Positions 1 through 64,000 of a DNA stretch of 64,000 nucleotides are shown piece after piece; the first letter of the stretch is position 1, and every line of letters starts with the position of its first letter. Both the position numbers and the translations under genes were made by a program. The stretch lies in the IMG/VR virus record IMGVR_UViG_2795385681_000001, positions 1-64,000 of that record; one strand, 5' to 3'. This DNA is from a virus. Its lineage: Duplodnaviria; Heunggongvirae; Uroviricota; Caudoviricetes. A model generated the notes under the pieces. That model was not told where the DNA came from. It saw only the letters and a program-made list of their open reading frames with translations, and ran no database searches.

Positions 1-225
1 ATGACATTCAACCTATGCCACGAGTGCGCTACCGCAATCGTCAACGACGACTACTCAAGTTATGACGTTGACGAGGAACGCATACGTCAGTTCTTGGACT
101 CACTGGATAGCTACCTATGTGTGGAGACCGAAGAGTCAGAGCAGGGCAACGGCGGGTACTGGGATTGCGACGCATGCGAACAAGTGCAGATCGGCCCCGG
201 TCACAACGCAACGGAATGTGACTGA
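1..225 (+). CDS. hypothetical Cys-rich small protein; may begin upstream of the window
   Basis: ORF in frame from position 1 with CxxC and CxxC pairs; first gene of a tightly coupled early block. Confidence 0.4.
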   Translation: MTFNLCHECATAIVNDDYSSYDVDEERIRQFLDSLDSYLCVETEESEQGNGGYWDCDACEQVQIGPGHNATECD

Positions 226-226
226 C

Positions 227-349
227 ATGGACTTGTTCATAGCAGCGTTTGTACTTGCCTATCCCCTAGCCCTAATGGGCACATTGGGGGTTGAGAGTTT
301 CTTGCGGGCAATCGATATCCACTGGCATATCAGTGACTACATGGAATAG
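227..349 (+). CDS. hypothetical small hydrophobic protein (41 aa)
   Basis: ATG 2 nt after the upstream stop, in frame with listed ORF 62..349; hydrophobic. Confidence 0.3.
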   Translation: MDLFIAAFVLAYPLALMGTLGVESFLRAIDIHWHISDYME

Positions 350-427
350 GCAGGATGGACAACGGGATTTTTCACGGCCCGTTGTCCGTCTGGTGTATTT
401 CACCAACACACGGAAGGGACAAGACAC
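350..427 (+). promoter_or_regulatory. conserved early intergenic cassette, copy 1 (hairpin, CTGGTGTATT-CACCAACACACGGAAGGGA, then ATG)
   Basis: GC hairpin ggacaacggg..cccgttgtcc followed by the shared motif and the RBS GGAAGGGA, 8 nt before ATG 428. Confidence 0.6.
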
Positions 428-588
428 ATGCCAAGCGTACCGAGAGAGATAACCAAGAAGTATGGAGTCTATTTCAGCTACTGGGGTAGCGATGAAACAT
501 TTCCAGTAACGGATTGGCAAGAAGACGTTTCCAATGACGACACCAGGCTTGGCTACTGGGATTGGGTAGCGGAGAAAATGCAAGGTTG
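428..588 (+). CDS. hypothetical protein (53 aa, below the ORF-track cutoff)
   Basis: ATG immediately after the conserved cassette and RBS; open to TGA at 586-588. Confidence 0.45.
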
Positions 589-589
589 A

Positions 590-669
590 ACCCATTGCGT
601 CGCACCTAACTCGTTTAGGTGCGTGCGTTGTGTGCTCAATGCATGCAAATACACGGAAGGGATAAGGAA
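590..669 (+). promoter_or_regulatory. conserved early intergenic cassette, copy 2
   Basis: gaacccattgcgt..hairpin..gcgttgtgtgctca..atacacggaagggata then ATG 670. Confidence 0.55.
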
Positions 670-828
670 ATGGACATCATTATTTGGACGGATGACGCGA
701 GTGTCAACGCCAAGGAGATAAACCAGGGTCTAACCAAGTACTGGGCGCGCTCAGTGCGCATCTACTTTAGGCCATCTGGTGAGCTACTGGACGAATACAT
801 CTTTACCGCTGGTGACGACGAGGATTAG
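670..828 (+). CDS. hypothetical protein (52 aa)
   Basis: Internal ATG of ORF 619..828 placed right after the conserved ACACGGAAGGGATA RBS motif. Confidence 0.45.
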   Translation: MDIIIWTDDASVNAKEINQGLTKYWARSVRIYFRPSGELLDEYIFTAGDDED

Positions 829-831
829 TGA

Positions 832-915
832 ACCCATTGCGTGACTCACAGAAGCAATTCTGTGGGTTGCGTTGTGTGCTCACGACACACAATCCACACA
901 CGGAAGGGATTAGAA
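832..915 (+). promoter_or_regulatory. conserved early intergenic cassette, copy 3
   Basis: gaacccattgcgt..hairpin..gcgttgtgtgctcacgacacacaatccacacacggaagggatt then ATG 916. Confidence 0.55.
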
Positions 916-1449
916 ATGGAGTTCACCGAAGTTTCCAATGAAGATGGTGTTGCCACGATCGTCATTAACGATCGGGGCGTAAGCGGTAAAGCCACGGTTT
1001 CGCTTTACGTTCATGTGCCCAGATATGACAACGACAACGAGTTTGTGACCCCTGCGGTTCACATTCGATTCCAGGGACGTGTAACGATCAACAACAAGGA
1101 CTACGACGCATGGCGGTGTAGTGCAGATTATGCGCCTGGACGCTGGGGTGATGCTGAACGCAAGGTATTGACCGACAAGGGGTTTAAGAAAGTCCTCTAC
1201 TCACCTAGTGCAGGTGGAACATTCCGCGAGCTCACAGATAGCGCGCGGAAGAAGCTAGAACAGCTCGCAGCCGTTGTAGCTGACAAGTACCTAACGACCG
1301 AAGCGTCTAAGGCGGCGATCGTTCGATCCGCTCAACACAAGGTGGTGGACGCCATCACCGAGAAAGAAAAGGCTGAGGCTGAGGTACTTGAGCGCATTGC
1401 CGAACTAGACAGCGCGCGTATATATCTCGCACAAATGGAACAACTCTAA
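916..1449 (+). CDS. hypothetical protein (177 aa)
   Basis: Start chosen at the ATG after the conserved RBS motif (MEFTEVSNEDG); ORF 841..1449. Confidence 0.6.
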   Translation: MEFTEVSNEDGVATIVINDRGVSGKATVSLYVHVPRYDNDNEFVTPAVHIRFQGRVTINNKDYDAWRCSADYAPGRWGDAERKVLTDKGFKKVLYSPSAGGTFRELTDSARKKLEQLAAVVADKYLTTEASKAAIVRSAQHKVVDAITEKEKAEAEVLERIAELDSARIYLAQMEQL

Positions 1450-1451
1450 GC

Positions 1452-1538
1452 GTATTGCTCGCTTCAGTCGGGCACGGTCTAACCGTGTCCGGTTGTGGCA
1501 ATCAATCACGAGATTGTCTACACACGGAAGGGATACGC
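1452..1538 (+). promoter_or_regulatory. conserved early intergenic cassette, copy 4
   Basis: hairpin gggcacggtctaaccgtgtcc then ctacacacggaagggatacgc then ATG 1539. Confidence 0.55.
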
Positions 1539-2123
1539 ATGTCGAAGAATCGGAAGTCTGACAGCCTCTCAGTCGATGAGATGGCCGACCGGCTCTTTTC
1601 AATCTGGCAGAGCGCGGCACCGTGGCAGCACGATGCGGGTACTAAGTGGTATGACGCTGCACGGCAGTGGGTTATTGAGGCTGCCGAACGTCACAACGTA
1701 AGCAATGAAGTGGTGGCCGGTGTTATCGCGGCCTACTCACCACAAACCCGATGGGTGGACAACCTGCGGGATGCTGAGTACCACCTAGCAGGTTCTCCCC
1801 TGCGCTCTGGCGTGATGGGGGCGAACGTTCGTCGCGCGGCTGCCGTTATTGAGCATGGATTAGAGGGACTAGGCAACGGGCCTAAGGTTAAAGCGTTCGC
1901 GCACAACATCCTTGGAGATACTGACGCTGTCACAGTAGATGTATGGGCAGCACGTGCAGCGTTCGGAACCATGGACAAAGCCATTGCCGCACAAACGATT
2001 GCGTGGGTTGGCGCCTATGACAAGGTGGCTGACGCATACCGCAAGGCAGCTGCCGCTGCTGGTGTTCCTGCCTCGGTAATGCAGGCAACCGTATGGGTAG
2101 CCATTAGAGGCAAAGCCGAATAG
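1539..2123 (+). CDS. hypothetical protein (194 aa)
   Basis: ATG after the conserved RBS (MSKNRKSD); ORF 1455..2123. Confidence 0.6.
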   Translation: MSKNRKSDSLSVDEMADRLFSIWQSAAPWQHDAGTKWYDAARQWVIEAAERHNVSNEVVAGVIAAYSPQTRWVDNLRDAEYHLAGSPLRSGVMGANVRRAAAVIEHGLEGLGNGPKVKAFAHNILGDTDAVTVDVWAARAAFGTMDKAIAAQTIAWVGAYDKVADAYRKAAAAAGVPASVMQATVWVAIRGKAE

Positions 2124-2125
2124 TT

Positions 2126-2253
2126 CTAGATAGGCAAAGTGGGTCACGGGTATTCCCGTGGCCCGCTTGGTGTATCTAGCACCAAAACACATCCTGACCA
2201 GCATCAATTGGGTAAGTGGTCGGATGGTTTCACCACACGGAAGGGATACCAAA
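2126..2253 (+). promoter_or_regulatory. conserved early intergenic cassette, copy 5 (extended)
   Basis: ataggcaaagtg + hairpin gggtcacgggtattcccgtggccc + cttggtgtatctagcaccaaaaca ... caccacacggaagggatacc then ATG 2254. Confidence 0.55.
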
Positions 2254-2676
2254 ATGTCAACACGTTCAATCCTCATGATTGCCACCGATACCGGAGACGC
2301 TGGTGTCTACGTACACAGTGATGGCTACCCGGACGGGGACTATGGCCGCTTGGCTGTATACAGCAAGATCATCGAACGCGATGGGGTGGATAAGTTCCGC
2401 GCCACTATCCTGGCCGGTGCCGAATTCGGCGGCTGGTCATCGATTTTCGGAGAAGACAACCCGAACAACCACCTTGGCACTGACCGGGCTAAGTCTGTAC
2501 CAGGTTACGGCGTGCGCTATCTCGACGCCGATAGCTACTTGATTCGCCCTGGCGATGATCTGTACGACTCTGGCGCTGAGTATATCTACCACGTTGCCAA
2601 GGACGGCACCATCACGTGGGCCGAGGTCAACAGCCGCGCATACAGCGCACTCACATGGAACCGATTCTCAGCCTGA
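2254..2676 (+). CDS. hypothetical protein (140 aa)
   Basis: ATG after the conserved RBS (MSTRSILMIATD); ORF 2158..2676. Confidence 0.6.
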   Translation: MSTRSILMIATDTGDAGVYVHSDGYPDGDYGRLAVYSKIIERDGVDKFRATILAGAEFGGWSSIFGEDNPNNHLGTDRAKSVPGYGVRYLDADSYLIRPGDDLYDSGAEYIYHVAKDGTITWAEVNSRAYSALTWNRFSA

Positions 2677-2678
2677 AT

Positions 2679-2752
2679 AGGCAAGGTGCGCAGCGGGTCA
2701 ACCCGTTGTGCGCCTGGTGTATTCAGCACCAACACACACGGAAGGGATACTA
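2679..2752 (+). promoter_or_regulatory. conserved early intergenic cassette, copy 6
   Basis: aataggcaaggtg + hairpin gcgcagcgggtcaacccgttgtgcgc + ctggtgtattcagcaccaacacacacggaagggatac then ATG 2753. Confidence 0.6.
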
Positions 2753-3517
2753 ATGGACGACAACAAGCGCGCCAAGATCACTGAGAAAGTGGCCAAGCTG
2801 CTCCGTCAGGCTGAGGATGTCGCGGGTACGCCCGAAGAGGGTGTGTTTCAAGCTCGCGCGTTCGAGATTGTGGCCAAGTACGGGCTAGACATGGCTCAAA
2901 TCCACGCGCGCAAAGAAGGTTTGGATATCTCAGACCTACCAGGCGCGGTCGAATGGTCACTATTCGTGCGTGGCAAGTACCAGTCAGCACAAGCCTTGTT
3001 GCTACATGGCATGGCTCGTGCCCTGCATTGCCGCACCGTCTACTCAAACAGTGGCGGTACCTACCACGTCTGGGTGTACGGCGTGCCTCACCATATCGAG
3101 CGTCTCCAGTTCCTATGGGAGATGTTGCGACCGCAGATGGTTCGACTTGTTGAGGCTGTACGGCCATCGTCGGAGTACCAGCGTATTCACGAGCGGTACG
3201 ACTGGGCCACTGACACTTTCACTACCAAGGTGGTGAAAGACGCTGGTCGGCTCAAGACCTACCGGCGTTCATGGCTTGCGGGTTATGCGCAGACCATTGA
3301 GTCGCGCATTTGTGAGCAGGAAACGATCGCCATCGAGTCAGTCGGTGGTGCTGCCATCGTGCTCTATCGGGGTGACGAACAGCGTGCCGAATTGGCAATG
3401 CAGGACGCTCACCCCCGCGCGCGGCAAGCCAAGACACGCACACGGTTTGACCGTGACGGCTACAGCCATGGTCAGCGTGACGGCAGTCAGGCTGAGTTTG
3501 CGCGAGCGATTGGCTGA
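2753..3517 (+). CDS. hypothetical protein with DUF2786-like N-terminal helical domain (254 aa)
   Basis: N-terminus KRAKITEKVAKLLRQAEDVAGTPEEGVFQARAFEIVAKYGLD resembles DUF2786; start after the conserved RBS. Confidence 0.55.
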   Translation: MDDNKRAKITEKVAKLLRQAEDVAGTPEEGVFQARAFEIVAKYGLDMAQIHARKEGLDISDLPGAVEWSLFVRGKYQSAQALLLHGMARALHCRTVYSNSGGTYHVWVYGVPHHIERLQFLWEMLRPQMVRLVEAVRPSSEYQRIHERYDWATDTFTTKVVKDAGRLKTYRRSWLAGYAQTIESRICEQETIAIESVGGAAIVLYRGDEQRAELAMQDAHPRARQAKTRTRFDRDGYSHGQRDGSQAEFARAIG

Positions 3518-3587
3518 GTCATGGATGCCGGATGGATTGTCGCCTGGATTGTCTGCGCGGCCATCTTCATAGCTCAATGCAAACCGT

Positions 3588-3675
3588 CTAAGTAGGGAAG
3601 GTGGGACGCGAAGGGGTACAAGCCTTTTCGTGTCCCGCCTGCTGTATTTAGACAGCACACACGGAAGGGATACCA
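3588..3675 (+). promoter_or_regulatory. conserved early intergenic cassette, copy 7
   Basis: agtagggaaggtg + hairpin gggacgcgaaggggtacaagccttttcgtgtccc + cctgctgtatttagacagcacacacggaagggatacc then ATG 3676. Confidence 0.6.
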
Positions 3676-3918
3676 ATGACAACCATCACGGCACGACCAC
3701 TGAATGTGATTGCGGACGAGATCAAAAGGGACTGGACTAAGCCCTATTTCGGCGCAGTCCCCTACCTGGACGCTATGGCAGCACTCGGCGACATCGACGA
3801 GCGCTATGGCTGTGACTCTGCTGAGTCCATCGTTCTGCACTTCCTGGCCAACTCTGGAACCTGGCGCGGTGAGGTAGCGCGGCGGATCAAGAGGGAGCTG
3901 AAAGACATTCTCGGCTGA
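3676..3918 (+). CDS. hypothetical protein (80 aa)
   Basis: ORF start coincides with the conserved RBS spacing. Confidence 0.55.
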   Translation: MTTITARPLNVIADEIKRDWTKPYFGAVPYLDAMAALGDIDERYGCDSAESIVLHFLANSGTWRGEVARRIKRELKDILG

Positions 3919-3919
3919 A

Positions 3920-3993
3920 TAGGGAGGGTGTGCGGCAGCTGCGCTGTCGTACGCCTGCTGTATTCAACGGCGATACACGGAAGGGATATCTAA
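3920..3993 (+). promoter_or_regulatory. conserved early intergenic cassette, copy 8
   Basis: aatagggagggtg + hairpin + cctgctgtattcaacggcgatacacggaagggatatc then ATG 3994. Confidence 0.6.
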
Positions 3994-4200
3994 ATGCATA
4001 CGTCTAGCATCCTCGGAACCGATGGAACCGGGGTTATGTGGCAGGGGCCTGGCAGGCTCAACCGAGCCGAGGCCTATAAAGAGGCCGAGCAGCACGCACT
4101 GTACTGGTTTGGCCGTAAGAGCGGTGATGTGTCGGTTGACGACGGCATAATTGTCCGCAACGGGGAGCATGTTGCAAACATCCTGGTAGAGAGGGTCTGA
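3994..4200 (+). CDS. hypothetical protein (68 aa)
   Basis: ORF directly after cassette copy 8. Confidence 0.55.
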   Translation: MHTSSILGTDGTGVMWQGPGRLNRAEAYKEAEQHALYWFGRKSGDVSVDDGIIVRNGEHVANILVERV

Positions 4201-4201
4201 G

Positions 4202-4474
4202 ATGGCTAAGACAACCAACGTTGTCCACCACAACGGGCAGACCTACACCCGAACGGGACGCCGATACTCACACCTGGTCATAGTCACGTCATCAGGGGCG
4301 CGACCCGTGATTCACTGGGCATCCACATTGGAGCTGGCAGAACGTAACGCCAGCCAGATTGCCGGGCGTCGTGACCGTGCTCGCAAGGGCACACTGCGCG
4401 GTGGGTGGGGAGTCGAATGGCACGCCGGTATCACCGACATCGATGTCGTGCCGGTTGAGCACGAATCTGAGTAG
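4202..4474 (+). CDS. hypothetical protein (90 aa)
   Basis: ORF starting 1 nt after the upstream stop (GAGATGG); translationally coupled. Confidence 0.5.
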   Translation: MAKTTNVVHHNGQTYTRTGRRYSHLVIVTSSGARPVIHWASTLELAERNASQIAGRRDRARKGTLRGGWGVEWHAGITDIDVVPVEHESE

Positions 4475-4476
4475 GC

Positions 4477-4545
4477 AGGATGGGACGCGAGTGTTCCTCG
4501 CGGCCCGTCTGGTGTGCTCAGCACCAACACGAGAAGGGATACAAC
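4477..4545 (+). promoter_or_regulatory. conserved early intergenic cassette, copy 9
   Basis: agtaggcaggatg + hairpin gggacgcgagtgttcctcgcggccc + gtctggtgtgctcagcaccaacacgagaagggatac then ATG 4546. Confidence 0.6.
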
Positions 4546-4776
4546 ATGGCACGAATCTGTTACCACACCAACGAGTCTTACTTCAGCCGCGACCACCAGG
4601 GTTACTCGGTTGCAAAGATCACCGAGAACGTGGCGGGGTATGAACCACTACCTGGCCACCACCGGCAGCTCAGTGACGCAGTGGCTATCGCTGACGGGCT
4701 GAACAAGGAGCAGGGCCTCACCCAGGATGACGTCTCGTACATTGTGGCCAGCTCAATGCGATTGGGCACGCTCTAG
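4546..4776 (+). CDS. hypothetical protein (76 aa)
   Basis: ATG after the conserved RBS (MARICYHTNES); ORF 4480..4776. Confidence 0.5.
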   Translation: MARICYHTNESYFSRDHQGYSVAKITENVAGYEPLPGHHRQLSDAVAIADGLNKEQGLTQDDVSYIVASSMRLGTL

Positions 4777-4906
4777 TGGACGCGCAACGGCTACGTTTAG
4801 CCAAGTTGTCCGACGAATACCGGACCACAATGGATGGTGAGGTACTCCACTCGTGGGCTAAGGATGTAGTCCGGCTGATCAGGGAGAGCGACGAGGGGTC
4901 GCAATG
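4776..4906 (+). CDS. possible small coupled ORF (GTG start, ~43 aa)
   Basis: GTG overlaps the upstream TAG; stop overlaps the next ATG (ATGA). Confidence 0.25.
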
Positions 4907-5122
4907 ATTCTCGCGGCCATCCTCATTGCAGGAGGCGTATCACTCACTCCCCCAACAGTTCCCGACTGCGCACGATTCGACGTGTGCAAGTACCAGCCAG
5001 GATACAACGGGCCCCTCATGCCCACCTGGAATACTCCGGGCACGTATGGGGGCTGGACCACCAATCCAGTCTTGTGTGACCCGGTCACGTACCAGTGTCA
5101 GCAAGTAGTACCAGGAAACTAG
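4904..5122 (+). CDS. small secreted or membrane Cys-rich protein (72 aa)
   Basis: N-terminal hydrophobic segment MILAAILIAGGVSL then six Cys. Confidence 0.45.
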   Translation: MILAAILIAGGVSLTPPTVPDCARFDVCKYQPGYNGPLMPTWNTPGTYGGWTTNPVLCDPVTYQCQQVVPGN

Positions 5123-5134
5123 AAAGGGGATCAC

Positions 5135-5326
5135 ATGGTTGAAGTATTGGCAGAAGATCAGCGCAGAGGGTGGCGACTCAAGCTTGCCGCAGTCCCACGG
5201 GTTGCCGATAGGGTACGGATTGAAGGTAAAGACGCGGAGGTGAAGAGTGTCGTTTGGATACCTCAGCCGTACGAGTTCGCTGCAGTAGTGCAGGTCAAAC
5301 TGCCGGTAGAGGGCAGGATGCTGTGA
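5135..5326 (+). CDS. hypothetical protein (63 aa)
   Basis: Good RBS aaagggga 6 nt upstream of the ATG. Confidence 0.5.
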   Translation: MVEVLAEDQRRGWRLKLAAVPRVADRVRIEGKDAEVKSVVWIPQPYEFAAVVQVKLPVEGRML

Positions 5327-5541
5327 GCACTGAGCAATACCGCATCATTCTAAAGATGGAGGACGGGTACAGCAATGAGGTAGTGGGAGAAGATCTTCCG
5401 CAGCTCATCACCACCACCAACGCGCTAGCAGCAGAACATGGTGGAGGGGATGCCCACGACTATCTCGACGAGAACGGATCCATCATCTACACCAACAACG
5501 GTCAGGCGACCGGACGGGCTGACGTAACGCCAGTCATCTAA
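5323..5541 (+). CDS. hypothetical protein (72 aa, GTG start overlapping the upstream stop)
   Basis: GTGA overlap with the upstream stop; in frame with ORF 5254..5541. Confidence 0.4.
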   Translation: MSTEQYRIILKMEDGYSNEVVGEDLPQLITTTNALAAEHGGGDAHDYLDENGSIIYTNNGQATGRADVTPVI

Positions 5542-5559
5542 CACATCTGAATATGGAGG

Positions 5560-5600
5560 AGCCGCAGCGGGAGTAATTCCGTTGCGGCTCTGCTGTTTTC
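5560..5600 (+). terminator. rho-independent terminator (first of a tandem pair)
   Basis: gccgcagcgg-gagtaattc-cgttgcggc hairpin followed by tctgctgtttt. Confidence 0.65.
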
Positions 5601-5606
5601 AGCGCA

Positions 5607-5650
5607 AGGGCATGGGACTCGCGAACCCGTGCCCTTTTTCTATGCCCATA
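5607..5650 (+). terminator. rho-independent terminator (second of the tandem pair)
   Basis: gggcatggg-actcgcgaa-cccgtgccc hairpin followed by tttttc. Confidence 0.6.
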
Positions 5651-5662
5651 GGAAGGGACTAC

Positions 5663-6130
5663 ATGTTATTGGAAGGCTGGACATCAACACCTGTTGAACA
5701 CGAACGACTCACTCGCACCGAGGTAGTCGAGCATGAGCGCTATTGGTCCAAGATGGTCCTGAAGGCGCGCAACCTCCGCCGCAAATATGACCGCGCGGTA
5801 TGGCTCAGTGACGCAAATCGGGCTGAGAGCCTCGCAGAGGCACTGAGATCACTTGGGCCCTCTATGTTGTACGCCCACGGTCGTTGGGAGCGCCACGGGC
5901 GCTGGAACCGCTACTACCAAGTGCGTGGCGGCGCTGTGCACACCACACTCACGTGCCGATGCATCAATGGGGACACAGTATTGAACCCGCTCCCCCAATT
6001 CGCCGGTCGGTCAAGGAAGTTCATCGCAGATCGGTACAAGCTGTGCCGCCACTGTGGAGATAGCAACACGGGTGACATCCCCAGCGACCGCGCATATCGG
6101 TCATTCAAGGTCTACCTACTGATGGCCTAA
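5663..6130 (+). CDS. hypothetical protein (155 aa)
   Basis: ATG after ataggaagggactac, an RBS resembling the conserved one; ORF 5582..6130. Confidence 0.5.
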   Translation: MLLEGWTSTPVEHERLTRTEVVEHERYWSKMVLKARNLRRKYDRAVWLSDANRAESLAEALRSLGPSMLYAHGRWERHGRWNRYYQVRGGAVHTTLTCRCINGDTVLNPLPQFAGRSRKFIADRYKLCRHCGDSNTGDIPSDRAYRSFKVYLLMA

Positions 6131-6131
6131 A

Positions 6132-6199
6132 ACACGCCTTGCCCTGCATTAAGTGGGTCGGGTTTACGTTCTAAATACACGACGGAAGGGATACCCAAA
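6132..6199 (+). promoter_or_regulatory. conserved early intergenic cassette, copy 10 (partial)
   Basis: gggtcgggtttacgttctaaatacacgacggaagggataccc then ATG 6200. Confidence 0.45.
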
Positions 6200-6280
6200 A
6201 TGTTCGACGAGGAAGAGATCGACTACGGCCCCGAATGGTGGGGTGACTACCTCCAGGAGTCAGGGAGGTTGGCTCAGTGA
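6200..6280 (+). CDS. possible leader mini-ORF (26 aa)
   Basis: ATG at the conserved RBS distance; stop overlaps the GTG of the next gene. Confidence 0.25.
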   Translation: MFDEEEIDYGPEWWGDYLQESGRLAQ

Positions 6281-6474
6281 AGTGCTCAGTAAGTTACTGC
6301 TGGGAAAAGTCGGTTGCTAGGGAGATGTGCAGCCACCACTACAACCAGAACTATCCGAGGCGAGACACTCGACTCAACCGCAGGAATCGCGCTGCGCTGG
6401 CAAAACGTCTGGAGTCCAAGGGATTCAGTGTCTCCGATGAGTACCTGGACCAACGGTTGGCGGGGTTGCGATGA
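6277..6474 (+). CDS. hypothetical Cys/His-rich protein (65 aa, zinc-binding-like)
   Basis: CSVSYCWEK..CSHHYNQ pattern; GTG start. Confidence 0.4.
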   Translation: MKCSVSYCWEKSVAREMCSHHYNQNYPRRDTRLNRRNRAALAKRLESKGFSVSDEYLDQRLAGLR

Positions 6475-6746
6475 CCATGGTTGTCACCCGCGACGTTCAC
6501 TACCAGTACTTAATGGGCAAGCGCACACTCACCCCCGGGGTTGAGGTGTCCATCAAGGGCAAGACTGGCCGGTATCGGTTCCAGTACTGGCGACGTACCA
6601 GTGCTGGCATGGATGAACTCACGTTTGTTGGTGGGCCGCTCCATGGCCAGGGTGAGCGATACGTTTCGGTCTACCCTGCGCGGATTACTCGGGTGCATCG
6701 AATCAATAAGACGCTCACCAATATTCAGAGGGAGAAGCGCAAGTGA
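6471..6746 (+). CDS. hypothetical protein (91 aa)
   Basis: ATGA overlap with the upstream gene. Confidence 0.5.
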   Translation: MTMVVTRDVHYQYLMGKRTLTPGVEVSIKGKTGRYRFQYWRRTSAGMDELTFVGGPLHGQGERYVSVYPARITRVHRINKTLTNIQREKRK

Positions 6747-6916
6747 GCGCCACACTGAGGCAGGCACGCCAGTTGCGACAAGGCGATTACCTGCCTGAGT
6801 ACGTCGACACCGTGGATGAGGTGCTGCGGCTGGAGGACTTCGTTGCAGTGACGCTTACGGACTGCGGCACAGTCAAGGTTCTGCACGAGCTTGACGAGGT
6901 GGAGGTGTGGGAATGA
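6743..6916 (+). CDS. hypothetical protein (57 aa, GTG start)
   Basis: GTGA overlap upstream and ATGA overlap downstream; acidic protein. Confidence 0.35.
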   Translation: MSATLRQARQLRQGDYLPEYVDTVDEVLRLEDFVAVTLTDCGTVKVLHELDEVEVWE

Positions 6917-7107
6917 TCCACTGCCCAACCCCCCATAAGGAGGTGTATGCCAACAGGGGCGTGGCGCTAAAAGCAATGAAGGACATACGTAAACGATGCA
7001 AGGCACCGCATTCAAACAGGCGGTACATCCCACTAGAGCCGTACCCCTGCCGGTGCGGTGAATACCATCTGTGCACTGCGGACAAGGCGAAGTTCAGAAG
7101 GAAGTAG
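6913..7107 (+). CDS. hypothetical zinc-ribbon-like protein (64 aa)
   Basis: CPTPH..CKAPH..CRCGEYH motifs. Confidence 0.45.
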   Translation: MIHCPTPHKEVYANRGVALKAMKDIRKRCKAPHSNRRYIPLEPYPCRCGEYHLCTADKAKFRRK

Positions 7108-7111
7108 AGAA

Positions 7112-7146
7112 GAGGGTCAGCCCATAAGGGTTGGCCCTTTTCTTTC
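7112..7146 (+). terminator. rho-independent terminator ending the early arm
   Basis: agggtcagccc-ataa-gggttggccct followed by a T-rich tail. Confidence 0.6.
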
Positions 7147-7217
7147 GCCCGGATCGTTAGTCAATCTAATCAGCTACACACCCAATCATTCAGTCTCCTG
7201 CTGTATCATCTGTGACT

Positions 7218-8609
7218 ATGCGAGCTGCTGTCTACCTGCGCCAATCCATGGACCGTGATGGCGATGGGTTGGCTGTCGAACGGCAGCGTGAAGACTGTCT
7301 GAAGATCTGCACAGACCGAGGCTGGGAGCCCACCCAGTACATCGACAACGACACCAGCGCAAGCAGGGGGCGACGCCCTTCCTATGAGCGCATGCTCTCT
7401 GACATTCGTAGCGGCCATATAGATGCGGTAGTGGCGTGGGACCTCGATCGCCTACACCGGCAGCCCAAAGAGCTGGAGCAGTTCATCGAGCTGGCCGACG
7501 AGAAACGACTCTCTCTGGCGACCGTAGGTGGTGACGCTGACCTATCCACCGACAACGGGAGGCTATTCGCGCGTATTAAGGGCGCGGTGGCCAAGGCTGA
7601 GGTGGAACGTAAGTCAGCCAGGCAGAAGCGCGCCTTCCTTCAGATGGCCCAGTCCGGCAAGGGCTGGGGCCCTCGCGCCTTCGGGTATAACGGGGACCAT
7701 GAGAAGGCGAAGATCGTTCCCAAGGAAGCTGACGCACTGCGCAGTGGGTACAAGATGCTCATGTCCGGCGAGACGCTCTACTCCATCGCGAAGAGCTGGA
7801 ACGACGCCGGTCTGAAGACGCCCCGGGGCAACCTATTCACCGGCACCACAGTGCGCAGAATCCTCCAGAATCCACGCTATACAGCCACACGCACCTACCG
7901 CAATGAAACCGTGGGAGATGGCGACTGGCCAGCGATCGTTGATGAGACGACCTGGGAAGCCGCCCACTCCATCCTCAGCGATCCGTCTCGACACCAGCCA
8001 CGCCAGGTGCGTCGATACCTACTGGGTGGACTACTCACATGTAGCGAGTGCGGGAACAAGATGGCTGTGGGTGTGCAGCACAGAAAGAACGGGAACGTTC
8101 CTATCTATCGGTGCAAGCATGTCAGCTGTGGCCGAGTAACGCGCCGTGTTGAACGGATGGATGAGTGGGTGAAAGAGCTTGTCCTACGCAGGATGTCGAG
8201 CAGGCATTGGGTTCCCGGCAATCAGGACAACCGAGAGCTAGCCCTCGAGTTGCGCGAGGAGCTCGACGCTATCAAACACCGAATGGATTCTCTAGCAGTC
8301 GATTTTGCTGAAGGCGAGCTGACCTCCAGCCAGCTGCGCATCGCCAATGAGCGACTACAGGTGAAGCTGGATGAGGTAGAGAGCAAGCTGCGGCGCACCA
8401 ATGTGAAACCACTCCCCGATGGAATACTCACCGCGAATGACCGTGGCCGCTTCTATGACGAGATGTCACTCGATGCAAGACGGGCCCTCATTGAGGCGCT
8501 ATGCGACTCGATTGTGGTGCACCCCATCGGACTCAAGGGAATGCAGGCCACCCACGCTCCGCTCGGGCACAACATCGACGTCCACTGGCACAAGCCCAGT
8601 AATGGATGA
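7218..8609 (+). CDS. int: large serine recombinase (serine integrase)
   Basis: N-terminal resolvase domain AVYLRQSMD carrying the catalytic Ser; central recombinase and zinc-ribbon (CSECG..CKHVSCGR) regions; coiled-coil C-terminus. Confidence 0.85.
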   Translation: MRAAVYLRQSMDRDGDGLAVERQREDCLKICTDRGWEPTQYIDNDTSASRGRRPSYERMLSDIRSGHIDAVVAWDLDRLHRQPKELEQFIELADEKRLSLATVGGDADLSTDNGRLFARIKGAVAKAEVERKSARQKRAFLQMAQSGKGWGPRAFGYNGDHEKAKIVPKEADALRSGYKMLMSGETLYSIAKSWNDAGLKTPRGNLFTGTTVRRILQNPRYTATRTYRNETVGDGDWPAIVDETTWEAAHSILSDPSRHQPRQVRRYLLGGLLTCSECGNKMAVGVQHRKNGNVPIYRCKHVSCGRVTRRVERMDEWVKELVLRRMSSRHWVPGNQDNRELALELREELDAIKHRMDSLAVDFAEGELTSSQLRIANERLQVKLDEVESKLRRTNVKPLPDGILTANDRGRFYDEMSLDARRALIEALCDSIVVHPIGLKGMQATHAPLGHNIDVHWHKPSNG

Positions 8610-8692
8610 GATCCGCGACAACTGGGTCTGAGTGAGTGGTGGTGCGTCACTGAGGATTCGAGTGAAGATAGCTTCATCTTCATCTGACCACG

Positions 8693-8950
8693 TCATCTGG
8701 GTAGAACCTTACTCACTTGCTTCATAACCTCAGCGATGAGCGCCCATGAGCCGTCCGAGTATCGGTGGTGCAGGGTGCCAGATGCGCTGGCTTTCGGAAT
8801 CTTCGTCCCATCCAAAAGCCTGGCGGCACGCTGCTCTGCGTTCCAGCGGTAGACGTATGCACTACCACGGTCAGGGGTGAACATCTCCTCGCGCGAGATG
8901 AATACTTCACCAATAACTCTGCTATTAACCATAATTGGAATGATCAGCAC
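8693..8950 (-). CDS. hypothetical protein (85 aa)
   Basis: GTG start overlapping the stop of the upstream gene. Confidence 0.4.
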   Translation of the reverse strand: MLIIPIMVNSRVIGEVFISREEMFTPDRGSAYVYRWNAEQRAARLLDGTKIPKASASGTLHHRYSDGSWALIAEVMKQVSKVLPR

Positions 8951-9609
8951 TTTGCATCCTCCAGGCCCTGGACGATCTCCACGATCTGATCAACGGTCAC
9001 GGGCGTGTAGTCCCACGCATCTACACCGACATGAATCTGAGTCGTCCTCGACACCGACGACGCACCATCCCAGCGAGGCATGCCGTAGCTGAGCTTCTCA
9101 GCACTGTGCGTGTGGCCATGAATGATGTAGTGCCCATGGTCAGGTAGACGCCACTCGGGATAGCGGTCCTCATCCGTATGGTCGCCCGTGTACGGGAAGT
9201 GGGACACCATCGCGGTTACATGACCCTCGCGCAGTGGAATTCGACGCTTAGCGGCCAACTGGACGGTCTTAAACGCGCCATCCAAATATATCGGCAGCCA
9301 CTTGTGCGAGTCGCGGTGGAGAGGGTGGGGACCGCAGTGGTTCCCGGGGATGAGGTGTTTATCCCCATTGCGGTCTCGGATCCAGTCGAGCGCCTTCAGT
9401 TGGGCGGTCTTCGTCCCAGATGAGATGTCGCCCAGCACCCATACCACGTCATCGGGTGCGACTACGCGGTCCCAGAGGCGAGCTAGCGTGTTGTCATGGC
9501 CGTCTACTTCCACTCCCACATAGCGCGGTAGCACCCATCCGCGCGTACGTTCCCTGGCTACCTTCTCGTGACCGATGTGTAGGTCAGAAGTGAACCAAAC
9601 CTTGCTCAC
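8944..9609 (-). CDS. metallophosphoesterase (calcineurin-like phosphoesterase)
   Basis: Motifs SDLHIGH, VLGDI, GNHC and HGHTH. Confidence 0.8.
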   Translation of the reverse strand: MSKVWFTSDLHIGHEKVARERTRGWVLPRYVGVEVDGHDNTLARLWDRVVAPDDVVWVLGDISSGTKTAQLKALDWIRDRNGDKHLIPGNHCGPHPLHRDSHKWLPIYLDGAFKTVQLAAKRRIPLREGHVTAMVSHFPYTGDHTDEDRYPEWRLPDHGHYIIHGHTHSAEKLSYGMPRWDGASSVSRTTQIHVGVDAWDYTPVTVDQIVEIVQGLEDAKC

Positions 9610-9610
9610 G

Positions 9611-10045
9611 TTAGCTCCTTGAATCTGTTGCGCTCAATGCCAGCCTTCTGTCCGTTGACGTGTGGCACCCATGGCATAGGGGTTCGTAGTGCTCAGGGTC
9701 GGGGCTATAGCGCATGGCGCGTAAATCCCCTGACCTTGCGTCGAGGATCTCTTCAGAACGCTCTCGTTGGCAGTCATGCATATAGGCCCAAGCAGATGCC
9801 ATCGCCCCGCATCCTCTTGCGCACGGATGTAGCCGCGCGGTGCCACGAATCGACTTCACGCGCATATGTGCCGCGTCGTAACCGATCGCATCGCCCTTCC
9901 ATCCGGGGTGTGCAGAACCCCTGGGCGGCACACCGACCATGAGTGGATCGCCGTGTTTCTTCCAACGTCGATAGTGCAGTCTGCACCAACCCCATGCACG
10001 TACCGGTCGGCCACAGCCTTCAATGGCGCATGGATTGGCTACCAC
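9611..10045 (-). CDS. HNH endonuclease
   Basis: CAIEGCGRPVRAWGWCRLHYRRWKKHG N-terminal zinc motif typical of phage HNH nucleases. Confidence 0.7.
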   Translation of the reverse strand: MVANPCAIEGCGRPVRAWGWCRLHYRRWKKHGDPLMVGVPPRGSAHPGWKGDAIGYDAAHMRVKSIRGTARLHPCARGCGAMASAWAYMHDCQRERSEEILDARSGDLRAMRYSPDPEHYEPLCHGCHTSTDRRLALSATDSRS

Positions 10046-10728
10046 CCGAAATTCCGATCGACATAAACCTGGTTCTGTGGTCGGATGAAGTCCGAATCCG
10101 CTGGTGGCATGTCCGATTCAGTGATACGGATCAGCAGACGCCAACCACGCTCGGTGGCTTGCGATGCCTGGTGAATGTTCCACCAATCCCACGAGTACCA
10201 AACAGCTTCTTGCGCAACCAGCTTCCGTAGAGTGGTGCACCCGTCAATCCGGCGAGTCATCTCCGAGTACATCTGCTCGTCTTCGTCGTGCTCAATTGGC
10301 AAGTGCATCAGGCCGTCGATGAATACAGTTGGGCAGTCGTTACCAACATGCAGAGTGTGGTAGCGCGGGTAATAGCCCTCAAGGGACCGATCATTCTGCA
10401 GCGGCAGGGACGGCATGCCCCAATTCGCCGGGTTCACAGTCTTGTCTGTCACGCTGTAGCGCGGAACCCCATCGGTATGCCACCCGGGAATCGCAGGCCA
10501 CCACCCGGGCATCAGCATCGACACCTTTGTGTCCACCGTGATGTGCCTGTGGTCCCCCACAATTGGGGCCGACTGCAGGAGCTGACGCAGAAATGGGCCA
10601 CCGAATAGCACCGCGTTGGACAGGCTGGCGCGGCGCAGGTTTGGCGTCCCCTCGATCAGGCCAGGGGGATCTGAATACGCTTGGGATCCAATGACCACCG
10701 GGTTGCGGTTGAACCAGTATGTGGTCAC
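10039..10728 (-). CDS. hypothetical protein (229 aa)
   Basis: Long ORF in the minus-strand operon; no recognised motif. Confidence 0.55.
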   Translation of the reverse strand: MTTYWFNRNPVVIGSQAYSDPPGLIEGTPNLRRASLSNAVLFGGPFLRQLLQSAPIVGDHRHITVDTKVSMLMPGWWPAIPGWHTDGVPRYSVTDKTVNPANWGMPSLPLQNDRSLEGYYPRYHTLHVGNDCPTVFIDGLMHLPIEHDEDEQMYSEMTRRIDGCTTLRKLVAQEAVWYSWDWWNIHQASQATERGWRLLIRITESDMPPADSDFIRPQNQVYVDRNFGW

Positions 10729-11078
10729 AGTAGCTTCAACTCCCCTGTGATCGGAGCGAGCTCTTCAACCGTTGCAGGTCCAATAGCGCAACACGTGGTC
10801 GTCAAGATGCCATGGAATTCGGTCTTACCGTTATCCGTAATCAGCGCGTTTGGGAGGTTGGCTTTAATTGCCTTGCCCCAGAGGTCAATCAGTGCGTCTT
10901 CGCTCTCCACCCGCACACAGACCTTCGTGAACGAACCGGCGAGCCACTCGACCACCCGTGGGTCATCGCGGTACTCGAGAACGGCACCCAGAGAGGCGTG
11001 AGCACCTTGTGAAACCATCTTCCCGGCACGCATGCCGAGATCCTTACGCATGATAATCATTTGCTTCAGTTCACTCAT
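10725..11078 (-). CDS. pth2: peptidyl-tRNA hydrolase, PTH2 family
   Basis: MIIMRKDLGMRAGKMVSQGAHA matches the PTH2 aminoacyl-tRNA hydrolase N-terminus. Confidence 0.75.
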   Translation of the reverse strand: MSELKQMIIMRKDLGMRAGKMVSQGAHASLGAVLEYRDDPRVVEWLAGSFTKVCVRVESEDALIDLWGKAIKANLPNALITDNGKTEFHGILTTTCCAIGPATVEELAPITGELKLL

Positions 11079-11194
11079 CGCTGTTCACCTCTCCCATAAT
11101 CTGAGCTCCGTCATAGACAGTCACTGGGTCGTAATCGCAAGCTGAATCTCTGAATCCCTTGCCCGGGATTACGGGGTACCTCTCCCACCAGAAC

Positions 11195-11716
11195 TCACCG
11201 AGCAAGAGCGCACGGGCCTGTGTGTGGGTCAATGTGGTAATCGACAACCGGTGAGCACAGTGGTCCACCGAACCCAAAGTTGATTACTGAGATCCCCGCC
11301 TTCTTGGCTCGCTTCATGCAGTCCCACGTACCACGTGAGTCCTTCAGCGGGAAGGCGATACAGATGTCAGCGCCGAGATCCACCATCTTCTGATTGCGAA
11401 GGTGTCCAGCCACTGGGCAGTAACGACTACCGTTCTTCCACCTTGGAGCGTGTGTGCAGTGGTAATCGCACTCGCGATTCCAGTCAGCCGGATGTGGCTC
11501 GTTCTTCACGCGGAATTGTCCCGTGGCTTCGCGGCACTTCGCCCAATCAGCTGCGAATAGATCCGCGCCTGAAGGGCATTCGCCTTGCACTACAACGAGC
11601 TCTAGACCGCGTTTATGAGCCTTGAGCCACTGTGAGTTCAGTGAACTCTGAACATACTTGCGGGAAGGCCAATCACGACTCCCCGTAACTAAGACTCGTC
11701 GGGACAATTCAGTCAT
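11195..11716 (-). CDS. SLOG/DprA-like Rossmann-fold protein (DUF2493-like)
   Basis: N-terminal RVLVTGSRDW motif. Confidence 0.45.
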   Translation of the reverse strand: MTELSRRVLVTGSRDWPSRKYVQSSLNSQWLKAHKRGLELVVVQGECPSGADLFAADWAKCREATGQFRVKNEPHPADWNRECDYHCTHAPRWKNGSRYCPVAGHLRNQKMVDLGADICIAFPLKDSRGTWDCMKRAKKAGISVINFGFGGPLCSPVVDYHIDPHTGPCALAR

Positions 11717-11886
11717 GATCGGATGATGCCCACGACGGTCACGACTAGGCCGAGCAAGAGCATGACGAGTGCTAGTGGGAGTAAAGTTGTTGGCAGATCA
11801 TAGATTCCACCCATGTTTGACATGCCGAGCGATCCGCCTATTAGCATGCCGGAGAAGTATGGGTACAGCGGATTGACGTTGCCCAT
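11713..11886 (-). CDS. small membrane protein (58 aa, below the ORF-track cutoff)
   Basis: ATG 3 nt after the RtcB stop; hydrophobic C-terminus; TGA overlaps the ATG of the next gene. Confidence 0.35.
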   Translation of the reverse strand: MGNVNPLYPYFSGMLIGGSLGMSNMGGIYDLPTTLLPLALVMLLLGLVVTVVGIIRS

Positions 11887-11888
11887 TG

Positions 11889-13115
11889 CTAGGTTCCCTT
11901 CACATTCAGTATCTGGCGCAGCTCAGTTACAACCTCAACCAGAGGCTCCGCGTCTTTCATCACCTGATCGATCGGCTTGTAACAGGAAGGGATCTCGTCA
12001 ATCCACTGCTCACCATGCCGGTACTCAATGCCCTGCATCTGCTCAGCCAAGTCCTCAAGGGTGAAGAGCTCCTTGGCCTTTGTTCGCGAGAATCGCCTCC
12101 CGGCACCATGCGGAGCAGAGAACAGGCCATCCTTGTTGCCCCGACCCCGGACCACATAGGAGCGTGTCCCCATCGAACCGGGGATAAGCCCCAGCTTCCC
12201 CTCCGACGCATCGATCGCGCCCTTCCGGGTCAGCCATACCTTCCGCCCGTCGATTTCAGTCGCAACCGTGTAGTTGTGGTGGCAGTTCACGCGATCGAGC
12301 TCGACGCGTTGGGATTGAACGCCAAGCCAATCCGCAAAGACCCGGACGTAGCGGTCCATCATCTCGGCACGGTTGTCGTAGGCGAACTGTTGGGCCCACC
12401 TCAAGTCCTTGATGTAGCGGTCGAACTCGCACGTGCCCTCGGAGAGGTATGCGAGATCCTTGTTCGCTACAGGCTCCGCGATGCCATAGCGCTGGTGCTT
12501 CACCAGTTGGTTCTGCGCAGCCTTGATGTGCTTCTGCGCGATCTTGTTGCCAACACCGCGACTGCCGGAGTGCAGGAACAACCACACCGTGTCGTCAGAG
12601 TCCAGGCACAGCTCAATGAAGTGGTTCCCACCGCCGAGAGACCCCAATTGCTCCATCCACTTCGGGGAGTGCGAGAGGTCAACGTTCAGCTCATTCTGGA
12701 GCTGAATCAGTCCCTCAATACGCTTGCGTGTGAACGGGAATCGCTTCGTGTCAGCGTTGTAGTTGCCTGGGGATAGTGGGATCGCCTCTTCTATCGCGAC
12801 GCGCAGGCGGGACAGATGACTCTTGTACGCACCGTCGAAGCGCTCCAGCAGGTTGCACTCAGTGAACCGAGTCTTCACCGCGATCATGCCGCATCCAATG
12901 TCCACGCCTACCGCAGCAGGTATGACAGCGCCAACGGTTGGGATCACGGTGCCAACAGCAGAACCCTTGCCCGAGTGTGCATCCGGCATCAGTGCCATAT
13001 GGGGGTAGATGAACGGCAACGTCGCCGTCTCTTTGGCCTGCTCGATCGTCGTGTAGTCGATCTCCGAGGCGAACGAAATGATGTTGTCGCCAATCCGCTG
13101 GCTCAATTCCTTCAT
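11889..13115 (-). CDS. rtcB: RNA-splicing ligase RtcB
   Basis: 408 aa with the RtcB signature (PDAHSGKGSAVGTVIPT, GNHFIELC, SGSRGVGN, the HNY motif). Confidence 0.9.
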   Translation of the reverse strand: MKELSQRIGDNIISFASEIDYTTIEQAKETATLPFIYPHMALMPDAHSGKGSAVGTVIPTVGAVIPAAVGVDIGCGMIAVKTRFTECNLLERFDGAYKSHLSRLRVAIEEAIPLSPGNYNADTKRFPFTRKRIEGLIQLQNELNVDLSHSPKWMEQLGSLGGGNHFIELCLDSDDTVWLFLHSGSRGVGNKIAQKHIKAAQNQLVKHQRYGIAEPVANKDLAYLSEGTCEFDRYIKDLRWAQQFAYDNRAEMMDRYVRVFADWLGVQSQRVELDRVNCHHNYTVATEIDGRKVWLTRKGAIDASEGKLGLIPGSMGTRSYVVRGRGNKDGLFSAPHGAGRRFSRTKAKELFTLEDLAEQMQGIEYRHGEQWIDEIPSCYKPIDQVMKDAEPLVEVVTELRQILNVKGT

Positions 13116-13140
13116 GTACCAATCGTATTGAGCCTCTTGG

Positions 13141-13154
13141 GGTTCATGTGGGTA
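13141..13154 (+). promoter_or_regulatory. 14-bp repeat GGTTCATGTGGGTA (copy at the RtcB start)
   Basis: Exact match. The minus strand reads TACCCACATGAACC, giving an 11-codon mini-ORF MNPKRLNTIGT* whose TGA overlaps the RtcB ATG. Confidence 0.6.
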
Positions 13155-13156
13155 CG

Positions 13157-13185
13157 AAAAAAGCCCCCAGCTTTCGCTGAGGGCT
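13157..13185 (-). terminator. stem-loop with a T-run between the tRNA array and rtcB
   Basis: Minus strand reads gccctcagcgaaagctgggggc followed by TTTTTT. Confidence 0.5.
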
Positions 13186-13193
13186 CTTCCGAG

Positions 13194-13264
13194 TAGTCCA
13201 TGCGGGAATCAAACCCGCACCAACACCTTGAGAGGGTGGTGTGCTCTCACTACACCAATGGACC
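13194..13264 (-). tRNA. tRNA (anticodon not resolved)
   Basis: T-arm gcggg-TTTGATT-cccgc (minus sense) with a complementary acceptor. Confidence 0.45.
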
Positions 13265-13270
13265 TAAGGG

Positions 13271-13609
13271 TTATCGCTCAACCCACGTGCCGGATTCGCG
13301 AACCTCGGTCTTGAGGTTCACCGGCCACATATCACGCTCCACCTGGGCACGCTGTAGGTCTTCACGACCAACCTGACGTTTCACCCATAGCTGGAACTTC
13401 GGCGAGCTCGCCATACGCTTGAACGCGGCCTGCTTGTTCTGCAGCTGGCTACGCTCCTCGCGCGACTCACCCACAGCACCGGACGGTTCATGCGTGATCC
13501 GCACACCCGTCTCGCGCTTGTTCTGGTTTTGACCGCCCTTGCCCCCAGACCGGAATGTGTCAACACGACAATCCGCGAGGGTGACAGACACTACTCGTTC
13601 TCTACTCAC
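13271..13609 (-). CDS. arfB: ArfB-like peptidyl-tRNA hydrolase / ribosome rescue factor (RF-1 GGQ domain)
   Basis: FRSGGKGGQNQNKRETGVRITHEPSG carries the GGQ motif of class I release factors and ArfB (YaeJ); basic C-terminal tail. Confidence 0.7.
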   Translation of the reverse strand: MSRERVVSVTLADCRVDTFRSGGKGGQNQNKRETGVRITHEPSGAVGESREERSQLQNKQAAFKRMASSPKFQLWVKRQVGREDLQRAQVERDMWPVNLKTEVRESGTWVER

Positions 13610-13610
13610 G

Positions 13611-13683
13611 TCAAGTCGACGGGATTTGAACCCGCGTCTTCCGCCTCGACAGGGCGACGCTCTGGACCTCTAAGCTACGACTC
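13611..13683 (-). tRNA. tRNA-Asp (GTC)
   Basis: Cloverleaf parsed by hand: acceptor cgagtcg/cgacttg, anticodon loop ctGTCga, T-loop TTCAAAT. Confidence 0.7.
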
Positions 13684-13794
13684 GATACGCCGTTTTCCGC
13701 ACGCCGGTTTTCGAGACCGACGCGCCAGGGTGGACGGCACCCTGAGCAGACTTTCTGGGAATCAAACCCTGGAGCAGCTCTGCAAAAACTCCCG

Positions 13795-13866
13795 TGGAGA
13801 ATCGGGGAATCGAACCCCGGACGCTGGTGTGCAAAACCAGTGCTTTACCAACTAAGCTAAATCCCC
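13795..13866 (-). tRNA. tRNA-Ala (TGC)
   Basis: Acceptor GGGGATT with the G3:U70 identity pair; D-arm gcttagttggtaaagc; anticodon loop ttTGCac; T-loop TTCGATT. Confidence 0.75.
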
Positions 13867-13892
13867 ATCTAAGCTTCAGGAAGGACATATTT

Positions 13893-14321
13893 ATGAAGCT
13901 CAACCGCATTACTGAACTGGTAGCCAACTCGGCTCACCTGGACGGCCTATCCAACAAGATCCTTAAGCACGCTGACGCGGTCGAGGTCTTAGAATCCGGT
14001 GTCCTTAAGGTTATTTCGCGCTCCGTCCACGATGACGCTACTTGCGAAGACAGCCTTTACCTGGCTCCAGGCGAATGGAAGTCGTTCGCTCAAAGGGGCA
14101 CAACCGTGGTGATCGAGTCCGAGGTCCAAGTCTTTGACTTCGAGATGGGCCTCTCAACCGAAGGCTGCGTCAACTTCGTAGCCGCGTACTTTGAACGAGC
14201 TGAAGGTTACGATCCAGATAACGCTCGCGACCTCGCTCGCGAGGTGGTCTACAACCAGCCGGTTGGTAAGGTCTATGGGTCCAACAAGGTCAAGTTTAGG
14301 TTCGTTTCGAACCCGAACTAG
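13893..14321 (+). CDS. hypothetical protein (142 aa) inside the tRNA array on the opposite strand
   Basis: Strong RBS aggaagga before ATG 13893; clean ORF; listed ORF 13794..14321 trimmed. Confidence 0.5.
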   Translation: MKLNRITELVANSAHLDGLSNKILKHADAVEVLESGVLKVISRSVHDDATCEDSLYLAPGEWKSFAQRGTTVVIESEVQVFDFEMGLSTEGCVNFVAAYFERAEGYDPDNARDLAREVVYNQPVGKVYGSNKVKFRFVSNPN

Positions 14322-14347
14322 TCCTCCACGGATCCAACTACCTACGA

Positions 14348-14420
14348 GCCGCATCGAGGTCTCGAACCCCGTACCTCTTCGTTACTAAGGAAGCGCTCTA
14401 GCCTGATGAGCTAATGCGGC
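14348..14420 (-). tRNA. tRNA-Thr (AGT), tentative anticodon
   Basis: Acceptor GCCGCAT/ATGCGGC perfect; D-arm gctcatcaggctagagc; T-loop TTCGAGA. Confidence 0.6.
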
Positions 14421-14425
14421 AAAGT

Positions 14426-14495
14426 ACCTTGCGAGAGAATTGAACTCCCATCCTCGGGGTGTAAACCCGGTGCCCTTCCGTTGGACGAGCAAGGC
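14426..14495 (-). tRNA. tRNA-Val (TAC), tentative
   Basis: T-arm gagag-TTCAATT-ctctc; acceptor gccttgc/gcaaggt; anticodon loop ttTACac. Confidence 0.5.
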
Positions 14496-14621
14496 ATATG
14501 AGCTTTTGGTTGAGGGTGCCCATGCTGCAGCGAGAGGTCCCTGGCGGATGCTCTATCCGCGCACAAGCTTCCGGCGACAACCGAGGTCTCCACCGTAGGG
14601 TCGCCCATCCCAGGGCGTCGA

Positions 14622-14694
14622 ACGAGTGACCAGATTCGAACTGGCACGATCTGTTTGGAAGACAGAGATGCTAACCGTTAAACATCACACTCGC
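14622..14694 (-). tRNA. tRNA-Gly (TCC)
   Basis: T-loop TTCGAAT; anticodon stem tctgt/acaga with loop ctTCCaa. Confidence 0.6.
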
Positions 14695-14699
14695 ATGGA

Positions 14700-14765
14700 G
14701 CGGCAGAGGTGACTCGAACACCCTTGCAGCGGCTTAGGAGGCCACGCACTTTCCGGAACTACCGC
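14700..14765 (-). tRNA. short tRNA-like gene, possibly Arg (CCT)
   Basis: T-arm gggtg-TTCGAGT-cacct, acceptor gcggtag/ctgccgc, but only about 66 nt with a reduced D-arm. Confidence 0.3.
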
Positions 14766-14770
14766 TTGGT

Positions 14771-14841
14771 AGGTTCGCACAGAATTGAACTGTGATTGCC
14801 GACGTATCAGATCGGTGTCCTTACCGTTGGACGACGAACCA
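14771..14841 (-). tRNA. tRNA-Ile (GAT)
   Basis: T-arm cacag-TTCAATT-ctgtg; D-arm gtccaacggtaaggac; anticodon loop ctGATac. Confidence 0.65.
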
Positions 14842-14843
14842 GT

Positions 14844-14914
14844 GGGTCTGGTAGGACTCGAACCTACGTCTCCGACTTAAGAGGACGGAGCTAAACCATC
14901 TCAGCTACAAACCC
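14844..14914 (-). tRNA. tRNA-Lys (CTT)
   Basis: T-arm gtagg-TTCGAGT-cctac; anticodon loop ctCTTaa. Confidence 0.6.
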
Positions 14915-14924
14915 ATTGTTGGTA

Positions 14925-14993
14925 GGGCGCACGGGATTTGAACCCGCAACTCATAGATTAAAAGTCTAGGGTGATTCCGTTTCACCAACGCCC
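14925..14993 (-). tRNA. tRNA-Lys (TTT), tentative
   Basis: T-arm cggg-TTCAAAT-cccg; acceptor gggcgtt/tgcgccc; anticodon loop ctTTTaa. Confidence 0.5.
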
Positions 14994-14994
14994 A

Positions 14995-15207
14995 TTAACT
15001 TGTGATCGCAGGAAACGCTACCCACACATGCGGGTGAGCCTTCCTATATCCATCGCGCCCACATGAGCGCTCAGAGTGGTATCGCTGACAGTCACTAGCT
15101 CTAACGCCGTACTCTGCTTCAACTAGGGCCCTAGCACCTTCCGGGGTGAGCTCCTTGCCCCAGGCAAGATACGAGGCCCCCGCAGCTGTCAGGCGATACT
15201 TGTTCAC
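14995..15207 (-). CDS. possible small protein (70 aa, GTG start) between tRNAs
   Basis: Listed ORF with protein-like composition (LAWGKELTPEGARALVEAEYGV); weak RBS; could be spurious. Confidence 0.25.
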   Translation of the reverse strand: MNKYRLTAAGASYLAWGKELTPEGARALVEAEYGVRASDCQRYHSERSCGRDGYRKAHPHVWVAFPAITS

Positions 15208-15209
15208 GT

Positions 15210-15283
15210 AGTCGGCGCGAGGATCGAACTCGCAGACACCGAGGTTTGAGCTCGGCGGCTTTGCCAGGTTTGCCTAGCCGACC
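15210..15283 (-). tRNA. tRNA with anticodon CAA (Leu-type) but a class I body
   Basis: T-arm gcgag-TTCGATC-ctcgc; anticodon stem ccgag/ctcgg perfect with loop ctCAAac; short variable arm. Confidence 0.5.
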
Positions 15284-15353
15284 AGGCTCGGTGTTTGATC
15301 ACGCAGCTTTACCGAAGTACTGCGGGCCCTTTCACGGGGGCCAGTCGTCGAGT

Positions 15354-15427
15354 ACTCCGAGAGGGATTCGAACCCACAACCTCCAGGGTCTAAGCCTGTC
15401 GCCTCTGCCAAATTGGGCTACCGGAGC
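15354..15427 (-). tRNA. tRNA with anticodon TAG (Leu-type) but a class I body
   Basis: Acceptor gctccgg/tcggagt; T-loop TTCGAAT; anticodon loop ctTAGac; short variable arm. Confidence 0.5.
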
Positions 15428-15531
15428 ATGGTGCCGATACTTTGTGTAGAGCGCCACCCGCTATCTGGGGTAACACGCGCCCAAGCGCCTCGGCCAACGA
15501 GGGAGTTTCACCTTATCGACGGCGCTTTGGA

Positions 15532-15602
15532 GACGAAGACCGGATTCGAACCGGTGTGGGTCAGGGTTGCAGCCTGCCAGCTAGCCACTCACTCACTTCG
15601 CC
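15532..15602 (-). tRNA. tRNA-Cys (GCA)
   Basis: T-arm accgg-TTCGAAT-ccggt perfect; anticodon loop ctGCAac. Confidence 0.6.
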
Positions 15603-15610
15603 TTGTGGTT

Positions 15611-15698
15611 GGTGTGCGCAGGAATTGAACCTGCCGGGGACCATAACGCGAGAACTCGCGCTGCGGACTCGAACCGCCCTCTCACCGAGAGACACACC
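15611..15698 (-). tRNA. tRNA-like region with two T-arm motifs (class II tRNA or tRNA plus fragment)
   Basis: gcagg-AATTGAA-cctgc and gcgg-ACTCGAA-ccgc on the + strand lie within 88 nt; no single cloverleaf resolved. Confidence 0.3.
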
Positions 15699-15715
15699 AG
15701 GTTCGATGCTATCCC

Positions 15716-15879
15716 CTATTCTGCGGCTGGGGCGACCTTCTTAGCCGGTGCCTTCTTAGGCGCTGGCTTCTCTTCAACCGCGTAGTTGAAGTCCTCGAGA
15801 TTGGCAACTCGGGAGATCAGATCATTGACGGCATCGACTACCGGCTTCGGCGCGATTCCGCTCTTCAGAAATTCAGTCA
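15716..15879 (-). CDS. small Lys/Ala/Pro-rich protein (54 aa, GTG start) inside the tRNA array
   Basis: RBS aaagggtag before the GTG; protein VTEFLKSGIAPKPVVDAVNDLISRVANLEDFNYAVEEKPAPKKAPAKKVAPAAE with a histone-like tail; below the ORF-track cutoff. Confidence 0.3.
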
Positions 15880-15904
15880 CTACTACCCTTTCCAAGGTTG
15901 AACG

Positions 15905-15974
15905 TCCCTATGCACGGTTACGATCCGTGGTCGCCGGGGTCACATCCCGGAGCTCTGCCATTGAGCTACACAAG
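15905..15974 (-). tRNA. tRNA-His (GTG) with an unusual T-loop
   Basis: Canonical D-arm GCTCAATGGCAGAGC; anticodon stem ccggg/cccgg with loop atGTGac; T-arm cacgg-ATCGTAA-ccgtg. Confidence 0.5.
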
Positions 15975-16082
15975 GTATGGAGCAAGTGGCCATGGTGTCC
16001 CACATCTGACGGGCTGCGGTAACCGACGCGTGGCTGTGGCATTCCATGTTTATCCGGGCTCTCCATCACCGGCACTTGTCGA

Positions 16083-16156
16083 CCCGTTGACAGGATTCGA
16101 ACCTGCATGCGTTGCGCCTTCGTAGGGCGGTGGGCGCTCCATTGCCCAACAACGGG
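16083..16156 (-). tRNA. tRNA-Arg (ACG)
   Basis: Acceptor cccgttg/caacggg perfect; T-loop TTCGAAT; anticodon loop ctACGaa. Confidence 0.65.
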
Positions 16157-16217
16157 ATTGGAGCCGCATTGGTGCTAGGCTGCGGCGGGCCTAACCAGGT
16201 GCCCCTGGATTTTGCGT

Positions 16218-16291
16218 GGCGGGGGTGGGATTTGAACCCACGGTCTCTGACTTATGAGGACAGCGAGATGGCCGAACTTCTCTACCCCGAC
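16218..16291 (-). tRNA. tRNA-Met (CAT)
   Basis: T-arm gtggg-TTCAAAT-cccac perfect; anticodon loop ctCATaa. Confidence 0.6.
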
Positions 16292-16412
16292 ATGAGACTC
16301 ATTCCGATAGGACAGTTCATCGCCTACCGTATCCGCGCGAGTCGACGCGACCGTTTACGTGGAGTGCCCGGTTTTTCACCAGTAACCGTGGAAGCTGGTT
16401 TCCCTTACACGC

Positions 16413-16486
16413 CGGATCGCTTGGAGTCGAACCAAGGCCCTCTCGGGTTTCAACCGAGCGCTCTCACCAAACTGAGCTACGAACCG
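16413..16486 (-). tRNA. tRNA-Phe (GAA)
   Basis: D-arm gctcagtttggtgagagc; anticodon stem ctcgg/ccgag perfect with loop ttGAAac; T-arm cttgg-TTCGACT-ccaag. Confidence 0.75.
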
Positions 16487-16781
16487 ATTTTTGTTAGAGG
16501 CTGAGAGTACACCTGCTATCGAGAACCTTTGCGGCATTATTGATTCGCCACTTCTCCACGTCATTCCTGAACGTAGTTCTCACGCCCGGTCGGTTACGCC
16601 AACCACTCGTCATGCCGAAAGCTACTCCGCGACTTTGGTTTCGCGATGGGATGGCCGTCCCATCGTTGCGCTACTTGTCTACGAACCACCGTCGCCTTGC
16701 GAGCTCGTGATGGCCCTGGTTCCCGAAGGCCAGGGATTAGAGGCGCTTTTGCTCCTCGGCAGGGGAAGGACTTTTGCTTTT

Positions 16782-16851
16782 ATTGACGACGGGAATCGAA
16801 CCCGCACATCCTGTTCCATATACAGGTGGCCTGCCGTTGGCCTACGTCATT
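16782..16851 (-). tRNA. tRNA (anticodon ambiguous, loop atATGga)
   Basis: T-arm cggg-TTCGATT-cccg; D-arm ggccaacggcaggcc; anticodon stem cctgt/acagg perfect. Confidence 0.5.
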
Positions 16852-17292
16852 CTCGCAGCGGAGAATGATTTGACTGAAGACGTGCTTCCCCATGAAGTTC
16901 CGAACCCTTTTGGGGCACAGAATGCTTCACGTCTCTCGCGCTTTCGCCTGGCGGGGCTAATAACACTCTCTCTCAACCGCATTGCGAGCCGTCACCCGAC
17001 GCGAGATCGATCATGGAAAACGCCCTTGCTTGCGAGGTTCGGACTCAGTTCCCTCCGCTCCACAGGAGGCTTGTTCAATAGCGCTTTCCACCGCACGACG
17101 GCTTGGTAGTCCCACCGGTTCACGGCCCTGGACTCACGCGTAACTCGCCACCTGGCAGCCATCTCTGACTGCTCAAGGATTGGATTGCATGGATTGCCCT
17201 TGCGGGTGGTGGGTTGTCACCCCACCTTTCACCACCTTGCGGTGACTTATGGGCCATGCCCCGAATGTCTAAACAATATCCCCCACAACAGA

Positions 17293-17305
17293 GTTCGTGT
17301 GGGTG
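17293..17305 (+). promoter_or_regulatory. variant copy of the 14-bp repeat (GTTCGTGTGGGTG) in the intra-array spacer
   Basis: 12/13 match to GTTCATGTGGGTG. Confidence 0.4.
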
Positions 17306-17378
17306 ACCCTGGCGTGCGTTAGCCAACCACCGGGGCCAGACAGATCGTGGGGCCGTAGCCGCAGGATCCGTACTTTGC

Positions 17379-17460
17379 GGAGAGGCAGGTATTCGAAACC
17401 TACTGCGAGCAGCGATCCGGTTAGCAACCGGGCCTAGTCACCTGACTAGTTGCGCTCTCC
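17379..17460 (-). tRNA. tRNA-Ser (GCT), class II
   Basis: 82 nt; anticodon stem ccgg/ccgg with loop ttGCTaa; long variable arm; T-arm aggt-TTCGAAT-acct. Confidence 0.65.
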
Positions 17461-17541
17461 AAAATCCACCCCTTCGGCGTCAACACTGGACTCGACGCAC
17501 CTGTATTCACTCTTAGCCATGGCCAGGCGGGTGGAGAACGA

Positions 17542-17625
17542 GGAAGGTAGAGGAATCGAACCCCCGAGTTTTCAGGCTCGCCCCGGTATTCGACGCCGGT
17601 TGCCGACCATTCAGCGGTGCCTTCC
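17542..17625 (-). tRNA. class II tRNA, probably Ser (CGA)
   Basis: 84 nt; T-arm ggggg-TTCGATT-cctct; acceptor ggaaggc/accttcc; anticodon loop gtCGAat; tentative. Confidence 0.45.
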
Positions 17626-17706
17626 ATATGCCCCATTTTGATAACGCAACTGGAGCTACTGCGGACAGTCAACTCATGGCAGGTACCTACCGGTTGACCC
17701 AAACGC

Positions 17707-17777
17707 TGACGACCCTGGATTCGAACCAAGAACTGCGAAGTTCAGAGCTTCGTGTGTTGCCGTTACACCAATCGTCA
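17707..17777 (-). tRNA. tRNA-Gln (CTG)
   Basis: D-arm gtgtaacggcaacac; anticodon stem cgaag/cttcg perfect with loop ctCTGaa; T-loop TTCGAAT. Confidence 0.7.
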
Positions 17778-17857
17778 AAGCTGAGACTGGCCTTGCGGGC
17801 AGTGGAACGTTTCTGCTTGCCGCAAGCCTTCAGTTCGTTCCACACCAGTCTCATTGT

Positions 17858-17933
17858 CTCGCCGTCAGGAGTCGAACCTGCACACCCAAAGGAACAGATT
17901 TACAGTCTGCGTTGATCGCCTATTCGCGACGAG
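17858..17933 (-). tRNA. tRNA-Tyr (GTA)
   Basis: T-arm gcagg-TTCGACT-cctga; anticodon loop ctGTAaa; extended variable region. Confidence 0.55.
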
Positions 17934-18011
17934 ATTGGAGGCACATCTTTTGCAGTGATGTGCCAATTCGTCTGGCCCACAATCGGATAGCTACTCCACT
18001 GTCGACGGCGC

Positions 18012-18082
18012 TGGCCTACCTGGACTCGAACCAGGAGTCAGGGATTAACAGTCCCACGGTTTGCCGATTAACCGACAGGCCA
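18012..18082 (-). tRNA. tRNA-Asn (GTT)
   Basis: T-arm cctgg-TTCGAGT-ccagg perfect; D-arm ggttaatcggcaaacc; anticodon loop ctGTTaa. Confidence 0.7.
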
Positions 18083-18288
18083 AGACCTCGGATATTTCAC
18101 GTCGATACCGAGGATAGGACGGACACCTTTCGCGGTCTCCCGCTCAGCTGTCAAGCTGGCCCAGATTCTCCCGACCTCACGGGTTAGCTCTGTGGCAGGC
18201 GCTTAGGTCTACTTCCCACCATGGTGACGCTAGGTGGGCGTAGCGGACAGTTCCCTTCTCGTGGAGGTGTACTGACAACCCGTCCCGT

Positions 18289-18358
18289 CAAGCTGGGAGG
18301 AATTGAACCTCCACCACCGGTACCCAAAACCGGCATGATCCCGTTTCACTACAGCCTG
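18289..18358 (-). tRNA. tRNA-Pro (TGG)
   Basis: T-arm ggagg-TTCAATT-cctcc perfect; anticodon stem ccggt/accgg perfect with loop ttTGGgt. Confidence 0.7.
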
Positions 18359-18642
18359 ATTGATGAACGACACGGCCCAGGTACGGCACCTCAGATCGGT
18401 GGCGGTTAGGCCCCTACTGCGGGATTACCCTGTCGTTCATTTGACCATCAGCATCCCGATGGCCGCGCGGAGATGTCTCTCCACATTCCCCGTAAGAACC
18501 GCTCCGTTCCGAGCGCTACTCGTACTTGGTTCTGGTTATGCGAGCCGGGGCCACGCGTCGTTTAACGAGGGTGCTCTGCCACTGAGCTACGGCCAGGGGG
18601 CTCCCCTAGCTGACCGGGATCGAACCGGCAACCTCCCTCTCG

Positions 18643-19007
18643 TGGAGCTGTGCGGAATTGAACCGCAGTCTTACGCTTCTCTTCACTGCCTTCTACGTGC
18701 GTAGTGATTTGGCTGCTTCTATACCGCTGCCCTACACAAAGCGGTTCGTCGGGCTTGCCACCGACGCTGCGTCACTTGCGCTGTTAGCCTCTGCGTAGTG
18801 TTTCTTCGTCACCTTTGAGGGTTCCCCGTATTGGCGACGGTGGATTGGTACACGGAACGGGTAAACCGTTATACCCCACCGGACTATGCCGCTAGGACGT
18901 AGTCGGACTGATGAGCGTTTGCGCTTATCAAGGTTGCACTGTTACGGGCGTTGCTTCCCGGCACGCTTCTCAGTAAGTTGACACGCAATCGAATGCCTGT
19001 CAGCCCC
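18643..19007 (-). ncRNA. ssrA: tmRNA (SsrA), about 365 nt, encoding tag peptide ANAHQSDYVLAA
   Basis: Minus-strand 5' end GGGGCTGACAGGCATTCGA pairs with 3' end GCGGTTCAATTCCGCACAGCTCCA (tRNA-like domain). Internal ORF GCAAACGCTCATCAGTCCGACTACGTCCTAGCGGCATAG gives A-N-A-H-Q-S-D-Y-V-L-A-A-stop, close to the mycobacterial tag ADSHQRDYALAA. Confidence 0.75.
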
Positions 19008-19063
19008 ATTGAAACTACTATCTCTATGGAGTTTTCAAATGTCATGCCACACAGGGGCATTGC

Positions 19064-19133
19064 ACGGGTGGAGAGAATCGAACTCCCACTAACGGGTTTG
19101 GAATCCGTTGTCCTACCTTTGGACCACACCCAT
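19064..19133 (-). tRNA. tRNA-Trp (CCA)
   Basis: T-arm gggag-TTCGATT-ctctc; anticodon loop ttCCAaa; first gene after the upstream motif and terminator. Confidence 0.65.
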
Positions 19134-19187
19134 ATCACCAGGTTTTCGGGCTCTGGTAGCCCCTCTTGCTGTACCGAGTCTATGGCC

Positions 19188-19201
19188 TACCCACATGAAC
19201 C
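19188..19201 (-). promoter_or_regulatory. 14-bp repeat (minus strand reads GGTTCATGTGGGTA) just upstream of the tRNA/tmRNA array
   Basis: Exact TACCCACATGAACC on the + strand, between the terminator at 19209-19247 and tRNA-Trp; position fits a promoter for the array. Confidence 0.55.
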
Positions 19202-19208
19202 TCCACGG

Positions 19209-19247
19209 AATAAAAATGGGCCCCGATCCGCTGAGGAACCGGGGCCC
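19209..19247 (-). terminator. rho-independent terminator after gene 19268..19448
   Basis: Minus strand: ggccccggttcctcagcggatcggggcc followed by CATTTTTATT. Confidence 0.65.
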
Positions 19248-19267
19248 AAACGCCGTGAAGTCAGTGC

Positions 19268-19448
19268 TTACTGCTTGGTTGGGAAAGTTCCATCATCAGC
19301 CGGAATGGTGCCGTTCCACCATCCATGAGCCTTCGCCTGTGACCACTTGTCGCGGTCAGCCGACCCATAAATGGCCTCAACCACCTGCGAGCGGAAGAGA
19401 TCCGCCTGCGGGGTACCGGCCACTGGCTTGTTGGTCTGGTTAGCCATT
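19268..19448 (-). CDS. hypothetical protein (60 aa)
   Basis: ATG with RBS aaggac (MANQTNKPVAG...); listed ORF 19268..19486 trimmed. Confidence 0.4.
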
Positions 19449-19524
19449 TGAGAGTCCTTGCGTGAAAGTCTTTGATGCACAGACACTGTGCTTACACATT
19501 AATGATAGCACGTGTTTGCTGGCT

Positions 19525-19842
19525 CTATTCTCGCCAGTTACGCGAGGTGGGGTGTTTGACCTTCTTCTTGGCCTTCCCGCCTCGGCGCTGGTTGCAAACC
19601 AGATGGCAGGGAACGAGATTCGAAACGTCGTAGCACAACGGGTCGTCCCACGCGAGATCTTTCACGGGGATAATATGGTCAACGGTCGCGCTCTTAGGAT
19701 CGGGCCATGGAAGGGTTAGGTCGATGATTTCATGGCACTCGTCGCAGATCTGGTTCGCCCGTAGTACTCGGGCTTTCGCCTTGTCGAACTTGACTCCAGT
19801 GCGACCGAGAGAGCGCGGGCCGTTCTTCGATGAAGTCGGCAA
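19525..19842 (-). CDS. HNH endonuclease
   Basis: CDECHEIID..DHIIP..CHLVCNQRRG HNH motifs. Confidence 0.7.
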   Translation of the reverse strand: MPTSSKNGPRSLGRTGVKFDKAKARVLRANQICDECHEIIDLTLPWPDPKSATVDHIIPVKDLAWDDPLCYDVSNLVPCHLVCNQRRGGKAKKKVKHPTSRNWRE

Positions 19843-19863
19843 TGGGTTCCTCTACCCATTATC

Positions 19864-20076
19864 TCACGATCTGTCAGCTTCACTCTCCGCATCGCTGTAG
19901 CCCATGTCGTATCCCTCGTCGTACCCGGTGTCATAACCGCGCCGGTAATCAGGCCCCCTAGTGCTACTAAGGCTGTGTGACAGGTCTTCCCAACGAAGCT
20001 GCTCTTCGTGCTCCAGCTCGTACCAGTACTTCGAACCGCATGGACGCCATAGGTCATAGATCTCAGAGCCAGTCAT
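19864..20076 (-). CDS. hypothetical acidic protein (70 aa)
   Basis: Listed ORF with GYD-repeat acidic C-terminus. Confidence 0.4.
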   Translation of the reverse strand: MTGSEIYDLWRPCGSKYWYELEHEEQLRWEDLSHSLSSTRGPDYRRGYDTGYDEGYDMGYSDAESEADRS

Positions 20077-20479
20077 AGGTTGACTCTTTGTAGTCGTCCG
20101 GGTGGTGAATTCCGTTCTTACCCAGACGAAACCATCCGCGCCCCGGCCAGGTCACATCAAGGATGTCTAGGAAGTATCGCCTCTTGGAGACCTCGACAAT
20201 GTCAAGCTTGACGGGATACTTATCTATTACAGACTTCGTGGGTGAGACGCGGTGGGCGTAAGGAAAGAACCAATCGTCGCGGCCATCAAAGTACTCAATA
20301 CTCCCCGCCCATGAGTCTTTCCAGTCTGTCCCGCCATCCACCGAAAGCCGACTGATGGCGATGTAGTTCGTTCCGTCCTGCTCCTGTAGCTCACGACGCC
20401 ACCAGCAGATGACGGTCGGCTTCTTTCGGGTGTCACCCGCCACTACCAGTAGCCTGCTCACAGTGGCAACCCGGCCCAA
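20063..20479 (-). CDS. hypothetical protein (138 aa)
   Basis: Listed ORF, coupled to neighbouring genes. Confidence 0.5.
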   Translation of the reverse strand: MGRVATVSRLLVVAGDTRKKPTVICWWRRELQEQDGTNYIAISRLSVDGGTDWKDSWAGSIEYFDGRDDWFFPYAHRVSPTKSVIDKYPVKLDIVEVSKRRYFLDILDVTWPGRGWFRLGKNGIHHPDDYKESTYDWL

Positions 20480-20703
20480 CCTTCAAGGCGCACTAGACGG
20501 CGCTCAAGCTCATCTAGACGCGAGTTCTGGGTCCTGTCGGTGTCATCTACAGTCAGACGGAATCCAGCCGCGTAGAGCGCTTCCGCAGACTTCTTGGCCG
20601 ACGACTCTGTCACGTAATGGCTCTTCCAGTCACCCCATCGGTCTTGCACCCTGGCGGTTGAGTGCTGGAGGACCAGCGCGGCCATCACATCAACGTCGGA
20701 CAC
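20458..20703 (-). CDS. hypothetical protein (81 aa)
   Basis: Listed ORF. Confidence 0.45.
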   Translation of the reverse strand: MSDVDVMAALVLQHSTARVQDRWGDWKSHYVTESSAKKSAEALYAAGFRLTVDDTDRTQNSRLDELERRLVRLEGWAGLPL

Positions 20704-20711
20704 GTCCCCAC

Positions 20712-21572
20712 CTACTTGGTGGGGACGGTCGGCATAACTGGCGTCGGCCAGCAGAGGAGCGCGAGGCCTCTCTCCTTAGCAATGTCCAAGCACTTGGAGA
20801 CAAGGACGTTGGGATCATGAGACACCGAGTCGGCAAGCTTCTTGTTAGCGTCCGCTTGGGCCAGCGCGGTCTGCTGATCCTGGAGGGCTACCGAGGTGGC
20901 CGCGCGAGCCTGGTTGATCTGGTTGATCTTCGCTTCCGTGCCCTCGTCGTAGTCGATCGTCGGGACAGCTACGTCCAAGATTTCGACTTGGGTGCCCACC
21001 TTTTCGGCAAGGATTTTGCGGGCCTGATCGGAGAGCTCCGGTAGCGGAGACTTGTCCAGATTCTTTGGGGCCAAAGGGTCGAACGTCGCGAACACCTCGT
21101 TCAACGCAACCTGCAGATTTCGTGTCACCAAGTTGGTCCGTACGTTGTCGAACGTCTTGTACTGGACGAACAGCTCCGGGGTGGCTTCCTGCTTGATCTG
21201 CCAGCGCACTGACACGTCAGCGTCTGCGGTCGACGAGTTACCGAGGCGTACCTTGATTCGGTTCGTGTCCTTGTGCTGATCGATCTGGATAGCCCCATCC
21301 ATTTCAGTCACATTCGCCCATGGAGCCTTGAAGTGCAGACCATTGGACAGAGTGCTTCCGTTGGGTCGGCCAAAGGTGGTCTCGATACCGATCTGGCGAG
21401 TACCAACGGTGGTAATCGAGGCGAAGATGCCGAAGACAAGCGCAAGCACTCCCGCGACTCCAGTTACCAGGAGGGAGGCTGGGCGATCTTCCTTACGCAG
21501 GATCGGTGTCGCAACCAAAGCAACAGCGCCAATGATGAGCAGGATCAGGGTGATCCACATTGTGGGCGGCAT
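20712..21572 (-). CDS. SPFH/band-7 (prohibitin/HflC-like) membrane protein
   Basis: N-terminal TM helix, then an SPFH core (KAPWANV..IQIDQ..VSVRWQI) and a coiled-coil C-terminus. Confidence 0.75.
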   Translation of the reverse strand: MPPTMWITLILLIIGAVALVATPILRKEDRPASLLVTGVAGVLALVFGIFASITTVGTRQIGIETTFGRPNGSTLSNGLHFKAPWANVTEMDGAIQIDQHKDTNRIKVRLGNSSTADADVSVRWQIKQEATPELFVQYKTFDNVRTNLVTRNLQVALNEVFATFDPLAPKNLDKSPLPELSDQARKILAEKVGTQVEILDVAVPTIDYDEGTEAKINQINQARAATSVALQDQQTALAQADANKKLADSVSHDPNVLVSKCLDIAKERGLALLCWPTPVMPTVPTK

Positions 21573-21677
21573 AAGCGTTCTCCTAGAGTTTGTTGGTGAG
21601 TAGTTCGGCTACGGTCACGGGACGTTGGGCCCCGCGCCGGAAGTGAAACAACCTGCGGTAGAACTCAATTAGTCGCT

Positions 21678-22250
21678 TCATGCGACCGAGTAGAAGCGGT
21701 CCATGAAGGACTCGACAGACACGTCATGGGCTTCCCACTTCGTCAGCTGCTCGTTGTAGCGCGACTGGATATCTCCACTACCGAAGCTGTGCACCCACTT
21801 CAGGTTCTCCGCGCTGCAGTTGTCGGGGTCGTCGTCAAGGTGCTGCACTCGCCAGAGCTGGCATGCGCTGCGGTCATTGCGGTTGTATGGCAGTCCGTGG
21901 AATGCCGACGCAACGAGGGTGTCGACTCGGTGGTCTTGGGTCCAGCTGCTTTCGCGGCCCGAACCTCGGTAGATCGACACATACAGGTGGTCGTTCAGAA
22001 GGTGTCGGCCACCTCCCCCGCCGCCAACCCGCTGGATCAGCAGGCGACCTCGGTAGTGACGGGCGAATGTAGTGCCATCCTTCCGCACGTACTCCTTGTG
22101 GTAGGGGCGCGTGCGAACCTGTCCCGTGTTGGATACTTGGAATCGTTCCTCCAAAAATGGGACCTGCTTCCACACCAGCGCAGGCGTCTCCAGTTCCGGC
22201 CAGGTGTCCATCGGGGTCTTCCAGGGCTTCCGGTGTCCGGTCACACCCAT
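21678..22250 (-). CDS. HNH homing endonuclease (NUMOD4 + HNH_3)
   Basis: RFQVSNTGQVRTRP (NUMOD4-like) and HLDDDPDNCSAENLKWV (HNH_3-like). Confidence 0.6.
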   Translation of the reverse strand: MGVTGHRKPWKTPMDTWPELETPALVWKQVPFLEERFQVSNTGQVRTRPYHKEYVRKDGTTFARHYRGRLLIQRVGGGGGGRHLLNDHLYVSIYRGSGRESSWTQDHRVDTLVASAFHGLPYNRNDRSACQLWRVQHLDDDPDNCSAENLKWVHSFGSGDIQSRYNEQLTKWEAHDVSVESFMDRFYSVA

Positions 22251-22765
22251 GACAGCACCTCAGCTTCGAACGCGGGGTTGCATAGAACCGCTGGCGATCG
22301 AGTGGCACGAAGGTGCTCAACGATCTCCTTGCCGGTACCGATTTCCCCGTCAAGCCAAAGTGCGCGGGCCGCAATCAGAGCTGACCGGTTTAGTCCGGCC
22401 TGGCAATGAACGAGCACGGGGCCGGTACGTCTCTTAGCGGCAACCCAGAGGGCGATCTCCTCAACCTGCGAGGTGTCCTGCCCTGTTGAGTCATACATAG
22501 TGACGTAGAGCTCCGAGGCGAGATGCTCGTGAGTCTTGTAGCGCTCCCACGGATACAGAGACACAAGGTGCTTGATGTTCCCGGGAAGCTTCAGACCTGT
22601 CTCGCATCCACCCTGCCAGAGGTTCTCACCGATCTCCGTCATGTACGGAACGTCGAACGGGATCCAGCCGTGAGCGGTGGTGCCGCGCATACGGCGCTCG
22701 AGAGGGTTAGTGGAGATGTCAATCGCGGTGGGATCTAGATGATCCCCATTCAGCTTCCCCATCAA
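22241..22765 (-). CDS. dual-specificity / protein-tyrosine phosphatase
   Basis: Active-site P-loop VHCQAGLNRS (CX5R). Confidence 0.7.
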   Translation of the reverse strand: MMGKLNGDHLDPTAIDISTNPLERRMRGTTAHGWIPFDVPYMTEIGENLWQGGCETGLKLPGNIKHLVSLYPWERYKTHEHLASELYVTMYDSTGQDTSQVEEIALWVAAKRRTGPVLVHCQAGLNRSALIAARALWLDGEIGTGKEIVEHLRATRSPAVLCNPAFEAEVLSWV

Positions 22766-22977
22766 CGTCCTTCCTCAGCCCAGTAGGCCTCCATCACCTT
22801 GGTGACTGCCTTGTACCAGTCCGGGCGACCGCTCAGCTCTCCATCCACGGCGTCGAAATACACTTCACCCGTGGTGGTTTCCTCGATCTCGCCGTCCAAG
22901 TACTGCCGGTCGAGCTCACTGACGAATACCTCTTCGAGCTGGCGGATGAGCACCGTGTCGTCAGGGCGCAAACTCAC
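22762..22977 (-). CDS. hypothetical protein (71 aa)
   Basis: Listed ORF, overlap-coupled. Confidence 0.45.
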   Translation of the reverse strand: MSLRPDDTVLIRQLEEVFVSELDRQYLDGEIEETTTGEVYFDAVDGELSGRPDWYKAVTKVMEAYWAEEGR

Positions 22978-23187
22978 CTAGATCTGCTCCAATTCGGCGA
23001 TGAACTCCTCAGGGAAGGCACCCGAGTCTTTCGCGGCTGCGACGAAGGCGTCAGCGAGTGCGTTGATTCCCGCGTCCGTGCCAAGCCATGAGAAGAACTG
23101 GCCGGATGACTCGATGGGGATACCCGTGAAACCGATATCCACGGTTTCGCCCACAATCTTGAACGTGGTAACAATCTGTGAACTCAT
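22978..23187 (-). CDS. hypothetical protein (69 aa)
   Basis: Listed ORF. Confidence 0.45.
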   Translation of the reverse strand: MSSQIVTTFKIVGETVDIGFTGIPIESSGQFFSWLGTDAGINALADAFVAAAKDSGAFPEEFIAELEQI

Positions 23188-23188
23188 A

Positions 23189-23995
23189 CTAAACTCCCAC
23201 TACTTCAATGGATTTCATGGACTTGACATCGCGCAACCACTTGCCACACTCCTGGCATTGGAACCTCGCGTATTCGCGCGTCGCGGACTTCCGCGTCCCT
23301 TGGCGGGTAATGTGCGTGGAACTGCAATTTGGACAGTGCATCTCACCGTCCGTCTCCCACATGCCGAGGTTCATGCCTCGCAACCATGGTCGCGAGTCGT
23401 AGAAGAGCTCGACGGTCTGGTCGACATCGCGGATGTTGTACTTCTTCATCGACCTTCGCGCACGACGAAGCACGTCACCTTGACCGAAGCGCAGGTCCCG
23501 CCAGAGACCCTTCGCGGTCTCTTCCTTGCCGTCCATCGCCTTCGCCTTGGTGACGTAGCGCATTGACTTGGCGTAGGGGTTGAAGTTCCGCGCGATCTCC
23601 TTCATGAGATCGATATCCACATGGGGTGCGGGTGGGGTGAGGTCGTAGTACCAGAACGCTGTGTTGAGGTGCTTGACGTCGAAGTTCTTGCTGTTGTAAC
23701 CGACGACGTAGTCCGCTGCCGAAAGGAGATCCCAGGCTTCCTCCACCATTGACTGATGGCCACCGCCAGGGGTGTGGGACTCGTTATCCTGCGGAAGGTT
23801 TCCATCCCATTCGGCGACGAACTGTGTCTTGTGGTCAGGATCGTCAATCCACCGGTAGGCAAAGCAGATGGTGCGAGGTGGCTCGATAACACGTTCAGGG
23901 GCAATCCAACTGCCGTACTGCTTCCCTTCCCACACACCGTCGACCAAAGCCGACTGGCGCTCGATATCGATGGCCAGGATCTTCGCATCCGTCAT
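23189..23995 (-). CDS. DnaQ-like 3'-5' exonuclease (RNase H-like fold) with a C-terminal zinc finger
   Basis: ILAIDIE (Exo I) and GYNSKNFDVKHL (Exo II) motifs; CPNC..CQEC zinc ribbon; start set at MTDAKIL with RBS gagatagg. Confidence 0.6.
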   Translation of the reverse strand: MTDAKILAIDIERQSALVDGVWEGKQYGSWIAPERVIEPPRTICFAYRWIDDPDHKTQFVAEWDGNLPQDNESHTPGGGHQSMVEEAWDLLSAADYVVGYNSKNFDVKHLNTAFWYYDLTPPAPHVDIDLMKEIARNFNPYAKSMRYVTKAKAMDGKEETAKGLWRDLRFGQGDVLRRARRSMKKYNIRDVDQTVELFYDSRPWLRGMNLGMWETDGEMHCPNCSSTHITRQGTRKSATREYARFQCQECGKWLRDVKSMKSIEVVGV

Positions 23996-24008
23996 GTATT
24001 CGCCTATC

Positions 24009-24242
24009 TCAGTTCTGGAACTGCTTTTCGAGCTTCGCGATGTCGAGCCCATCCCAATGGGCGACGAATTCTCCTGTCATGGAGCGCAATTGCTCTCCAG
24101 ACATGAGGAAGGCATGTACGTCACCGCTCTCATGAGCAAGTACCTGAACGAAGATGTTCTCGGTGACGCGGATAGTCACGCCCATATCCGTCTTGATGGC
24201 TTCGAGCTGACCGAAATGCTCGAACTCGCCCGTGGCACTCAC
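24009..24242 (-). CDS. hypothetical protein (77 aa)
   Basis: Listed ORF. Confidence 0.4.
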   Translation of the reverse strand: MSATGEFEHFGQLEAIKTDMGVTIRVTENIFVQVLAHESGDVHAFLMSGEQLRSMTGEFVAHWDGLDIAKLEKQFQN

Positions 24243-24508
24243 TAGGAGGCTGTGAAGCAGTCGAGGGTCGTACCAGTGAGAAGGGCCTCGAGCAGCCTGT
24301 CAGCCATCTCGTTGCGCTCTTCCACGGTCTGCACCCAGGCGCTCTTTGGAGACGCTACGAGCGTGTCGGGCCCTGCGACGATCAGGAGGTAACGTCCATC
24401 CTCCAGTGCGACCGTGACGTGTCCGTTGGAGTAATGGAACGGGAGCTGCGTCCCTGGTGTTTTCAAAGTTTCCATGTGTCCCAGTTTATTTCGGCACACT
24501 GGGTTCAT
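24242..24508 (-). CDS. hypothetical protein (88 aa) whose ATG lies inside the 14-bp repeat
   Basis: Start MNPV inside TACCCACATGAACC (minus sense); alternative start METLK at 24475. Confidence 0.4.
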   Translation of the reverse strand: MNPVCRNKLGHMETLKTPGTQLPFHYSNGHVTVALEDGRYLLIVAGPDTLVASPKSAWVQTVEERNEMADRLLEALLTGTTLDCFTAS

Positions 24509-24515
24509 GTGGGTA
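24502..24515 (+). promoter_or_regulatory. 14-bp repeat GGTTCATGTGGGTA
   Basis: Exact copy at an intergenic boundary. Confidence 0.55.
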
Positions 24516-24516
24516 G

Positions 24517-24738
24517 CTATTTTCGGCCGAAACCTGCGTACGGGTCGACCTTCTCGTTGAGGTAGTTCAGGAGATGCAATCCTGTAATTCCAACTGCTGC
24601 ATGGCAAATGGTCCAACCAAGACGAGAGCCCAGCCACCGGTCGAACTGGTGACTGAGCTTCTCATCATCGGGGGCAAAGTATTCAATGGCGGCGATATAC
24701 GCCACCAGGCCGATCCAGCCCTTTTCGGAATAGCGCAT
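24517..24738 (-). CDS. small membrane protein (73 aa)
   Basis: Two hydrophobic segments. Confidence 0.45.
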   Translation of the reverse strand: MRYSEKGWIGLVAYIAAIEYFAPDDEKLSHQFDRWLGSRLGWTICHAAVGITGLHLLNYLNEKVDPYAGFGRK

Positions 24739-25337
24739 TAGTCGCGGGTGAACGGCCCGTTGTTATAGGTGTAGGTGAGCAGATTCTCCGAAGACCACGA
24801 CCACCTGTGATAGCCCGGGTCGTCAGCACGGTAATGCCAACCTGATTTTCCGCTGTCGGCCCTCCAAGCATAAATCAGATACCTGCTGCGCCATTCGAAC
24901 TCCCGCATCCACTCTTCGTCCAGGTTTTTGACCTCCCTGGGTCGAGGCACCTTCGGCCACACCTGCTCGCCAAGCTTCTCCTCTAGCCTCTTAGGGATCT
25001 TGAAGCGGTCATCGAACTCTGGGAAATGCTTGCGGAAGTACTTGAGTGTCAGCGCATGGAAGATCACACAGTCCAGGTGTTCCTGGCCGGTTCCACCCTC
25101 GCCGTCGTCGAACTCATTCCCCGCCCACCACTCCATGGCATGACGGTTCATCGCGTCATAGCTCTTCGACCACTCATAGCCCTTGGCCCAGTTGTGGTCT
25201 GAGTACTTCTTCGCGCCCTTGCCGTAGAGCTCCGCGACCTCTAGCAGCTCACGTACGGGAAGTAGGGACATGCGAACGTCATTGCCCGCCTTCTGCCCTC
25301 CAGTGGGTGACGTGGTCATCACTTCGCCAACACTCAC
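24738..25337 (-). CDS. dATP/dGTP diphosphohydrolase-like domain protein
   Basis: LLPVRELLEVAELYGKGAKKYSDHNWAKG..AMNRHAMEWWAG resembles the phage dATP/dGTP pyrophosphohydrolase N-terminal domain. Confidence 0.5.
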   Translation of the reverse strand: MSVGEVMTTSPTGGQKAGNDVRMSLLPVRELLEVAELYGKGAKKYSDHNWAKGYEWSKSYDAMNRHAMEWWAGNEFDDGEGGTGQEHLDCVIFHALTLKYFRKHFPEFDDRFKIPKRLEEKLGEQVWPKVPRPREVKNLDEEWMREFEWRSRYLIYAWRADSGKSGWHYRADDPGYHRWSWSSENLLTYTYNNGPFTRD

Positions 25338-25519
25338 GCGCCAATGCTCCTTGCCAACTCGTTCAGAAAATCGTTTGCCTGGTCGTGAATGTCTCGCAGC
25401 ACCGACTCGTCAACCTCAATGAGTTCGTCACGCTCGTACACGGAGCTGAACTCGATTCCGTCTTCCAGGTGCTCGATTGCGATCTGGCGCGCGACTTCGG
25501 TGATCGCTTCTGGGGTCAC
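25334..25519 (-). CDS. hypothetical acidic protein (61 aa)
   Basis: Listed ORF. Confidence 0.4.
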   Translation of the reverse strand: MTPEAITEVARQIAIEHLEDGIEFSSVYERDELIEVDESVLRDIHDQANDFLNELARSIGA

Positions 25520-25920
25520 TTCTTCACCCAGACCTTGATCGTCTTCTCACGCGCCACAACCTCATCAGTCGGGCCGTCATAGTCCCCGCCATGGAACGAG
25601 GCATAGTAGCCATTGCGACGGAAGAAGCGCTCGCCATCGGCGTTGGTGACCTTGAAGACGAACCAGTACTGATCGCCCTGGCCTTCACCGCCGAAGTCAT
25701 CCACCAGGACCGCCTGACCAATGCCAGGGATCTCCGCGCCGGGAACCTCAAGCAGGTCTCGGATGATCAGGCCCTCCGCGTCGCGCACGTAGTTGCCATC
25801 CGCGTCACGCCGCACCTCGTGTGTGTGCTCGACTACCTCGCGGAACTCGAGCCAGTTCCCCTCCCAAGTGTTGTCCTCGTTCTCGATCGCGTCTTCGAGC
25901 TCTCCGATGGTGTAACTCAC
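25516..25920 (-). CDS. MSYT-family paralog 1 (134 aa)
   Basis: Shares MSYTIGELEDAIE..W(E/F)GNW..HTHE(V/Y)..FVF.VT(N/D)A.G...FRRNGYYASF..DGPT(D/E)EV with the next gene. Confidence 0.6.
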   Translation of the reverse strand: MSYTIGELEDAIENEDNTWEGNWLEFREVVEHTHEVRRDADGNYVRDAEGLIIRDLLEVPGAEIPGIGQAVLVDDFGGEGQGDQYWFVFKVTNADGERFFRRNGYYASFHGGDYDGPTDEVVAREKTIKVWVKK

Positions 25921-26345
25921 TTGAATGCCTCCCAGACAGATACGAGCTTCTCGACGGAGCGCACTTCCTCGGTGGGGCCATCGAAATTGGAGCCAACAAA
26001 CGATGCGTAATAGCCGTTGCGTCGGAAGTGGCGCACATTGCCAGTAGCGTCAGTGACAGCGAACACGAACCAACGCTCTTCGCCTGATCCCTCACCACCA
26101 CCATGATCTTCAACAAGATGAGCGCGGCCAAGACCTGGGATCTCGACGCCCGGTTCGGCCTTCGGAAGGTACTTTTCGAATGTCTTCCCGCCATCAAAGC
26201 TGTGGGCACCCTTCGTACCCTCGGGGACCTTCACGTACTCATGCGTGTTTTCAGCGCGATCGTAGAAGCCGTACCAGTTGCCCTCCCACCGCTCCTCGGT
26301 GTCTTCTTCGATCGCAGTGTTGAGTTCATCAACGGTGTAGCTCAT
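25917..26345 (-). CDS. MSYT-family paralog 2 (142 aa)
   Basis: Tandem paralog of 25516..25920. Confidence 0.6.
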   Translation of the reverse strand: MSYTVDELNTAIEEDTEERWEGNWYGFYDRAENTHEYVKVPEGTKGAHSFDGGKTFEKYLPKAEPGVEIPGLGRAHLVEDHGGGEGSGEERWFVFAVTDATGNVRHFRRNGYYASFVGSNFDGPTEEVRSVEKLVSVWEAFK

Positions 26346-26674
26346 CAGATTGCCCTCCAGTCGGTCTTCTTTACTGCAGCTGCCTCAACTTCGAATGTCT
26401 CTCCACCCCAGTGGATTCCGTCGTAGGAGGTGGCATAACCCTTGTGCTTGAAGTGGCGCTTACCCGCGAAGCTATTCACCTCGAAGACGAAGTACACCTG
26501 CGTGTGCTCACCCTCTTCCTTCTCGGGCGTGTGCGCTTCCACGAGAGTGGCGATGCCGATGCCAGGCAGGCCAACAGAAGCACCCATCTGCAGGAGGTTG
26601 TAGAGACCTTCCCAGGCAACTCCCGGGGCTACGAACGTGGTAGCAAGGTCGGTGATGTCATCAACGGTGTAGCT
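26345..26674 (-). CDS. MSYT-family paralog 3 (about 109 aa, diverged)
   Basis: Internal start MSYTVDDITD of ORF 26345..26827; conserved FVFEV..HFKHKGYATSYDG. Confidence 0.5.
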   Translation of the reverse strand, partial: SYTVDDITDLATTFVAPGVAWEGLYNLLQMGASVGLPGIGIATLVEAHTPEKEEGEHTQVYFVFEVNSFAGKRHFKHKGYATSYDGIHWGGETFEVEAAAVKKTDWRAI

Positions 26675-27477
26675 CATGCGGTTTCCAATCGCTTCAGAAA
26701 ATGGCTGTTGTCCTTGTGCCACTGCACGTAGTTGAGGTCCGGCGCGCGGAACTCGTCGAAGTGGCTCACGATGAACTGAGCGCTCTTCCCCTTCGTCAGG
26801 GAAGTGATGGTGCGGCGCAGGGCCCACTGGTATGCCGCCCCGGGTGAGTACTTGTAGTCATTGGGGATCACCAACCGCTCCAGCGCCGTCACGTAGATCT
26901 CCTCGCGGAACATCTGCACGATCCGCTCGTGTGGCATAGCCCAGACCTTCGCCATGTCCATCTGGACCGACTTACCATCCTTCAGGCACTCGTCGTAGAT
27001 GGGCTTCCCGGGCGTGTAGGCCACTGAGTGGTGGATGGAGTCATGGTCGTAGATGCGCTTCACCGCATCAGTGAAGAACTCGTCCGACTCCTGGGTGAGA
27101 TCCACCTGCTTCTTGCCGTGGAGGTCTTCCCAAACCTTGTAGAGCACGTCATGCCATTCGGGAATGAGCTTGGCTCCCCTGCGCTTGAGATCCAGCAGGT
27201 CAGTCATGTGCTTACCCCAGGAGCTGTTCTTCAGCTCCCAATAGGCGTGCGAGTGCTTGATCGTGTACAGCTCATCTGGTGTCGCCACACCACCCGTATG
27301 GATGGGATCACGCAGGCGTTCATCCCAGAAGAAGTCACCCTTCAGATCGCAGTCGGTGATCATGGAGACGTCGATCTGCTCCCGATCAGTGAACGCATCC
27401 ACATCCTTGGGTTCCCGCCAGTCGGTAAACCAATGCTTCGCCGCGACAGAACCAATGACGAGGGTGGTCAAATCCAT
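26674..27477 (-). CDS. hypothetical protein (267 aa)
   Basis: Start MDLTTLVIG, whose ATG overlaps the TGA of the upstream gene; ORF 26674..27594 trimmed. Confidence 0.55.
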   Translation of the reverse strand: MDLTTLVIGSVAAKHWFTDWREPKDVDAFTDREQIDVSMITDCDLKGDFFWDERLRDPIHTGGVATPDELYTIKHSHAYWELKNSSWGKHMTDLLDLKRRGAKLIPEWHDVLYKVWEDLHGKKQVDLTQESDEFFTDAVKRIYDHDSIHHSVAYTPGKPIYDECLKDGKSVQMDMAKVWAMPHERIVQMFREEIYVTALERLVIPNDYKYSPGAAYQWALRRTITSLTKGKSAQFIVSHFDEFRAPDLNYVQWHKDNSHFLKRLETA

Positions 27478-27689
27478 GCCTTCTGTCGGCGGATGCGGTG
27501 GATGCGACGGCGTACACGGGAGCGCTTCGGGTTGTACTCGCCACGTCCCATAGCGAGGCGGCGCTTCAGCGCGCGGCCCGGGATACGAGACCAACGCTCA
27601 GGCGCATCTTCCGAATCTGCGGGAACCATCGGGTTGTCATCGGCCACATGCACGTGATCTTCATGAGCTTCGGTCATTTCTCTCCACAT
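27468..27689 (-). CDS. hypothetical basic protein (73 aa)
   Basis: Arg-rich C-terminus; coupled downstream. Confidence 0.4.
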   Translation of the reverse strand: MWREMTEAHEDHVHVADDNPMVPADSEDAPERWSRIPGRALKRRLAMGRGEYNPKRSRVRRRIHRIRRQKAWI

Positions 27690-28144
27690 CCGTTGCGTTC
27701 TATGAACTTTCGCCAGTGTTTCCAGCCGTTTGGGCAGTGGAATCCCCAGGACCGCACCTTCGGTCCCGTCAGAATCAGGGTGGTGGCTGGGATATCGAAG
27801 CTGGGCCCCGCGTCATTCGGATCCCACGGGTCTACAAAAGCTCCAGTCTCGAGCTCCACGCGATGGGCCGTGGTGGCTCGACGAAACGCAACACTGGGAG
27901 CCTTGCGCAGGTTCCGTGAGCCATCAGCTCGATGCTCCCAATATCTGCCCTTCAGCAGGATCGAGACGAACCACCAGGGGTGGTCATGAAGCGCGCGGTC
28001 ATCATCCGAACCAAGGAACTTGTGAAGGTAGATGTTGAATCGCTTGTTGCGCGGGATCACGTGCCACCGCAACAGGTATGGAGTTCCATCCTGTCGATTC
28101 AACGTGACATCGGGAGGTCGACTCATCGGTTGAGTCCTGCCCAC
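27674..28144 (-). CDS. hypothetical protein (156 aa) with HDHPWWF motif
   Basis: YLLRWHVIPRNKRFNIYLHKFLGSDDDRALHDHPWWF conserved-looking core. Confidence 0.5.
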   Translation of the reverse strand: MGRTQPMSRPPDVTLNRQDGTPYLLRWHVIPRNKRFNIYLHKFLGSDDDRALHDHPWWFVSILLKGRYWEHRADGSRNLRKAPSVAFRRATTAHRVELETGAFVDPWDPNDAGPSFDIPATTLILTGPKVRSWGFHCPNGWKHWRKFIERNGCGEK

Positions 28145-28371
28145 CGCTCGATCGCACGTTCAATCGATGCGTATCCAGATCGGACGGCGATGCCGTAGAC
28201 CTCACCAAGTGCGAAGTACGCGTCGCCAACCTGCTTGTTCAGCTCTGCGACCTGAAGCTTCTGTGTCGCAATGGTTTCCGAGAGCGCCTGAATGCTGCCA
28301 TTCAGTGTTGCTGTTGCGCCCCAGTCATTTCCATCCATAAATAGAATGGTATCGACGGGGTCGGGGTTCAT
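28123..28371 (-). CDS. hypothetical protein (82 aa); ATG inside the 14-bp repeat
   Basis: Start MNPDPVD encoded by CCCACATGAACCCC. Confidence 0.45.
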   Translation of the reverse strand: MNPDPVDTILFMDGNDWGATATLNGSIQALSETIATQKLQVAELNKQVGDAYFALGEVYGIAVRSGYASIERAIERWAGLNR

Positions 28372-28378
28372 GTGGGTG
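28365..28378 (+). promoter_or_regulatory. 14-bp repeat GGTTCATGTGGGTG
   Basis: 13/14 match; contains the start codon of 28123..28371 on the opposite strand. Confidence 0.55.
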
Positions 28379-28507
28379 AGAAAAAGTAGAGCCCCGGTCG
28401 GCGGCGCGTGAGAGGGCGTCTAGATACATCGACCGGGGCGACTACTGGAGCGTAGCTCTACAGCAGCTACTTATATTATATAGCGATGGTGAGCGAGACC
28501 GGGTTTG

Positions 28508-29152
28508 CTAGATACCCAACTCGCGGCACACCAAACTGAACAACTGGCTAAAGAAGTTCGATGACTTCCCAATGCGTGCAGCCAGATCCGTAGTAGGAGT
28601 GGATGGATTTGCAATGACTGCATCCACCACGTCCAAGCATGCCTGACGGCCCTGGTGACCCACGCGACGGTGGAACACAGCGAACTCAGGCTGAGAGGAC
28701 AGCATCTCGTGAGCCAACCGCGCTTTGACCAGGCGATTGCGGTAGCGGGTATCCACACCGTTGTGCTCATGGAGAGCCTCACCCGGTAGTGGCTCTACCG
28801 GGTGATAGGTGATCTTCTTGATCGCGGGCCACTCGGGGCGCAACGCAGCGCGCTCAGCAGGGGTGGTTCCACCCCAGATGCCGAACTCCTCGCCATTCTC
28901 CAGGGCCCAGGTACGGCACTTATCCCTCACGGGGCAGCGTGAGCACGTGGCCTTTGCGCGTTGTTCGGCATAGGCCACCATTTCTGTAGCCAGATCCTGC
29001 GGAACTCCATCCTCCACGAGGTCTTCCACGGTCTGGAAGTGGGACTCAGTATCAGATGGATCGCACACAGCTTTGCTGCGCCAATCAAGATCCAGGTCGC
29101 TAGCCGGTGATGGGTGGTCGATAATAGCGGTCATTTGGTTGTATCCCTTCAA
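28508..29152 (-). CDS. whiB: WhiB-family transcriptional regulator with a C-terminal extension
   Basis: AVCDPSDTESHF..ATCSRCPVRDKCRTWALENGEEFGIWGGTTPAER: four Cys and the GIWGG turn. Confidence 0.7.
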   Translation of the reverse strand: MKGYNQMTAIIDHPSPASDLDLDWRSKAVCDPSDTESHFQTVEDLVEDGVPQDLATEMVAYAEQRAKATCSRCPVRDKCRTWALENGEEFGIWGGTTPAERAALRPEWPAIKKITYHPVEPLPGEALHEHNGVDTRYRNRLVKARLAHEMLSSQPEFAVFHRRVGHQGRQACLDVVDAVIANPSTPTTDLAARIGKSSNFFSQLFSLVCRELGI

Positions 29153-29629
29153 TCAATCCCGGTCGTGTACCGGAATTTTTGTTGCAAGTGCGACAAGTTC
29201 GGCGAGAGTACAGCTAACCCACTGCTTCATGGGATCGGTTGTGCCCTTGCGCTTGTGAACGAAGAACCCGGCAAGAGCGCCCGCGTTCTTGGCCTCCACT
29301 TTAGCCTCCCCGACCCCTTCGGGAAGGCTTAATGTAGTTACGTCCTTAGTTTCGATAACGATGTCTTGGCCACCGATTCGGAAGTTGACAACGTCACCCT
29401 TGTCGACACTCCCCCAGCTTGGTGCAACTTGAATGTTGGGATCCTGCAATGCCTCTCGCAGACCATCAACAATAAGGCGATTGAACTTCGCCCCTGCGGC
29501 TTTCGCCGAACTTCGGTTCCTACTCAACGACCCGCTACCTTTACGTTCGAACCTTCTCACGCGACAGACCGTCAACCTCCCCGGTTGGCTGTCCGTCGTT
29601 GGAATCACCATACCGAGAGGGTATGACAT
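29153..29629 (-). CDS. PD-(D/E)XK nuclease-like protein
   Basis: GDVVNF...DIVIETK (D..ExK) motif; start MSYPLG 4 nt downstream of a 14-bp repeat copy. Confidence 0.4.
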   Translation of the reverse strand: MSYPLGMVIPTTDSQPGRLTVCRVRRFERKGSGSLSRNRSSAKAAGAKFNRLIVDGLREALQDPNIQVAPSWGSVDKGDVVNFRIGGQDIVIETKDVTTLSLPEGVGEAKVEAKNAGALAGFFVHKRKGTTDPMKQWVSCTLAELVALATKIPVHDRD

Positions 29630-29633
29630 GCGG

Positions 29634-29646
29634 TACCCACATGAAC
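29634..29646 (-). promoter_or_regulatory. 14-bp repeat (minus sense GTTCATGTGGGTA) directly upstream of an ATG
   Basis: + strand TACCCACATGAAC; 4 nt before the ATG of 29153..29629. Confidence 0.55.
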
Positions 29647-29775
29647 TGCAAACGATCCCCCACCTCCCCATTAGCTTCCTCCCAGCTCCCTGTCAGGAGA
29701 CTGTAACCCCGGTCACATGGGGTAAAAATCTGGGGATTGTTGATTACCAAACAACTACTGGGTGAGGTTTGCCGT

Positions 29776-30099
29776 CTACCGGATGAAATCGGGCCGGACG
29801 GCCTCTTCAGCGGGGATGCGGCTGGCCATGCCTGAATAGAACGACGCGCGGCGAGCCTTCGCGTTCTTCGTCTTGCCAGGCATCTCAGGGATCCATTCCC
29901 CAGCCACCCAGACCGTAGCCTCTTGTCGGTCAACGCAATTGGCCTTCAGGCACTCGGGCCGCACCGGGCACTGCGCGCAAATTGCTTTGACCTCAGCAGT
30001 GTCTTTCGGTCCAAGTTCGTTGGGATCCATAATGAACCGGATATCCCCACCGCACTGGGCGTACTGGTACCACTCCTGGCTTGAGTTCCAGAGCTTCAT
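29776..30099 (-). CDS. whiB: WhiB-family transcriptional regulator
   Basis: C..C..AICAQCPVRPECL plus the W/G-rich turn. Confidence 0.7.
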   Translation of the reverse strand: MKLWNSSQEWYQYAQCGGDIRFIMDPNELGPKDTAEVKAICAQCPVRPECLKANCVDRQEATVWVAGEWIPEMPGKTKNAKARRASFYSGMASRIPAEEAVRPDFIR

Positions 30100-31391
30100 G
30101 CCGCAAACCGCATCTGGTCGAAACGCTCGGCGAGGATCACGACATCCTCAGGGCCCTGTCGGTTCTTCACGAAGCACGCATTCATCAGTGGGACGCTCTG
30201 GTCCTCACCATCACCGTTAGAGGCAGGTGGCCGCGCGAGGATCACCGCGACGTCAGCGGTCTGTTCAATACCCCCAGATTCACGGAAGTCTGACTTGTTC
30301 GGCATGCGCGGCTTTCCGTTCGTCTGTTCAAGGCTCCTATTGAGCTGTGCTGCAACAAGAACCGCGCAATCCAGGCGGCGAGCGATACTACGCGCCATGG
30401 TTGCGATGTAGTCGACCTCAAGCACACGCGAGTCAAACCGCTTGGCCGACTTGACAAGCTGCAAGTAGTCAATGAACACGAAGTCCAGGCCGTAGCGCTG
30501 CTTGTGTACGCGGCAGCGCTGGGCGATCTCCTCAATAGTGAGGTCTGGCTCATCATCAATCGTGAACCGGATCTCCGCGTTGTCCGCTGCCCAGCGGCTG
30601 ATCTTCTCCTGCTGAGATGGGTCCATCTTGCGCCGGAAGATTGGGGTGTATGCGGTTTCAGTGCCGCACGCAGCGAGTCGACCCATCAGGTCGTCCTTCG
30701 AGAGCTCCAGTGAGAACACGAGCGTCTCAAAGCCCTGCTTGGCAACGTGCCACGACACCTGCGTTCCAAAGATCGTCTTGCCACATCCAGGGCGTGCGCC
30801 GGTCACATACAGGCGCTGGCTCTGATATCCCCCGCCAAGCTGCTCATTGACGTTGCGCCACGGAGTGGGTAGGAAGGGCCGATCGTCTTCCTGTGCCGTC
30901 GACCACTGGTCGTACAGGTCTCGGAAGCCGAGAGAATAGACCTCCTGCATGTCATCGAGCTGGTCCAGGAATGAGCGCGCGGCCTCAAGCGCCTCAGGGA
31001 TCTCTCCCGGGTCGTCGTGAAGCTGCTGAAACCTCTGACCGAGGCTGTTGACGGTGCGGAGCTTCCACTGCTCGGTGACGATCCGCGCGTAGTACCCCAC
31101 GTTCCCAGGAACATTGCAGTGCTCCATGCAGGTTTGCAGGTAGGGGGCACCGCCAGACTGACGGAGTTCCTTATTGCGGCGCAGTCGGTCAAACACCGTC
31201 ATGGCGTCGATTGGCACGGCCTCCGCATACATCCCCTGGATGCACGTGAAGAGGAGCTCGTTGGTGGGGTGGTAGAAGTAGTCTGCCCTCAGGCCCTCCA
31301 GTTTGGAGAACACATCAGGGTTCAGGAGAAGGGCACCAATTACGCCTTGCTCGGCTCGGAGGTCGTGGGCTGGCTCTCGGTCTCCTGACAC
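30096..31391 (-). CDS. dnaB: DnaB-like replicative helicase
   Basis: N-terminal DnaB domain; Walker A GARPGCGKT; FIDYLQLV; arginine finger region. Confidence 0.9.
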   Translation of the reverse strand: MSGDREPAHDLRAEQGVIGALLLNPDVFSKLEGLRADYFYHPTNELLFTCIQGMYAEAVPIDAMTVFDRLRRNKELRQSGGAPYLQTCMEHCNVPGNVGYYARIVTEQWKLRTVNSLGQRFQQLHDDPGEIPEALEAARSFLDQLDDMQEVYSLGFRDLYDQWSTAQEDDRPFLPTPWRNVNEQLGGGYQSQRLYVTGARPGCGKTIFGTQVSWHVAKQGFETLVFSLELSKDDLMGRLAACGTETAYTPIFRRKMDPSQQEKISRWAADNAEIRFTIDDEPDLTIEEIAQRCRVHKQRYGLDFVFIDYLQLVKSAKRFDSRVLEVDYIATMARSIARRLDCAVLVAAQLNRSLEQTNGKPRMPNKSDFRESGGIEQTADVAVILARPPASNGDGEDQSVPLMNACFVKNRQGPEDVVILAERFDQMRFAA

Positions 31392-31861
31392 TCGACCTTC
31401 TCTCTATAAACTTTGGTGATCCATGCCCGCGATTCCTCCCTGTGCCAGAAGCGAATAGCCTCAGGGTTGGTCATCTCATCAGGCGGATACAGCTTGGGCA
31501 TCTTGATACCGAATCGGTCCTCAACTGCCTTGACGTTTGCGCTTTTCCATTGCTGCTTCAGCCAATTTCGCTGTGCCGCTCGCTCATCGGCGAACAGGTC
31601 GACATCGTCGTACCGGCCCTGCTTGAGCCAGGAATGCGCCGAGGGGACATACGTCAGATCGTTTGGATCGCATGTCATTGCGAAGTTCTGCGCTGACGTA
31701 ATCAGCTTGGCCGGATCTTGCCCCTTATTCTCAACGAGGTCAGCGAAAACACGCTCGGCCTCACTGATGGCAATGTGTTTGGGATACGCATCCCAGAACT
31801 GCCTGAAGGACCGAGCGTGTTTCTTACGCGCCTCGCCGGGGGTGAGCTTCTCGCTCACCAA
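31340..31861 (-). CDS. hypothetical protein (173 aa), possible replication accessory protein
   Basis: Overlaps the dnaB start by about 50 nt; no motif recognised. Confidence 0.5.
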   Translation of the reverse strand: MVSEKLTPGEARKKHARSFRQFWDAYPKHIAISEAERVFADLVENKGQDPAKLITSAQNFAMTCDPNDLTYVPSAHSWLKQGRYDDVDLFADERAAQRNWLKQQWKSANVKAVEDRFGIKMPKLYPPDEMTNPEAIRFWHREESRAWITKVYREKVECQETESQPTTSEPSKA

Positions 31862-32289
31862 TCCGGTTCATCGTTGTTGGCGTCGCCGCCCCATGCATCT
31901 TCAGCGGGCTTCTGACGTGCACCGCCACCGGCCTTCTGTGGTGCAGCGGTTGCGAATCGCAGATCAGGGCCGAAGGAGTCGAACTCCACCTCCAGGACGC
32001 GACGCTTCTCACCTGCATTCGTCTCGAACTCGCGCTGCTTGATCTGGCCGTGGCCGATGACTCGGTCTCCGCGAGAGAGACTCTCAGCGATGTTCTCCGC
32101 GAACTTGTCCCACACGTTGCCGTTCAGGAAGGTGGTGTCGCCGTCGACCCAGTTGCCAGCCGGATCCTTCTTGCGGGTGTTCGTTGCGACCGACACACTC
32201 ACGACAGCCTTACCGCTGCCGGTGAAGCGCAGTTCAGGATCGCGGGTGAGGGTTCCGACAACGGTCACGTCAGGAAGGGTGATACTCAT
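31855..32289 (-). CDS. ssb: single-stranded DNA-binding protein
   Basis: OB-fold N-terminus (VGTLTRDPELRFTGSGKAVVSVSVA), Gly-rich linker, acidic tail DEPDW. Confidence 0.8.
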   Translation of the reverse strand: MSITLPDVTVVGTLTRDPELRFTGSGKAVVSVSVATNTRKKDPAGNWVDGDTTFLNGNVWDKFAENIAESLSRGDRVIGHGQIKQREFETNAGEKRRVLEVEFDSFGPDLRFATAAPQKAGGGARQKPAEDAWGGDANNDEPDW

Positions 32290-32310
32290 AAGCTCTCGAT
32301 TCGTTCGGGA

Positions 32311-32757
32311 TCAGTTGTCGGACCATGGGTCTCGTAGATCAACGTCTCTATGATATTCGCCCCCTAGTAGGTTCATGTGGGTGAACTTTCCCAGGTGGTG
32401 CTGGTAGATCGGAATGGAACTTGGTTCTTCCCAAGGCCTTACGTGATACCCCTCAGAGTGTGCCGCGTTGGGGTTGTGTTCGATCCAACCGTGGCAACCG
32501 ACAGTTCCGTGGCCGCAGACGTGGACGATGTTGTCGAGGCTCCAGAGGCCGCCCTGAGACCTCTTCTTGCGGTGGTGCATGGACAACCCACCTCCGATGC
32601 CGCAACGCTCACACAGCCCACCTGAGCGTCGAGGGATCTCAATCCGGCAGAGCCTCTCCGTCACAACAAAGACGAGTTGAACGCAAGCATGGCTTCCACT
32701 AGCTTGCGTCGAAAGTTCTCCAGGGAGATGAACAGCGGGAATTGATAAACCCCACAC
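32311..32757 (-). CDS. HNH endonuclease
   Basis: CERCG..HHRKKRSQGG..NIVHVCGHGTVGCHGWIEH. Confidence 0.65.
   Translation of the reverse strand: MWGLSIPAVHLPGELSTQASGSHACVQLVFVVTERLCRIEIPRRSGGLCERCGIGGGLSMHHRKKRSQGGLWSLDNIVHVCGHGTVGCHGWIEHNPNAAHSEGYHVRPWEEPSSIPIYQHHLGKFTHMNLLGGEYHRDVDLRDPWSDN
32370..32383 (+). promoter_or_regulatory. 14-bp repeat GGTTCATGTGGGTG inside the 3' end of the HNH gene
   Basis: 13/14 match; minus sense encodes MNLL.. in the HNH frame. Confidence 0.45.
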
Positions 32758-32789
32758 CAGTCCCGCAGCTCAGCGTGTAGTGCGTCGAA

Positions 32790-32970
32790 GTCAGCCATTG
32801 CGCTTGCCCCTCTTGAACTCTTCGGCCTTGCGACGTTCCAGCATGCCGCGTAGTACCTTCGGGAACGACATGGTCTTGCCGCTCTGTATATCGCCGTTGA
32901 TGTCCTTGTAAGGACGCTGGTCGGGCAGCCTGTTCGGCATGCCAGGTGCGTGAAAATGTGATGGGCGCAT
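32790..32970 (-). CDS. small basic protein (59 aa, below the ORF-track cutoff)
   Basis: ATG overlaps the upstream stop (TGATG); protein MRPSHFHAPGMPNRLPDQRPYKDINGDIQSGKTMSFPKVLRGMLERRKAEEFKRGKRNG. Confidence 0.3.
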
Positions 32971-33275
32971 CAGGATCCAAGTCCCTTCATTTCGACATTG
33001 AGCCCAGAGAGCGAGCTGTACAGGGTCCAGCGCTCAGGGAAGTTGAATCCGCGCGCCTCGAACCAGTCGCGATCCCATTCGGGTGTCTCTGTGGCCCAGA
33101 TGAATTCACCCGTAGATAGTTCGACTACCGATGATTTAACGGTCTTCTCGTCAGGGTGTGCGACGAGGTAGTCACCCAGGTAGTAGCAGAACCACGCACC
33201 CGGGGCGAGGTCAGGTTCCTGGAGCTCGCCGAAGATGATGGCCAGCTTCCGCAGCACCCAAGCTAGGGGGTTCAC
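32970..33275 (-). CDS. hypothetical protein (about 101 aa, GTG start)
   Basis: Strong RBS aaggagaa 7 nt before the GTG (V of VNPLAWV); GTGA overlap with the upstream stop. Confidence 0.5.
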   Translation of the reverse strand: MNPLAWVLRKLAIIFGELQEPDLAPGAWFCYYLGDYLVAHPDEKTVKSSVVELSTGEFIWATETPEWDRDWFEARGFNFPERWTLYSSLSGLNVEMKGLGS

Positions 33276-33475
33276 AGAATGTTCTCCTTGAATTCCAGAG
33301 TGAGCCAAAGCCCATCTGGCTCTTGAGTAATTCGAACGGAATGCGCATCACCCCCGGGGATTGTCAGTAGCGCAGCGCCGTGGGTAAGCGTGAGGGCAAC
33401 CTGGTAGTCCGAGCGAGGGTGACTGCGAATAGCTTGTGCGATGCGGCTTTCCAGTCGCACGCGGACGGAGTTCAC
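33272..33475 (-). CDS. hypothetical protein (67 aa)
   Basis: Listed ORF; its 3' end supplies the RBS for the next gene. Confidence 0.45.
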   Translation of the reverse strand: MNSVRVRLESRIAQAIRSHPRSDYQVALTLTHGAALLTIPGGDAHSVRITQEPDGLWLTLEFKENIL

Positions 33476-33924
33476 ATCTCCCCCAGATACTTTGTCTCGA
33501 TGTAGCTTTGGGACTGACTTGGCGCGTCCATGGTGGGAGTCCAGTCGTGGAAGTTCCTCACACAGAAGCGAAGGTTCGTCTCCTCCTCAGGCTTGTCCCA
33601 CCACACAACGTCGTCATCAAGGACGCGGTACTCGACGTAGCCGTTCGCCGCGTCACACCGCAGGATCGTGAACCCGAAGGGAGAGTTGATCGCCGTAATG
33701 CGATCCCTATCCATGAGAACAGGGTCGAGGCCCTTCCCGGCGAGCATGTACTCGTCGGCAGCCAGAATGACTGGTTCGTCGTCGCTATGGCCGACACAGA
33801 AGCGTCCAACCTGGCCATACCCCTCGGCCAGTACAGTGTCGTTGAAGAACTCTTCGCCGGTCTCCGGGTCTTGCCACCCCTCATCGGGCCACTTACCTAC
33901 GAGTCGAAGCACAATTTCACTCAA
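33472..33924 (-). CDS. hypothetical protein (150 aa)
   Basis: Listed ORF; ATGA-coupled. Confidence 0.55.
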   Translation of the reverse strand: MSEIVLRLVGKWPDEGWQDPETGEEFFNDTVLAEGYGQVGRFCVGHSDDEPVILAADEYMLAGKGLDPVLMDRDRITAINSPFGFTILRCDAANGYVEYRVLDDDVVWWDKPEEETNLRFCVRNFHDWTPTMDAPSQSQSYIETKYLGEM

Positions 33925-34231
33925 GGCCCAGCTCCTTCGACCATTCCTCGAAATGCACCGAGGAGTTCTCGTCGCGGAGTGCCTTGCTGTCCAACCACTT
34001 AGCGAGCCCCTCAGCAGACTGAGCGGTGTATCGCCTCACAGCTTCTTCGGAGATTCCTCTGGCCTGTAGCGCCTTTGTGCGGTCATGGTTGTAGGAGGCG
34101 AGCACCACGCGCATGTTCGTGGCCATTCCCGCTGGGTACTCTCCATACTCTTCCAGGTAGTCGAGTACATGCGAGAGGGCCACATACAAGACCTCGCCGT
34201 ATGAGATGGGAATCTGGGCAGCGCTACTCAT
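33917..34231 (-). CDS. hypothetical protein (about 104 aa)
   Basis: Start MSSAAQ chosen to avoid a long overlap. Confidence 0.45.
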   Translation of the reverse strand: MSSAAQIPISYGEVLYVALSHVLDYLEEYGEYPAGMATNMRVVLASYNHDRTKALQARGISEEAVRRYTAQSAEGLAKWLDSKALRDENSSVHFEEWSKELGLE

Positions 34232-34583
34232 CGCGCATCTCGTCCTCAAGGCGATTGAAGAAGTCTCCCTCGGCCTCGTTGTACAGCTCGGTTACGGTCT
34301 CCAGGAAGTTCTTGCCGACCTGCTGCGCGATGGCCTCGCCTGCGGCCACGCCCATGGGTCCATAAGCTGCATGGAGGTACTCAGCGAGCATCTCGTTGTA
34401 TCCGAGAAGCCAGTCCGCGATCTTGTCGCGGTAGCTCTTGGGGATGTTTGTGTGTAGCGCCAGGAAGTTGATGAACGTTCGCGGCGCTTCGGCGATGGCG
34501 AATGGCAGTGAGATCGCGAATGGATCGAACTGCGGGGCCTGCGGGGGCAAATAAATAGGATCTGGGATTGGCTTGCGGGCCAT
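34224..34583 (-). CDS. hypothetical protein (119 aa)
   Basis: Listed ORF. Confidence 0.5.
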   Translation of the reverse strand: MARKPIPDPIYLPPQAPQFDPFAISLPFAIAEAPRTFINFLALHTNIPKSYRDKIADWLLGYNEMLAEYLHAAYGPMGVAAGEAIAQQVGKNFLETVTELYNEAEGDFFNRLEDEMRDE

Positions 34584-34960
34584 TAGAAGTTTCCTCCACC
34601 GGTTCCGAATACTTGCGCCAACAGCTTGGAGCGCATTCCGATCGCGATCAGTTCTTTCTCAAGCGCTGACAACCGGCGCTCACAGAGACCAAGCTGGGCA
34701 TTGGCGATATCGAGATCGATGCGCTCTTGCTCAGTCTCCTTGGCTGCGTGAGCCTTTGCCTTGCCAACTGCACCCCCGAAAGACATCATTTGACGTGCTT
34801 CGGCTACCGCGAATCGAGTTGCGCGCCAGTCCTTCTGCGCACGGTGCCAAGCGAGTATCTTGTTCCATTTCGTGATCAGGTAGTTCACCCGGTCCAACTC
34901 ACGATCGATGTGATCCGGCGTGAGATCCGTATAGTCGTAACCCTCTAGCTCGTCACTCAT
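34583..34960 (-). CDS. hypothetical coiled-coil protein (125 aa)
   Basis: Internal start MSDELEGYDY; the upstream part of ORF 34583..35143 is Arg/Ser-rich junk overlapping two other genes. Confidence 0.5.
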   Translation of the reverse strand: MSDELEGYDYTDLTPDHIDRELDRVNYLITKWNKILAWHRAQKDWRATRFAVAEARQMMSFGGAVGKAKAHAAKETEQERIDLDIANAQLGLCERRLSALEKELIAIGMRSKLLAQVFGTGGGNF

Positions 34961-35147
34961 TGCGGTAGATCTCCTGCAGCACACCGGGGATGTCTGAGTA
35001 GTGCAGTGCGCGACGCTCCAGGCAACGGGCCTGATCGTTCTTGCACTCGAGCCAGTCGATCCGCCACGACGTGAAGGAGCGCACAACCCTGCCGCCAAAC
35101 TCTTCGACGTTCGCCGATTCGGGACTGACGGTGAGATTCGCAATCAT
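34953..35147 (-). CDS. hypothetical protein (64 aa)
   Basis: ATGA-coupled on both sides. Confidence 0.4.
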   Translation of the reverse strand: MIANLTVSPESANVEEFGGRVVRSFTSWRIDWLECKNDQARCLERRALHYSDIPGVLQEIYRNE

Positions 35148-35353
35148 TCGGCCTCATACCATTCAGTGACAGTGCGCTGCATCAGCTTCCGCTCAGGATG
35201 CTGGGATGTGTAGTTTCGCGCCTGCGCCTCTGTAAGTTCGCCAACCTCATCGCGGTGCGCCAGCTCTCCGCACGGATACGCGAAGTTCCACTCCAGGTGG
35301 CACTTTGGCAACGACTTAGACTGGATCTCGAGCTGCTCACTGACGCTGCTCAT
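35144..35353 (-). CDS. hypothetical protein (69 aa)
   Basis: Listed ORF. Confidence 0.45.
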   Translation of the reverse strand: MSSVSEQLEIQSKSLPKCHLEWNFAYPCGELAHRDEVGELTEAQARNYTSQHPERKLMQRTVTEWYEAE

Positions 35354-35880
35354 CCGATACCGTCCACAATCCCCAGCGCCACAGCCTCATCCATCGCCAG
35401 GTACCACTCTTTGTCCCGAATGCGTTCACGGAATTCGGCGTGCGAGATATTGCAGCGGTCATGGGCGTCGATGTATCGCTCCACCCACTTCTCGCAGAAC
35501 TCGAGCTCATTGCGCACCTGGGCCATCGTCTGGTCATGGAACGTAGACAACGGCTCGTGCATGTAGATGTAGCTCATTCGTCCACCAAGGCGCTTATCAC
35601 CAGCCTGGAGGATCAAGGAAGCGGCAGATGCAGCACGACCGCGTACGCGCGTGGTGACGTGGTGTCCTCCACCACCCGCAACAGACATCCGCACGAGCTC
35701 GTCGTAGATGGCGTCCCCGTGCTCCATGGACCCACCGGGTGAGTTGATGATCAGATCGATTGGACGCCCAGGCGTATTGATATCGATGTCACGAAGATGG
35801 CTCAGGGTCTTACGGGCGACCTTGTCATCGATCTCGCCATGGAGACTGAGCTCTGCTGGATCTGATGGTTCTGCAGACAT
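35350..35880 (-). CDS. clpP: ClpP-family serine protease
   Basis: LIINSPGGSMEHGDAIYD..GRAASAASLILQAG..MHEP pattern; start MSAEPSD overlapping the upstream stop. Confidence 0.75.
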   Translation of the reverse strand: MSAEPSDPAELSLHGEIDDKVARKTLSHLRDIDINTPGRPIDLIINSPGGSMEHGDAIYDELVRMSVAGGGGHHVTTRVRGRAASAASLILQAGDKRLGGRMSYIYMHEPLSTFHDQTMAQVRNELEFCEKWVERYIDAHDRCNISHAEFRERIRDKEWYLAMDEAVALGIVDGIG

Positions 35881-36737
35881 CAGGCAACCCTCTTCAGCTC
35901 GGGGACGACACGAAGCTTGCGGGCCCACTGGCCACCACGAACAATGTCTCGGCCACGCGCAAGGGGAACCTCGTAGATCCCCCACTTCCAGCGGCCACGC
36001 GAGTCGGGTGTCTGCGGGCAATGGAACATCAGAGCGGTCTCGGTGTCACACTCATGGTCAGCGAACTCAGCGGTGCCATCGGCGTTCGGCCAGAAGTCGG
36101 CCCACGGAATGTCCTGATGGACAGCGGAATCCTGGTAGAGCTTGCCAAGTACGTAGAGCGCTAGCTGTGCGCAGACACCCATCCGGTACTGGTCGTCCTT
36201 ACCGGTCTTGATGTCGACCATATAGCGGGTGCCATCCCATTCGACAATGCGGTCAGCGGATCCAGCCGCACGCAGCGTGGCGATCCGGCCATCCGGCAGC
36301 TCGATGCGATCATTCGCCTGCAGGAAGACCTCACGCGCCAGGAAGTTCATCCCAGGAAGGGATGCGATGAATTCGTGGTACCCATCCAGGATGGGCTTCA
36401 TATCCTCATCAACCAGTGACCAGTCGAGGTTCCCCTCTTCCAGAACACCCGTGAAGTCGTGGATGGAAGTTCCCCGGGAGGACTTGTTCATCGCCCCGCC
36501 GATGGTCTCGGCCTGTGAGATGACCTCTTTGATCTCGCCCTTGCTCGAATCCCAGGAGCCGCCCTTGGCGATGATCGCCTTGACGCGGTTCAGAAGCTGG
36601 GGATTCTGCGCGAGACCGAACATGGCATTGGCCTGGTGCCAGGCGAACAACCCATCTCCGGGCTTGTCGAGATCCTTAGCCAGCGTCGAGCATCGCGAGT
36701 AGGCGACCCGACGTCCACCGTCAGGGGTGAACAGCAT
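35880..36737 (-). CDS. RecB-family / Cas4-like PD-(D/E)XK exonuclease
   Basis: RIVEWDGTRYMVDIKTGK D-x-K nuclease core; paired with the downstream ERF gene. Confidence 0.6.
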   Translation of the reverse strand: MLFTPDGGRRVAYSRCSTLAKDLDKPGDGLFAWHQANAMFGLAQNPQLLNRVKAIIAKGGSWDSSKGEIKEVISQAETIGGAMNKSSRGTSIHDFTGVLEEGNLDWSLVDEDMKPILDGYHEFIASLPGMNFLAREVFLQANDRIELPDGRIATLRAAGSADRIVEWDGTRYMVDIKTGKDDQYRMGVCAQLALYVLGKLYQDSAVHQDIPWADFWPNADGTAEFADHECDTETALMFHCPQTPDSRGRWKWGIYEVPLARGRDIVRGGQWARKLRVVPELKRVA

Positions 36738-36778
36738 GGGTCGCTGGTATCGGTCCCGAGGGATGGCCCAGTCAGTAA

Positions 36779-37417
36779 TTAGGCGCTCGCAAGCAGCTCA
36801 AAGTGGGCAGCTGTCGCGGTCAGTGCATCGACATCAGTGGAGCTCACTACCGCACCTCCATCTGGGTACGTCTCGGCGAACCATGCCTGAACGTCCTTCG
36901 ACACGACACCGGCAGCCTTGGCTGCGGCCTTTACGCGCTCGAGTGCCTCAGCGGCTTCGGGGTTGGTAGCGACCTTCTTCGGCGTGGCCTTACGCGGCGC
37001 GGCCTTGGCTGGAGCTGATGCCGCGTTCCCGTCATCGTCCACATCTGCCACCAGACCAAGCGCAGCCATGTAGGCGTAGCGACGTGCGTAGGTGATCGCG
37101 GAGCCGTGAGCCTGCGGATCATTCTTCACCGGGTGGAGGACCATCGTCGAAGCGGACTGCTCACCGCTCTCATGGATGACAACAGACTTGAGGGTGTCGT
37201 AGATCTTGCCATCGGCATTGAAGTACGAAGGCTGCTGCGACACAGCAAGTCCATGCTTGGCCAGTACCGGCTGAGCCTCGCGCATCACTGCAGGAAGGTC
37301 CGCATACTTCGACTTGAAGAACGGGTTCTGAGTGTCCTTGGCTACGAAGCCAACTTCGGCCTGGAAGGCAACGAGGGCCTCTGCGAGGGTTGAATGCTTG
37401 ACGGCTTCGCTCACCAT
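36779..37417 (-). CDS. ERF-family single-strand annealing protein
   Basis: FQAEVGFVAKDTQNPFFKSKYADLPAVMREAQPVLAKHGL; RBS taggag before ATG 37417. Confidence 0.7.
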   Translation of the reverse strand: MVSEAVKHSTLAEALVAFQAEVGFVAKDTQNPFFKSKYADLPAVMREAQPVLAKHGLAVSQQPSYFNADGKIYDTLKSVVIHESGEQSASTMVLHPVKNDPQAHGSAITYARRYAYMAALGLVADVDDDGNAASAPAKAAPRKATPKKVATNPEAAEALERVKAAAKAAGVVSKDVQAWFAETYPDGGAVVSSTDVDALTATAAHFELLASA

Positions 37418-37478
37418 GCTCCTATGTAGAGAAAAACGAAAAAAATGAATGCCCATGGCCACCATGGGATTTGAAACA

Positions 37479-37697
37479 TCAATTGAGGGTCTTGTCGAGC
37501 ACCTTGGTGATGAGCACCAGAATCCCCGCAAGCATGGCCATCACGAGCAGGAAGGCAGTTCCTGCCCACATGGGAGCGGTGACCCACCACCAGGACCAAT
37601 CCTGGACTGGGTTATCCCAGGGACAGATCTTCAAGAGGGCAAGGATGCCAAAAAGGAGGGTGCAGCCAATCGTGCCGCCTGTGCTGGAATCACTCAC
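37479..37697 (-). CDS. small membrane protein (72 aa, GTG start)
   Basis: GTGA overlap with the upstream stop; two TM helices and a W-rich segment. Confidence 0.35.
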   Translation of the reverse strand: MSDSSTGGTIGCTLLFGILALLKICPWDNPVQDWSWWWVTAPMWAGTAFLLVMAMLAGILVLITKVLDKTLN

Positions 37698-38098
37698 GCT
37701 GGTGTCACTTTCTTCTGAGCCTGTAGGACCGCGCCGTGACTCCGGGCGACTCCACGGATGAGTTCCACGACCTGCCCCTGCGTACGGGCCGGGTCGTCGT
37801 TGTAGGCCGACACATCCCCACCGAATCCAGCTGGGAGCGCGCGCGAAATCAACCGGTGGGCTCCCCACCAGGTCCGGGCGTCGTCCTTCGCTGCCGACTT
37901 ACCTACTGCGGCGTCAAGAGCCCCAAGGATGTCGTAGCGCATACCGTCGCCTACCCGCTCAAAGCGGATTCCCTGAGTCCATCCGTTTGCCACAAGACGG
38001 GCCCCGATCTGCAGAGTTGCCGATACCGCGTCTGGATTATCAAGCACGACAACGTTGTTATTACGCGCCAAGCGACGTAGCCAGTTAGCAGTAGACAT
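37694..38098 (-). CDS. hypothetical protein (134 aa), first gene of the leftward operon
   Basis: Start MSTANWLRRLARNNN; a 14-bp repeat copy lies 17 nt upstream. Confidence 0.45.
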   Translation of the reverse strand: MSTANWLRRLARNNNVVVLDNPDAVSATLQIGARLVANGWTQGIRFERVGDGMRYDILGALDAAVGKSAAKDDARTWWGAHRLISRALPAGFGGDVSAYNDDPARTQGQVVELIRGVARSHGAVLQAQKKVTPA

Positions 38099-38115
38099 AG
38101 CTGCAATTCTATCAA

Positions 38116-38358
38116 CTACCCACATGATGCAGTTTGCTGGCGAACAAGCCAACTGTTGTCTCGCACCACATCAAGAGGCCATGGCTCAACGTCCATTCCT
38201 CGGAGTTCTTTGCACATCCGCCCGCGCTGGATCTTCAGCGTCAGTACAGCGTCTGCATCAGATTCCTTGTGCCGCTCGCGAATTGCCTCGTCAAGCAGGA
38301 AGAGCTCAAGGATGTTTTCGTTCCGACTCTCCAGGAACTTGGCTGCGGATTCACTCAC
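38116..38358 (-). CDS. possible small protein (80 aa, GTG start) in the regulatory hub
   Basis: Listed ORF with protein-like composition but no RBS; doubtful. Confidence 0.2.
   Translation of the reverse strand: MSESAAKFLESRNENILELFLLDEAIRERHKESDADAVLTLKIQRGRMCKELRGMDVEPWPLDVVRDNSWLVRQQTASCG
38117..38129 (-). promoter_or_regulatory. 14-bp repeat (TACCCACATGATG), candidate leftward promoter/operator
   Basis: 12/13 match, 17 nt upstream of ATG 38098. Confidence 0.5.
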
Positions 38359-38388
38359 GCCCCAAGCGTGGTGCTACTCCCCGACTGT

Positions 38389-38401
38389 GTTCGTGTGGGT
38401 T
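38389..38401 (+). promoter_or_regulatory. variant 14-bp repeat (GTTCGTGTGGGTT)
   Basis: 11/13 match, in the divergent region. Confidence 0.35.
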
Positions 38402-38573
38402 TGAGCGCCGAGGGACACGACCCCCTCGGCGGCGCAACTGCGCACTCAGGTCGACAGGAAGGGATACTACTTTGCTCGGCCTCCCTGAGTCTCGAGACCC
38501 ATTCTACTGATGCTCCCATTCCTGGACTTCCTGATTGAAGATTCCCGCGTGTTTAAGCAGGTCACAGTGGTTT

Positions 38574-38587
38574 CACCCACATGAACC
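38574..38587 (-). promoter_or_regulatory. 14-bp repeat (CACCCACATGAACC)
   Basis: 13/14 match; the + strand encodes the mini-ORF MNPAPCRSLPKRRVRTQ*. Confidence 0.5.
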
Positions 38588-38836
38588 CTGCACCGTGTCG
38601 TAGCCTCCCTAAAAGGAGAGTGCGAACGCAGTGAGCACGCACCTCCCGCTAGGGAGGCCCACGCCGGATAGGCGTGGCTGCCCGAAGGGCATACAACCTC
38701 CAGACCGCAGTGTCCCCACTTGGGCAGGGTTCTCGGTGCAATGAATAACCCTTGCAGTCAACGCATCTCACGTTGACATAGAGGTAGTCGTTACGTAAGT
38801 CGGGAACGCTACTAGAGCGCGTGCGCGCGGGATAGC

Positions 38837-38850
38837 CACCCACACGAACC
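38837..38850 (-). promoter_or_regulatory. variant 14-bp repeat (CACCCACACGAACC) 20 nt upstream of the first rightward gene
   Basis: 12/14 match. Confidence 0.4.
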
Positions 38851-38869
38851 CGGAACGCGGTGCAACACT

Positions 38870-39304
38870 TTGGCTATGGGAATTGCTTACACGCCCGCTC
38901 GTTCAGCATCCATCGAGTACAAAGCCGAGTCGGGCATGATTCCGTGTTCTGCCGTAGCCACGTCAGCACGGCAGAACGAGTGGACCATATCGATTGGCGA
39001 CGTTCACCGCTTCATCCTTTCCGGGAATCGAAGCAAGGCCGAGGAGCTAGTGCAGGCATACGGCGAGCTCTACGACTTCGCGTTTACCGCTCCCGTCAAA
39101 CCACGTGAGCTCCAGAGGCTGGACTGCGACGAAGCCCGCGACGGCACGGTTTGGGCTGACTCGGATGAGGGGTTCCCTTTCCACTACCAATTCCGTGGAC
39201 ATCATTGGGAATACTTCGCCCTCGAAGGTGTCCGCAAGTGGACGGTGCTGGACGACCCGGACACGCTAACCAGCCATGGCCCTTACACAGAGGTAGTTAA
39301 GTGA
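38870..39304 (+). CDS. hypothetical protein (144 aa), first gene of the rightward operon
   Basis: Listed ORF. Confidence 0.5.
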   Translation: MAMGIAYTPARSASIEYKAESGMIPCSAVATSARQNEWTISIGDVHRFILSGNRSKAEELVQAYGELYDFAFTAPVKPRELQRLDCDEARDGTVWADSDEGFPFHYQFRGHHWEYFALEGVRKWTVLDDPDTLTSHGPYTEVVK

Positions 39305-40104
39305 GCCACCACTCCCCTCGACATAGGGAGATCGCATCGAGAGGTCTGATTCTCCTCACCGAGGTTGGATCCGGTCTGCATGGTGTGACTCTCGCCAACA
39401 CTGACGACCATGACGAGATGGGCGTTTGCATCCCACCACCGGAATGCGTGCTGGGACTGGAGAAGTTCGAGCAGTACGCCGATCGCTGGCACGCTGATGG
39501 TACTCGCATTCCCGATGGTGTGCGTAGCCAGCACGGGGACACTGACCACACGACGTACGCACTGAACAAGTGGGCACGCCTTGCGGCGCAGGGTAATCCG
39601 ACTGTGCTACCGCCGTTGTTCGCACCACCCAAATCCATCTACCACAAGTCCCCAGAAGGCCAACAGATCGTATCTAACCGGAATCTGTTCCTCTCCAAGG
39701 ACGCTGGGTGGAGGTTCCATGGGTACCTCAAGGATCAGCGCGCACGTATGGTCGGCGAGAAGGGTAAGTCCAAGCACAAGAACCGCCACGAGCTGGTCGA
39801 GCAGTTCGGTTTCGATACCAAGATGGCGTACCACGCTCTTCGCTTGGCCGTCCAAGGTGCGCAACTAATGACGCACCACAACATCACCATCCCGATGCAT
39901 GCGATCGATGTGACGTGGCTACGCGCAGTTCGACGCGGTGATTACGCGCTGGAAACGGTTACCGAATGGCTGGACACCTACACCGAAGGCCTTGAGGCCA
40001 ACATCGAAACGTCCACGCTGCCTGATCACGTCGACCACGACCAACTGAACGACTTTCTCATCGGCCTGCACTACAGCTTCTGGAAACGCACGGGACAACT
40101 TTGA
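39301..40104 (+). CDS. pol-beta-superfamily nucleotidyltransferase-domain protein
   Basis: GSGLHGVTLANTDDHDEMGV fits the GS-x(9-11)-DxD nucleotidyltransferase motif; GTG start overlapping the upstream stop. Confidence 0.5.
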   Translation: MSHHSPRHREIASRGLILLTEVGSGLHGVTLANTDDHDEMGVCIPPPECVLGLEKFEQYADRWHADGTRIPDGVRSQHGDTDHTTYALNKWARLAAQGNPTVLPPLFAPPKSIYHKSPEGQQIVSNRNLFLSKDAGWRFHGYLKDQRARMVGEKGKSKHKNRHELVEQFGFDTKMAYHALRLAVQGAQLMTHHNITIPMHAIDVTWLRAVRRGDYALETVTEWLDTYTEGLEANIETSTLPDHVDHDQLNDFLIGLHYSFWKRTGQL

Positions 40105-40122
40105 ACACGAAGGGATACGCAT

Positions 40123-40482
40123 ATGAGTAACAAGCGCAAGGACAGCATCGGAGTTCTCTCCAAGACTCAGGGAATGGTGAAGCTCGCGAAGCCAGGCCCG
40201 CCCATCGCCGTTGGCACACGGGTCACTGGACACAACCTTGGCGCGGTAACCCACATCGTCTCCATTGAGGCTGAGCGCGTAGGCGAGAAGCGCGGCGTGG
40301 GAATTACTTTCAACGAGGATGGCAGCCTGAACGCAGTGAGCATCCACTCAGCTGAGGGTGCACTCGCGGAGTTCAAGCCAGGCGTCCATCTAGTCATCGG
40401 CGATACGGGCGATGTTGTCGTCTTCGACGATGACAACTTCTATGACCCCAGCAGCGGTGACCCTGTCGTCGAGGTTCCCTGA
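40123..40482 (+). CDS. hypothetical protein (119 aa)
   Basis: Preceded by gaacacgaagggatacgcat, the same RBS motif as the early arm. Confidence 0.55.
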   Translation: MSNKRKDSIGVLSKTQGMVKLAKPGPPIAVGTRVTGHNLGAVTHIVSIEAERVGEKRGVGITFNEDGSLNAVSIHSAEGALAEFKPGVHLVIGDTGDVVVFDDDNFYDPSSGDPVVEVP

Positions 40483-40754
40483 TGAAGACGTACACCCACA
40501 ACCCCACCGAGGTTGAGGCCATTCAGGTGGCGCGGCCATGGAAGCGAGTTCAGGATGCAATCCCATTCGCTCACCACGTCAAGGAGGCTAGCGGAGCCTT
40601 CGCGTTCTTCAAACTCTCCATGCCGGGGACGTTGGACGTAGCTCGCGCCTACGAGGGTGACTGGATCGTCAAGCACCCCAACGGGTACTACGAGAAGCTC
40701 ACTGACGACGAGTTCCAGCGTGATTACGGAGACGGCGATGGCAACAGCGACTGA
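40482..40754 (+). CDS. hypothetical protein (90 aa)
   Basis: ATGA overlap. Confidence 0.5.
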   Translation: MKTYTHNPTEVEAIQVARPWKRVQDAIPFAHHVKEASGAFAFFKLSMPGTLDVARAYEGDWIVKHPNGYYEKLTDDEFQRDYGDGDGNSD

Positions 40755-41028
40755 GACTGACGTCTCGCAGCTGGTGGAGGCGGCATTTGATGACTGCCGC
40801 TGTGGATCCACTACCAAAGAGGTCCAGCATCAAGGGAAGATCGCTGGACTTTGGGTAGGCCATACCTGCGCGAATTACCTACTGTGCGAGGCGCACTTGA
40901 AGCGAGCAATCGAGGTGTGTATCCCTCGGCACAAGCGCAAGGTAGAGAAGTTCGGTCACATCATCTGCGCTGAATGCAATCACAAGTTCCCCACCAATCA
41001 GGAATTCGTCACGGTGTATCCGCTATGA
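40738..41028 (+). CDS. hypothetical Cys-rich protein (96 aa)
   Basis: Start MATATETD; CRCG..CANYLLCEAH..CAECNH. Confidence 0.45.
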   Translation: MATATETDVSQLVEAAFDDCRCGSTTKEVQHQGKIAGLWVGHTCANYLLCEAHLKRAIEVCIPRHKRKVEKFGHIICAECNHKFPTNQEFVTVYPL

Positions 41029-41642
41029 CCACCGCGCTCCCTGATCTCAGGGATCTCGACATGGAATCCGTGCTCGAACACTCCTACAAGGACTACCACG
41101 TCAAGGGATTCGACTACCTCTGCCTTCATCGCTCAGAGGGTCTCACTCTGAAGGCCTACTTCTTCGAAGGCGATGTTCAGAACGCCAGCGAGGTGGTGAA
41201 CCCACACAACCACCGCTACGACTTCCACACCACATGCTTGTCCGGCGCGGTGGAGAATCGCTGGTATCGGTCGTATCCGTTCGGATTCAACGGAGATACA
41301 AGGCCGCAGCGTTACAACATGTTTGAGTGGCGTACCCCGCTCAACGGTGGTGGTGGCTTCACCCTCAGTGGTGAGATCACGCTGCAGAACTACCGAGCGA
41401 TGCAATGTTCGCGCGGCGAGGGATATGACATGGCAGCGGACGAACTCCACACCATTCAGATCCTGAAACCTGACACCGTCCTGCTCTTGGTCCAGCATGA
41501 GGATGTGGTGCCAGTCGATCAGCCAACGCTGACCTTCACACAGTCGGTTGAACCACCGGATCTTTCGGGTCTGTACAACAAGTTCACTGCTGACCAGGCT
41601 GTGAAGAGGATCGAGCAGCTAAAGTCGCTGACGGCGGGATAA
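41025..41642 (+). CDS. hypothetical protein (205 aa)
   Basis: Start MTTALPD with ATGA overlap; His-rich core HNHRYDFHTTC. Confidence 0.55.
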   Translation: MTTALPDLRDLDMESVLEHSYKDYHVKGFDYLCLHRSEGLTLKAYFFEGDVQNASEVVNPHNHRYDFHTTCLSGAVENRWYRSYPFGFNGDTRPQRYNMFEWRTPLNGGGGFTLSGEITLQNYRAMQCSRGEGYDMAADELHTIQILKPDTVLLLVQHEDVVPVDQPTLTFTQSVEPPDLSGLYNKFTADQAVKRIEQLKSLTAG

Positions 41643-41756
41643 AGGGACAGGCCCCTTCGTTCTCGGACGCCCCTTCCGGGAGGCTTGCGAGGCACGAACA
41701 TAAGTTGCAAGAATCAACCCTGTTTTGAACGGCACAGAAGCCGAAAGCGGGAAACC

Positions 41757-42005
41757 ATGAAGACACATGGGGACGAACGCGCACGCGAACGCGCGGCGTT
41801 GAAAGCGGAGTACGAGGCCGGTGCCAGCATCCGCGCCCTGGCTACTGCTGGTGGGCATTCCTATGGCTACGTCCGCGATGCCCTCACCCAAAGCGGCACC
41901 CAGCTACGTGGACGCGGCGGGGCGAACAACCGTAATCCGATCCCCATCGCGCCCGAGAAAGCCTATCGGCGACAGCGTGCGGCACAGCCAACCCCGGAGC
42001 AGTAG
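41757..42005 (+). CDS. helix-turn-helix DNA-binding protein
   Basis: ASIRALATAGGHSYGYVRDAL HTH; internal ATG of ORF 41685..42005. Confidence 0.55.
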   Translation: MKTHGDERARERAALKAEYEAGASIRALATAGGHSYGYVRDALTQSGTQLRGRGGANNRNPIPIAPEKAYRRQRAAQPTPEQ

Positions 42006-42211
42006 AACGCTAGCCCGTCCGACCGCAGCATGCCTGCACACAGCAACCGGCAATTCGCATTGCCCAGGTGACGGTAGGTTACCGGCAAGTTGAGTACCAC
42101 GATCCGCGCTAGCACTCTGGGATAGCAAACACCCAAATTGTCGATAAATCTGGACATTGCCAGGTGTCTTCTGACATGATCCGAGAAACATAGCTACACC
42201 CGCGCCGGTGT

Positions 42212-43282
42212 GTGGCACGAGCGGGAGGGCTTTCTCGGGTGGTAACGAGTGATCGTTGGCGCATGTCGCCAGCTTTGCGCCGCACATCAGCAGTCATCGC
42301 CGTCACGGCGCTAGCCATTGGTGGTGCGAAGATCGTCAGCGACCACACCATGCCCGGCAGCGGATTCTCGACCGTGGCGACGGTGGCAGCTGATCCAACT
42401 GGAGGCCCGACCGGAGGCCCTGGCGGTCCGGATGGAATGAACGGTGGTGCTTTCCAACCTCCCGGTTTACCGCCCCAGCAACCCGGTTATCAGGGCGGTA
42501 TCAACCAGCCGCCCCTGAATCAGGACGGCGGGGTGAGCATATACAACACGGGATCGCCTGGCGCACAACAAGTTCCGGGTCAGCAGGGAGCACAACAGCC
42601 TCAGCAAGGATGGGATCAACCCGCGCACGGCAGTCAAATTCCTGATTACCAGACCAACCCCGGATACACCCAAGGCCCTGGTCAGCCGAACCCTAACTAC
42701 CAGGCACCGCAGCAGCAGTCCCCGCAGCAAGGCCAGCAACCCCAACAAGGTCAGCAGCCGCAACAGCAGCAGCCGGAAAACCAGCAAGACGATCGTATCC
42801 AGCAGATGGATCAAGAAAAGCAGCAGAAATGCATGAACGCGGCCGTCAACCTCGACTATGTCAGTCTTGCCTCAGGCGGCGGCGGGTCTCTCGACATGCT
42901 GCCAGAGGACCCGCTAACCCCCTTGGTGCCGTGCAACGGCGCGTGCTCACAGCTTAGCCAGCCCGGAGGAAGACACAGCATCCAGAAGAAAGAACCGCTG
43001 CCGAAAGCTGATGACCCGAAAGCTCAGAAGCAAATTGATGAGCTAAAGAAGATGTACGAGGATCAGGCTAAAAAATGCGGCGTAACCGATATTATAGGCG
43101 ATATTGCGCAAATTAACACTGGCATCTACGGCGTGATCCTGAGCCTTCCGGCCATTCCAGCCTTTGGAGCGGGTTTTGTCTCAGGAATCGGTGCCGGTTG
43201 GGTGGCCATAGATGGGATATCCAAAATAGCTGATTGCACACGTAGCTCCCAAGGAATTCACTTCACACAGCCAGGTAAGTAA
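42212..43282 (+). CDS. membrane-anchored Pro/Gln/Gly-rich low-complexity protein (true start probably about 42266)
   Basis: TM segment AVIAVTALAIGG; long PGQQ-rich region; Cys-containing C-terminal domain. Confidence 0.5.
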   Translation: MARAGGLSRVVTSDRWRMSPALRRTSAVIAVTALAIGGAKIVSDHTMPGSGFSTVATVAADPTGGPTGGPGGPDGMNGGAFQPPGLPPQQPGYQGGINQPPLNQDGGVSIYNTGSPGAQQVPGQQGAQQPQQGWDQPAHGSQIPDYQTNPGYTQGPGQPNPNYQAPQQQSPQQGQQPQQGQQPQQQQPENQQDDRIQQMDQEKQQKCMNAAVNLDYVSLASGGGGSLDMLPEDPLTPLVPCNGACSQLSQPGGRHSIQKKEPLPKADDPKAQKQIDELKKMYEDQAKKCGVTDIIGDIAQINTGIYGVILSLPAIPAFGAGFVSGIGAGWVAIDGISKIADCTRSSQGIHFTQPGK

Positions 43283-43292
43283 GGTATCCAGA

Positions 43293-43568
43293 ATGATTAT
43301 TGCCACTATTGTTGTCGGTATAATTCTCTTAATTGCTGTGTCAATTATTGTGGGCATGACATGGAAGAGCCCGATGCCCGTCAGAATCCGAGTTTCGGCT
43401 ATCGGTATGCTCGTATGCGCTGCCCTCATGTGCATAAGGCTAGGTATCGACATCTACCTGGGTCTCAGCTGGACCAAGTCAGCCGGGTTTGTAGCCATGT
43501 TCATCGCATCTTCGGTCCTGGTGTGGTTCGCAGGTAAGAAGAAGATTGAGCAACAATCAAAGAAATGA
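43293..43568 (+). CDS. small polytopic membrane protein (91 aa)
   Basis: Three hydrophobic helices and a KKKIEQQSKK tail; lower GC than neighbouring genes. Confidence 0.5.
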   Translation: MIIATIVVGIILLIAVSIIVGMTWKSPMPVRIRVSAIGMLVCAALMCIRLGIDIYLGLSWTKSAGFVAMFIASSVLVWFAGKKKIEQQSKK

Positions 43569-44131
43569 ACACTAAACTCGTCATCGCGGCTGCCACGCTC
43601 GTCGTGACAGCATGCGGACAAGACACCCCAACCGTCCAGCAGGCCACCGCTACGTCCACACAGCCATTAGCGGCGACGTTTGACAACATTCCGGGCCAGT
43701 ATCCGGCGCAAGCTCCGGGTATTCCAGGGGCTAAGTCAGCGCCAGTAGGAGCGTGCGTGAGCCTTGAAGGTAAACGGGACGTCCCGAAACTGAACGTGGT
43801 GGATTGCGGCTCCCCCACCAACGGATTCAAAGTCGTGCAGCGCGTCTCGACACCGGACCAATGCCCTAAAGATGTGGATCAGCGGTTCTACCGCTACCCC
43901 GAAGATGAGGGTGAGTGGACGGCTTGCCTAGACCTTGCCTGGTCAGCAAATGATTGCCTCACCACAAACCAGACTTCCGCCCGTCGGGTGGCTTGCGACG
44001 ATAAGAATGTCGCAAACCGGGTCAAGCCGGTGGGGGTGCTTCTCAATACAACCGACATATCCGGCTGCGACGAAACCGGCTATGCCCATCCTGACCGGAA
44101 ATTCACGATCTGCATAGAGACACAGAAGTAG
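43565..44131 (+). CDS. lipoprotein
   Basis: Signal peptide with lipobox VVTAC; Cys-rich mature domain. Confidence 0.6.
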   Translation: MNTKLVIAAATLVVTACGQDTPTVQQATATSTQPLAATFDNIPGQYPAQAPGIPGAKSAPVGACVSLEGKRDVPKLNVVDCGSPTNGFKVVQRVSTPDQCPKDVDQRFYRYPEDEGEWTACLDLAWSANDCLTTNQTSARRVACDDKNVANRVKPVGVLLNTTDISGCDETGYAHPDRKFTICIETQK

Positions 44132-44158
44132 ACCGACACCATAGCTCCACAACGAAAG

Positions 44159-44194
44159 AACCCCGGCTCCACTATGGAGTCGGGGTTTTCTCTT
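44159..44194 (+). terminator. rho-independent terminator, likely bidirectional
   Basis: ccccggctcc-acta-tggagtcgggg followed by TTTTCTCTT. Confidence 0.7.
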
Positions 44195-44216
44195 GTCTGC
44201 GGCGATCTGAGGGCGA

Positions 44217-44468
44217 CTATGCGGCCATTGCTCGGTGGTCCGCGATCAACTCCTTCAGCTCATCGGATGCGAACCCTTCCCAAACGTTGTCATCATCGAT
44301 CAACACCACAGGTGCGTTCATGAACCCGTGGGAAGTCACACGCTCATGCCAGGTGGCGTCCTCATCCAAGCGGATCTCCTCGAATGGGATTTCGTTCTTC
44401 CTCAGTTGGTTCTTCACCAGGGTGCAGCGGTGGCAGGACGGGCCGGTGGAAAAAACAGTGATGGTCAA
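44217..44468 (-). CDS. nrdH: NrdH-like glutaredoxin
   Basis: TVFSTGPSCHRCTLVK..PFEEIRLDED..APVVLIDD thioredoxin fold with CxxC; TTG start with RBS aagga; the longer ORF 44217..44786 carries a spurious Arg-rich extension. Confidence 0.55.
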   Translation of the reverse strand: MTITVFSTGPSCHRCTLVKNQLRKNEIPFEEIRLDEDATWHERVTSHGFMNAPVVLIDDDNVWEGFASDELKELIADHRAMAA

Positions 44469-44476
44469 GAGATTCC

Positions 44477-45442
44477 TTAGAGCGACCGCAGGTACGCGAC
44501 TGCGGGTTCGATGTCGTAATTGATATGGGGAAGCGTCGGCGGCGACTGGGCGACGAACTGTCCCCCGTAGATGATCGCCCGGAACGCGGCGAAGATCTCC
44601 ACAGGCGGATTGCGGATGATCTGGCCAACCTGCTCGAGAAGAGAGTCGGCACCAATGAAGGCATTCTTCAGCTCCTGAACCACACGGTAGACGGCGGTCA
44701 TCATCTCGCCGGTCTTGTCGTCCGGGGTGTCGGTGTAGATGTCGCGGCCCCATGGAGTGTTCGCACCGTGGGCATAGTCGTACCACCAGACTGGGGTGTC
44801 GATGATGCGATCGTCACCAATGCCGCGACCAGTTGGTATGGGCCATCCAGCCGAGCGGTTGCCGTTAGCCACGCCTACCTCGCGGCAGGGGTTGCCGTAG
44901 GTGACAGCTCCGATGATGCGGTCCTCAAGGTCGGTGCCCTTGATATAGCGCTTCCACACCATCGAAGTGACGATGGCTCCCTGTGAATATCCGGCCAGCA
45001 CGAACATCGCAGCCGGATAGCGCTCCAACCGCAGCTTCATCAGGCGAAGCAGCTCGGCGATGCCAGCATCCACCGAAGTTCCCATGGGGAACGCCGCAGC
45101 CGGGTAGTTGACGCCCTGCCAGCGGAACAGGCCGAGCACCGCGCGCGCGAGGTCGGCGGGATAGCCAGCATCCCAACCAGCACCCGTACCGGCCACAGTG
45201 AACAGCCATGGCTTCAACGCCTCTAGGACTCCCAGCGCCTTCTGAGTCTCGTAGTCCATGACGCCATCGGTGCGTAGCCCAGCCTTATTGCGTTGGAACG
45301 TCTTCAGCGCTTCAGTCAGTTCTGGGGTGAACTTCTGTGTCAGCGTCAACGACTTACCGTACGTAAACTTCGCGCGTAGCTCACCGATAGCTGCGAGAAC
45401 AGGAAGGCCTTCCATGCCTTCCTGCCAGCCAATCCATGCCAT
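44477..45442 (-). CDS. lysB: Lysin B (mycolylarabinogalactan esterase)
   Basis: N-terminal peptidoglycan-binding repeat (ETQKALG); cutinase-like GYSQGA nucleophile elbow. Confidence 0.85.
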   Translation of the reverse strand: MAWIGWQEGMEGLPVLAAIGELRAKFTYGKSLTLTQKFTPELTEALKTFQRNKAGLRTDGVMDYETQKALGVLEALKPWLFTVAGTGAGWDAGYPADLARAVLGLFRWQGVNYPAAAFPMGTSVDAGIAELLRLMKLRLERYPAAMFVLAGYSQGAIVTSMVWKRYIKGTDLEDRIIGAVTYGNPCREVGVANGNRSAGWPIPTGRGIGDDRIIDTPVWWYDYAHGANTPWGRDIYTDTPDDKTGEMMTAVYRVVQELKNAFIGADSLLEQVGQIIRNPPVEIFAAFRAIIYGGQFVAQSPPTLPHINYDIEPAVAYLRSL

Positions 45443-45505
45443 AGGAACTGCTTTCAGAGATGGCGAACGGACCCACCGATAGCGGTGAGCCCGTCGCTTG
45501 TTCGA

Positions 45506-45820
45506 TTAGTGAGAGGTGCGGTACTGGTCGATCAGTTCCTGGACCAGCTCCGGGTTGGCCTTCACCACGGTCTCAACGTGGGCAGGATCGGTCGCGCCTT
45601 CGCGAAGGATCTTCTCCACCAAGTCCATGGCGGTCTTGTTCTTCTTCAAGAACGTCAAAACTGCAGTGATACCGGCGAATCCGACCATGAGGCCATGAAC
45701 CCAGTTGGGCGGCAGTCCATCTGCAATAGCCAACACAGTCCCTTCCTGCGCAGCGAGTGCGCCGAGGAAGGCAACGAGAGCCTTATAGATCTCTGGTAGA
45801 CGACGCAGGAAGTCCATCAC
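45506..45820 (-). CDS. holin-like membrane protein
   Basis: Two TM helices (LVAFLGALAA, LMVGFAGITAVLTFL) between lysA and lysB. Confidence 0.55.
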   Translation of the reverse strand: MMDFLRRLPEIYKALVAFLGALAAQEGTVLAIADGLPPNWVHGLMVGFAGITAVLTFLKKNKTAMDLVEKILREGATDPAHVETVVKANPELVQELIDQYRTSH

Positions 45821-46026
45821 TTACCTCCGAATAGCTTCCCGATCGGCCCGAGGATCTGCTCTACGGCGTTCTCGACGGTCTTCTCGATACACTCAGGCAG
45901 CATTTCCCAGGCTTCGGTCTTCGCCTTTTCAATCTCCTCGCGGATGATCTTCTCGATCACCGGCTTGAGCTCACGCACGATCGGCGTAACGACTGCTTCC
46001 CCAACGAACTTCGCTAGTGCGCTCAC
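45817..46026 (-). CDS. small lysis-cassette protein (69 aa)
   Basis: Listed ORF coupled between lysA and the holin. Confidence 0.4.
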   Translation of the reverse strand: MSALAKFVGEAVVTPIVRELKPVIEKIIREEIEKAKTEAWEMLPECIEKTVENAVEQILGPIGKLFGGK

Positions 46027-47366
46027 TTTGCAGCCTCCTTGTATGCCTCGAGGATCTCCTTGGGCACCGTGGCGAGCACCTTCTTCGCACGCGCTACGTT
46101 GCCCTTGTCTGCCACAGCGCCTTCGCCTGCAGCAGTGCGAATTACGCGCTGCAATGAGTCCTCATCACCAAGAACTGCAAGGCGCTCAATGAGCTCCGCA
46201 TGCTCCATACCGTCGTCATTCAGAAGCATTCCAGCGAGCGTATCCACGGGGCCCTCACCCGGGGTGCGGTAGATCGAGCGGGACTCCCAGCGGTTAGTCA
46301 GCTCGAAGTAGACGCGGTTCAGCTTCAGCCGATCGTCGTCGTTGAACATGTCATCCTCTCCAGCCTGAGCTGAGAATTCGAGTAGGTAGTTGTTGAAGAC
46401 GTCCCACGGGAAGTTCGGGCCGACGTCGGTGTGGCTTCCGATGCCCAGGCCGACCGTGATGCCGTTGTGGTCAGTGATTCCGTCAGTGGTGGGCAGCTGC
46501 GAATACTTGTTCCCCACCAACAGCTGAACGGGAATGCCGTACTTCAAGCAGTCCTGCACGGCGAGATAGGCCGCTACGCGAATTGCCTTGTCGTACTTCT
46601 CCAGCCACTCAACACGACTCATCGCCGCGCGCGACCCACCGAACACCAAGTTGATGGTGTAGTTGTTCGCGTCTAGGACAGACCAGGAAGCATCGTCGGT
46701 GTCGACCAGATCCCATGTCTTGCCGTCTGGGTTGACGAGGTAGTGGTACGAGACCGAAGCCCCCGCCATGTAGTCGACGAGGTCCATACCTGCAGCACCC
46801 TCGGAGGTGTGCAGAACAAAGAGGCGCGGCTTACGGCCATTGCGGGACTGCCAGTTTGGTGCCCACTCCCCGATAATGTTGATCTCTTCGAAGAACCTTG
46901 GCGGGAGAACAATCCCAGTGGTCAGTCGGTTGAAGTACTCAACAGCCACTCCCATTGCCTGGTCGTAACGATCGGGGAACGCGGAGCGCTGTACCTTCTG
47001 GGCACACTGGCCTGGGGTGAGGGTCGGATCGTTGTAGTCGAAGGCCTTGATGCCGTACTTCGTAGGGTTCGCCAAGTGATCGAAGAACATACGAGCAGGC
47101 GCGTAAAGGTCCATACGCTCGTCGAGCGAACCCCATTCAGCAAAATTCTGCTGCTGCATGTAATTAACGGACATACCGTCCGAGCCCACCGCGTCATACT
47201 TGAACCTCTTGTCAAGGGACTCTGGGTAATTGGAGTTCGCATAGAAGACAAACTTGGACTCAACCCAACCGGTTGCGAGCGCGATGTGGATACCGCGCGA
47301 GGTGATGCCCATCTGCTGGCCCACCTGGATGATGACGCGCGCGATGTCATCCTTGGTGTAGTACAT
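46023..47366 (-). CDS. lysA: Lysin A (endolysin with a central amidase_2-like domain)
   Basis: LFVLHTSEG..YHYLVNPDGKTWD amidase_2/PGRP-like core; the N-terminal region is unassigned; start MYYTKDD (the ORF extends to 47411). Confidence 0.8.
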   Translation of the reverse strand: MYYTKDDIARVIIQVGQQMGITSRGIHIALATGWVESKFVFYANSNYPESLDKRFKYDAVGSDGMSVNYMQQQNFAEWGSLDERMDLYAPARMFFDHLANPTKYGIKAFDYNDPTLTPGQCAQKVQRSAFPDRYDQAMGVAVEYFNRLTTGIVLPPRFFEEINIIGEWAPNWQSRNGRKPRLFVLHTSEGAAGMDLVDYMAGASVSYHYLVNPDGKTWDLVDTDDASWSVLDANNYTINLVFGGSRAAMSRVEWLEKYDKAIRVAAYLAVQDCLKYGIPVQLLVGNKYSQLPTTDGITDHNGITVGLGIGSHTDVGPNFPWDVFNNYLLEFSAQAGEDDMFNDDDRLKLNRVYFELTNRWESRSIYRTPGEGPVDTLAGMLLNDDGMEHAELIERLAVLGDEDSLQRVIRTAAGEGAVADKGNVARAKKVLATVPKEILEAYKEAAK

Positions 47367-47373
47367 GAATCCC

Positions 47374-48375
47374 TTAGGGAGTGTCGGCGATGATGATGTC
47401 GGAGATCTCAACCCCGGGAGTCAGAAGGTCCGACTTGAAGCCAAGTCCGAAATAGCGCTCCCCTTCACCGTGATTCACGATCTGCGTGGTGTCCGTCCAG
47501 CTGACGATTGGAGTCAGGGAAGTTCCCACATATAGGGAGTAGGTGTTGGTGAGCGGGTTGTACTCAGCGGTGTAGTTCTGGTTGGTTGCCGTCGAGTAGT
47601 TCACAGGAGTAGTGCGCGACTGGAGCGTCACGGGCCCTGAACCGGTCACAACCTCTACGGTGTCGTGATCCCATAGACCGGATAGGAACACTCCCCTATG
47701 ACGGATGGCCGCATAGTTGGTCATGTCATAGTTCGAGCAGATCGCCACCCAGCCGTAGCCAGCTCCAAACCGAATAGTGTTGTACGTAAGTCGGATTGCG
47801 TCTGTTTTCAGTGGAGCGAAGTAAAGCATCGCAACGTCGTCGAACAGGGTTGGCCCACCGCCAGCGCCATCGGTGATAGAAGCCGCCGCAACAGCATTGG
47901 GAAGGCTGCGGCTCGAATTGTCGTAGACACGGGGCTTGCCGTTCATTATGCTCCAGGCGGGATCCACCACGAAGCCAGGAGTGCCGAAACTGTAGCGGTA
48001 CTGCACGCCGTCGAACTCACCCGAATGCGGAGGAGCGTCTGGGAATGGGGCCTCGCTGCGGATCACTGTCCCCTGGAGCTCGAGCCTTGGCTCATCCAAC
48101 TCCGGTGTCTGTACATGTAGTGTCCAGGAAGCACCACGAGGTAGGGCGTTCGCAATAGCCTTGGTTTCAAGGAAAGTCACGGTTCCGCCCGCGACAACGC
48201 CCTCGTATGTTCCCAGCGTCTGGCTGTACGTGTTCTTGATCGTCAGGAAGGCTGTGGTACCCGAAGGAAACTTCTTTCCACCACTCAATGTGTACGAGTA
48301 GTGGAGCGGATTGTCGCGATTCAGCTCAAGAGGCTGGTTGCTGAGAACCCGAGTCGAGGGCGTCCAAATCGCCAT
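47374..48375 (-). CDS. minor tail protein
   Basis: Start MAIWTPS; beta-rich sequence in the tail gene block. Confidence 0.55.
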   Translation of the reverse strand: MAIWTPSTRVLSNQPLELNRDNPLHYSYTLSGGKKFPSGTTAFLTIKNTYSQTLGTYEGVVAGGTVTFLETKAIANALPRGASWTLHVQTPELDEPRLELQGTVIRSEAPFPDAPPHSGEFDGVQYRYSFGTPGFVVDPAWSIMNGKPRVYDNSSRSLPNAVAAASITDGAGGGPTLFDDVAMLYFAPLKTDAIRLTYNTIRFGAGYGWVAICSNYDMTNYAAIRHRGVFLSGLWDHDTVEVVTGSGPVTLQSRTTPVNYSTATNQNYTAEYNPLTNTYSLYVGTSLTPIVSWTDTTQIVNHGEGERYFGLGFKSDLLTPGVEISDIIIADTP

Positions 48376-48397
48376 CAAAACTCTCTCTTTCAGTGTA

Positions 48398-48754
48398 TCA
48401 GGAGACGCGCTTCGCGAGATTGATCTTGCGCCGCAACGCGATACGCTCTTCCTCATCTAGGCCAGTGATCTTTGGGAAGAGGTCGTCAAGGATGTCCGTC
48501 AACCCCGTTACTGCGCCCAAGAGCTGGTCTAGGCGGTCACGTAGTTCGGCATTCTCCTTGCGGACTTCCTCACGGATCGCGGTCGAGATGGCCGAAAGAA
48601 CCTGCGCCTCATCGACCTTGCGCTTGCGGCGACCTGTTACGAACTCGATGGCCTTGCTCAGTACGCCACCAGCTGCCAGTGCCCCAAAGAGGGAAACGAC
48701 AGTTTCGGCGTCAAGATCAATGAGTTCGTCCACAAGGCTCACAACACGGCCCAA
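48398..48754 (-). CDS. hypothetical coiled-coil protein (118 aa, TTG start)
   Basis: Listed ORF. Confidence 0.45.
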   Translation of the reverse strand: MGRVVSLVDELIDLDAETVVSLFGALAAGGVLSKAIEFVTGRRKRKVDEAQVLSAISTAIREEVRKENAELRDRLDQLLGAVTGLTDILDDLFPKITGLDEEERIALRRKINLAKRVS

Positions 48755-48891
48755 TCAGCGACCTCAGTATCGGCGGCATAGTGACCACCCTCTGCCGAGT
48801 GCATCACTGCCCACCTTCCGTCCGCGCGCTGAATCGCAACGGAAAGCCGATCCGCTGACACGCGAATCTCCGGGGTCCTATTGTCAGTCAA
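48739..48891 (-). CDS. possible small protein (50 aa, TTG start, below the ORF-track cutoff)
   Basis: RBS aggaaa 6 nt before the TTG. Confidence 0.25.
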   Translation of the reverse strand: MTDNRTPEIRVSADRLSVAIQRADGRWAVMHSAEGGHYAADTEVADWAVL

Positions 48892-48899
48892 AGGTTTTC

Positions 48900-50486
48900 C
48901 TATACAGATGTGGTGGTATCGAGCCCAGGGACATCCACACCACGTGTCGTCTCATCAACGGAGAGAGCGCGACTCTCGCCGGAAACGACACCCATTCGCT
49001 CAACTGAGGCGATGTCCATCGCTCGCTCAGTTACACCCACAGTTGCGCTGCGTTCGCTTTCAATCACCGCGATATCGCGTTCAGTTTCAATGACGCTCGC
49101 CGAACGGTCCACGGGATCGACGTAAAGAATCTCGCGGACGGATCCGAACCAGGCCCACATAGATGCGTTGACCACAAGCTCGGTGTCAGCGGAGAACTGG
49201 GCCCCCACCATTCCGGCGCTCAGTACCTCAACAGCCAGGCTCGCCGCTGCCGCGTAGTTGACTTGAGCTGCGGCAGTCATCGCGGCTACTGCGTCAAGAC
49301 TGGTATCAGCGACATTTCCACCAGTGGCATCTGATGGACCATCTGCGGCGACTGCCAGTACGGCGTCTGCCCCAACAGTCCTCTGCGCCTCTGCGGTAAG
49401 GAATGCCACTGCCACGAGGTTCGCGGCCAGGCTTCCTTCGTACTTGAGTCCACCCTGAGTCTGGGCCGTAACGTCAAGCACTCCGCCGATGGCCTGACCA
49501 CGTGACAGTGCCGCAGTAAGTTCGGCTGCCAGATTCAGAGTGCCTGCCACGCCGAGATCTACGTTCGCCCCAGCTAGCATCGAGGCCGCGAGGGTGAGAC
49601 TGACATCGCCCACCCCGAATTCAGTCGCAGCCGATGAGGTAGATGCCGTCAAAGCAAGCGTGGACGCCGCGTTCAGAACTTTGACGATCGCACCAATTGG
49701 TGTGACGCCAAGGAACAGGTTCGCCTGAGCCTTGGCGTCATATCGATCAGCGCCGGAAGGCGTGGCTGTCGCAGAAAGATTTGCCCCCATTGACTGCCCG
49801 CGCGATAGAGCCACAGTCGGCGTCGCAACGACTGGAAGAACTCCAGCAGCCGTGAATACACCAGACAGCCCAGCGGAAGGAGCTGCGGCTACACCCAAGC
49901 TCGCTGCAGCTGTGTAGGCAACAGGCTCGTACCAGGCGTAGAACCACACGCGGCCTGCGCCACCAGCCTTGCCAGCATTGGCCATGCCGAACGCGCCACC
50001 CGAGCCGGGTCCACCGCCAGCGCCCGGATCAGTACCAGCGTTGTTCGTGGAACCGCCTACGCCCCCGCTGTAGGTGCGCCCGTTGTATGTCGCATCCCCT
50101 GGACTCTCCCCGGGCTTGTTCTTGCCGTTACCGGAATACGCTCCAGCGCCCCCTGCACCGCCGACTGCGGTGGTTGTGGAACCGTTGAACGTGGCCGTGG
50201 AAGCGCCACCGGCTCCTCCGTTGTTCTCCTTGGGGCCCGCAGTACCAGCTGCACCGACTACACCAGTGACAGCAACCGCTGCCCAGGAGCCGCCGTCCAC
50301 CCGCACAAGCTGGTAGGTCTGCCAGGTCGCCTTCTTGCCACCCTCGCCGGTTGTGCCAAGACCACCATCACCGCCACCGCCACCGCCGCCTCCACCGATG
50401 AGGATGACGTCAACGCGGTTAGCCTCTGGGGGCAACGTGTAGCTGTACGAGCCGACAGTAGAAAAAGTCGACAGCCCCAGCGCCAT
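48900..50486 (-). CDS. glycine-rich minor tail protein
   Basis: GGGGGGGGDGG and repeated GGAGG tracts typical of actinophage minor tail proteins. Confidence 0.75.
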   Translation of the reverse strand: MALGLSTFSTVGSYSYTLPPEANRVDVILIGGGGGGGGGDGGLGTTGEGGKKATWQTYQLVRVDGGSWAAVAVTGVVGAAGTAGPKENNGGAGGASTATFNGSTTTAVGGAGGAGAYSGNGKNKPGESPGDATYNGRTYSGGVGGSTNNAGTDPGAGGGPGSGGAFGMANAGKAGGAGRVWFYAWYEPVAYTAAASLGVAAAPSAGLSGVFTAAGVLPVVATPTVALSRGQSMGANLSATATPSGADRYDAKAQANLFLGVTPIGAIVKVLNAASTLALTASTSSAATEFGVGDVSLTLAASMLAGANVDLGVAGTLNLAAELTAALSRGQAIGGVLDVTAQTQGGLKYEGSLAANLVAVAFLTAEAQRTVGADAVLAVAADGPSDATGGNVADTSLDAVAAMTAAAQVNYAAAASLAVEVLSAGMVGAQFSADTELVVNASMWAWFGSVREILYVDPVDRSASVIETERDIAVIESERSATVGVTERAMDIASVERMGVVSGESRALSVDETTRGVDVPGLDTTTSV

Positions 50487-50876
50487 TTACGCCGCCAGTG
50501 GGCCTAGAGACAACCCGCAGGACGTAAGGGTCAGGGTGTCGCCCGACTGAACGTTCTTCGATACCGACAACGCCGCCGACCACTGGAAGTTGCCGCCAGA
50601 GCTCGCATCCCAAACTGAGATGTGAGTGATGGTCTCGGTAGCGGTCATCGACCAGGATGGGTTAGTTCCAGTAAGCGCGATGGCCCCGGAGGCGGCGACC
50701 GCGAAAGTCGCCTGACTCCTTGATGTTACAGCCGAGCCAGCAGTGGTACCTGCTGCGCCAGGATCGGCGGTGTGAAGGCGAACCCACAGCCCACCAGGCT
50801 GTGCCCATGCAGTACCACCACGGAGGTGGTCAAGAATCTTGTTAGCAAGATTGACAGTGTGAAGACCAACCGTCAT
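50487..50876 (-). CDS. minor tail protein (129 aa)
   Basis: Immediately upstream of the Gly-rich gene with no gap. Confidence 0.55.
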   Translation of the reverse strand: MTVGLHTVNLANKILDHLRGGTAWAQPGGLWVRLHTADPGAAGTTAGSAVTSRSQATFAVAASGAIALTGTNPSWSMTATETITHISVWDASSGGNFQWSAALSVSKNVQSGDTLTLTSCGLSLGPLAA

Positions 50877-50962
50877 ACGGAATCCTTTGAGTCACTGGGG
50901 CGCTCAACTTCGGCGTCTGCCCACACCGTCAGAGCGAGAACAATCTGAGTAGGCTCGGTCAC

Positions 50963-51244
50963 CTACATCTCCTTGATTTCGACCGTGAAAGTTCGGTCAT
51001 CTTCACGACCACCGTTCGTAATGACGTGGACGGTGACGTCGTACTTATTTCCGGCTGCACCGGCAGAAACCCAAACGGTCACTGCGTCAACAGTGTTTGA
51101 AACAGTTCCGACAGTTAGGCCACCACTTGGGGACACCGTCGCCGTCGCAGACGTGATGGTGTCACCGGGAGCGAGCCAGGCACTCCAATTAAGTGTGTAG
51201 TCGAGAACCGCGTCAGGATCTTGCTTGAATGTCCTGAGCGACAA
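50963..51244 (-). CDS. minor tail protein (93 aa, TTG start)
   Basis: RBS taggag 9 nt before the TTG. Confidence 0.5.
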   Translation of the reverse strand: MSLRTFKQDPDAVLDYTLNWSAWLAPGDTITSATATVSPSGGLTVGTVSNTVDAVTVWVSAGAAGNKYDVTVHVITNGGREDDRTFTVEIKEM

Positions 51245-51256
51245 TTGAACTCCTAA

Positions 51257-51415
51257 TTACGGGCCCGAGAACCCAACACTCGAAACGATGTTTTCGTTCG
51301 AGTCGGTGCCGGTGATCTGGATCCATGACGGATTGAGTTTCCCGTCAGGGTCGAGACCCCCACGCTCAACGGTGAAGGTGATGTCGGGTAGTTCAGGCAT
51401 GGCGAATGTGGTCAT
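51257..51415 (-). CDS. possible small tail-region protein (52 aa, below the ORF-track cutoff)
   Basis: ATG..TAA ORF filling the gap between two tail genes. Confidence 0.3.
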   Translation of the reverse strand: MTTFAMPELPDITFTVERGGLDPDGKLNPSWIQITGTDSNENIVSSVGFSGP

Positions 51416-51433
51416 CGCTGAGGCCTCTCTGGG

Positions 51434-53479
51434 TTATGCGATTCGTCGGCCATCGAATGTTGCGATGCCCGATAGGGCTGTGATGCTGCGCGAAACAACG
51501 GTTTCCGACCCTGTTGAGCCATTGGACCGTAGGTCGTAGTCGACCGCGATAAATCCGGGCTGCACGAAATCTCCAGCCACAAGCGGGATCTCAAACGGGC
51601 ATCCCGACGGAATAGCCCCGGTGATGCGAGTGCCGTTCTTGTACACCACCCAATAGGGAACGGACGTGCCCTTGGCGGTGACTGATCGGTACGTCGTGTT
51701 AATCCGGTACAGGCCGGTGGTGGCGATCTCGATGCGTGCCGTGCCCAGGTCATCGAGAGTCACGTCGGTGGTGTAGTCGTTGAACGTGAAGAACCCGGAC
51801 GGGAATGCACCGGACGAGTAGGGCCCGTACGTCACATTAGCGGTGCTATCGCGCCTGATGCTCCACGAATTTGACATCGAGAATCCTGCCCCCGCAGAGG
51901 TGTAGTCGGACATCGCGAACGCCGCGACACGGTACGAGTCGTAGGTGAAAAACGGGCTTGCCCGCTGAACGCTGAACATCGAATAGCGGTATGCCGCACC
52001 AATACTGATCGTGTTGCCAGCGTCCGTCGCCGAGAGAACCTGTCGACCATTGACCCGCACGAAATAGTTGGTGCCCGAGCAGCGGATCTCGACGCGCGCG
52101 CCTTGCTTGACCGCAGAGAGTCCCGTCTGAAGCGTTAGGGGTGCGCTGAACGACCAGCTAGAGCCCGACCGGGTGAACTTGCCGATACGGATCTCGCCCT
52201 CTTTGGCCAGGCAGTAGGCTCCCTGCGTGCGGCCCGAGTCGCAGCGGATGTAGACACCGGAGTAGTAGTTGCCGTTCTGGGTGTCGCCCAACACAAACGA
52301 CGCCGACTGTCCATCGGTGGCATAGGTGTAGTTCGGGCTGGCGAAGAAGTACCCGTCCGGGTTGCCATTCTTCACGCCCGCATATCCCGAGTCCCCACGA
52401 ATAGTGATATCTCCCGGGTTGGGGCCGGTAGTCCAGTCCGTCGAGTTCAGTGCGGCACCGTCAGCACCAGAGAACACGAAGCTGTAGCTGTTGCCACCGC
52501 CCGTGTTCTGTTCGGTCTCCTGCTCCTGCAGCGTGGTCTGGGCGGCAATCGCGCTCTTCAGCGCGTCCTTCGACAACCCCAGAAGCCCAAGCAGGGAATC
52601 CTTCGCCTGATCGATCTGATCGGACAGGGTTCCCGAGGTGCCAGTAGTGGTTCCGTCAGCGCCCTTCTTTACGCCGGACAGCATGTTCCCCAGGTTCTCC
52701 ACAAGGCTGGTCACCTTGTCGATCCCGAGGTTGCCGTCATGGGTCAGGTTGGAGGTCTTGCCCGTAAGCGCGTTCCACCAGTCCTTGACGTCCTGAAGGG
52801 CCTGATTGATCGGGGTGACGAGTACGCCACGGAAGATGTCGATGACCTGGTTGATCATCGAATTGATGCCGTTAAGCACTCCCCCAAGGCCTGCGATCAT
52901 GTCCTGCGCGAACTGGCCTGAGACGATCTTCGAGGCGTCCAACCCTGGGATCACGCTGCCCGAAAGCAATCCTCCGATTAGAGTTGCTAGCTTCCCAACC
53001 GGGGCCAGGATCATGTCGATGAAGATCCCCGCCGCCGCCAGCGGATTGAATGTTGGCGAGTTGAAATCGATATGCGCGAGGAACTGCTTCAGGTTGTCGA
53101 ACCAAAGCTTGAGCTCGGCGATTCCGCCATCGGCCACGCCAGTGATCCACTTGACGATGTCCCCGAGAAGTGGAACTTCCTTCAGGCTGTTGAGGAATGC
53201 TTCCATTCCCCCGTCGAGGTCAATATTCAACCCCGGGAAAAGCCTGTTGATCAACGCCTCAAGGATCGCGAGCGGCAACCCAAGAGCGGCGTTGAGCCCG
53301 TGGAAGATCGCATCAGATGCGTTGTTCAGAGACGTGGTGTTCTGAACGCGCGCTTTGAGCATGTCCTCGATGGGCCCGCGCTGACGACCGGCTAGATCGC
53401 CTAGTCCCGCACCAACAACGCCGCCGTCATGTCCAGAGAGGTCATAACCACTCGGATCGCTGCCGGACGGCATCGTCAT
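51434..53479 (-). CDS. minor tail protein (681 aa)
   Basis: Large tail-block gene with a beta-rich C-terminal half. Confidence 0.7.
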   Translation of the reverse strand: MTMPSGSDPSGYDLSGHDGGVVGAGLGDLAGRQRGPIEDMLKARVQNTTSLNNASDAIFHGLNAALGLPLAILEALINRLFPGLNIDLDGGMEAFLNSLKEVPLLGDIVKWITGVADGGIAELKLWFDNLKQFLAHIDFNSPTFNPLAAAGIFIDMILAPVGKLATLIGGLLSGSVIPGLDASKIVSGQFAQDMIAGLGGVLNGINSMINQVIDIFRGVLVTPINQALQDVKDWWNALTGKTSNLTHDGNLGIDKVTSLVENLGNMLSGVKKGADGTTTGTSGTLSDQIDQAKDSLLGLLGLSKDALKSAIAAQTTLQEQETEQNTGGGNSYSFVFSGADGAALNSTDWTTGPNPGDITIRGDSGYAGVKNGNPDGYFFASPNYTYATDGQSASFVLGDTQNGNYYSGVYIRCDSGRTQGAYCLAKEGEIRIGKFTRSGSSWSFSAPLTLQTGLSAVKQGARVEIRCSGTNYFVRVNGRQVLSATDAGNTISIGAAYRYSMFSVQRASPFFTYDSYRVAAFAMSDYTSAGAGFSMSNSWSIRRDSTANVTYGPYSSGAFPSGFFTFNDYTTDVTLDDLGTARIEIATTGLYRINTTYRSVTAKGTSVPYWVVYKNGTRITGAIPSGCPFEIPLVAGDFVQPGFIAVDYDLRSNGSTGSETVVSRSITALSGIATFDGRRIA

Positions 53480-53482
53480 GGG

Positions 53483-53938
53483 TTACTCCTTGGACTTGAT
53501 GTACTCAGTGAGCAGAATCAATTTCTTGATCTCCGACTCGAACTGCTTCGAAATCTTGGCGCGCTCTTCGTCGCTGCCAGCAGACTTGATCTTCTTCAGA
53601 AGCTCCGCATACTCGGGATGTTCCTCGGCGATATACCCAAGAACCTCTTCAGCTTTCGCCTTGAGGTTAGAATCTTCCCCGAAGTCTTCAGGCTTCTCTT
53701 TGACAATGTCCGCGACTGCAAACTGGCCACCACCGACCGCCCATTTCGTGGCAAGCTCTGGGTGCCAACGCAGTCCGAGTTCCCACCACAATTCCGAAGT
53801 GGGCTCCCAGGATTGGACGATCGCCATAACCTGATTAGGATTCGCTCCCGGGCGGGGATCAACCATCCCAACGCCAAGCACCCAGGCCATCCCCTTGGGG
53901 TTATCCGGGTCTGGCCGATGCACGTTAACTGGAGGCAT
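53483..53938 (-). CDS. hypothetical protein (151 aa)
   Basis: Listed ORF. Confidence 0.5.
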   Translation of the reverse strand: MPPVNVHRPDPDNPKGMAWVLGVGMVDPRPGANPNQVMAIVQSWEPTSELWWELGLRWHPELATKWAVGGGQFAVADIVKEKPEDFGEDSNLKAKAEEVLGYIAEEHPEYAELLKKIKSAGSDEERAKISKQFESEIKKLILLTEYIKSKE

Positions 53939-53983
53939 CTGCTCCTACCTCTATTGTCTCATGAATTAGCCTGCAGGACAGCG

Positions 53984-55753
53984 TCAACTAATGAGGTGGA
54001 CACCGATGTTCTGAAGGATGTCCTTGATCTTCTTAGTTAGCCGGGCAAGTCGTTCGCCAACAGACATCGCTGCCTTGTTCTGGCCGATCTTGACCTGGAC
54101 GCTCACAGGCGTACTGGATGCGTTATCCCAAGACGGAATGATCTCTTCGACCTGGGAAACGAAAATGCGGTCACCGTATCCACGGCTAGTGGAGCCGACG
54201 CGGGAACCAATTGCGAAGTGGGCACCCGGAATAATCCAGGAGTTACCCCTCAATGACAGTGTATGCGAGGTCTCCGACTTCGATGCCAGGAAACCACCAC
54301 GTAGAGCAGCCAAAGCGGACAGCGACCACGAGTTATTCTCCGCGCCCTGCTGATACAGCTCCCAAAGGTGAACCCATCCAAGGTTCTTCGCGCGTCCAGT
54401 GTTCTTCCACTCGAGCCATGCGGCGATCGTTCCCACGAGGAACGGCATGATCACGTCAGCTGCAATAGTTCCTGCCGACGAGAATCCACCAAGAAGGAAG
54501 TACCCGAGGATGTTTCCAGTGGTCTCAATAATCAGGCGTGCGATAGCATCTGCCGCAGGGTTATCACCACCAACCACCACAGACACTGCGGTTGCCGGAC
54601 TCCACGTGAGCTCGCTAGTCTCGATCGGAGACCAGCTTGAATCTCTGATGACCAACCACGGCATTTGCGCCAAGGTGGCAAGCCACCCGCTCCCGTAGTA
54701 TTCGTCAGGGTGGTAGGTCTCGTCATCGGAGATGACAGTTGCGGTGTCCTCAATGAATCCACCCACGTACTGCACAACCGAACGGACCATGCCGTCAGCG
54801 ATCGTGCCGCCCAGGAAAGTACCGCCCAGGATCGGGTTGTAGTACCCACTGTCATCGACAATTTCAAAGATCAAGGCACCGTTGGCAGGATTCTCAACGA
54901 AGAGAATCCCGTTCTCAGTCTCGCCCTCATCGGAGAAGCAGCGCCTCCACCTGATAGTCAGCTGGGCGTCCTCAAGTGCATCCGCGATCACCGAGTCAAT
55001 CGGGTTCATGCGGGTGCCGAGAACCGTCCACAGCGACGAATCATCAAGCGGCAGTGGGTTGGCCTTGATGTGACACTGCCAGTTCTCCCACTCGGTAGGC
55101 AGTAGCCCGAGCCACTGACTAAGGTCGAATGGATCGTCTGGCAGGTGATAGATGGGTGCCTGAACTCGAATCAGGTTGATCAAGATCATGATCGAGCAGG
55201 CCCACTTCGCGGGGCCCAGGATGGGCAGCACCCTTGGCCACTGGAAGACTGGGATAGGTAGGGCCGGGTTCGGTGGTCCGAGAAGGAACTGGAGAAACTG
55301 CAGGTCGTCGTTGAACGTTAACTCCATGTACGCCATGCCGTCTCGCATCTTCTTGGCATGGTGGTGAAGCAACCCAGTCCAGCGGAGTTTGCCGCCAAAG
55401 AAGTCGATACGAATTACGACGTTCTTTCGCGCGTGTGGATCGTCTGGAATGGAGCGCATCCATTCCGAGATGTAGTGATCGAAGCGCAGCTCCAGAACAC
55501 CCTGTGTGGAGGTGTTCTTCTTGAACGGGAACGAAGCCTTGATGGTGTCGCGGTAATCGACTCGCCCGTAGAACTCCAGGCCGGGTGATCCGTCCTCCTT
55601 GTTGCGCCAGAACGAGATAACAGGCTTGGCCATTCGGAGCCACATCAGCTCCTGGCGGTACGCCTCAACGGAGGTACCGATGTCCGCGATCTCATCGAGA
55701 GTCCTTAGGCTCATACCGCACCCACTGGACGGCTCCATGGGCGCGAGTACCAC
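53984..55753 (-). CDS. minor tail protein (589 aa)
   Basis: Position two genes from the tape measure. Confidence 0.7.
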   Translation of the reverse strand: MVLAPMEPSSGCGMSLRTLDEIADIGTSVEAYRQELMWLRMAKPVISFWRNKEDGSPGLEFYGRVDYRDTIKASFPFKKNTSTQGVLELRFDHYISEWMRSIPDDPHARKNVVIRIDFFGGKLRWTGLLHHHAKKMRDGMAYMELTFNDDLQFLQFLLGPPNPALPIPVFQWPRVLPILGPAKWACSIMILINLIRVQAPIYHLPDDPFDLSQWLGLLPTEWENWQCHIKANPLPLDDSSLWTVLGTRMNPIDSVIADALEDAQLTIRWRRCFSDEGETENGILFVENPANGALIFEIVDDSGYYNPILGGTFLGGTIADGMVRSVVQYVGGFIEDTATVISDDETYHPDEYYGSGWLATLAQMPWLVIRDSSWSPIETSELTWSPATAVSVVVGGDNPAADAIARLIIETTGNILGYFLLGGFSSAGTIAADVIMPFLVGTIAAWLEWKNTGRAKNLGWVHLWELYQQGAENNSWSLSALAALRGGFLASKSETSHTLSLRGNSWIIPGAHFAIGSRVGSTSRGYGDRIFVSQVEEIIPSWDNASSTPVSVQVKIGQNKAAMSVGERLARLTKKIKDILQNIGVHLIS

Positions 55754-56622
55754 TTAGGGACCTCGAGCAACATTCGGTACCCACCAACGACGTCCTTCAC
55801 CTGAATGGGAATGCGGCTATATGTGCCGCCAGCGATTGGGTACAGAAGATCCTTGCCTTTCCAAAGGCCCTGGAGATGAATCCTGTTGGCTGCCATGAGT
55901 GTCTGAACTCGAGGATCGGAATCAGCCACGCATCCAGCACCCTTGGGTAGGTATGGGAGTTCGACGGTGCGACCTGAGTCCTGAATCCCTCGCCCGTACT
56001 CCTGGTTGCCGAACGAGAAGTCAGGCAGACGCCACCGCGCCTGATCAGTGAGGGTCCACCTCGGCCAGACCGGAACGTCACAGTCCACATCGAGCTTGAA
56101 AGTCTGTCGACCGCTTGAGGTATCGCCCGACCACTCGTAGAAGTCCGAGGGGCCGACGTAGAACGGGAGCTCAGCAGCGAGCGTCATAACCACGGTGCTG
56201 CAGGCGTAGAGCGCGGGATCTTTACCTTCCCAGCCGCCGTCCTCATACGCTTTGGGCTCTTCGAGAAGCCGAACCTTCAGGTCGCGGTATCCGTCAGAGG
56301 TGGTGAAGCGAATGGTCGCTTCCTTCACATAGTCAAATGCGAAGCGCCACTTCGAATCGATGGTGCGCCATACTTCGGCGTCTCCCCCATCGTCAAAGAT
56401 GTTGACGGTGAAGACGACGTCACGCCTCTCCCAACGGAAGTCGACGAATGTCTGGCCGTAGGCACCCGGAAGCCATAGAGACTTGACCGGAGCGTCGATC
56501 ATTCCCTTGAGCTTGGGCATGAGATCAACGCCCTGCTCGCCCTTACCAGGCCCGGAGATGCAGAAGTACTCCCCGTGGACGCCGAAGATCTCAATTTTCG
56601 CCGTGTTGTCGATAGTGTCCAT
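55711..56622 (-). CDS. minor tail protein (distal tail protein position, 303 aa)
   Basis: Start MDTIDNTAKIEIF just after the tape-measure stop; the upstream part of ORF 55711..56781 overlaps the tape measure. Confidence 0.6.
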   Translation of the reverse strand: MDTIDNTAKIEIFGVHGEYFCISGPGKGEQGVDLMPKLKGMIDAPVKSLWLPGAYGQTFVDFRWERRDVVFTVNIFDDGGDAEVWRTIDSKWRFAFDYVKEATIRFTTSDGYRDLKVRLLEEPKAYEDGGWEGKDPALYACSTVVMTLAAELPFYVGPSDFYEWSGDTSSGRQTFKLDVDCDVPVWPRWTLTDQARWRLPDFSFGNQEYGRGIQDSGRTVELPYLPKGAGCVADSDPRVQTLMAANRIHLQGLWKGKDLLYPIAGGTYSRIPIQVKDVVGGYRMLLEVPKWYSRPWSRPVGAV

Positions 56623-56671
56623 CACAAATTTCCCGTAGAAGGGCAATGAAAAGCGCAGCAGTAGAGGGCGT

Positions 56672-59600
56672 TTAGCCGTACTTCTGGATGTATGGCATTG
56701 CTGCCTGCGCGTCCGACGTCTGCTGAACCCGCTTGAATTCGTCGAGGTTCGTGACGTGGTACTGACGGTTGTCGTTGACAAGCTTTGGCACGCCCGTCTG
56801 CTGCGGCTGGCGCTGCGGCATCATCGGAATACCCGAGGCCGACTGAGTAGATCCACCAGTCGCGGTTCCGACCATCAGGGACGACAGGATGTTGACCGCA
56901 CCAGAGATGGCCTGGCCACCGATCTGGAATCCAGCCTGAATGCCCTGTCCCGCTGCACCACCTGCGCCTGGAGCGCCCATGTTTGTTGCCATTGACGCTG
57001 CGGTTGCGGCAAGGCTTCCGATCGCACCGGCAGCACCCTTGATAGCGCCCGAGACGCTGGGGTTGTTGTGCTCCTGCGACATAGGTGCGGCACCGAGAGT
57101 CGCGCGTGCATCAGGCTGATCGGTAGGCGATGCACCAGGCTGAGCCCCAGGGTCACCGGCCTGCGGACCAGCACCCAAAGCAGCGCCAGCGCCACCGACT
57201 TCGGCCAGAGCGTCATTGACAGTGGGGAGGGCACCAGGGACAGGCGCGGGAGCAGTCGCCCCTGGCCCCGGTGCACCTCCGGTCGAAGGGACCGCACCCG
57301 CCGCGCCAATCGACGGCATGGGGGTGTTTCCCGGGCCTGGCTGATCCGACTGGTCAGGCTGGCCAAGGTCGAGCGGTCCAGGGGTTTGTCCACCGCCACC
57401 TGGAGCAGGTGGGGGTGGAATGAAGAGCGGGAATCCACCATCGGCGAATCCATTGCGCGGGATCTTCTTGCTGTTCAGGGCATCGAACAGCGCAGGCCCG
57501 TAGAACTGGGTTGCATCTCCACCCATGCGGTACTCGCCCGTGGATAGCCATGCAAGGTTGTCAGCCCATCCACCGTTGGCGAATCCAGTGCCCTTGCCAA
57601 TGCGGTTCGGCGATCCGTCCTTGTTTACACCCCAGCGCTTGGTGGTGTAGTTGATCGCAGCTGCGATCTGCGAAACAGGGTCGTTGATGCTTCCCGAGCC
57701 GATATTCTCGACCTTGTAAGCGTCGAAAGTGGTTGGCAGGAAGTTGAATAGACCCTTGACGGTCTGCTTACCACCCTTGCCATCGGAGTCATTCGGGTTG
57801 ATCGAGAAAGGGTCACCCTTCGACTCGGTCCAGATCTGCTCCTCAAGAGGCTTCTGCCACATCGCAGGATCCACACCCATAGCCGCACAGATCTGCGCGA
57901 TGAGCGCTCCGTAGCGTGCGTGGATCTGCTCCTTGGTGACTGACTGCCCGAGACCACTGGTTGGGGTTGCGCCCTTGCCCGAGCTGTTGGAGCTTGGATC
58001 GAAGGACATCCCATTGGCCGACAGTTTCTGCTGCAGCTGCGGGCTCAGTCCGGCGATGCCATTCGTGTAGTCCGACATCGCCTGGTCAGCCACATCGGTT
58101 CCTGCTGATCCGCCATTGAGTGCACCCATGAAGCTGCCGAGTGGGTCGCTCTTCTTCTTGGACTCATCACCGAGGTAGAAGTTGCCGACCTGCTGGGCAG
58201 CCTGCAAGTAGGTCAGGTCGAGCCCGAACATTCCGGCCAGGGCCTGCAGACCTACCTGACCCACCTGCTTGGCGATGGAAACCGGCTGAATGTTGTCAGG
58301 AAGAGTCTTCAGTGCCGCCAACAGGTTTGGCGTACCGGATCCACCGGGAAGCTGCTGATACACACCCGGGAGACCTGACTGCCCACCAGGCATGGGAATG
58401 GACCAGCTCTGGCGAGTGTGGACGTGGTCGGTGTGGCCACCCCAGTCGTCTCGGTAGTAGTCCTCGATCGACTGGTTCACGCCACGATCGCCAGGATCGA
58501 TGCCGATCTTGGTTCCGTCACGCGGGTCCATGAAGATGACCTGCTCCATACCTGGAACAGACTTCACATACTCAGCGAAGGCGCGCAGATTCTCGGGAGG
58601 CCCGGACCAGTCGATCCCCTTGTTGAGGCCAGCCTTCTCCTGGTGGCCAGGGTAGGTGGACGGCTTCACACCGAACGCGGCACCAACCTGGTTAACCCAG
58701 TCGGGGAACTTGACACCCTGACCGCCGTACCCCTGACTGTTAGAACCAAGCGCAAGTCCGTAAGGCTCACGTACAGCAGGGATTCCACCGCCGAGTGCTA
58801 CATCTGCACCTGGGATGCTGAGATCAGCACCGGGCCCAGGAGTGACAGGCGTGTCATCGAGGGGTGGGGTGGGCTTACCGATAGACGGAGGACCACCCGG
58901 GTTTAGGGTCTGCTTCGGCCCGATTGGTGCGAGGTCGGGAGCAGGCGGAGGAGGCGGTGCAGGAAGTGGCGCAGGCCTGCCCATTGCGATATCGATCGCT
59001 GGGCTACCAGTTGGACCCGGCGCGGGAGCTGGAGCAGAGGGACCAAGCATTGCCGATGTGATGTCGGGAGCTGGCAGCGGAACGGGTGTTGGTGGCTGCT
59101 GCGGAATGTCGAACGGGAATCCGCCACCGAAGTGGCGAGGGATTCGCTTGTTGTTCAAATCATCAAACAGCTTGACGCCGTAGTAACTCACCGCGTCTGC
59201 ATTGGTGATGTGCTCGTATGGCGAGACGCGAACAAGGTTCATGTCATCGCGAGGACCGCCGATTCCCTTGACCAGTCCGCCGTCCTTGAACTTCTGAACG
59301 TCCAAGAGTTGTGCAGTGGCATCTGCGGTCAGGCGCGTCTCATACTGACCATCGCGAATCCGGGTAGTGGAGCCAATGGTGTTGTCAACATTCGGGTCGC
59401 GGTCGGTGGTGATGACACCGTTTCCGTCCTGACCAATTGCGATGTGCGACGAATCGTTTAGTCCACCAAAGGGCCCGAAGATTGCGCCACCACGGCCACC
59501 GGGCTTAAATCGGCCCTGACCATTGGACGCCTCATTCACCTGGCGCTTGTCCGCACTGTGCTGCCCCAGCGAGTTCGGAATGTCGCTAAGACCGATCAGA

Positions 59601-62401
59601 GGGGCCGCGAGGTCAATAGTCCCAGTGGACTTCAGGACCGACGTGAAGTCGTGTGGGATGGATCCAGTGGCTTGCCCAGCGGAAATGCGAGGCGTGTTGA
59701 TAGCCGCAGGCATCCACGAGAAGATGTTGTGGCTCTCGAGGATTTCGTTGTAGGCCTTGTCAACCTTCGCCTTAGCCGTCTGATCGCCACGCAAGCCAGC
59801 GACGAATGTGTCCAGGTCGATGCCGCGCTCATTCCACAGGTTGGCATCGCCACGCCACACCTCACTGGAGCCGATAACCGACTTCAGCCGCTCCTGGCCT
59901 GCCCCGAGAAGCTGGCTGCGCTGTGCATCGTTACCCGGAAGCATTGCCGCAAGAAGCTGGGCATCGCTTTGCACCTGATTGGTGCGACGAGCATCCTCAA
60001 AGAGGTTCCGGTCCCCCAGGCCTGGGATCGCGTACTTCTGAGCCTTCTGAGCGGTATCGGTTACACCCTGCGCGTTGAGGTTTCCGGTGACATCGTCGAT
60101 AGCACCCTTGAGATCCTCAAGAGCGCTCCTCTGCCTGTCAGCGTCCTCTGCGGCCTTGCGGTGCGACTCCCCCAGCTTGTCGATCGCCATGATCGCGCCA
60201 CCAACGGCAGCAGTCAGTGCCAGCGGGCCAAAGAGTGCTCCAGCAAGAGCGCCAACACGGGTGAGCATCGAAGCCTTACCAGCTCCACCGATCTTCTCCC
60301 CGGCACGACCAGCCGCGTCACCAGCGTCAGTGAAGCTCTTACCGGCATTACCTGCAGCGGTCGCGGTTGCAGTGAGCTTGGGCTCAACGTCCTTTAGCTT
60401 GCGCCCGAACGCGTCGTACCTGTTGCCCGCACGGTCGACAGCTTCACCGAAGCGCAGGGCCTCCTCGCGGGCCTGGCGACTCGATAGGCCGGGAAGTTCC
60501 TCACCCTTGGCGATGCGCAGGTTGCGCGCAGTCGACTGGACGCCAGGCAGGTTGCGAGTTCCCTCGAAGCGTGCAGCCGCCTCAACGACCTTGTTGTAGT
60601 TCTTCCACGTCGAAGTAAGCCCCTCGATGATGGGCTTCACGGTGCGGTAAGTCAGGTAGACCTTCAGCAGAGTGGAGAGCGCGTGGGTGTGCTGCTCAAT
60701 CCACCTGGCCGAGCTGATGAACACGCCGAGCGTTCCAAGCATTGCAGCCGACCACTCACGCGCGGCCTCTACTGCGTCACCAATGCCACCCTTGATGCGC
60801 TTGAGTGCATCCCATAGACGGTCGATGAAGTCCCGGGCCTCGTCAAAGTACTTGGCGAGCAGGTTCTGCCCACGCGTGGACTTCAGGAACTCGTCTAGCC
60901 TCTTAGTTCCATCAGCCAGCGAGGAGATCAATCCACCCTTGTGCCCGGATGCCTTGTCGAAGGCAGCGGCAACAGAGGAGACGATCCCACCGATGTTGAG
61001 CAGCGAATTGCCCAGATCGCCAACAGCCTTCAGTCCCGTGTCGATCCATCGGTCCAGTGATCCGTCAGCTGAGACGCGCTGGGTGAACTGGTCGAAACGG
61101 TTGAAGACAGCGGTGAATGCGTTGCCGATACGTGGCAGGAAGTCCGACGATTCCTTGGTCAGGCGAATGATTCCACTGATCAGTGGATCCATGCCCCTGG
61201 CCATGTTGCGCCAGAAGATGTCGGTGTTACCGAAGATGGAGGACAGGAAGCCCTGGTTGGAATTGCTGGCGACTGAGGTCAGTGCGCTCTTTAGCGCGGC
61301 GTTGATTCCGCTTGCGGTACGGCGGATTCCGATCGAAAGTCCTGGAATTGCCTTGGTGCCAAGGTCGGTAATCTGCTTGTCAAGACCCTCCGCGAGGCTG
61401 TCCTGTGCACCCTGCTGAAGCTCCTGCCACGCGCCCGACAATCCATGGATCGCTTGTACGGTCGCGCGCATGTTTGGCGATAGCTTCCCAAGGGCCTTGT
61501 CGACCTCAGTAATCTTCGAGGCGCTGAGAGCCTCTGTGTTCTTCGCGATCTGGTCTAGGGCATCCAGTACCCGATCAGCGCCTTCTACGCCCTGAGCGTT
61601 CGCGTCAGCGGCATCCTGCGCGGTCCTCTGGGCCTTGGTCTGTACCTCCTGGAGGTGGTCCAGTGCCTGCAGGTACGAAAGCTGGTCACGCTTCAACTCA
61701 GTGAGCGAGCGCTGACCACCCGCACGGATGCGGTCAGCCGCTTCCTGTACGGACAGAACGGCATCCGCGACATTCAGAGACGAGCGTCGGTTCTCCGCAT
61801 TCAGATCCTGAATTTCACGGACCGTGTCACGGATTGCCATACCGTATGAGCGGTAGGAACTCTCAACACTACGGTTGGCGGTTGCGATCTCACGGGCGCG
61901 CGAGGCGGCATCCTTTGAGTCTGAGGAGTACGCCTTGAAAGCAGCACCTACACCGTTAAGGCCAACAGCTAGGGCACCGACCGACGCCAGAGCTCCTCCG
62001 ACAAGACCAGGAAGAGCGAAGGCACTCTTGGCCAACGCGTCTAGGCCCGACGCAGCGCTACCAGCCGCATACGCGAGAGCTGGTAGGGCGTCGAGCCCAA
62101 TTACCTTGACATTTAGGCGAAGTGCCTTGGAAAGAGAGTTCCGCTTGAAAATGTGCTCGACCTGAGATAGGTCGCGACGGAACGTCTGAAGATCTGCCCG
62201 AACCGGGATAGTGACCGCATCATGCTCCTGGCGCTGACGCCAGGCCTGGACCTGCGCCTCAGCCTTGGCAAGCTGCGGGTCGAATTCGATCTTAATGTGA
62301 TCGAACTTCATCGCCTGGAGGCGGCGATCCGCCTCAGTCTTGAACCCACGCAGAGTAGGGACAATGCGGATTGCGGCCTCACCCACTAGGGTGGCAGCCA
62401 T
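56672..62401 (-). CDS. tape measure protein (1909 aa)
   Basis: Giant coiled-coil ORF after the G/GT chaperones; embedded transglycosylase-like motif GLFNFLPTTFDAYKV. Confidence 0.9.
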   Translation of the reverse strand: MAATLVGEAAIRIVPTLRGFKTEADRRLQAMKFDHIKIEFDPQLAKAEAQVQAWRQRQEHDAVTIPVRADLQTFRRDLSQVEHIFKRNSLSKALRLNVKVIGLDALPALAYAAGSAASGLDALAKSAFALPGLVGGALASVGALAVGLNGVGAAFKAYSSDSKDAASRAREIATANRSVESSYRSYGMAIRDTVREIQDLNAENRRSSLNVADAVLSVQEAADRIRAGGQRSLTELKRDQLSYLQALDHLQEVQTKAQRTAQDAADANAQGVEGADRVLDALDQIAKNTEALSASKITEVDKALGKLSPNMRATVQAIHGLSGAWQELQQGAQDSLAEGLDKQITDLGTKAIPGLSIGIRRTASGINAALKSALTSVASNSNQGFLSSIFGNTDIFWRNMARGMDPLISGIIRLTKESSDFLPRIGNAFTAVFNRFDQFTQRVSADGSLDRWIDTGLKAVGDLGNSLLNIGGIVSSVAAAFDKASGHKGGLISSLADGTKRLDEFLKSTRGQNLLAKYFDEARDFIDRLWDALKRIKGGIGDAVEAAREWSAAMLGTLGVFISSARWIEQHTHALSTLLKVYLTYRTVKPIIEGLTSTWKNYNKVVEAAARFEGTRNLPGVQSTARNLRIAKGEELPGLSSRQAREEALRFGEAVDRAGNRYDAFGRKLKDVEPKLTATATAAGNAGKSFTDAGDAAGRAGEKIGGAGKASMLTRVGALAGALFGPLALTAAVGGAIMAIDKLGESHRKAAEDADRQRSALEDLKGAIDDVTGNLNAQGVTDTAQKAQKYAIPGLGDRNLFEDARRTNQVQSDAQLLAAMLPGNDAQRSQLLGAGQERLKSVIGSSEVWRGDANLWNERGIDLDTFVAGLRGDQTAKAKVDKAYNEILESHNIFSWMPAAINTPRISAGQATGSIPHDFTSVLKSTGTIDLAAPLIGLSDIPNSLGQHSADKRQVNEASNGQGRFKPGGRGGAIFGPFGGLNDSSHIAIGQDGNGVITTDRDPNVDNTIGSTTRIRDGQYETRLTADATAQLLDVQKFKDGGLVKGIGGPRDDMNLVRVSPYEHITNADAVSYYGVKLFDDLNNKRIPRHFGGGFPFDIPQQPPTPVPLPAPDITSAMLGPSAPAPAPGPTGSPAIDIAMGRPAPLPAPPPPPAPDLAPIGPKQTLNPGGPPSIGKPTPPLDDTPVTPGPGADLSIPGADVALGGGIPAVREPYGLALGSNSQGYGGQGVKFPDWVNQVGAAFGVKPSTYPGHQEKAGLNKGIDWSGPPENLRAFAEYVKSVPGMEQVIFMDPRDGTKIGIDPGDRGVNQSIEDYYRDDWGGHTDHVHTRQSWSIPMPGGQSGLPGVYQQLPGGSGTPNLLAALKTLPDNIQPVSIAKQVGQVGLQALAGMFGLDLTYLQAAQQVGNFYLGDESKKKSDPLGSFMGALNGGSAGTDVADQAMSDYTNGIAGLSPQLQQKLSANGMSFDPSSNSSGKGATPTSGLGQSVTKEQIHARYGALIAQICAAMGVDPAMWQKPLEEQIWTESKGDPFSINPNDSDGKGGKQTVKGLFNFLPTTFDAYKVENIGSGSINDPVSQIAAAINYTTKRWGVNKDGSPNRIGKGTGFANGGWADNLAWLSTGEYRMGGDATQFYGPALFDALNSKKIPRNGFADGGFPLFIPPPPAPGGGGQTPGPLDLGQPDQSDQPGPGNTPMPSIGAAGAVPSTGGAPGPGATAPAPVPGALPTVNDALAEVGGAGAALGAGPQAGDPGAQPGASPTDQPDARATLGAAPMSQEHNNPSVSGAIKGAAGAIGSLAATAASMATNMGAPGAGGAAGQGIQAGFQIGGQAISGAVNILSSLMVGTATGGSTQSASGIPMMPQRQPQQTGVPKLVNDNRQYHVTNLDEFKRVQQTSDAQAAMPYIQKYG

Positions 62402-62414
62402 TTAGTCTCCTGGA

Positions 62415-63154
62415 CTATTGACGCTGTGTCCGTTCGCGATTGCGCTGTTGCGCGCGCTCGACAGCGTTCTGGGTTTTGATCAACTTCCGCTGGAGACGCA
62501 ATTCGAGGCCGGGAATGACGGGACTTGGTAGCGACTTGCCGATCTGCACCTCAACGAGGCGCTTCAACCACACAATGTCTTCGGTGTGCCCGAAGATGCG
62601 TACCTTTGATGGACCGTCATCGCTGTCCTTCCGAGACCCCATCCATTCGATAGTTTCCGGGTCGTTGAGAACAGCCTCATTGGTCAGAGTGCCCTGGATA
62701 TTCATCAGGGTGTCAAAGAAACCGAGTAGCTCATCAATGGGCCGCTTGCGTCGCCATCGGCCATCGCCAACCGGCTCCCACTGGAAGTACTCGTAGGCAG
62801 AGAAATGAAGAATGTGCTGGCAGTCCCAGCAGATCGCAGACCAGTAACGGTCAACGATCGTGATTAGCCTTTTAGGCCGTCATCACCGGGGGCCCCGAAG
62901 AAGTGCTTCAGGTAGAGAGTGTTGAAGTTTTCCCACACGTGCTTTGGCAGCGGGTCGAACAGCTCATGCACGGCGTCATACTGATCACCGAACAAGGCGC
63001 GCTCACCGGCCTCAATCGTTGGGGCGGAACGCCACTCGTTCACCTGCGCCTGAGTCGGCTCAAGGAACTTCAGTCCCTGGAACTCCAGCGAAGGGATCGC
63101 GTTCTCCGTCTGGAGCTTCTCCCAGACGGAATCAACGTTCTTTGCAGTAGCCAC
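62415..63154 (-). CDS. tail assembly chaperone GT (product of a -1 frameshift near 62868-62876)
   Basis: The -1 frame is open from just upstream of the G stop down to 62415; candidate slip site CTAAAAGG. Confidence 0.45.
62864..63154 (-). CDS. tail assembly chaperone G
   Basis: 96-aa ORF between the major tail and tape measure genes. Confidence 0.65.
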   Translation of the reverse strand: MATAKNVDSVWEKLQTENAIPSLEFQGLKFLEPTQAQVNEWRSAPTIEAGERALFGDQYDAVHELFDPLPKHVWENFNTLYLKHFFGAPGDDGLKG

Positions 63155-63248
63155 TTGATCTGCTCCTATCGAAAGTGGTTGTTACAGAGGTATTCCCCAG
63201 CCCCACGGGTTCACCGCAGGGCCGGGGAAAGTCAGGAAAGAGTCAGGG

Positions 63249-63980
63249 TCAGCTGACGGTGATCGACACGGTCGAGGTCTTGCCCTGGTAAGTCGCGGTG
63301 ATAGTCGCGCTACCGGTAGCTACACCAGTCACCTTGCCCTGCTTATCAACCGAAGCCTTGGTAGGTGCCGAGCTGACGTACTTGGCGATCGGGGTGTAAT
63401 TGATCCCGTTGTCGCCGGTTACGGTGATCTGCGAGTTCCCAGCTACGGCCACGGTCGCGGTCGAAGGCGTCGCGGTAATGGAGACCACTGGCGCCACGAA
63501 GCCGGTCTTGTCGACCAGTCGCAGCCATCCCGGTCCACACCAACCCTGAAGTACCGAGAAGCCCATCTCCCTGTCGCGGAAGGCCTGGAACGTCATCTTG
63601 TAGGTGACGGCTCCATCGTCCTTGCTGTCCTGGTTGTCAACCTTGACCAGCTTGGTGCGCGGCATGATGTAGTAGGCGAAGAGATCCTCGCCGTTCACGT
63701 CGTCGCTTGCGACCAGGTACGCACGGTAGAAGATGTTGCGAGGCAGCGTAGGAGCCTTCAGCGTCACGCCACCACCGGGCGAGACAGTCAGGTTGTCGCT
63801 ACCGAAGACAGTCCCCCAGAACTTCTCCAGGACAACCTTCTTGGTCTCCAGGAACTCGGCCTCGAACTGAACCGTACGCTTCGAGATGATGGTGCGCGCA
63901 GGCTCTGCGTCACCGTAGGACTCGATGTCAGTCGAGTCGATGTTGTGGGTGATCGAGACACCGGCCTTCTTCTCGATCAT
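63249..63980 (-). CDS. major tail protein with a C-terminal Ig-like (Big_2) domain
   Basis: Position upstream of G/GT; C-terminal ITATPSTATVAVAGNSQITVTG..TITATYQGKTSTVSITVS Ig-like repeat. Confidence 0.8.
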   Translation of the reverse strand: MIEKKAGVSITHNIDSTDIESYGDAEPARTIISKRTVQFEAEFLETKKVVLEKFWGTVFGSDNLTVSPGGGVTLKAPTLPRNIFYRAYLVASDDVNGEDLFAYYIMPRTKLVKVDNQDSKDDGAVTYKMTFQAFRDREMGFSVLQGWCGPGWLRLVDKTGFVAPVVSITATPSTATVAVAGNSQITVTGDNGINYTPIAKYVSSAPTKASVDKQGKVTGVATGSATITATYQGKTSTVSITVS

Positions 63981-64000
63981 GCCCGCCGACTCAGCGGTCG

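Follow-up and report, generated by a model that had tools for sequence, protein, structure and literature searches.

A conserved RNA hairpin and ribosome-binding cassette repeated before small genes of a Cluster M / MabI-type mycobacteriophage

At one end of a prophage lie eleven small genes, each preceded by a cassette made of a hairpin and a ribosome-binding motif, the hairpin being weak before the gene at 6200. The window, meaning the whole 64 kb stretch of DNA analysed, comes from a Cluster M / MabI-type mycobacteriophage (Mclasvirinae), a Mycobacterium abscessus-type prophage. The repeat class is already known, as the array is the local M. abscessus-prophage variant of the Cluster M CR3/CR4 repeats. 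Its hairpin is an RNA structure, specific to one strand and with a defined location with respect to the flanking stop and start codons. The array is probably the MabI-clade version of CR3/CR4 and their stem-loops, punctuating one polycistronic mRNA, with the cassette acting in messenger RNA and not in DNA.

The array, its source and its relatives

A megablast search with positions 1-8000 matched only the MabI prophages prophiT49-2, prophiGD54-2, and prophi86-1 (Vilmaviridae; Mclasvirinae). The window also contains 22 tRNA genes and one tmRNA gene. According to the citing paper PMC7953290, Pope et al. 2014 described "CR3/CR4", conserved repeats that have stem-loops upstream and lie between Cluster M genes of the rightmost region. 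A covariance model, R1, was built from eight MabI-type cassettes, four from the window and four from prophiT49-2, prophiGD54-2, and the IMG/VR loci L124 and L128. R1 identifies 12–16 sense-strand copies (E up to 0.01) in the rightmost regions of each of Bongo, Rey, and Estes, with best E-values reaching 6e-13. Its matches in the window are confined to the + strand at 342-5620, bar one antisense match. This antisense match is weak and lies on the 2673-2726 palindrome. A structure-only scan of both strands of the 64 kb (at least 20 pairs) found eight long in-register hairpins on the + strand, all within 342-5602, compared to one on the - strand and 0–2 in shuffled sequence.

The ribosome-binding motif likewise recurs far above chance. 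Eight exact copies of ACACGGAAGGGA occur, all on the + strand (408, 651, 898, 1522, 2235, 2736, 3659, and 3975), against a chance expectation of 0.37, and this number was reached in 0/100 shuffles. Counting the variants at 4526-4539, 5648-5658, and 6177-6191, the motif lies 5–11 nt upstream of eleven start codons (428, 670, 916, 1539, 2254, 2753, 3676, 3994, 4546, 5663, and 6200). Being start-codon-associated, in one orientation and limited to non-structural genes, it is alike in concept to the start-associated sequences (SAS) of Cluster K; however, its consensus differs and the SAS consensus is not above chance in the window. The initial comparison to SAS with another consensus was therefore sound, but it missed the identity with Cluster M CR3/CR4 and their stem-loops. 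Early expression of the cassette genes is suggested by their position and by the homology of gene 2753-3517 to L5 gp77. The individual copies are as follows.

342..427, + strand: cassette 1; hairpin 342-402, CA-rich spacer, ribosome-binding motif ACACACGGAAGGGA at 406-419, ATG 428; upstream TAG 347-349 forms stem positions 6-8; RNAfold -34.4 kcal/mol, z = -4.9; 25/29 in-register pairs; R1 E = 4e-12.
586..669, + strand: cassette 2, type B leader GAACCCATTGCGT; hairpin 586-639 carrying a 1-nt bulge, motif 649-662, ATG 670; upstream TGA 587-589 forms stem positions 2-4, as read from the letters; R1 E = 0.08; RNAfold prefers the upper stem plus a second hairpin of 8 bp.
828..915, + strand: cassette 3, type B; hairpin 828-883, motif 896-909, ATG 916; geometry as cassette 2, mismatches at stem positions 5, 7, and 11; 23/26 in-register pairs, 24 pairs in the scan; R1 E = 0.007.
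1454..1538, + strand: cassette 4, third leader type; hairpin 1454-1506, motif 1520-1533, ATG 1539; 22/25 in-register pairs; z = -4.8.
2127..2253, + strand: cassette 5; hairpin 2127-2178 (extends to 2121-2184), motif 2235-2246, ATG 2254; inverted-repeat element inserted at 2187-2232; 26/30 pairs; R1 E = 1e-12 over model positions 1-65 only.
2673..2752, + strand: cassette 6, the archetype; hairpin 2673-2726, motif 2734-2747, ATG 2753 (L5 gp77 homologue); stem of CUGAAUA, 1x1 mismatch, GC, A·G mismatch, and 14-bp upper stem; upstream TGA forms positions 2-4; RNAfold -38.6 kcal/mol; R1 E = 1e-22; RNAalifold 23 pairs, 9 compensatory.
3588..3675, + strand: cassette 7; hairpin 3588-3651, motif 3657-3670, ATG 3676; 28/30 in-register pairs, 19-bp upper stem; RNAfold -46.0 kcal/mol, z = -7.8.
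3915..3993, + strand: cassette 8; hairpin 3915-3966, motif 3973-3986, ATG 3994; RNAfold z = -5.2; R1 E = 1e-19.
4467..4545, + strand: cassette 9; hairpin 4467-4521, motif variant AACACGAGAAGGGA at 4526-4539, ATG 4546; lower stem CUGAGUA/UGCUCAG, compensatory changes relative to cassette 6; R1 E = 2e-18.
5547..5662, + strand: cassette 10, Bongo/Rey-like leader CUGAAUAUGGAGGAGC; hairpin 5547-5602, motif variant AUAGGAAGGGA at 5648-5658, ATG 5663; canonical intrinsic terminator 5606-5641 (GC stem and UUUUU) between hairpin and motif; 24/26 pairs; R1 E = 7e-8.
6140..6199, + strand: cassette 11; weak hairpin only, 6140-6167, RNAfold z = 0.07, not improved over shuffles; motif ACACGACGGAAGGGA at 6177-6191, ATG 6200.
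38451..38467, + strand: orphan copy CAGGAAGGGATAC, downstream of a GC-rich hairpin; neither ATG nor GTG within 12 nt, and the TTG 5 nt after the motif opens no ORF of at least 70 aa.
40101..40122, + strand: copy of the ribosome-binding motif alone, ACACGAAGGGATACGCAT; abuts the TGA of ORF 39301-40104, 7 nt before ATG 40123; 16S duplex dG = -9.3 kcal/mol.

The first-pass annotation listed three such motif-only copies. This description holds at 40103, which directly abuts the upstream TGA 7 nt before ATG 40123. At 38455 the copy is an orphan as stated, but it is preceded by a GC-rich hairpin, and the copy at 5645 (before 5663) follows a full hairpin and a terminator.

A single long hairpin in the RNA

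Each cassette hairpin is one long interrupted stem of 20–28 in-register pairs spanning 53–64 nt, with a conserved base and a variable upper stem of 12–19 bp. The cassette was initially described as an AATAGG(C/G)A(A/G)GGTG leader in ten copies, a variable 9–12 bp hairpin, and a separate mini-hairpin. The leader is present in six of the ten (428, 2254, 2753, 3676, 3994, and 4546), while those at 670 and 916 carry GAACCCATTGCGT, 1539 has a third sequence, and 6200 has only the weak hairpin. Rather than standing apart, the leader pairs with the first 12 nt of 'CTGGTGTATTCAGCACC', which are the 5' half and loop of the mini-hairpin, to form the lower stem, and the supposed variable hairpin is the upper part of the same structure. 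The mini-hairpin appears only as an alternative fold, with the 5' arm constrained to stay single-stranded, and in its fixed register only 51.5% of cells are paired.

Pairing in the long hairpin is strongly supported by covariation. In the lower 16 stem positions of 40 distinct cassettes, 92% of cells are paired and 12/15 pairs show compensatory change, with a covariation score of 0.545 versus 0.206 in shuffles (0/500 reach 0.545) and no more than 0.213 with partners slid. For the whole hairpin in 60 distinct sequences, 96.1% of cells are paired and 20/23 pairs are compensatory, with a score of 0.724 versus 0.245. The percentages of paired cells are inflated by construction, as in-register pairing was maximised to anchor alignment A3 and the model served as the template for A6; compensatory counts are unaffected. 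RNAalifold recovers the same fold. The sense strand is the more stable in 50/50 distinct hairpins (mean -36.0 vs. -23.9 kcal/mol), G·U pairs make up 229/1228 (19%), and 22/56 hairpins are tipped by GNRA or UNCG tetraloops. Stem position 11 is an invariant A·G mismatch with G·U pairs on both flanks. The sequence conservation of the base within a genome, this mismatch included, is more than would be expected if any hairpin sufficed and points to a specific binding partner.

The hairpin is also tied to the reading frames on either side. In 43/43 distinct cassettes the upstream stop codon lies in the stem base or no more than 13 nt before it, at stem position 2 in 19, at position 6 in seven, and 1–13 nt before the base in 17. 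The base is 23–40 nt upstream of the start codon in 34/43, separated from the ribosome-binding motif by a single-stranded, CA-rich spacer of 10–20 nt. The motif, ACACGGAAGGGAUAC, is itself fixed, lies 5–11 nt before the ATG and is unpaired in predicted folds. Its GGAAGGGA part pairs over 8 bp with the last 8 nt of the 16S rRNA 3' end (dG around -9.8 kcal/mol, ranging from -9.3 to -10.2 kcal/mol in 12/12 copies), and it plausibly contains a Shine-Dalgarno element.

Alternative readings of the cassette

The stop codon position could also suit a translation-coupled RNA switch, in which the pyrimidine-rich 3' arm mimics an anti-Shine-Dalgarno sequence and is held by a purine-rich, SD-like 5' arm (GGAGG / GGCAAGG). 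A ribosome terminating at the stem base would open the hairpin, and the 3' arm would refold to the mini-hairpin or onto the real ribosome-binding site; a 30S subunit might also pass across the base of the stem and reach the following start codon. Translation of a gene would in this way tune its downstream neighbour. When the first 15 nt are single-stranded, the 3' arm does form the mini-hairpin in at least five of ten window cassettes and pairs onto the ribosome-binding site in cassette 428. The motif is reproduced literally within the 5' arm in Estes 168 (ACACGGAGAAGGG) and Rey 171 (ACGGAGAAGGG), and mini-hairpin pair 23-35 is split between nine C-G and nine G-C. However, a register other than the fixed one of the mini-hairpin scores better, and the long hairpin exceeds the alternative fold in stability by ~10–12 kcal/mol. 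The ribosome-binding site is free in both states in 9/10 window cassettes, leaving no clear on/off logic, and a switch is considered unlikely.

Independent transcription of each gene, the first option of the earlier annotation, would require a terminator and promoter per cassette, as in the T4 PeSL model. A GC-rich stem does lie directly 3' of each gene, two upper stems scored as terminator-like (3599-3640 and 5558-5591), and the gene-by-gene mosaicism resembles that of T4 PeSLs (PMC4122927). Nonetheless, promoter and terminator signals are absent from the cassettes. A consensus scan, which is blind to non-canonical or phage-specific promoters, found no sigma-70-like site on the + strand of 1-7200, the only + strand match being at 8906-8935, past the integrase gene. 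The mycobacterial -10 pattern TANNNT is found between hairpin and motif in 0/43 distinct cassettes. 'TATTCA' was considered as a -10 candidate and rejected, as the hexamer is not conserved and varies by clade in step with its pairing partner. There is no U-tract after the full hairpin (mean 0.44 T in the next 8 nt, 43 cassettes); after the upper stem alone the mean is 3.6, with at least five T in only 6/43. This T-containing stretch covaries with the stop codon arm (UGA with UCA, UAA with UUA, UAG with CUA), indicating selection on pairing and not on U-richness. Where termination is evidently called for, the hairpin is followed by a canonical terminator with UUUUU (5606-5641). Separate transcription units are thus improbable.

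Mosaic breakpoints do fall inside cassettes. Between the window and seven relatives, 38/86 blastn block ends lie within them, cassettes 587-663 and 827-910 are kept while their flanking genes are replaced, and both L001 (start 1385) and L003 (start 1257) contain a hybrid cassette. Cassettes that outlast their neighbours, with an attC- or REP-like layout of conserved base, fixed unpaired positions, and variable centre, might be seen as a selfish or recombination-only palindrome (REP-, MITE-, or integron attC-like) that spreads with gene cassettes and has no regulatory role. However, the crossover points differ, being in the 3' arm in L003 and the ribosome-binding motif in L001, which fits homologous and not site-specific exchange. 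By direct reading, no attC core sites (RYYYAAC / GTTRRRY) are present in the stem base CTGAATA...TATTCAG, and the sole nearby recombinase is a serine integrase. An orientation that strictly follows transcription, a fixed spacing from the start codon, and G·U pairs on the sense strand argue for selection at the mRNA level, making a purely selfish repeat very unlikely.

Finally, a double-stranded DNA site for a phage regulator can be largely dismissed: the conserved half-sites form an imperfect inverted repeat, and the Cluster K authors favoured a DNA-binding reading of extended start-associated sequences (ESAS; PMC3203893), but the half-sites are 25–40 bp apart with a covarying palindrome as spacer, GNRA and UNCG tetraloops are enriched, and neither the 19% G·U nor an antisense strand folding 12 kcal/mol worse in 50/50 is an asymmetry expected of double-stranded DNA.

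Proposed role in a polycistronic transcript

The preferred reading, punctuation of one polycistronic mRNA, infers roles for the hairpin in processing, stabilisation, or insulation, together with enhanced translation. A single long transcript would run through the array, each intergenic unit consisting of hairpin, CA-rich spacer, and ribosome-binding motif. As the hairpin starts at the upstream stop codon or within 13 nt of it on the 3' side, a ribosome that terminates there must open it, and it would re-form once the ribosome has passed. It may then seal the upstream cistron as a barrier against 3' exonucleases. RNase III sites are present in the early regions of T7 and SP82. By analogy, the hairpin would most likely also be the target of RNase III or another double-strand-specific RNase, a candidate processing enzyme that its modelled geometry would fit.

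At its own edge, the hairpin would hold the next ribosome-binding site single-stranded and uniform, and any small gene inserted in the array would gain an identical translation start. Genes inserted 'with associated copies of CR3' are reported in PMC7953290. Crossover between repeats would be a side effect of this arrangement, with the repeats serving as homologous crossover points through which relatives exchange genes cassette by cassette.

The cassette array and its genomic setting

Eleven cassettes, each consisting of an intergenic hairpin, a CA-rich spacer, a ribosome-binding motif and an ATG, lie in the window and are named by their start codons. The repeat proposed in the first-pass annotation is real: ACACGGAAGGGA occurs eight times exactly, always on the + strand, against 0.37 expected, and with close variants included the motif lies 5–11 nt upstream of eleven ATG codons from 428 to 6200. 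A scan for structure alone, covering both strands of the whole window, recovered eight + strand hairpins with at least 20 in-register pairs, all within 342–5602, and one on the − strand, while shuffled sequence gave 0–2. The − strand hairpin (50366–50415, 20 of 23 pairs), the sole long in-register hairpin off the array, sits in a GGTGGCGGTG-type repeat and is probably coding sequence that folds by chance.

The proposed leader consensus holds for six of the ten copies to which it had been assigned; 670 and 916 share another leader (type B), 1539 has a third, and 6200 carries only a weak hairpin. The copy before 5663 had been listed as a bare ribosome-binding version, but carries a full hairpin and a canonical terminator. 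An additional copy resembling the bare versions, CCCAGGAAGGGATGCGATG at 36349–36377, was missing from that list. An Rfam search of window 1–7000 at E up to 5 gave chance-level matches only, including the SR6 antitoxin at 5559–5645 with 27.9 bits against a gathering score of 55. Among the matches listed from a pattern search of IMG/VR with ACACGGAAGGGATA, most were single chance matches and only loci L006 and L037 were true relatives; the multi-copy loci L084 and L043 were rejected as tandem coding repeats unrelated to the cassette element.

The array is framed by the following features.

5606–5641: canonical intrinsic terminator (GC stem and U-run), inside cassette 10
7126–7139: canonical intrinsic terminator (GC stem and U-run), just before the integrase gene
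7212–8609: serine integrase gene, which the cassette array (342–6199) adjoins and reads toward
13193–19133, − strand: 22 tRNA genes and a tmRNA (tag ANAHQSDYVLAA), a set typical of Cluster M / MabI phages

Window 1–8000 matches only prophiT49-2, prophiGD54-2 and prophi86-1 (megablast, 50,697 phage records), with 81–86% identity to these three M. abscessus prophages at the right end of their records, on the minus strand. All three are classified as Vilmaviridae; Mclasvirinae, and MabI prophages were grouped with Cluster M mycobacteriophages by Dedrick et al. 2021 (PMC8092301). The large tRNA set, tmRNA and serine integrase of the window phage are those of the Cluster M / Mclasvirinae lineage. 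An integrase-anchored search of GTDB species genomes found no relatives. The integrase GTG at 7212 is preceded by TGTATCATCT (7190–7214), with a −10-like TATCAT 2 nt before the GTG and no Shine–Dalgarno (SD) sequence, and the integrase mRNA may be leaderless. The int genes of Bongo and Rey have TAAGAT 7 nt upstream of the ATG.

The protein of gene 2753–3517 is 58% identical to gp77 of mycobacteriophage L5, and 343 actinophage records contain a homologue. A search with this protein returned hundreds of Cluster A phages (the L5 gp77 family), not Cluster M, and so gave context rather than further cassettes. Pfam matches among ten cassette genes were solely DUF7178 (gene 1539) and DUF2786/DUF7168 (gene 2753). 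The array genes are termed putatively early solely from the gp77 homology of 2753–3517 and from position. Between gene 2753 and cassette 7 lies a 24-codon ORF, MDAGWIVAWIVCAAIFIAQCKPSK (3521–3595), which may encode a small membrane peptide or be spurious; its TAG forms stem positions 6–8 of hairpin 7. In prophi86-1 an annotated ArdA-like antirestriction gene (2074–2412) stands behind the same type-B cassette at the position of window gene 916, which fits the idea of an array holding swappable early counter-defence genes.

Hairpin anatomy and the start-proximal motif

Registering 43 distinct cassettes from the stem base, drawn from ten loci (the window, three MabI prophages, three IMG/VR prophages, Bongo, Rey and Estes), revealed a single geometry common to all. 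Stem positions 1–7, counted from the hairpin base, are mostly paired, with a 1x1 mismatch at position 6, 7 or 8. In alignment A3, G·U occupies pairs 9–24 and 12–21 in 38 and 37 of the 40 cassettes, respectively, and position 11 is a mismatch in all 40, being A·G in 37. The upper stem is 12–19 bp of free sequence, capped by a GNRA or UNCG tetraloop in 22/56. In total the hairpin has 20–28 in-register pairs and spans 53–64 nt. The start codon lies 23–40 nt downstream of the hairpin base in 34 of the 43 cassettes, the remainder having insertions. The upstream stop codon falls at stem position 2 in 19/43, at position 6 in 7/43, and 1–13 nt before the base in 17/43, so every terminating ribosome must open the lower stem.

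This anatomy differs from that first described. The leader is not a separate element, as RNAfold has it paired to the loop and 5' half of what was taken for a mini-hairpin. The mini-hairpin itself is not conserved: only 51.5% of cells pair in a fixed register, and another register is better. It corresponds to the 3'-arm fold predicted with the first 15 nt constrained to be single-stranded, the condition expected under a terminating ribosome, in at least five of the ten window cassettes. The folding model thus makes it a possible alternative state rather than a conserved element.

Covariation supports the long hairpin. In A3 (40 sequences, gap-free, anchored) compensatory change is present in 12 of 15 lower-stem pairs (106 cells), and the covariation score of 0.545 compares with 0.206 when shuffled (0/500 reach 0.545) and at most 0.213 for slid partners. 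RNAalifold gave the same fold for eight MabI-type cassettes, with 23 pairs, nine of them compensatory. The covariance model R1, built from the same eight cassettes, recovers 62 copies in nine loci, and their alignment shows compensatory change in 20 of 23 pairs, a score of 0.724 against 0.245, and 96.1% of cells paired, a type of percentage that is inflated because A3 was anchored by maximising pairs and alignment A6 was fitted to R1, so that the compensatory counts and slid controls carry the information. All 50 distinct hairpins compared fold more stably as the sense strand than as its reverse complement (mean −36.0 vs. −23.9 kcal/mol), and 229 of 1228 pairs are G·U. The strand asymmetry and the tetraloops indicate a structure in sense-strand RNA rather than a duplex-DNA operator or cruciform.

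Downstream of the hairpin, the ribosome-binding motif is unpaired in predicted folds. In 12 of 12 copies GGAAGGGA forms a duplex with the eight terminal nucleotides of the mycobacterial 16S rRNA, which ends in UCCUUUCU-3', with a ΔG of −9.3 to −10.2 kcal/mol. The conserved flanks, ACAC upstream and UAC downstream, have no possible pairing with rRNA. The same argument on conserved non-pairing flanks was made for the start-associated sequences (SAS) of Cluster K by Pope et al. 2011 (PMC3203893). Hairpins of subcluster M2 have a further copy of the motif as their 5' arm, literal in Estes 168 (ACACGGAGAAGGG) and Rey 171 (ACGGAGAAGGG) and near-identical in Rey 170 and Estes 167 (ACACGGAGAAAA / ACACGGAGAAGA). 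Each such cassette (Rey 170–171, Estes 167–168) therefore has one sequestered and one free copy.

Relation to Cluster M repeats and other phage elements

Cluster M phages have "conserved repeats CR1 through CR4", as stated in the relevant passage of Fitzgerald et al. 2021 (PMC7953290), which credits Pope et al. 2014 (J Virol 88:2461) and also has genes inserted in Cluster M arriving "with associated copies of CR3". The window shares with the CR3/CR4 phages the Mclasvirinae lineage and a location at the genome end, between genes running toward the serine integrase. It also shares the order of parts, from stem-loop through an RBS-linked motif to the ATG, and the carriage of a repeat copy by inserted genes. 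Repeats in one orientation between many of the rightmost genes, with a stem-loop upstream, are found alike in window 342–6199, Bongo, Rey and Estes, and direct inspection of the latter three revealed the same modules upstream of their rightmost genes. R1, half of whose cassettes come from the window and all of which are MabI-type, matches 12–16 sites each in Bongo, Rey and Estes (L002, L130, L131) with E no higher than 0.01 and a best E of 6e-13, and every site is on the gene-sense strand. The window repeats are thus a MabI-clade member of a described class. Two papers on MabI prophages, PMC8092301 among them, do not mention the repeats.

The clades differ in detail. The RBS motif is ACACGGAAGGGAUAC in the window, against ACACGG(A)GAAGGGAA in Bongo, Rey and Estes. 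In the window the hairpin base reads CUGAAUAGGCAAGG / CCUGGUGUAUUCAG, whereas in the other three it is mostly C-U-R-R-...ACGGAGGAG / CUCUGCUGU...YYAG. Unlike the Cluster M CR3/CR4 phages, the window phage has M. abscessus as host, as a prophage. CR3 appears to approximate ACACGGAGAAGGGA, a form deduced from the sequence of the "inserted CR3" upstream of Estes gene 172, and the window motif equals this form minus one base.

Between the hairpin and RBS of cassette 5, at 2187–2232, sits an inserted inverted-repeat element, CTGACCAGCATCAATTGGGTAAGTGGTCGG, which reads TGACCAG ... CTGGTCA in relatives. Elements of this type also precede the first cassette gene in prophiGD54-2 (~150–185 of locus L003), prophi86-1 (~95–140 of L004) and locus L125 (~120–165). 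The equivalent place in Bongo gene 134 and Rey gene 154 holds CTGACCTG(C/T)GATTACAGG, and the 1.9-kb non-coding region at the right end of Bongo has at least six copies of GCAGGTCA. The CTGACCAGCATCAATTGGGTAAGTGGTCGG element may be an operator, or one of CR1/CR2.

The likeness to start-associated sequences with another consensus, noted in the first-pass annotation, was borne out in position and SD core (PMC3203893). Both the Cluster K SAS (3–7 nt before the ATG) and the window motif are asymmetric repeats closely preceding start codons, with an SD core and conserved non-pairing flanks, and both are confined to non-structural genes (PMC3203893). The 13-bp SAS consensus GGGATAGGAGCCC is absent: allowing up to two deviations, 3–7 bp before starts, there were 2 matches against 1.5 expected, neither at a cassette. 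Upstream of half of the SAS copies lies an imperfect inverted repeat whose spacer varies, and the window cassettes can be likened to this arrangement. These extended SAS (ESAS) are 17-bp imperfect inverted repeats with a 4–13 bp spacer, whose pairing as RNA was unsupported according to the authors, who favoured a DNA-binding interpretation (PMC3203893). The window cassettes instead have conserved arms of 11–16 nt separated by a self-complementary segment of 25–40 nt, and their arms covary clearly as RNA.

As with the promoter-early stem-loops (PeSLs) of T4-type phages, small conserved intergenic stem-loop motifs flank variable early ORFs and form crossover points for modular gene shuffling. 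Stem-loop motifs lie at the boundaries of indels and replacements of variable ORFs, and 38 of 86 homology-block ends fall inside cassettes (blastn, window vs. seven relatives). Cassettes 587–663 and 827–910 are kept while the genes between them are replaced. Hybrid cassettes also occur: in L003 (start 1257, in prophiGD54-2) the window-670 hairpin is joined to the 3' part of window-916, and in locus L001 (start 1385) the window-916 cassette is joined to the window-1539 start region. The crossovers lie at differing points in the repeats, indicating homologous exchange, as also proposed for T4 PeSLs (PMC4122927), rather than site-specific, attC-type exchange. An integron attC site was rejected in its own right, as the stem base CTGAATA...TATTCAG lacks GTTRRRY (core RYYYAAC ... 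GTTRRRY), the adjacent recombinase is a serine integrase rather than an IntI tyrosine recombinase, and the junctions are variable.

Possible functions of the cassettes

On balance, the cassettes probably serve as RNA-level punctuation of a polycistronic transcript. The hairpin would insulate and protect the upstream cistron, or mark it for processing, and would present a uniform, unstructured ribosome-binding site to the next cistron. In T7/T3 and the B. subtilis phage SP82, RNase III processing sites lie between early genes. As at those sites, related long, mismatch-bearing imperfect hairpins occupy each early intercistronic region; part of their sequence is conserved close to a fixed position and the rest varies, and the upstream mRNA would keep a protective 3' hairpin. 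The hairpin sequences themselves are unrelated to the T7/T3 and SP82 sites. The cassettes provide the ~20 bp or more of imperfect dsRNA of an RNase III substrate and, by analogy, most resemble the T7/SP82 early-region sites because of their length of ~2 to 2.5 helical turns, fixed internal mismatches and occurrence once per intergenic gap; cleavage itself is putative. REP/BIME elements, the intercistronic palindromes of enterobacterial operons, fold in mRNA and stabilise the upstream cistron. Like the cassettes, they recur as imperfect palindromes that follow stop codons directly within operons, but they are shorter, host-chromosomal, present in both orientations and not coupled to a conserved ribosome-binding motif.

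A bolder, doubtful proposal is that the stem base is a specific recognition site making the whole array one post-transcriptional regulon. The site would comprise the invariant A·G mismatch at position 11 and its flanking conserved G·U pairs, 11 nt from the stop-codon-bearing base. Its reader would be the terminating ribosome itself or a dedicated RNA-binding protein or nuclease, of phage or host origin, and cutting, stabilisation or translational coupling would then be coordinated across the array. If true, this would be an operon-punctuation mechanism so far undescribed for actinobacteriophages.

An unlikely alternative to punctuation is that each cassette acts as a termination-coupled switch or anti-SD mimic. 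It is improbable that each contains a terminator and a promoter, the arrangement of T4-type PeSLs, which are composite terminator/promoter units (Arbiol et al. 2010, PMC2839356; Comeau et al. 2014, PMC4122927). Unlike PeSLs, the cassettes have no detectable promoter or U-tract, early sigma-70 promoters included, and their conserved downstream part is a ribosome-binding motif. The earlier suggestion that every gene is independently transcribed is not supported by the same consensus scans: no sigma-70-like + strand site occurs in 1–7200, the sole + strand match (8906–8935) lying past the integrase gene, and TANNNT is found between hairpin and RBS in 0/43 cassettes. A −35/−10 pair split by the hairpin ("TAGGCA ... 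TATTCA") was rejected since neither its spacing of 36 nt nor that of 4 nt with the stem extruded fits. The hairpin was also rejected as a Rho-independent terminator, with a mean of 0.44 T in the 8 nt after it and at least five T in 0/43. The U-run terminators at 5606–5641 and 7126–7139 are ordinary terminators used where the phage needs them, and they suggest division of the array into two or more transcription units. MabI prophage papers examined for transcripts of the array region gave none. It is very unlikely that the repeat is purely selfish or recombinational, and a duplex-DNA operator is scarcely tenable given that strand asymmetry and tetraloops point to sense-strand RNA.

The feature is real and well structured, its anatomy is corrected here, and its class has already been described in Cluster M; nothing in it is conceptually new beyond what work on Cluster M, the Cluster K SAS and T4 PeSLs had suggested. 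Phages considered for M. abscessus therapy have relatives in Cluster M and MabI, and the location of the MabI repressor has been called "unclear" (PMC8092301). The module provides a sequence rule for locating the true start codons of tiny orphan genes, and is a candidate for a portable part, serving translation initiation and insulation, in mycobacterial genetics. Each genome offers roughly twelve paralogous copies, all of which vary in a compensatory manner, and the array is also a natural test bed for mycobacterial mRNA processing and for the movement of gene cassettes between phages.

Follow-up and report, generated by a model that had tools for sequence, protein, structure and literature searches.

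A mini release factor in a phage tRNA array and the mosaic RtcB and Pth2 genes downstream of it

The tRNA array and its downstream genes

The window analyzed here is a stretch of 64,000 nucleotides from a tailed phage record of IMG/VR (IMGVR_UViG_2795385681_000001). Its minus strand carries an array of 22 tRNA genes (13193..19133, delineated with ARAGORN and Rfam) that also encloses a tmRNA, a GOLLD RNA and the gene of a 112-aa protein with a GGQ motif, with genes for an RtcB-family RNA ligase and a Pth2-type peptidyl-tRNA hydrolase next to the array on the same strand. The tmRNA (18640..19007, minus strand; ARAGORN, and Rfam RF00023 with 92 bits) encodes the tag peptide ANAHQSDYVLAA. The GOLLD RNA (16498..16937, minus strand) matches Rfam RF02032 over its full length with 203 bits, against a cut-off of 150, and contains a tRNA-like element at 16781-16851, so that the 'tRNA-His(atg)' named by ARAGORN lies within GOLLD. 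The GGQ gene (13271..13609, minus strand) is located at the end of the array, between tRNA-Asp(GTC) (13610..13684, minus strand, by ARAGORN; 13611-13684 in the Rfam match) and tRNA-Glu(CTC) (13193..13264, minus strand; ARAGORN and Rfam), the last gene of the array. Inspection of the sequence at these boundaries places the discriminator base of tRNA-Asp at 13611, followed by a single C (13610) and the GTG start codon of the GGQ gene at 13609; at the other end, 6 nt separate the stop codon of this gene from tRNA-Glu.

The RtcB protein (408 aa, 11889..13115, minus strand) contains no intein and is aligned with the entire PF01139 profile (369 bits, positions 1-426 of 426), and the motifs DIGCG, GGGNHF, HSGSRG and SAPHGAGR are retained in the alignment with the RtcB of P. 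horikoshii. Among subfamily models, it comes closest to the exteins of an RtcB clade that carries inteins, and the score with PRK09588 (167 of 407 bits) falls below the cut-off. Next to RtcB is a hydrophobic 57-aa ORF (11713..11886, minus strand, from the ORF list) that has no family matches in Pfam or PHROG and is probably a small membrane protein; in prophi86-1, small 'membrane protein' genes adjoin RtcB on the tRNA-Glu side. It is followed by a gene for a YAcAr/SLOG-domain protein (173 aa, 11195..11716, minus strand; PF10686 with 40.6 bits, PHROG 289), named 'DprA-like' in the relatives of this phage.

The Pth2 protein (117 aa, 10725..11078, minus strand) matches PF01981 over its full length with 103.8 bits (cut-off 23) and TIGR00283 with 91.2 bits (cut-off 82), scores 102.6 bits with NF003314, below the cut-off of 126, and aligns end to end with the Pth2 of M. 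jannaschii (2zv3). Its stop codon is overlapped by the GTG start (GTGA) of a 229-aa protein gene (10039..10728, minus strand) identified with the PHROG 1843 profile, which accompanies RtcB in Mycobacterium and Gordonia phages; for this protein, searches of Pfam, NCBIfam and PDB sequences yielded no match. Further along is a calcineurin-type metallophosphoesterase (8944..9609, minus strand; PF00149 with 43.6 bits, PHROG 547), which is named 'MRE11-like' in relatives and recurs beside RtcB in the MabI-type lineage. The preliminary description of this DNA had located the RtcB, Pth2 and GGQ ORFs, and their coordinates, strand and domain assignments, as well as the position of the GGQ gene between the two tRNAs at the end of an array with a tmRNA, all proved right, with the curated Pfam thresholds passed in each of the three cases.

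By megablast, the window is ∼84% identical to the prophages prophiGD54-2, prophiT49-2 and prophi86-1, and its individual segments show 72-97% nucleotide identity to cluster MabI-type relatives. In prophi86-1, a Mycobacterium abscessus prophage of cluster MabI, the gene order is the same as in the window and the features are already annotated; the same annotation exists for prophiGD54-2, although that prophage lacks Pth2. The layout of the GGQ gene, tRNA array, RtcB and Pth2 is not new, as annotations and discussions of prophiGD54-2 and prophi86-1 already cover it, and the region is a translation-support island of the kind that Vilmaviridae-type mycobacterial prophages (clusters MabI, M and V) typically carry. 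The combination of tRNAs, tmRNA and release factor among the early lytic genes has been interpreted as translational reprogramming (Dedrick 2021), RF-1, Pth and tmRNA have been noted within mycobacterial tRNA arrays (Morgado and Vicente 2018, PMC5966550), and phage tRNAs, RtcB and PTH2 have been interpreted as repair or rescue functions (Iyer et al. 2021, PMC7824862). The tRNA, RtcB and PTH2 sets of jumbo phages (PMC7824862) and the mycobacterial tRNA array units (PMC5966550) share with the window both the set of functions and the published rationale, namely tRNA supply, repair of cleaved tRNAs and recycling of peptidyl-tRNA. The window differs from both in its setting, a ∼80-kb temperate siphovirus-type prophage, and in the presence of the GGQ gene, tmRNA and GOLLD RNA inside the array. 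A role in translation maintenance, as originally proposed for these genes, is a standard and reasonable reading; the portrayal of the GGQ protein as ArfB-like and uncommon, and of the genes as one module, fails.

Architecture of the GGQ protein

The 112-aa protein matches the RF-1 domain model PF00472 with 68.8 bits (cut-off 35) at residues 7-69 and is a member of PHROG 3122, with a full-length profile match (E = 3.8e-59, residues 1-112 on profile positions 19-130 of 136). The same family includes, over the full length, the mycobacteriophage genes annotated as 'RF-1 peptide chain release factor', among them prophi86-1 gene 136, prophiGD54-2 gene 125, Nappy 211 (Bixzunavirus, cluster C1) and EniyanLRS 129. 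The protein from the window is 91-97% identical to its counterparts in MabI-type prophage contigs and ∼72% identical to those in C1 and V phages; in the MabI prophages, the gene likewise lies between tRNA-Asp and tRNA-Glu, with the same neighbors, so that nothing essential sets the copy in the window apart from these relatives beyond a few percent of sequence.

Domain 3 of RF1/RF2 gives the top matches among PDB sequences and folds, and the scores with the RF1, RF2 and PrfH models reach 55-71 bits, compared with 24-26 bits for ArfB. The RF1 and RF2 scores (64-71 bits) are far under the respective cut-offs of 370-423, and the matches are confined to the GGQ-domain stretch (positions 222-284 of 353 in RF2). 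On the strength of these matches, the GGQ domain is assigned to class-I release factor domain 3, RF-1 type. Model searches detected neither the codon-recognition superdomain (domains 2/4, with the PxT or SPF motif) nor domain 1 in the 112 residues. The C-terminus aligns with the switch loop and the first domain-4 strand of mtRF1, with no other domain-4 counterpart. AlphaFold, run with an alignment, gave a model of mean pLDDT 86 in which residues 71-110 are predicted to form helices and a beta-hairpin (pLDDT 72-90 for 10-residue blocks). The loop of the GGQ motif, which in free release factors is flexible off the ribosome, has a mean pLDDT of 66 in this model (residues 21-30) and is not disordered there; values below 50 for this block appear in the single-sequence model only. 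As predicted from sequence, then, this protein is a mini release factor made up of domain 3 and the helix that follows it, with the switch loop and first domain-4 strand reduced to a short remnant; it lacks the codon-reading domains as well as a basic tail of the ArfB type.

Like ArfB/YaeJ and ICT1, the mini release factor is a small, stand-alone GGQ protein without codon-recognition domains, and its codon independence is presumed. This likeness, along with a size close to that of ArfB, a weak ArfB match that spans the GGQ motif and the proximity of RtcB, Pth2 and tmRNA, speaks for the initial proposal that the protein is an ArfB/YaeJ-type sensor of the empty mRNA channel on non-stop ribosomes that functions with Pth2 and RtcB as one coordinated module. 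The match to the ArfB equivalog model NF006718 amounts to 25.6 bits (cut-off 100) and is limited to residues 6-40, and the profile of the family matches ArfB chains with 24 bits at positions 14-38, the GGQ domain being of the RF1/RF2 type, unlike that of ArfB. In ArfB, a flexibly linked basic C-terminal tail becomes helical inside the empty mRNA channel, and activity is lost when this tail is mutated (PMC3950681). A basic tail and flexible linker of this kind were not found in the mini release factor by charge analysis of 37 family members or in the AlphaFold model: in the copy from the window, residues 70-112 carry +2 net, the mean tail charge across the 37 members is 0.03 (range -4 to +3), and in place of the unstructured linker and basic helical tail of ArfB, a structured, uncharged helix and hairpin are predicted. 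The ArfB identity is largely refuted on these grounds, and the proposal as a whole is highly improbable.

Conservation extends over the full length of the homologs, the C-terminus included. Across the 37 diverse members, G25, G26 and Q27, the surrounding residues of the catalytic domain, W75 and W109 are invariant. This pattern bears on the suggestion that the protein, instead of functioning as a hydrolase in vivo, is a decoy or inhibitor that alters host termination, such as one that sits in the A site or titrates the release factor methyltransferase. Such a role would fit with the lack of a recognizable targeting element and with the manipulation of termination by some phages via release factor genes, which is described in a paper on stop-codon recoding. 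The invariance of the GGQ motif and nearby catalytic-domain residues, together with the short architecture shared by over 150 clusters (50% identity), is the pattern expected from selection for catalysis, and makes a decoy exceedingly unlikely.

In mtRF-R (C12orf65), too, a minimal GGQ domain is followed by a short C-terminal extension, and by analogy, the mini release factor could act on split 50S subunits that retain peptidyl-tRNA, replacing a quality-control route that actinobacteria lack. We consider this unlikely: the mini release factor is clearly closer in sequence to RF1/RF2 than to C12orf65 (32 bits), the cellular setting is different, and mtRF-R acts together with the RNA-binding protein MTRES1 (title of 7a5h), whereas a search within 4 kb of the mini release factor gene in 80 loci revealed no conserved partner gene. 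The 'RNA binding protein' encoded next to the gene in EniyanLRS is acidic and has no Pfam match.

Spread of the family and linkage of the genes

The preliminary description considered a phage-borne factor of this kind uncommon, which is wrong: by tblastn, the gene is present in 286 phage records, 208 of these from Mycobacterium phages, and the family comprises the more than 150 clusters mentioned above. The best 150 matches among 1.84 billion cluster representatives are all short proteins (82-216 aa), most of which cover nearly the whole profile. At least three tRNAs are located within 10 kb of the gene in 31 of the 80 viral loci, often 20-37 of them and nearly always on the same strand; the other 49 loci have fewer than three. 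After de-duplication and removal of the MabI-type lineage, at least three tRNAs remain at 19 of 61 loci, compared with 2 of 26 in a control, a small set of loci of another RNA-repair gene, RtcB (Fisher p = 0.027). A start codon that follows the upstream tRNA with zero gap is seen in the MabI-type loci and locus L010, where this tRNA is tRNA-Asp, and with other tRNAs in two unrelated lineages. In cluster C1 phages, the gene lies outside the tRNA array, between DnaE and RecA.

The association does not extend to the two other genes. RtcB is found no more than 10 kb from the mini release factor gene in 4 of the 80 loci (two MabI-type ones, the related L010 and one distant locus), and outside the MabI-type lineage, the gene hardly ever has RtcB or Pth2 nearby; there, it travels with tRNA arrays and not with these genes. 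Even in close relatives, the presence of any one of RtcB, the SLOG gene and Pth2 does not depend on that of the others. Pth2 is present in prophi86-1 and prophiT49-2 and missing in prophiGD54-2, and the slot downstream of the array holds the SLOG gene alone, RtcB alone or both. The window joins all three, as does prophi86-1; other relatives hold subsets.

An intrinsic-terminator-like hairpin (13155..13191, minus strand), with a G+C-rich stem, a GAAA loop and a run of six U, is located between tRNA-Glu and RtcB. Its fold energy is -24.9 kcal/mol (z = -4.9; none of 200 shuffled sequences folds as well), it is kept in nine MabI-type relatives with paired changes in the stem, and at locus L090, a hairpin of another sequence with a U-tract occupies the same position. 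The array transcript probably ends at this conserved hairpin and U-tract and would thus be separate from the RtcB unit. The original notion of a module overstated the linkage, given the independent gene presence, the rare co-occurrence elsewhere and the intervening terminator.

These observations also weigh on a reading by analogy with the PrfH-RtcB2 operon, in which the mini release factor would free the peptide from ribosomes with a ribotoxin-cut 16S decoding center and the neighboring RtcB would religate the rRNA. The likeness is that of a release factor-derived GGQ protein next to an RtcB ligase, in surroundings where RNA damage is plausible. The match to the PrfH model TIGR03072 is 54.6 bits (cut-off 166.65) and covers model positions 105-179 only; PrfH is ∼200 aa long, and the mini release factor lacks the N-terminal segment that would correspond to the rRNA-recognition domain of PrfH. 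The RtcB protein scores 143.4 bits, against a cut-off of 271.8, with TIGR03073, the model of the PrfH-paired RtcB2, and by this measure is not of the RtcB2 type. In contrast to the operon, the two genes in the window are separated by the terminator, in apparently different transcription units, and are unlinked across phages: RtcB is nearby in just the 4 of 80 loci noted above, and close relatives hold one gene without the other. Such a pair is therefore quite improbable.

Two probable transcription units and the likely role of the mini release factor

The explanation that we favor, with moderate confidence, is that the region consists of two separate units, an array transcript that includes a codon-independent mini release factor, and downstream mosaic RtcB and Pth2 genes. 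From the domain identities, family architecture, gene contexts and terminator, all computed here, we infer the biochemical activities, substrates and expression route as follows. The first unit would be transcribed from tRNA-Trp through the tmRNA, GOLLD, the other tRNAs, tRNA-Asp, the mini release factor gene and tRNA-Glu to the hairpin and U-tract. The mRNA of the mini release factor would probably be released when the tRNA precursor is processed, and be translated with essentially no leader. Leaderless expression is suggested by the geometry, in which the spacer base C13610 would stay on the mRNA. The protein could then move into the vacant A site of stalled ribosomes, such as might result from tRNA cleavage, tRNA depletion or mRNA truncation, and place its GGQ motif in the peptidyl-transferase center while the uncharged C-terminal stub docks at the usual site of the release factor switch loop. 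Peptidyl-tRNA would be hydrolyzed without codon reading and the ribosome freed. In the second unit, downstream of the array, which appears to be an independent set of mosaic accessory genes, RtcB would reseal RNAs, most likely tRNAs, that bear 2',3'-cyclic-phosphate and 5'-OH ends, and Pth2 would recycle peptidyl-tRNA already off the ribosome.

Most likely, then, the mini release factor is a codon-independent peptidyl-tRNA hydrolase that acts on stalled ribosomes and is co-expressed with tRNAs. The literature searched yielded no biochemical data on members of this family. What counts against this role is that a GGQ domain devoid of codon reader and basic tail has no established means of choosing stalled ribosomes, and that no conserved partner that might target it was found within 4 kb in the 80 loci.

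A more far-reaching, tentative reading joins these threads. The 112-aa protein may represent a third architecture of codon-independent release factors, domain 3 with a switch-loop stub and neither a codon reader nor a tail for the mRNA channel. Phages of many host phyla might have repeatedly placed it in tRNA arrays, with leaderless expression via tRNA punctuation and, in some lineages, a stop codon inside the next tRNA, and it could free ribosomes stalled by tRNA cleavage or depletion in host defense. To our knowledge, neither ArfB nor tmRNA handles stalls caused by tRNA cleavage or depletion, because in these the mRNA stays intact in the A site. If this reading is correct, the mini release factor would cover such stalls, in which tRNA is lost and the A site still holds intact mRNA.

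Genes and RNAs beside the tRNA array

The three minus-strand open reading frames (ORFs) of the preliminary description are borne out by the ORF list, namely, Pth2 (10725-11078), RtcB (11889-13115) and a 112-aa GGQ protein, the mini release factor (mini-RF, 13271-13609). All three pass the curated Pfam thresholds and no failure of the RF-1 model was seen: Pth2 matches PF01981 over its full length (103.8 bits), RtcB matches PF01139 over profile positions 1-426 of 426 (369 bits), and residues 7-69 of the mini-RF match PF00472 (68.8 bits). Pth2 aligns end to end with its M. jannaschii counterpart, and the metal-binding motifs and the HGAGR nucleophile motif are kept in the alignment of RtcB with P. 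horikoshii RtcB. ARAGORN and Rfam agree on 22 tRNAs on the minus strand (13193-19133) and on a tmRNA (18640-19007, minus strand), and place the mini-RF, as initially described, beside this array, between tRNA-Glu (13193-13264) and tRNA-Asp (13610-13684), both on the minus strand.

The array also contains a full-length GOLLD RNA (16498-16937, minus strand; Rfam RF02032, 203 bits, cut-off 150), which encloses the tRNA-His(atg) predicted by ARAGORN at 16781-16851 and probably is the ‘structured RNA of about 430 nt' described by Morgado and Vicente in mycobacterial arrays. The gap between tRNA-Ala and tRNA-Thr spans ∼480 nt in the window (13867-14345) compared with 3 nt in prophiGD54-2, and for the opposite-strand ORF within this insert (13794/13893-14321), neither PHROG nor Pfam gave a match. 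Immediately upstream of tRNA-Trp, which opens the array, lies a G+C-rich, terminator-like hairpin of 13 bp with a T-run (19217-19248, minus strand), and the array is flanked by an HNH endonuclease gene (19525-19842, minus strand), an arrangement reported for cluster M arrays (Morgado and Vicente 2018, PMC5966550).

In a megablast search, the region is ∼84% identical to the M. abscessus prophages prophiGD54-2, prophiT49-2 and prophi86-1 (Vilmaviridae/Mclasvirinae), and individual segments share 72-97% identity with these prophages and with relatives in IMG/VR. The order of the annotated genes in prophi86-1 is identical to that in the window: tRNA-Asp, ‘RF-1 peptide chain release factor', tRNA-Glu, small membrane genes, ‘RtcB-like RNA ligase', ‘DprA-like', ‘peptidyl tRNA hydrolase', a PHROG 1843 homologue, ‘MRE11-like' phosphoesterase and serine integrase; prophiGD54-2 has the same set without Pth2. 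The tRNA, tmRNA and release factor set of the sister prophages has been interpreted as translational reprogramming among early lytic genes by Dedrick et al. (2021), RF-1, Pth and tmRNA genes are listed in mycobacterial tRNA arrays (Morgado and Vicente 2018, PMC5966550), and phage tRNAs, RtcB and PTH2 have been interpreted as repair and rescue against tRNA-cleaving effectors (Iyer et al. 2021, PMC7824862). For the sister M. abscessus prophages, annotation and discussion thus already cover which genes are present, where they lie and what they are likely for, so that both the observation and the gist of the interpretation have been published for these genomes.

A short release factor family

The mini-RF was initially denoted ArfB-like, but the NCBIfam models assign it 71 bits for RF2, 66 for RF1 and 55 for PrfH compared with 25.6 for ArfB (cut-off 100), the latter over residues 6-40 only. 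Among PDB sequences, a profile of 37 family members yields 56-67 bits for RF1/RF2, 55 for PrfH, 32 for C12orf65, 24 for ArfB, through the GGQ motif only, and 13 for ICT1. Judging by sequence, the mini-RF is not ArfB-like. The mini-RF matches PHROG 3122 across its entire length, and the family, far from being uncommon in phages as first supposed, is represented in 286 phage records, including cluster C1 Bixzunavirus, cluster V and MabI (an M. abscessus prophage cluster), and extends to phage contigs of 31-70% G+C. The family comprises 1,525 detected clusters at 90% identity and more than 150 at 50% identity; the best 150 of the latter, from a separate search of 1.84 billion representatives, all consist of 82-216 aa, and most cover nearly the full profile, so that the short form is the norm of the family rather than a truncation. 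The possibility that the mini-RF is a pseudogene of a truncated release factor can be dismissed given that the short form is usual among these best 150 representatives.

The alignment-based AlphaFold model of the mini-RF has a mean pLDDT of 86; disorder was looked for in the GGQ region, and the block of residues 21-30 that includes the GGQ loop, with a mean pLDDT of 66, is not disordered. The C-terminus, predicted to form two helices and a beta-hairpin, aligns with the release factor switch loop and the first strand of domain 4, and contains conserved W75, R92, P96, E102, G107 and W109. The reading of the mini-RF as an ArfB-type sensor of stalled ribosomes would build on the shared GGQ motif, but ArfB relies on a basic tail lodged in the mRNA channel (PMC3950681), whereas the C-terminus of the mini-RF is uncharged on average (mean net charge of 0.03 across 37 members), and this reading is the weaker one. 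The mini-RF is a class-I release factor domain 3 with a C-terminal stub, equipped with neither a codon reader nor a channel probe, and lacks both known means of stalled-ribosome selection. A literature search found no biochemical assay of any family member. GGQ is invariant among the 37 aligned members, and a non-catalytic decoy is a weaker explanation than release activity.

A conserved partner that could supply the selection, ArfA- or MTRES1-like, was not found near the mini-RF when all ORFs within 4 kb were clustered across 80 loci; out-of-frame shadows aside, the only recurring neighbors are HNH (9 loci), RecA (8) and SLOG (7). The ‘RNA binding protein' encoded next to the mini-RF in EniyanLRS was considered as an S4/MTRES1 analogue and rejected, being acidic and having no Pfam match. 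Action on 50S subunits in the manner of mtRF-R (C12orf65), by which the mini-RF would replace a quality-control route missing from actinobacteria (rqcH was found in 0 of 3,213 Actinobacteriota genomes), is also a weaker alternative, as the mini-RF scores clearly closer to RF1/RF2 than to C12orf65.

Genomic contexts and transcript boundaries

The co-location of the mini-RF with RtcB and Pth2 had been taken to denote a single module, and this part of the interpretation does not hold. Among 80 IMG/VR loci with a member of the mini-RF family, on contigs of 31-70% G+C, RtcB is encoded within 10 kb of the mini-RF in only four (two MabI-type loci, the related L010 and a distant one) and Pth2 in six, all MabI-type. 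At least three tRNAs are found within the same distance in 31 of the 80 loci, often 20-37 of them and nearly always on the same strand, and a tmRNA in eight. After de-duplication and removal of the window's own lineage, at least three tRNAs accompany 19 of 61 mini-RF loci versus 2 of 26 RtcB loci (Fisher p = 0.027). When the survey is centered on RtcB, tRNA arrays, PHROG 1843, the SLOG gene (encoding a YAcAr/SLOG-domain protein, the DprA-like gene of relatives; 11195-11716, minus strand) and the calcineurin-type phosphoesterase (8944-9609, minus strand) are found alongside only in Vilmaviridae-like contigs, and 27 of 39 loci have at most one nearby tRNA, no mini-RF and no Pth2; centered on Pth2, it yields a nearby mini-RF only in MabI relatives and one other contig. 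The scarcity of loci with both genes accords poorly with the mini-RF and RtcB forming a PrfH-RtcB2-type pair, a weaker alternative; the PrfH score of the mini-RF, too, is below the cut-off of that model. Between tRNA-Glu and Pth2 (11195-13115 in the window), relatives of the MabI type have either RtcB or the SLOG gene alone, or the two together (L004-L008, L012, L085), and this slot acts like an exchange point for accessory genes.

RtcB is separated from the array by a terminator-like hairpin (13155-13191, minus strand), with a G+C-rich stem, a GAAA loop and a U6 run, that follows tRNA-Glu (fold energy -24.9 kcal/mol, z = -4.9). This hairpin is kept in nine MabI-type relatives, with paired changes in the stem, and in locus L090, its position is taken by a hairpin of different sequence followed by a U-tract. 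It was spotted by reading the sequence and then confirmed by folding; a scan for consensus promoters and terminators missed it and gave no more sites than shuffled sequences. Taken together with the contexts, the terminator indicates that the mini-RF is transcribed with the tRNA array, whereas the genes located beyond the terminator, namely, RtcB, the SLOG gene, Pth2 and PHROG 1843, are mosaic accessory genes. Mycobacterial -10 elements follow the rule TANNNT; a TACGAT hexamer occupies positions -12 to -7 of the RtcB ATG (13113-13127, minus strand), and no Shine-Dalgarno sequence was found on reading the sequence before this codon. Given this spacing and the -10 rule, RtcB would fit a transcript of its own that begins with the ATG and has no leader.

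A second recurrent context of the mini-RF is next to recA, outside the tRNA array; it is seen in phages of cluster C1 and in several contigs from metagenomes (L002, L009, L011, L016, L022, L056, L057, L060, L083). In Mycobacterium phage Nappy (L002), the mini-RF (7013-7354) lies between DnaE and RecA.

The GTG start of the 229-aa PHROG 1843 protein (10039-10728, minus strand) overlaps the stop codon of Pth2 (GTGA). Sequence comparison of the protein with Pfam, NCBIfam and PDB yielded no match, and a fold search (Pfam up to E 10, PDB phmmer, profile search) gave nothing significant, the weak matches being pentapeptide-repeat noise. Its invariant residues include H84, D86, H124, H186, R197 and R201 (PxIPGWHTDGVPR ... 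WWNIH ... GWRLLIR), a set that may be akin to the HxD...H motif and Arg known from 2OG/Fe(II) oxygenases. MabI-type and cluster-M-like contigs of Mycobacterium phages, as well as Gordonia phage Bachita, encode the protein near RtcB and a phosphoesterase, and, as an uncharacterized companion of RtcB, it retains some residual interest.

Probable tRNA punctuation and a putative rescue route

The mini-RF is fitted between its tRNAs with hardly any spacer: the discriminator of tRNA-Asp (13611) is followed by a single C and the GTG start at 13609, and the TAA stop, ending at 13271, is separated by 6 nt from tRNA-Glu, which starts at 13264. Such abutment of tRNA and start codon recurs in several unrelated lineages with differing tRNAs, as a zero-gap junction of tRNA-Asp with GTG in MabI-type loci and L010, of tRNA-Leu with ATG in L032 and of tRNA-Ser with ATG in L066, L067 and L070, whereas in L076, the start lies 8 nt after the encoded CCA. 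There is no space for a ribosome-binding site, and the layout suggests that tRNA processing excises the mini-RF message in an essentially leaderless form, in which it is then translated. Leaderless translation is common in mycobacteria. In three lineages, the mini-RF frame extends 10-27 nt into the next tRNA gene (L010, 10340-10354; L020, 10336-10345; L076, 10355-10381), and RNase P cleavage there would remove the stop codon, leaving a non-stop message for the putative rescue factor.

[quoted passage not shown] RtcB would reseal cleaved tRNAs, and Pth2 would recycle peptidyl-tRNA that has fallen off ribosomes. In concert with the tRNAs and the tmRNA, the three proteins may keep translation going during lytic growth, possibly against host systems that target tRNAs or ribosomes. 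The observation of the preliminary description is thus confirmed and its interpretation partly supported.

The island itself adds little to what is known; the residual interest lies in the biochemistry of the mini-RF and its recurrent embedding in tRNA arrays. The tRNA-punctuated layout lends itself to a simple test of whether mycobacteria translate leaderless messages from processed 5′ ends. If the mini-RF releases the peptide when a ribosome stalls on an intact mRNA for lack of a tRNA, this would be a new rescue route, one that would make the mini-RF a plausible countermeasure against anti-phage systems directed at tRNAs and would help explain its carriage by phages with large tRNA arrays.
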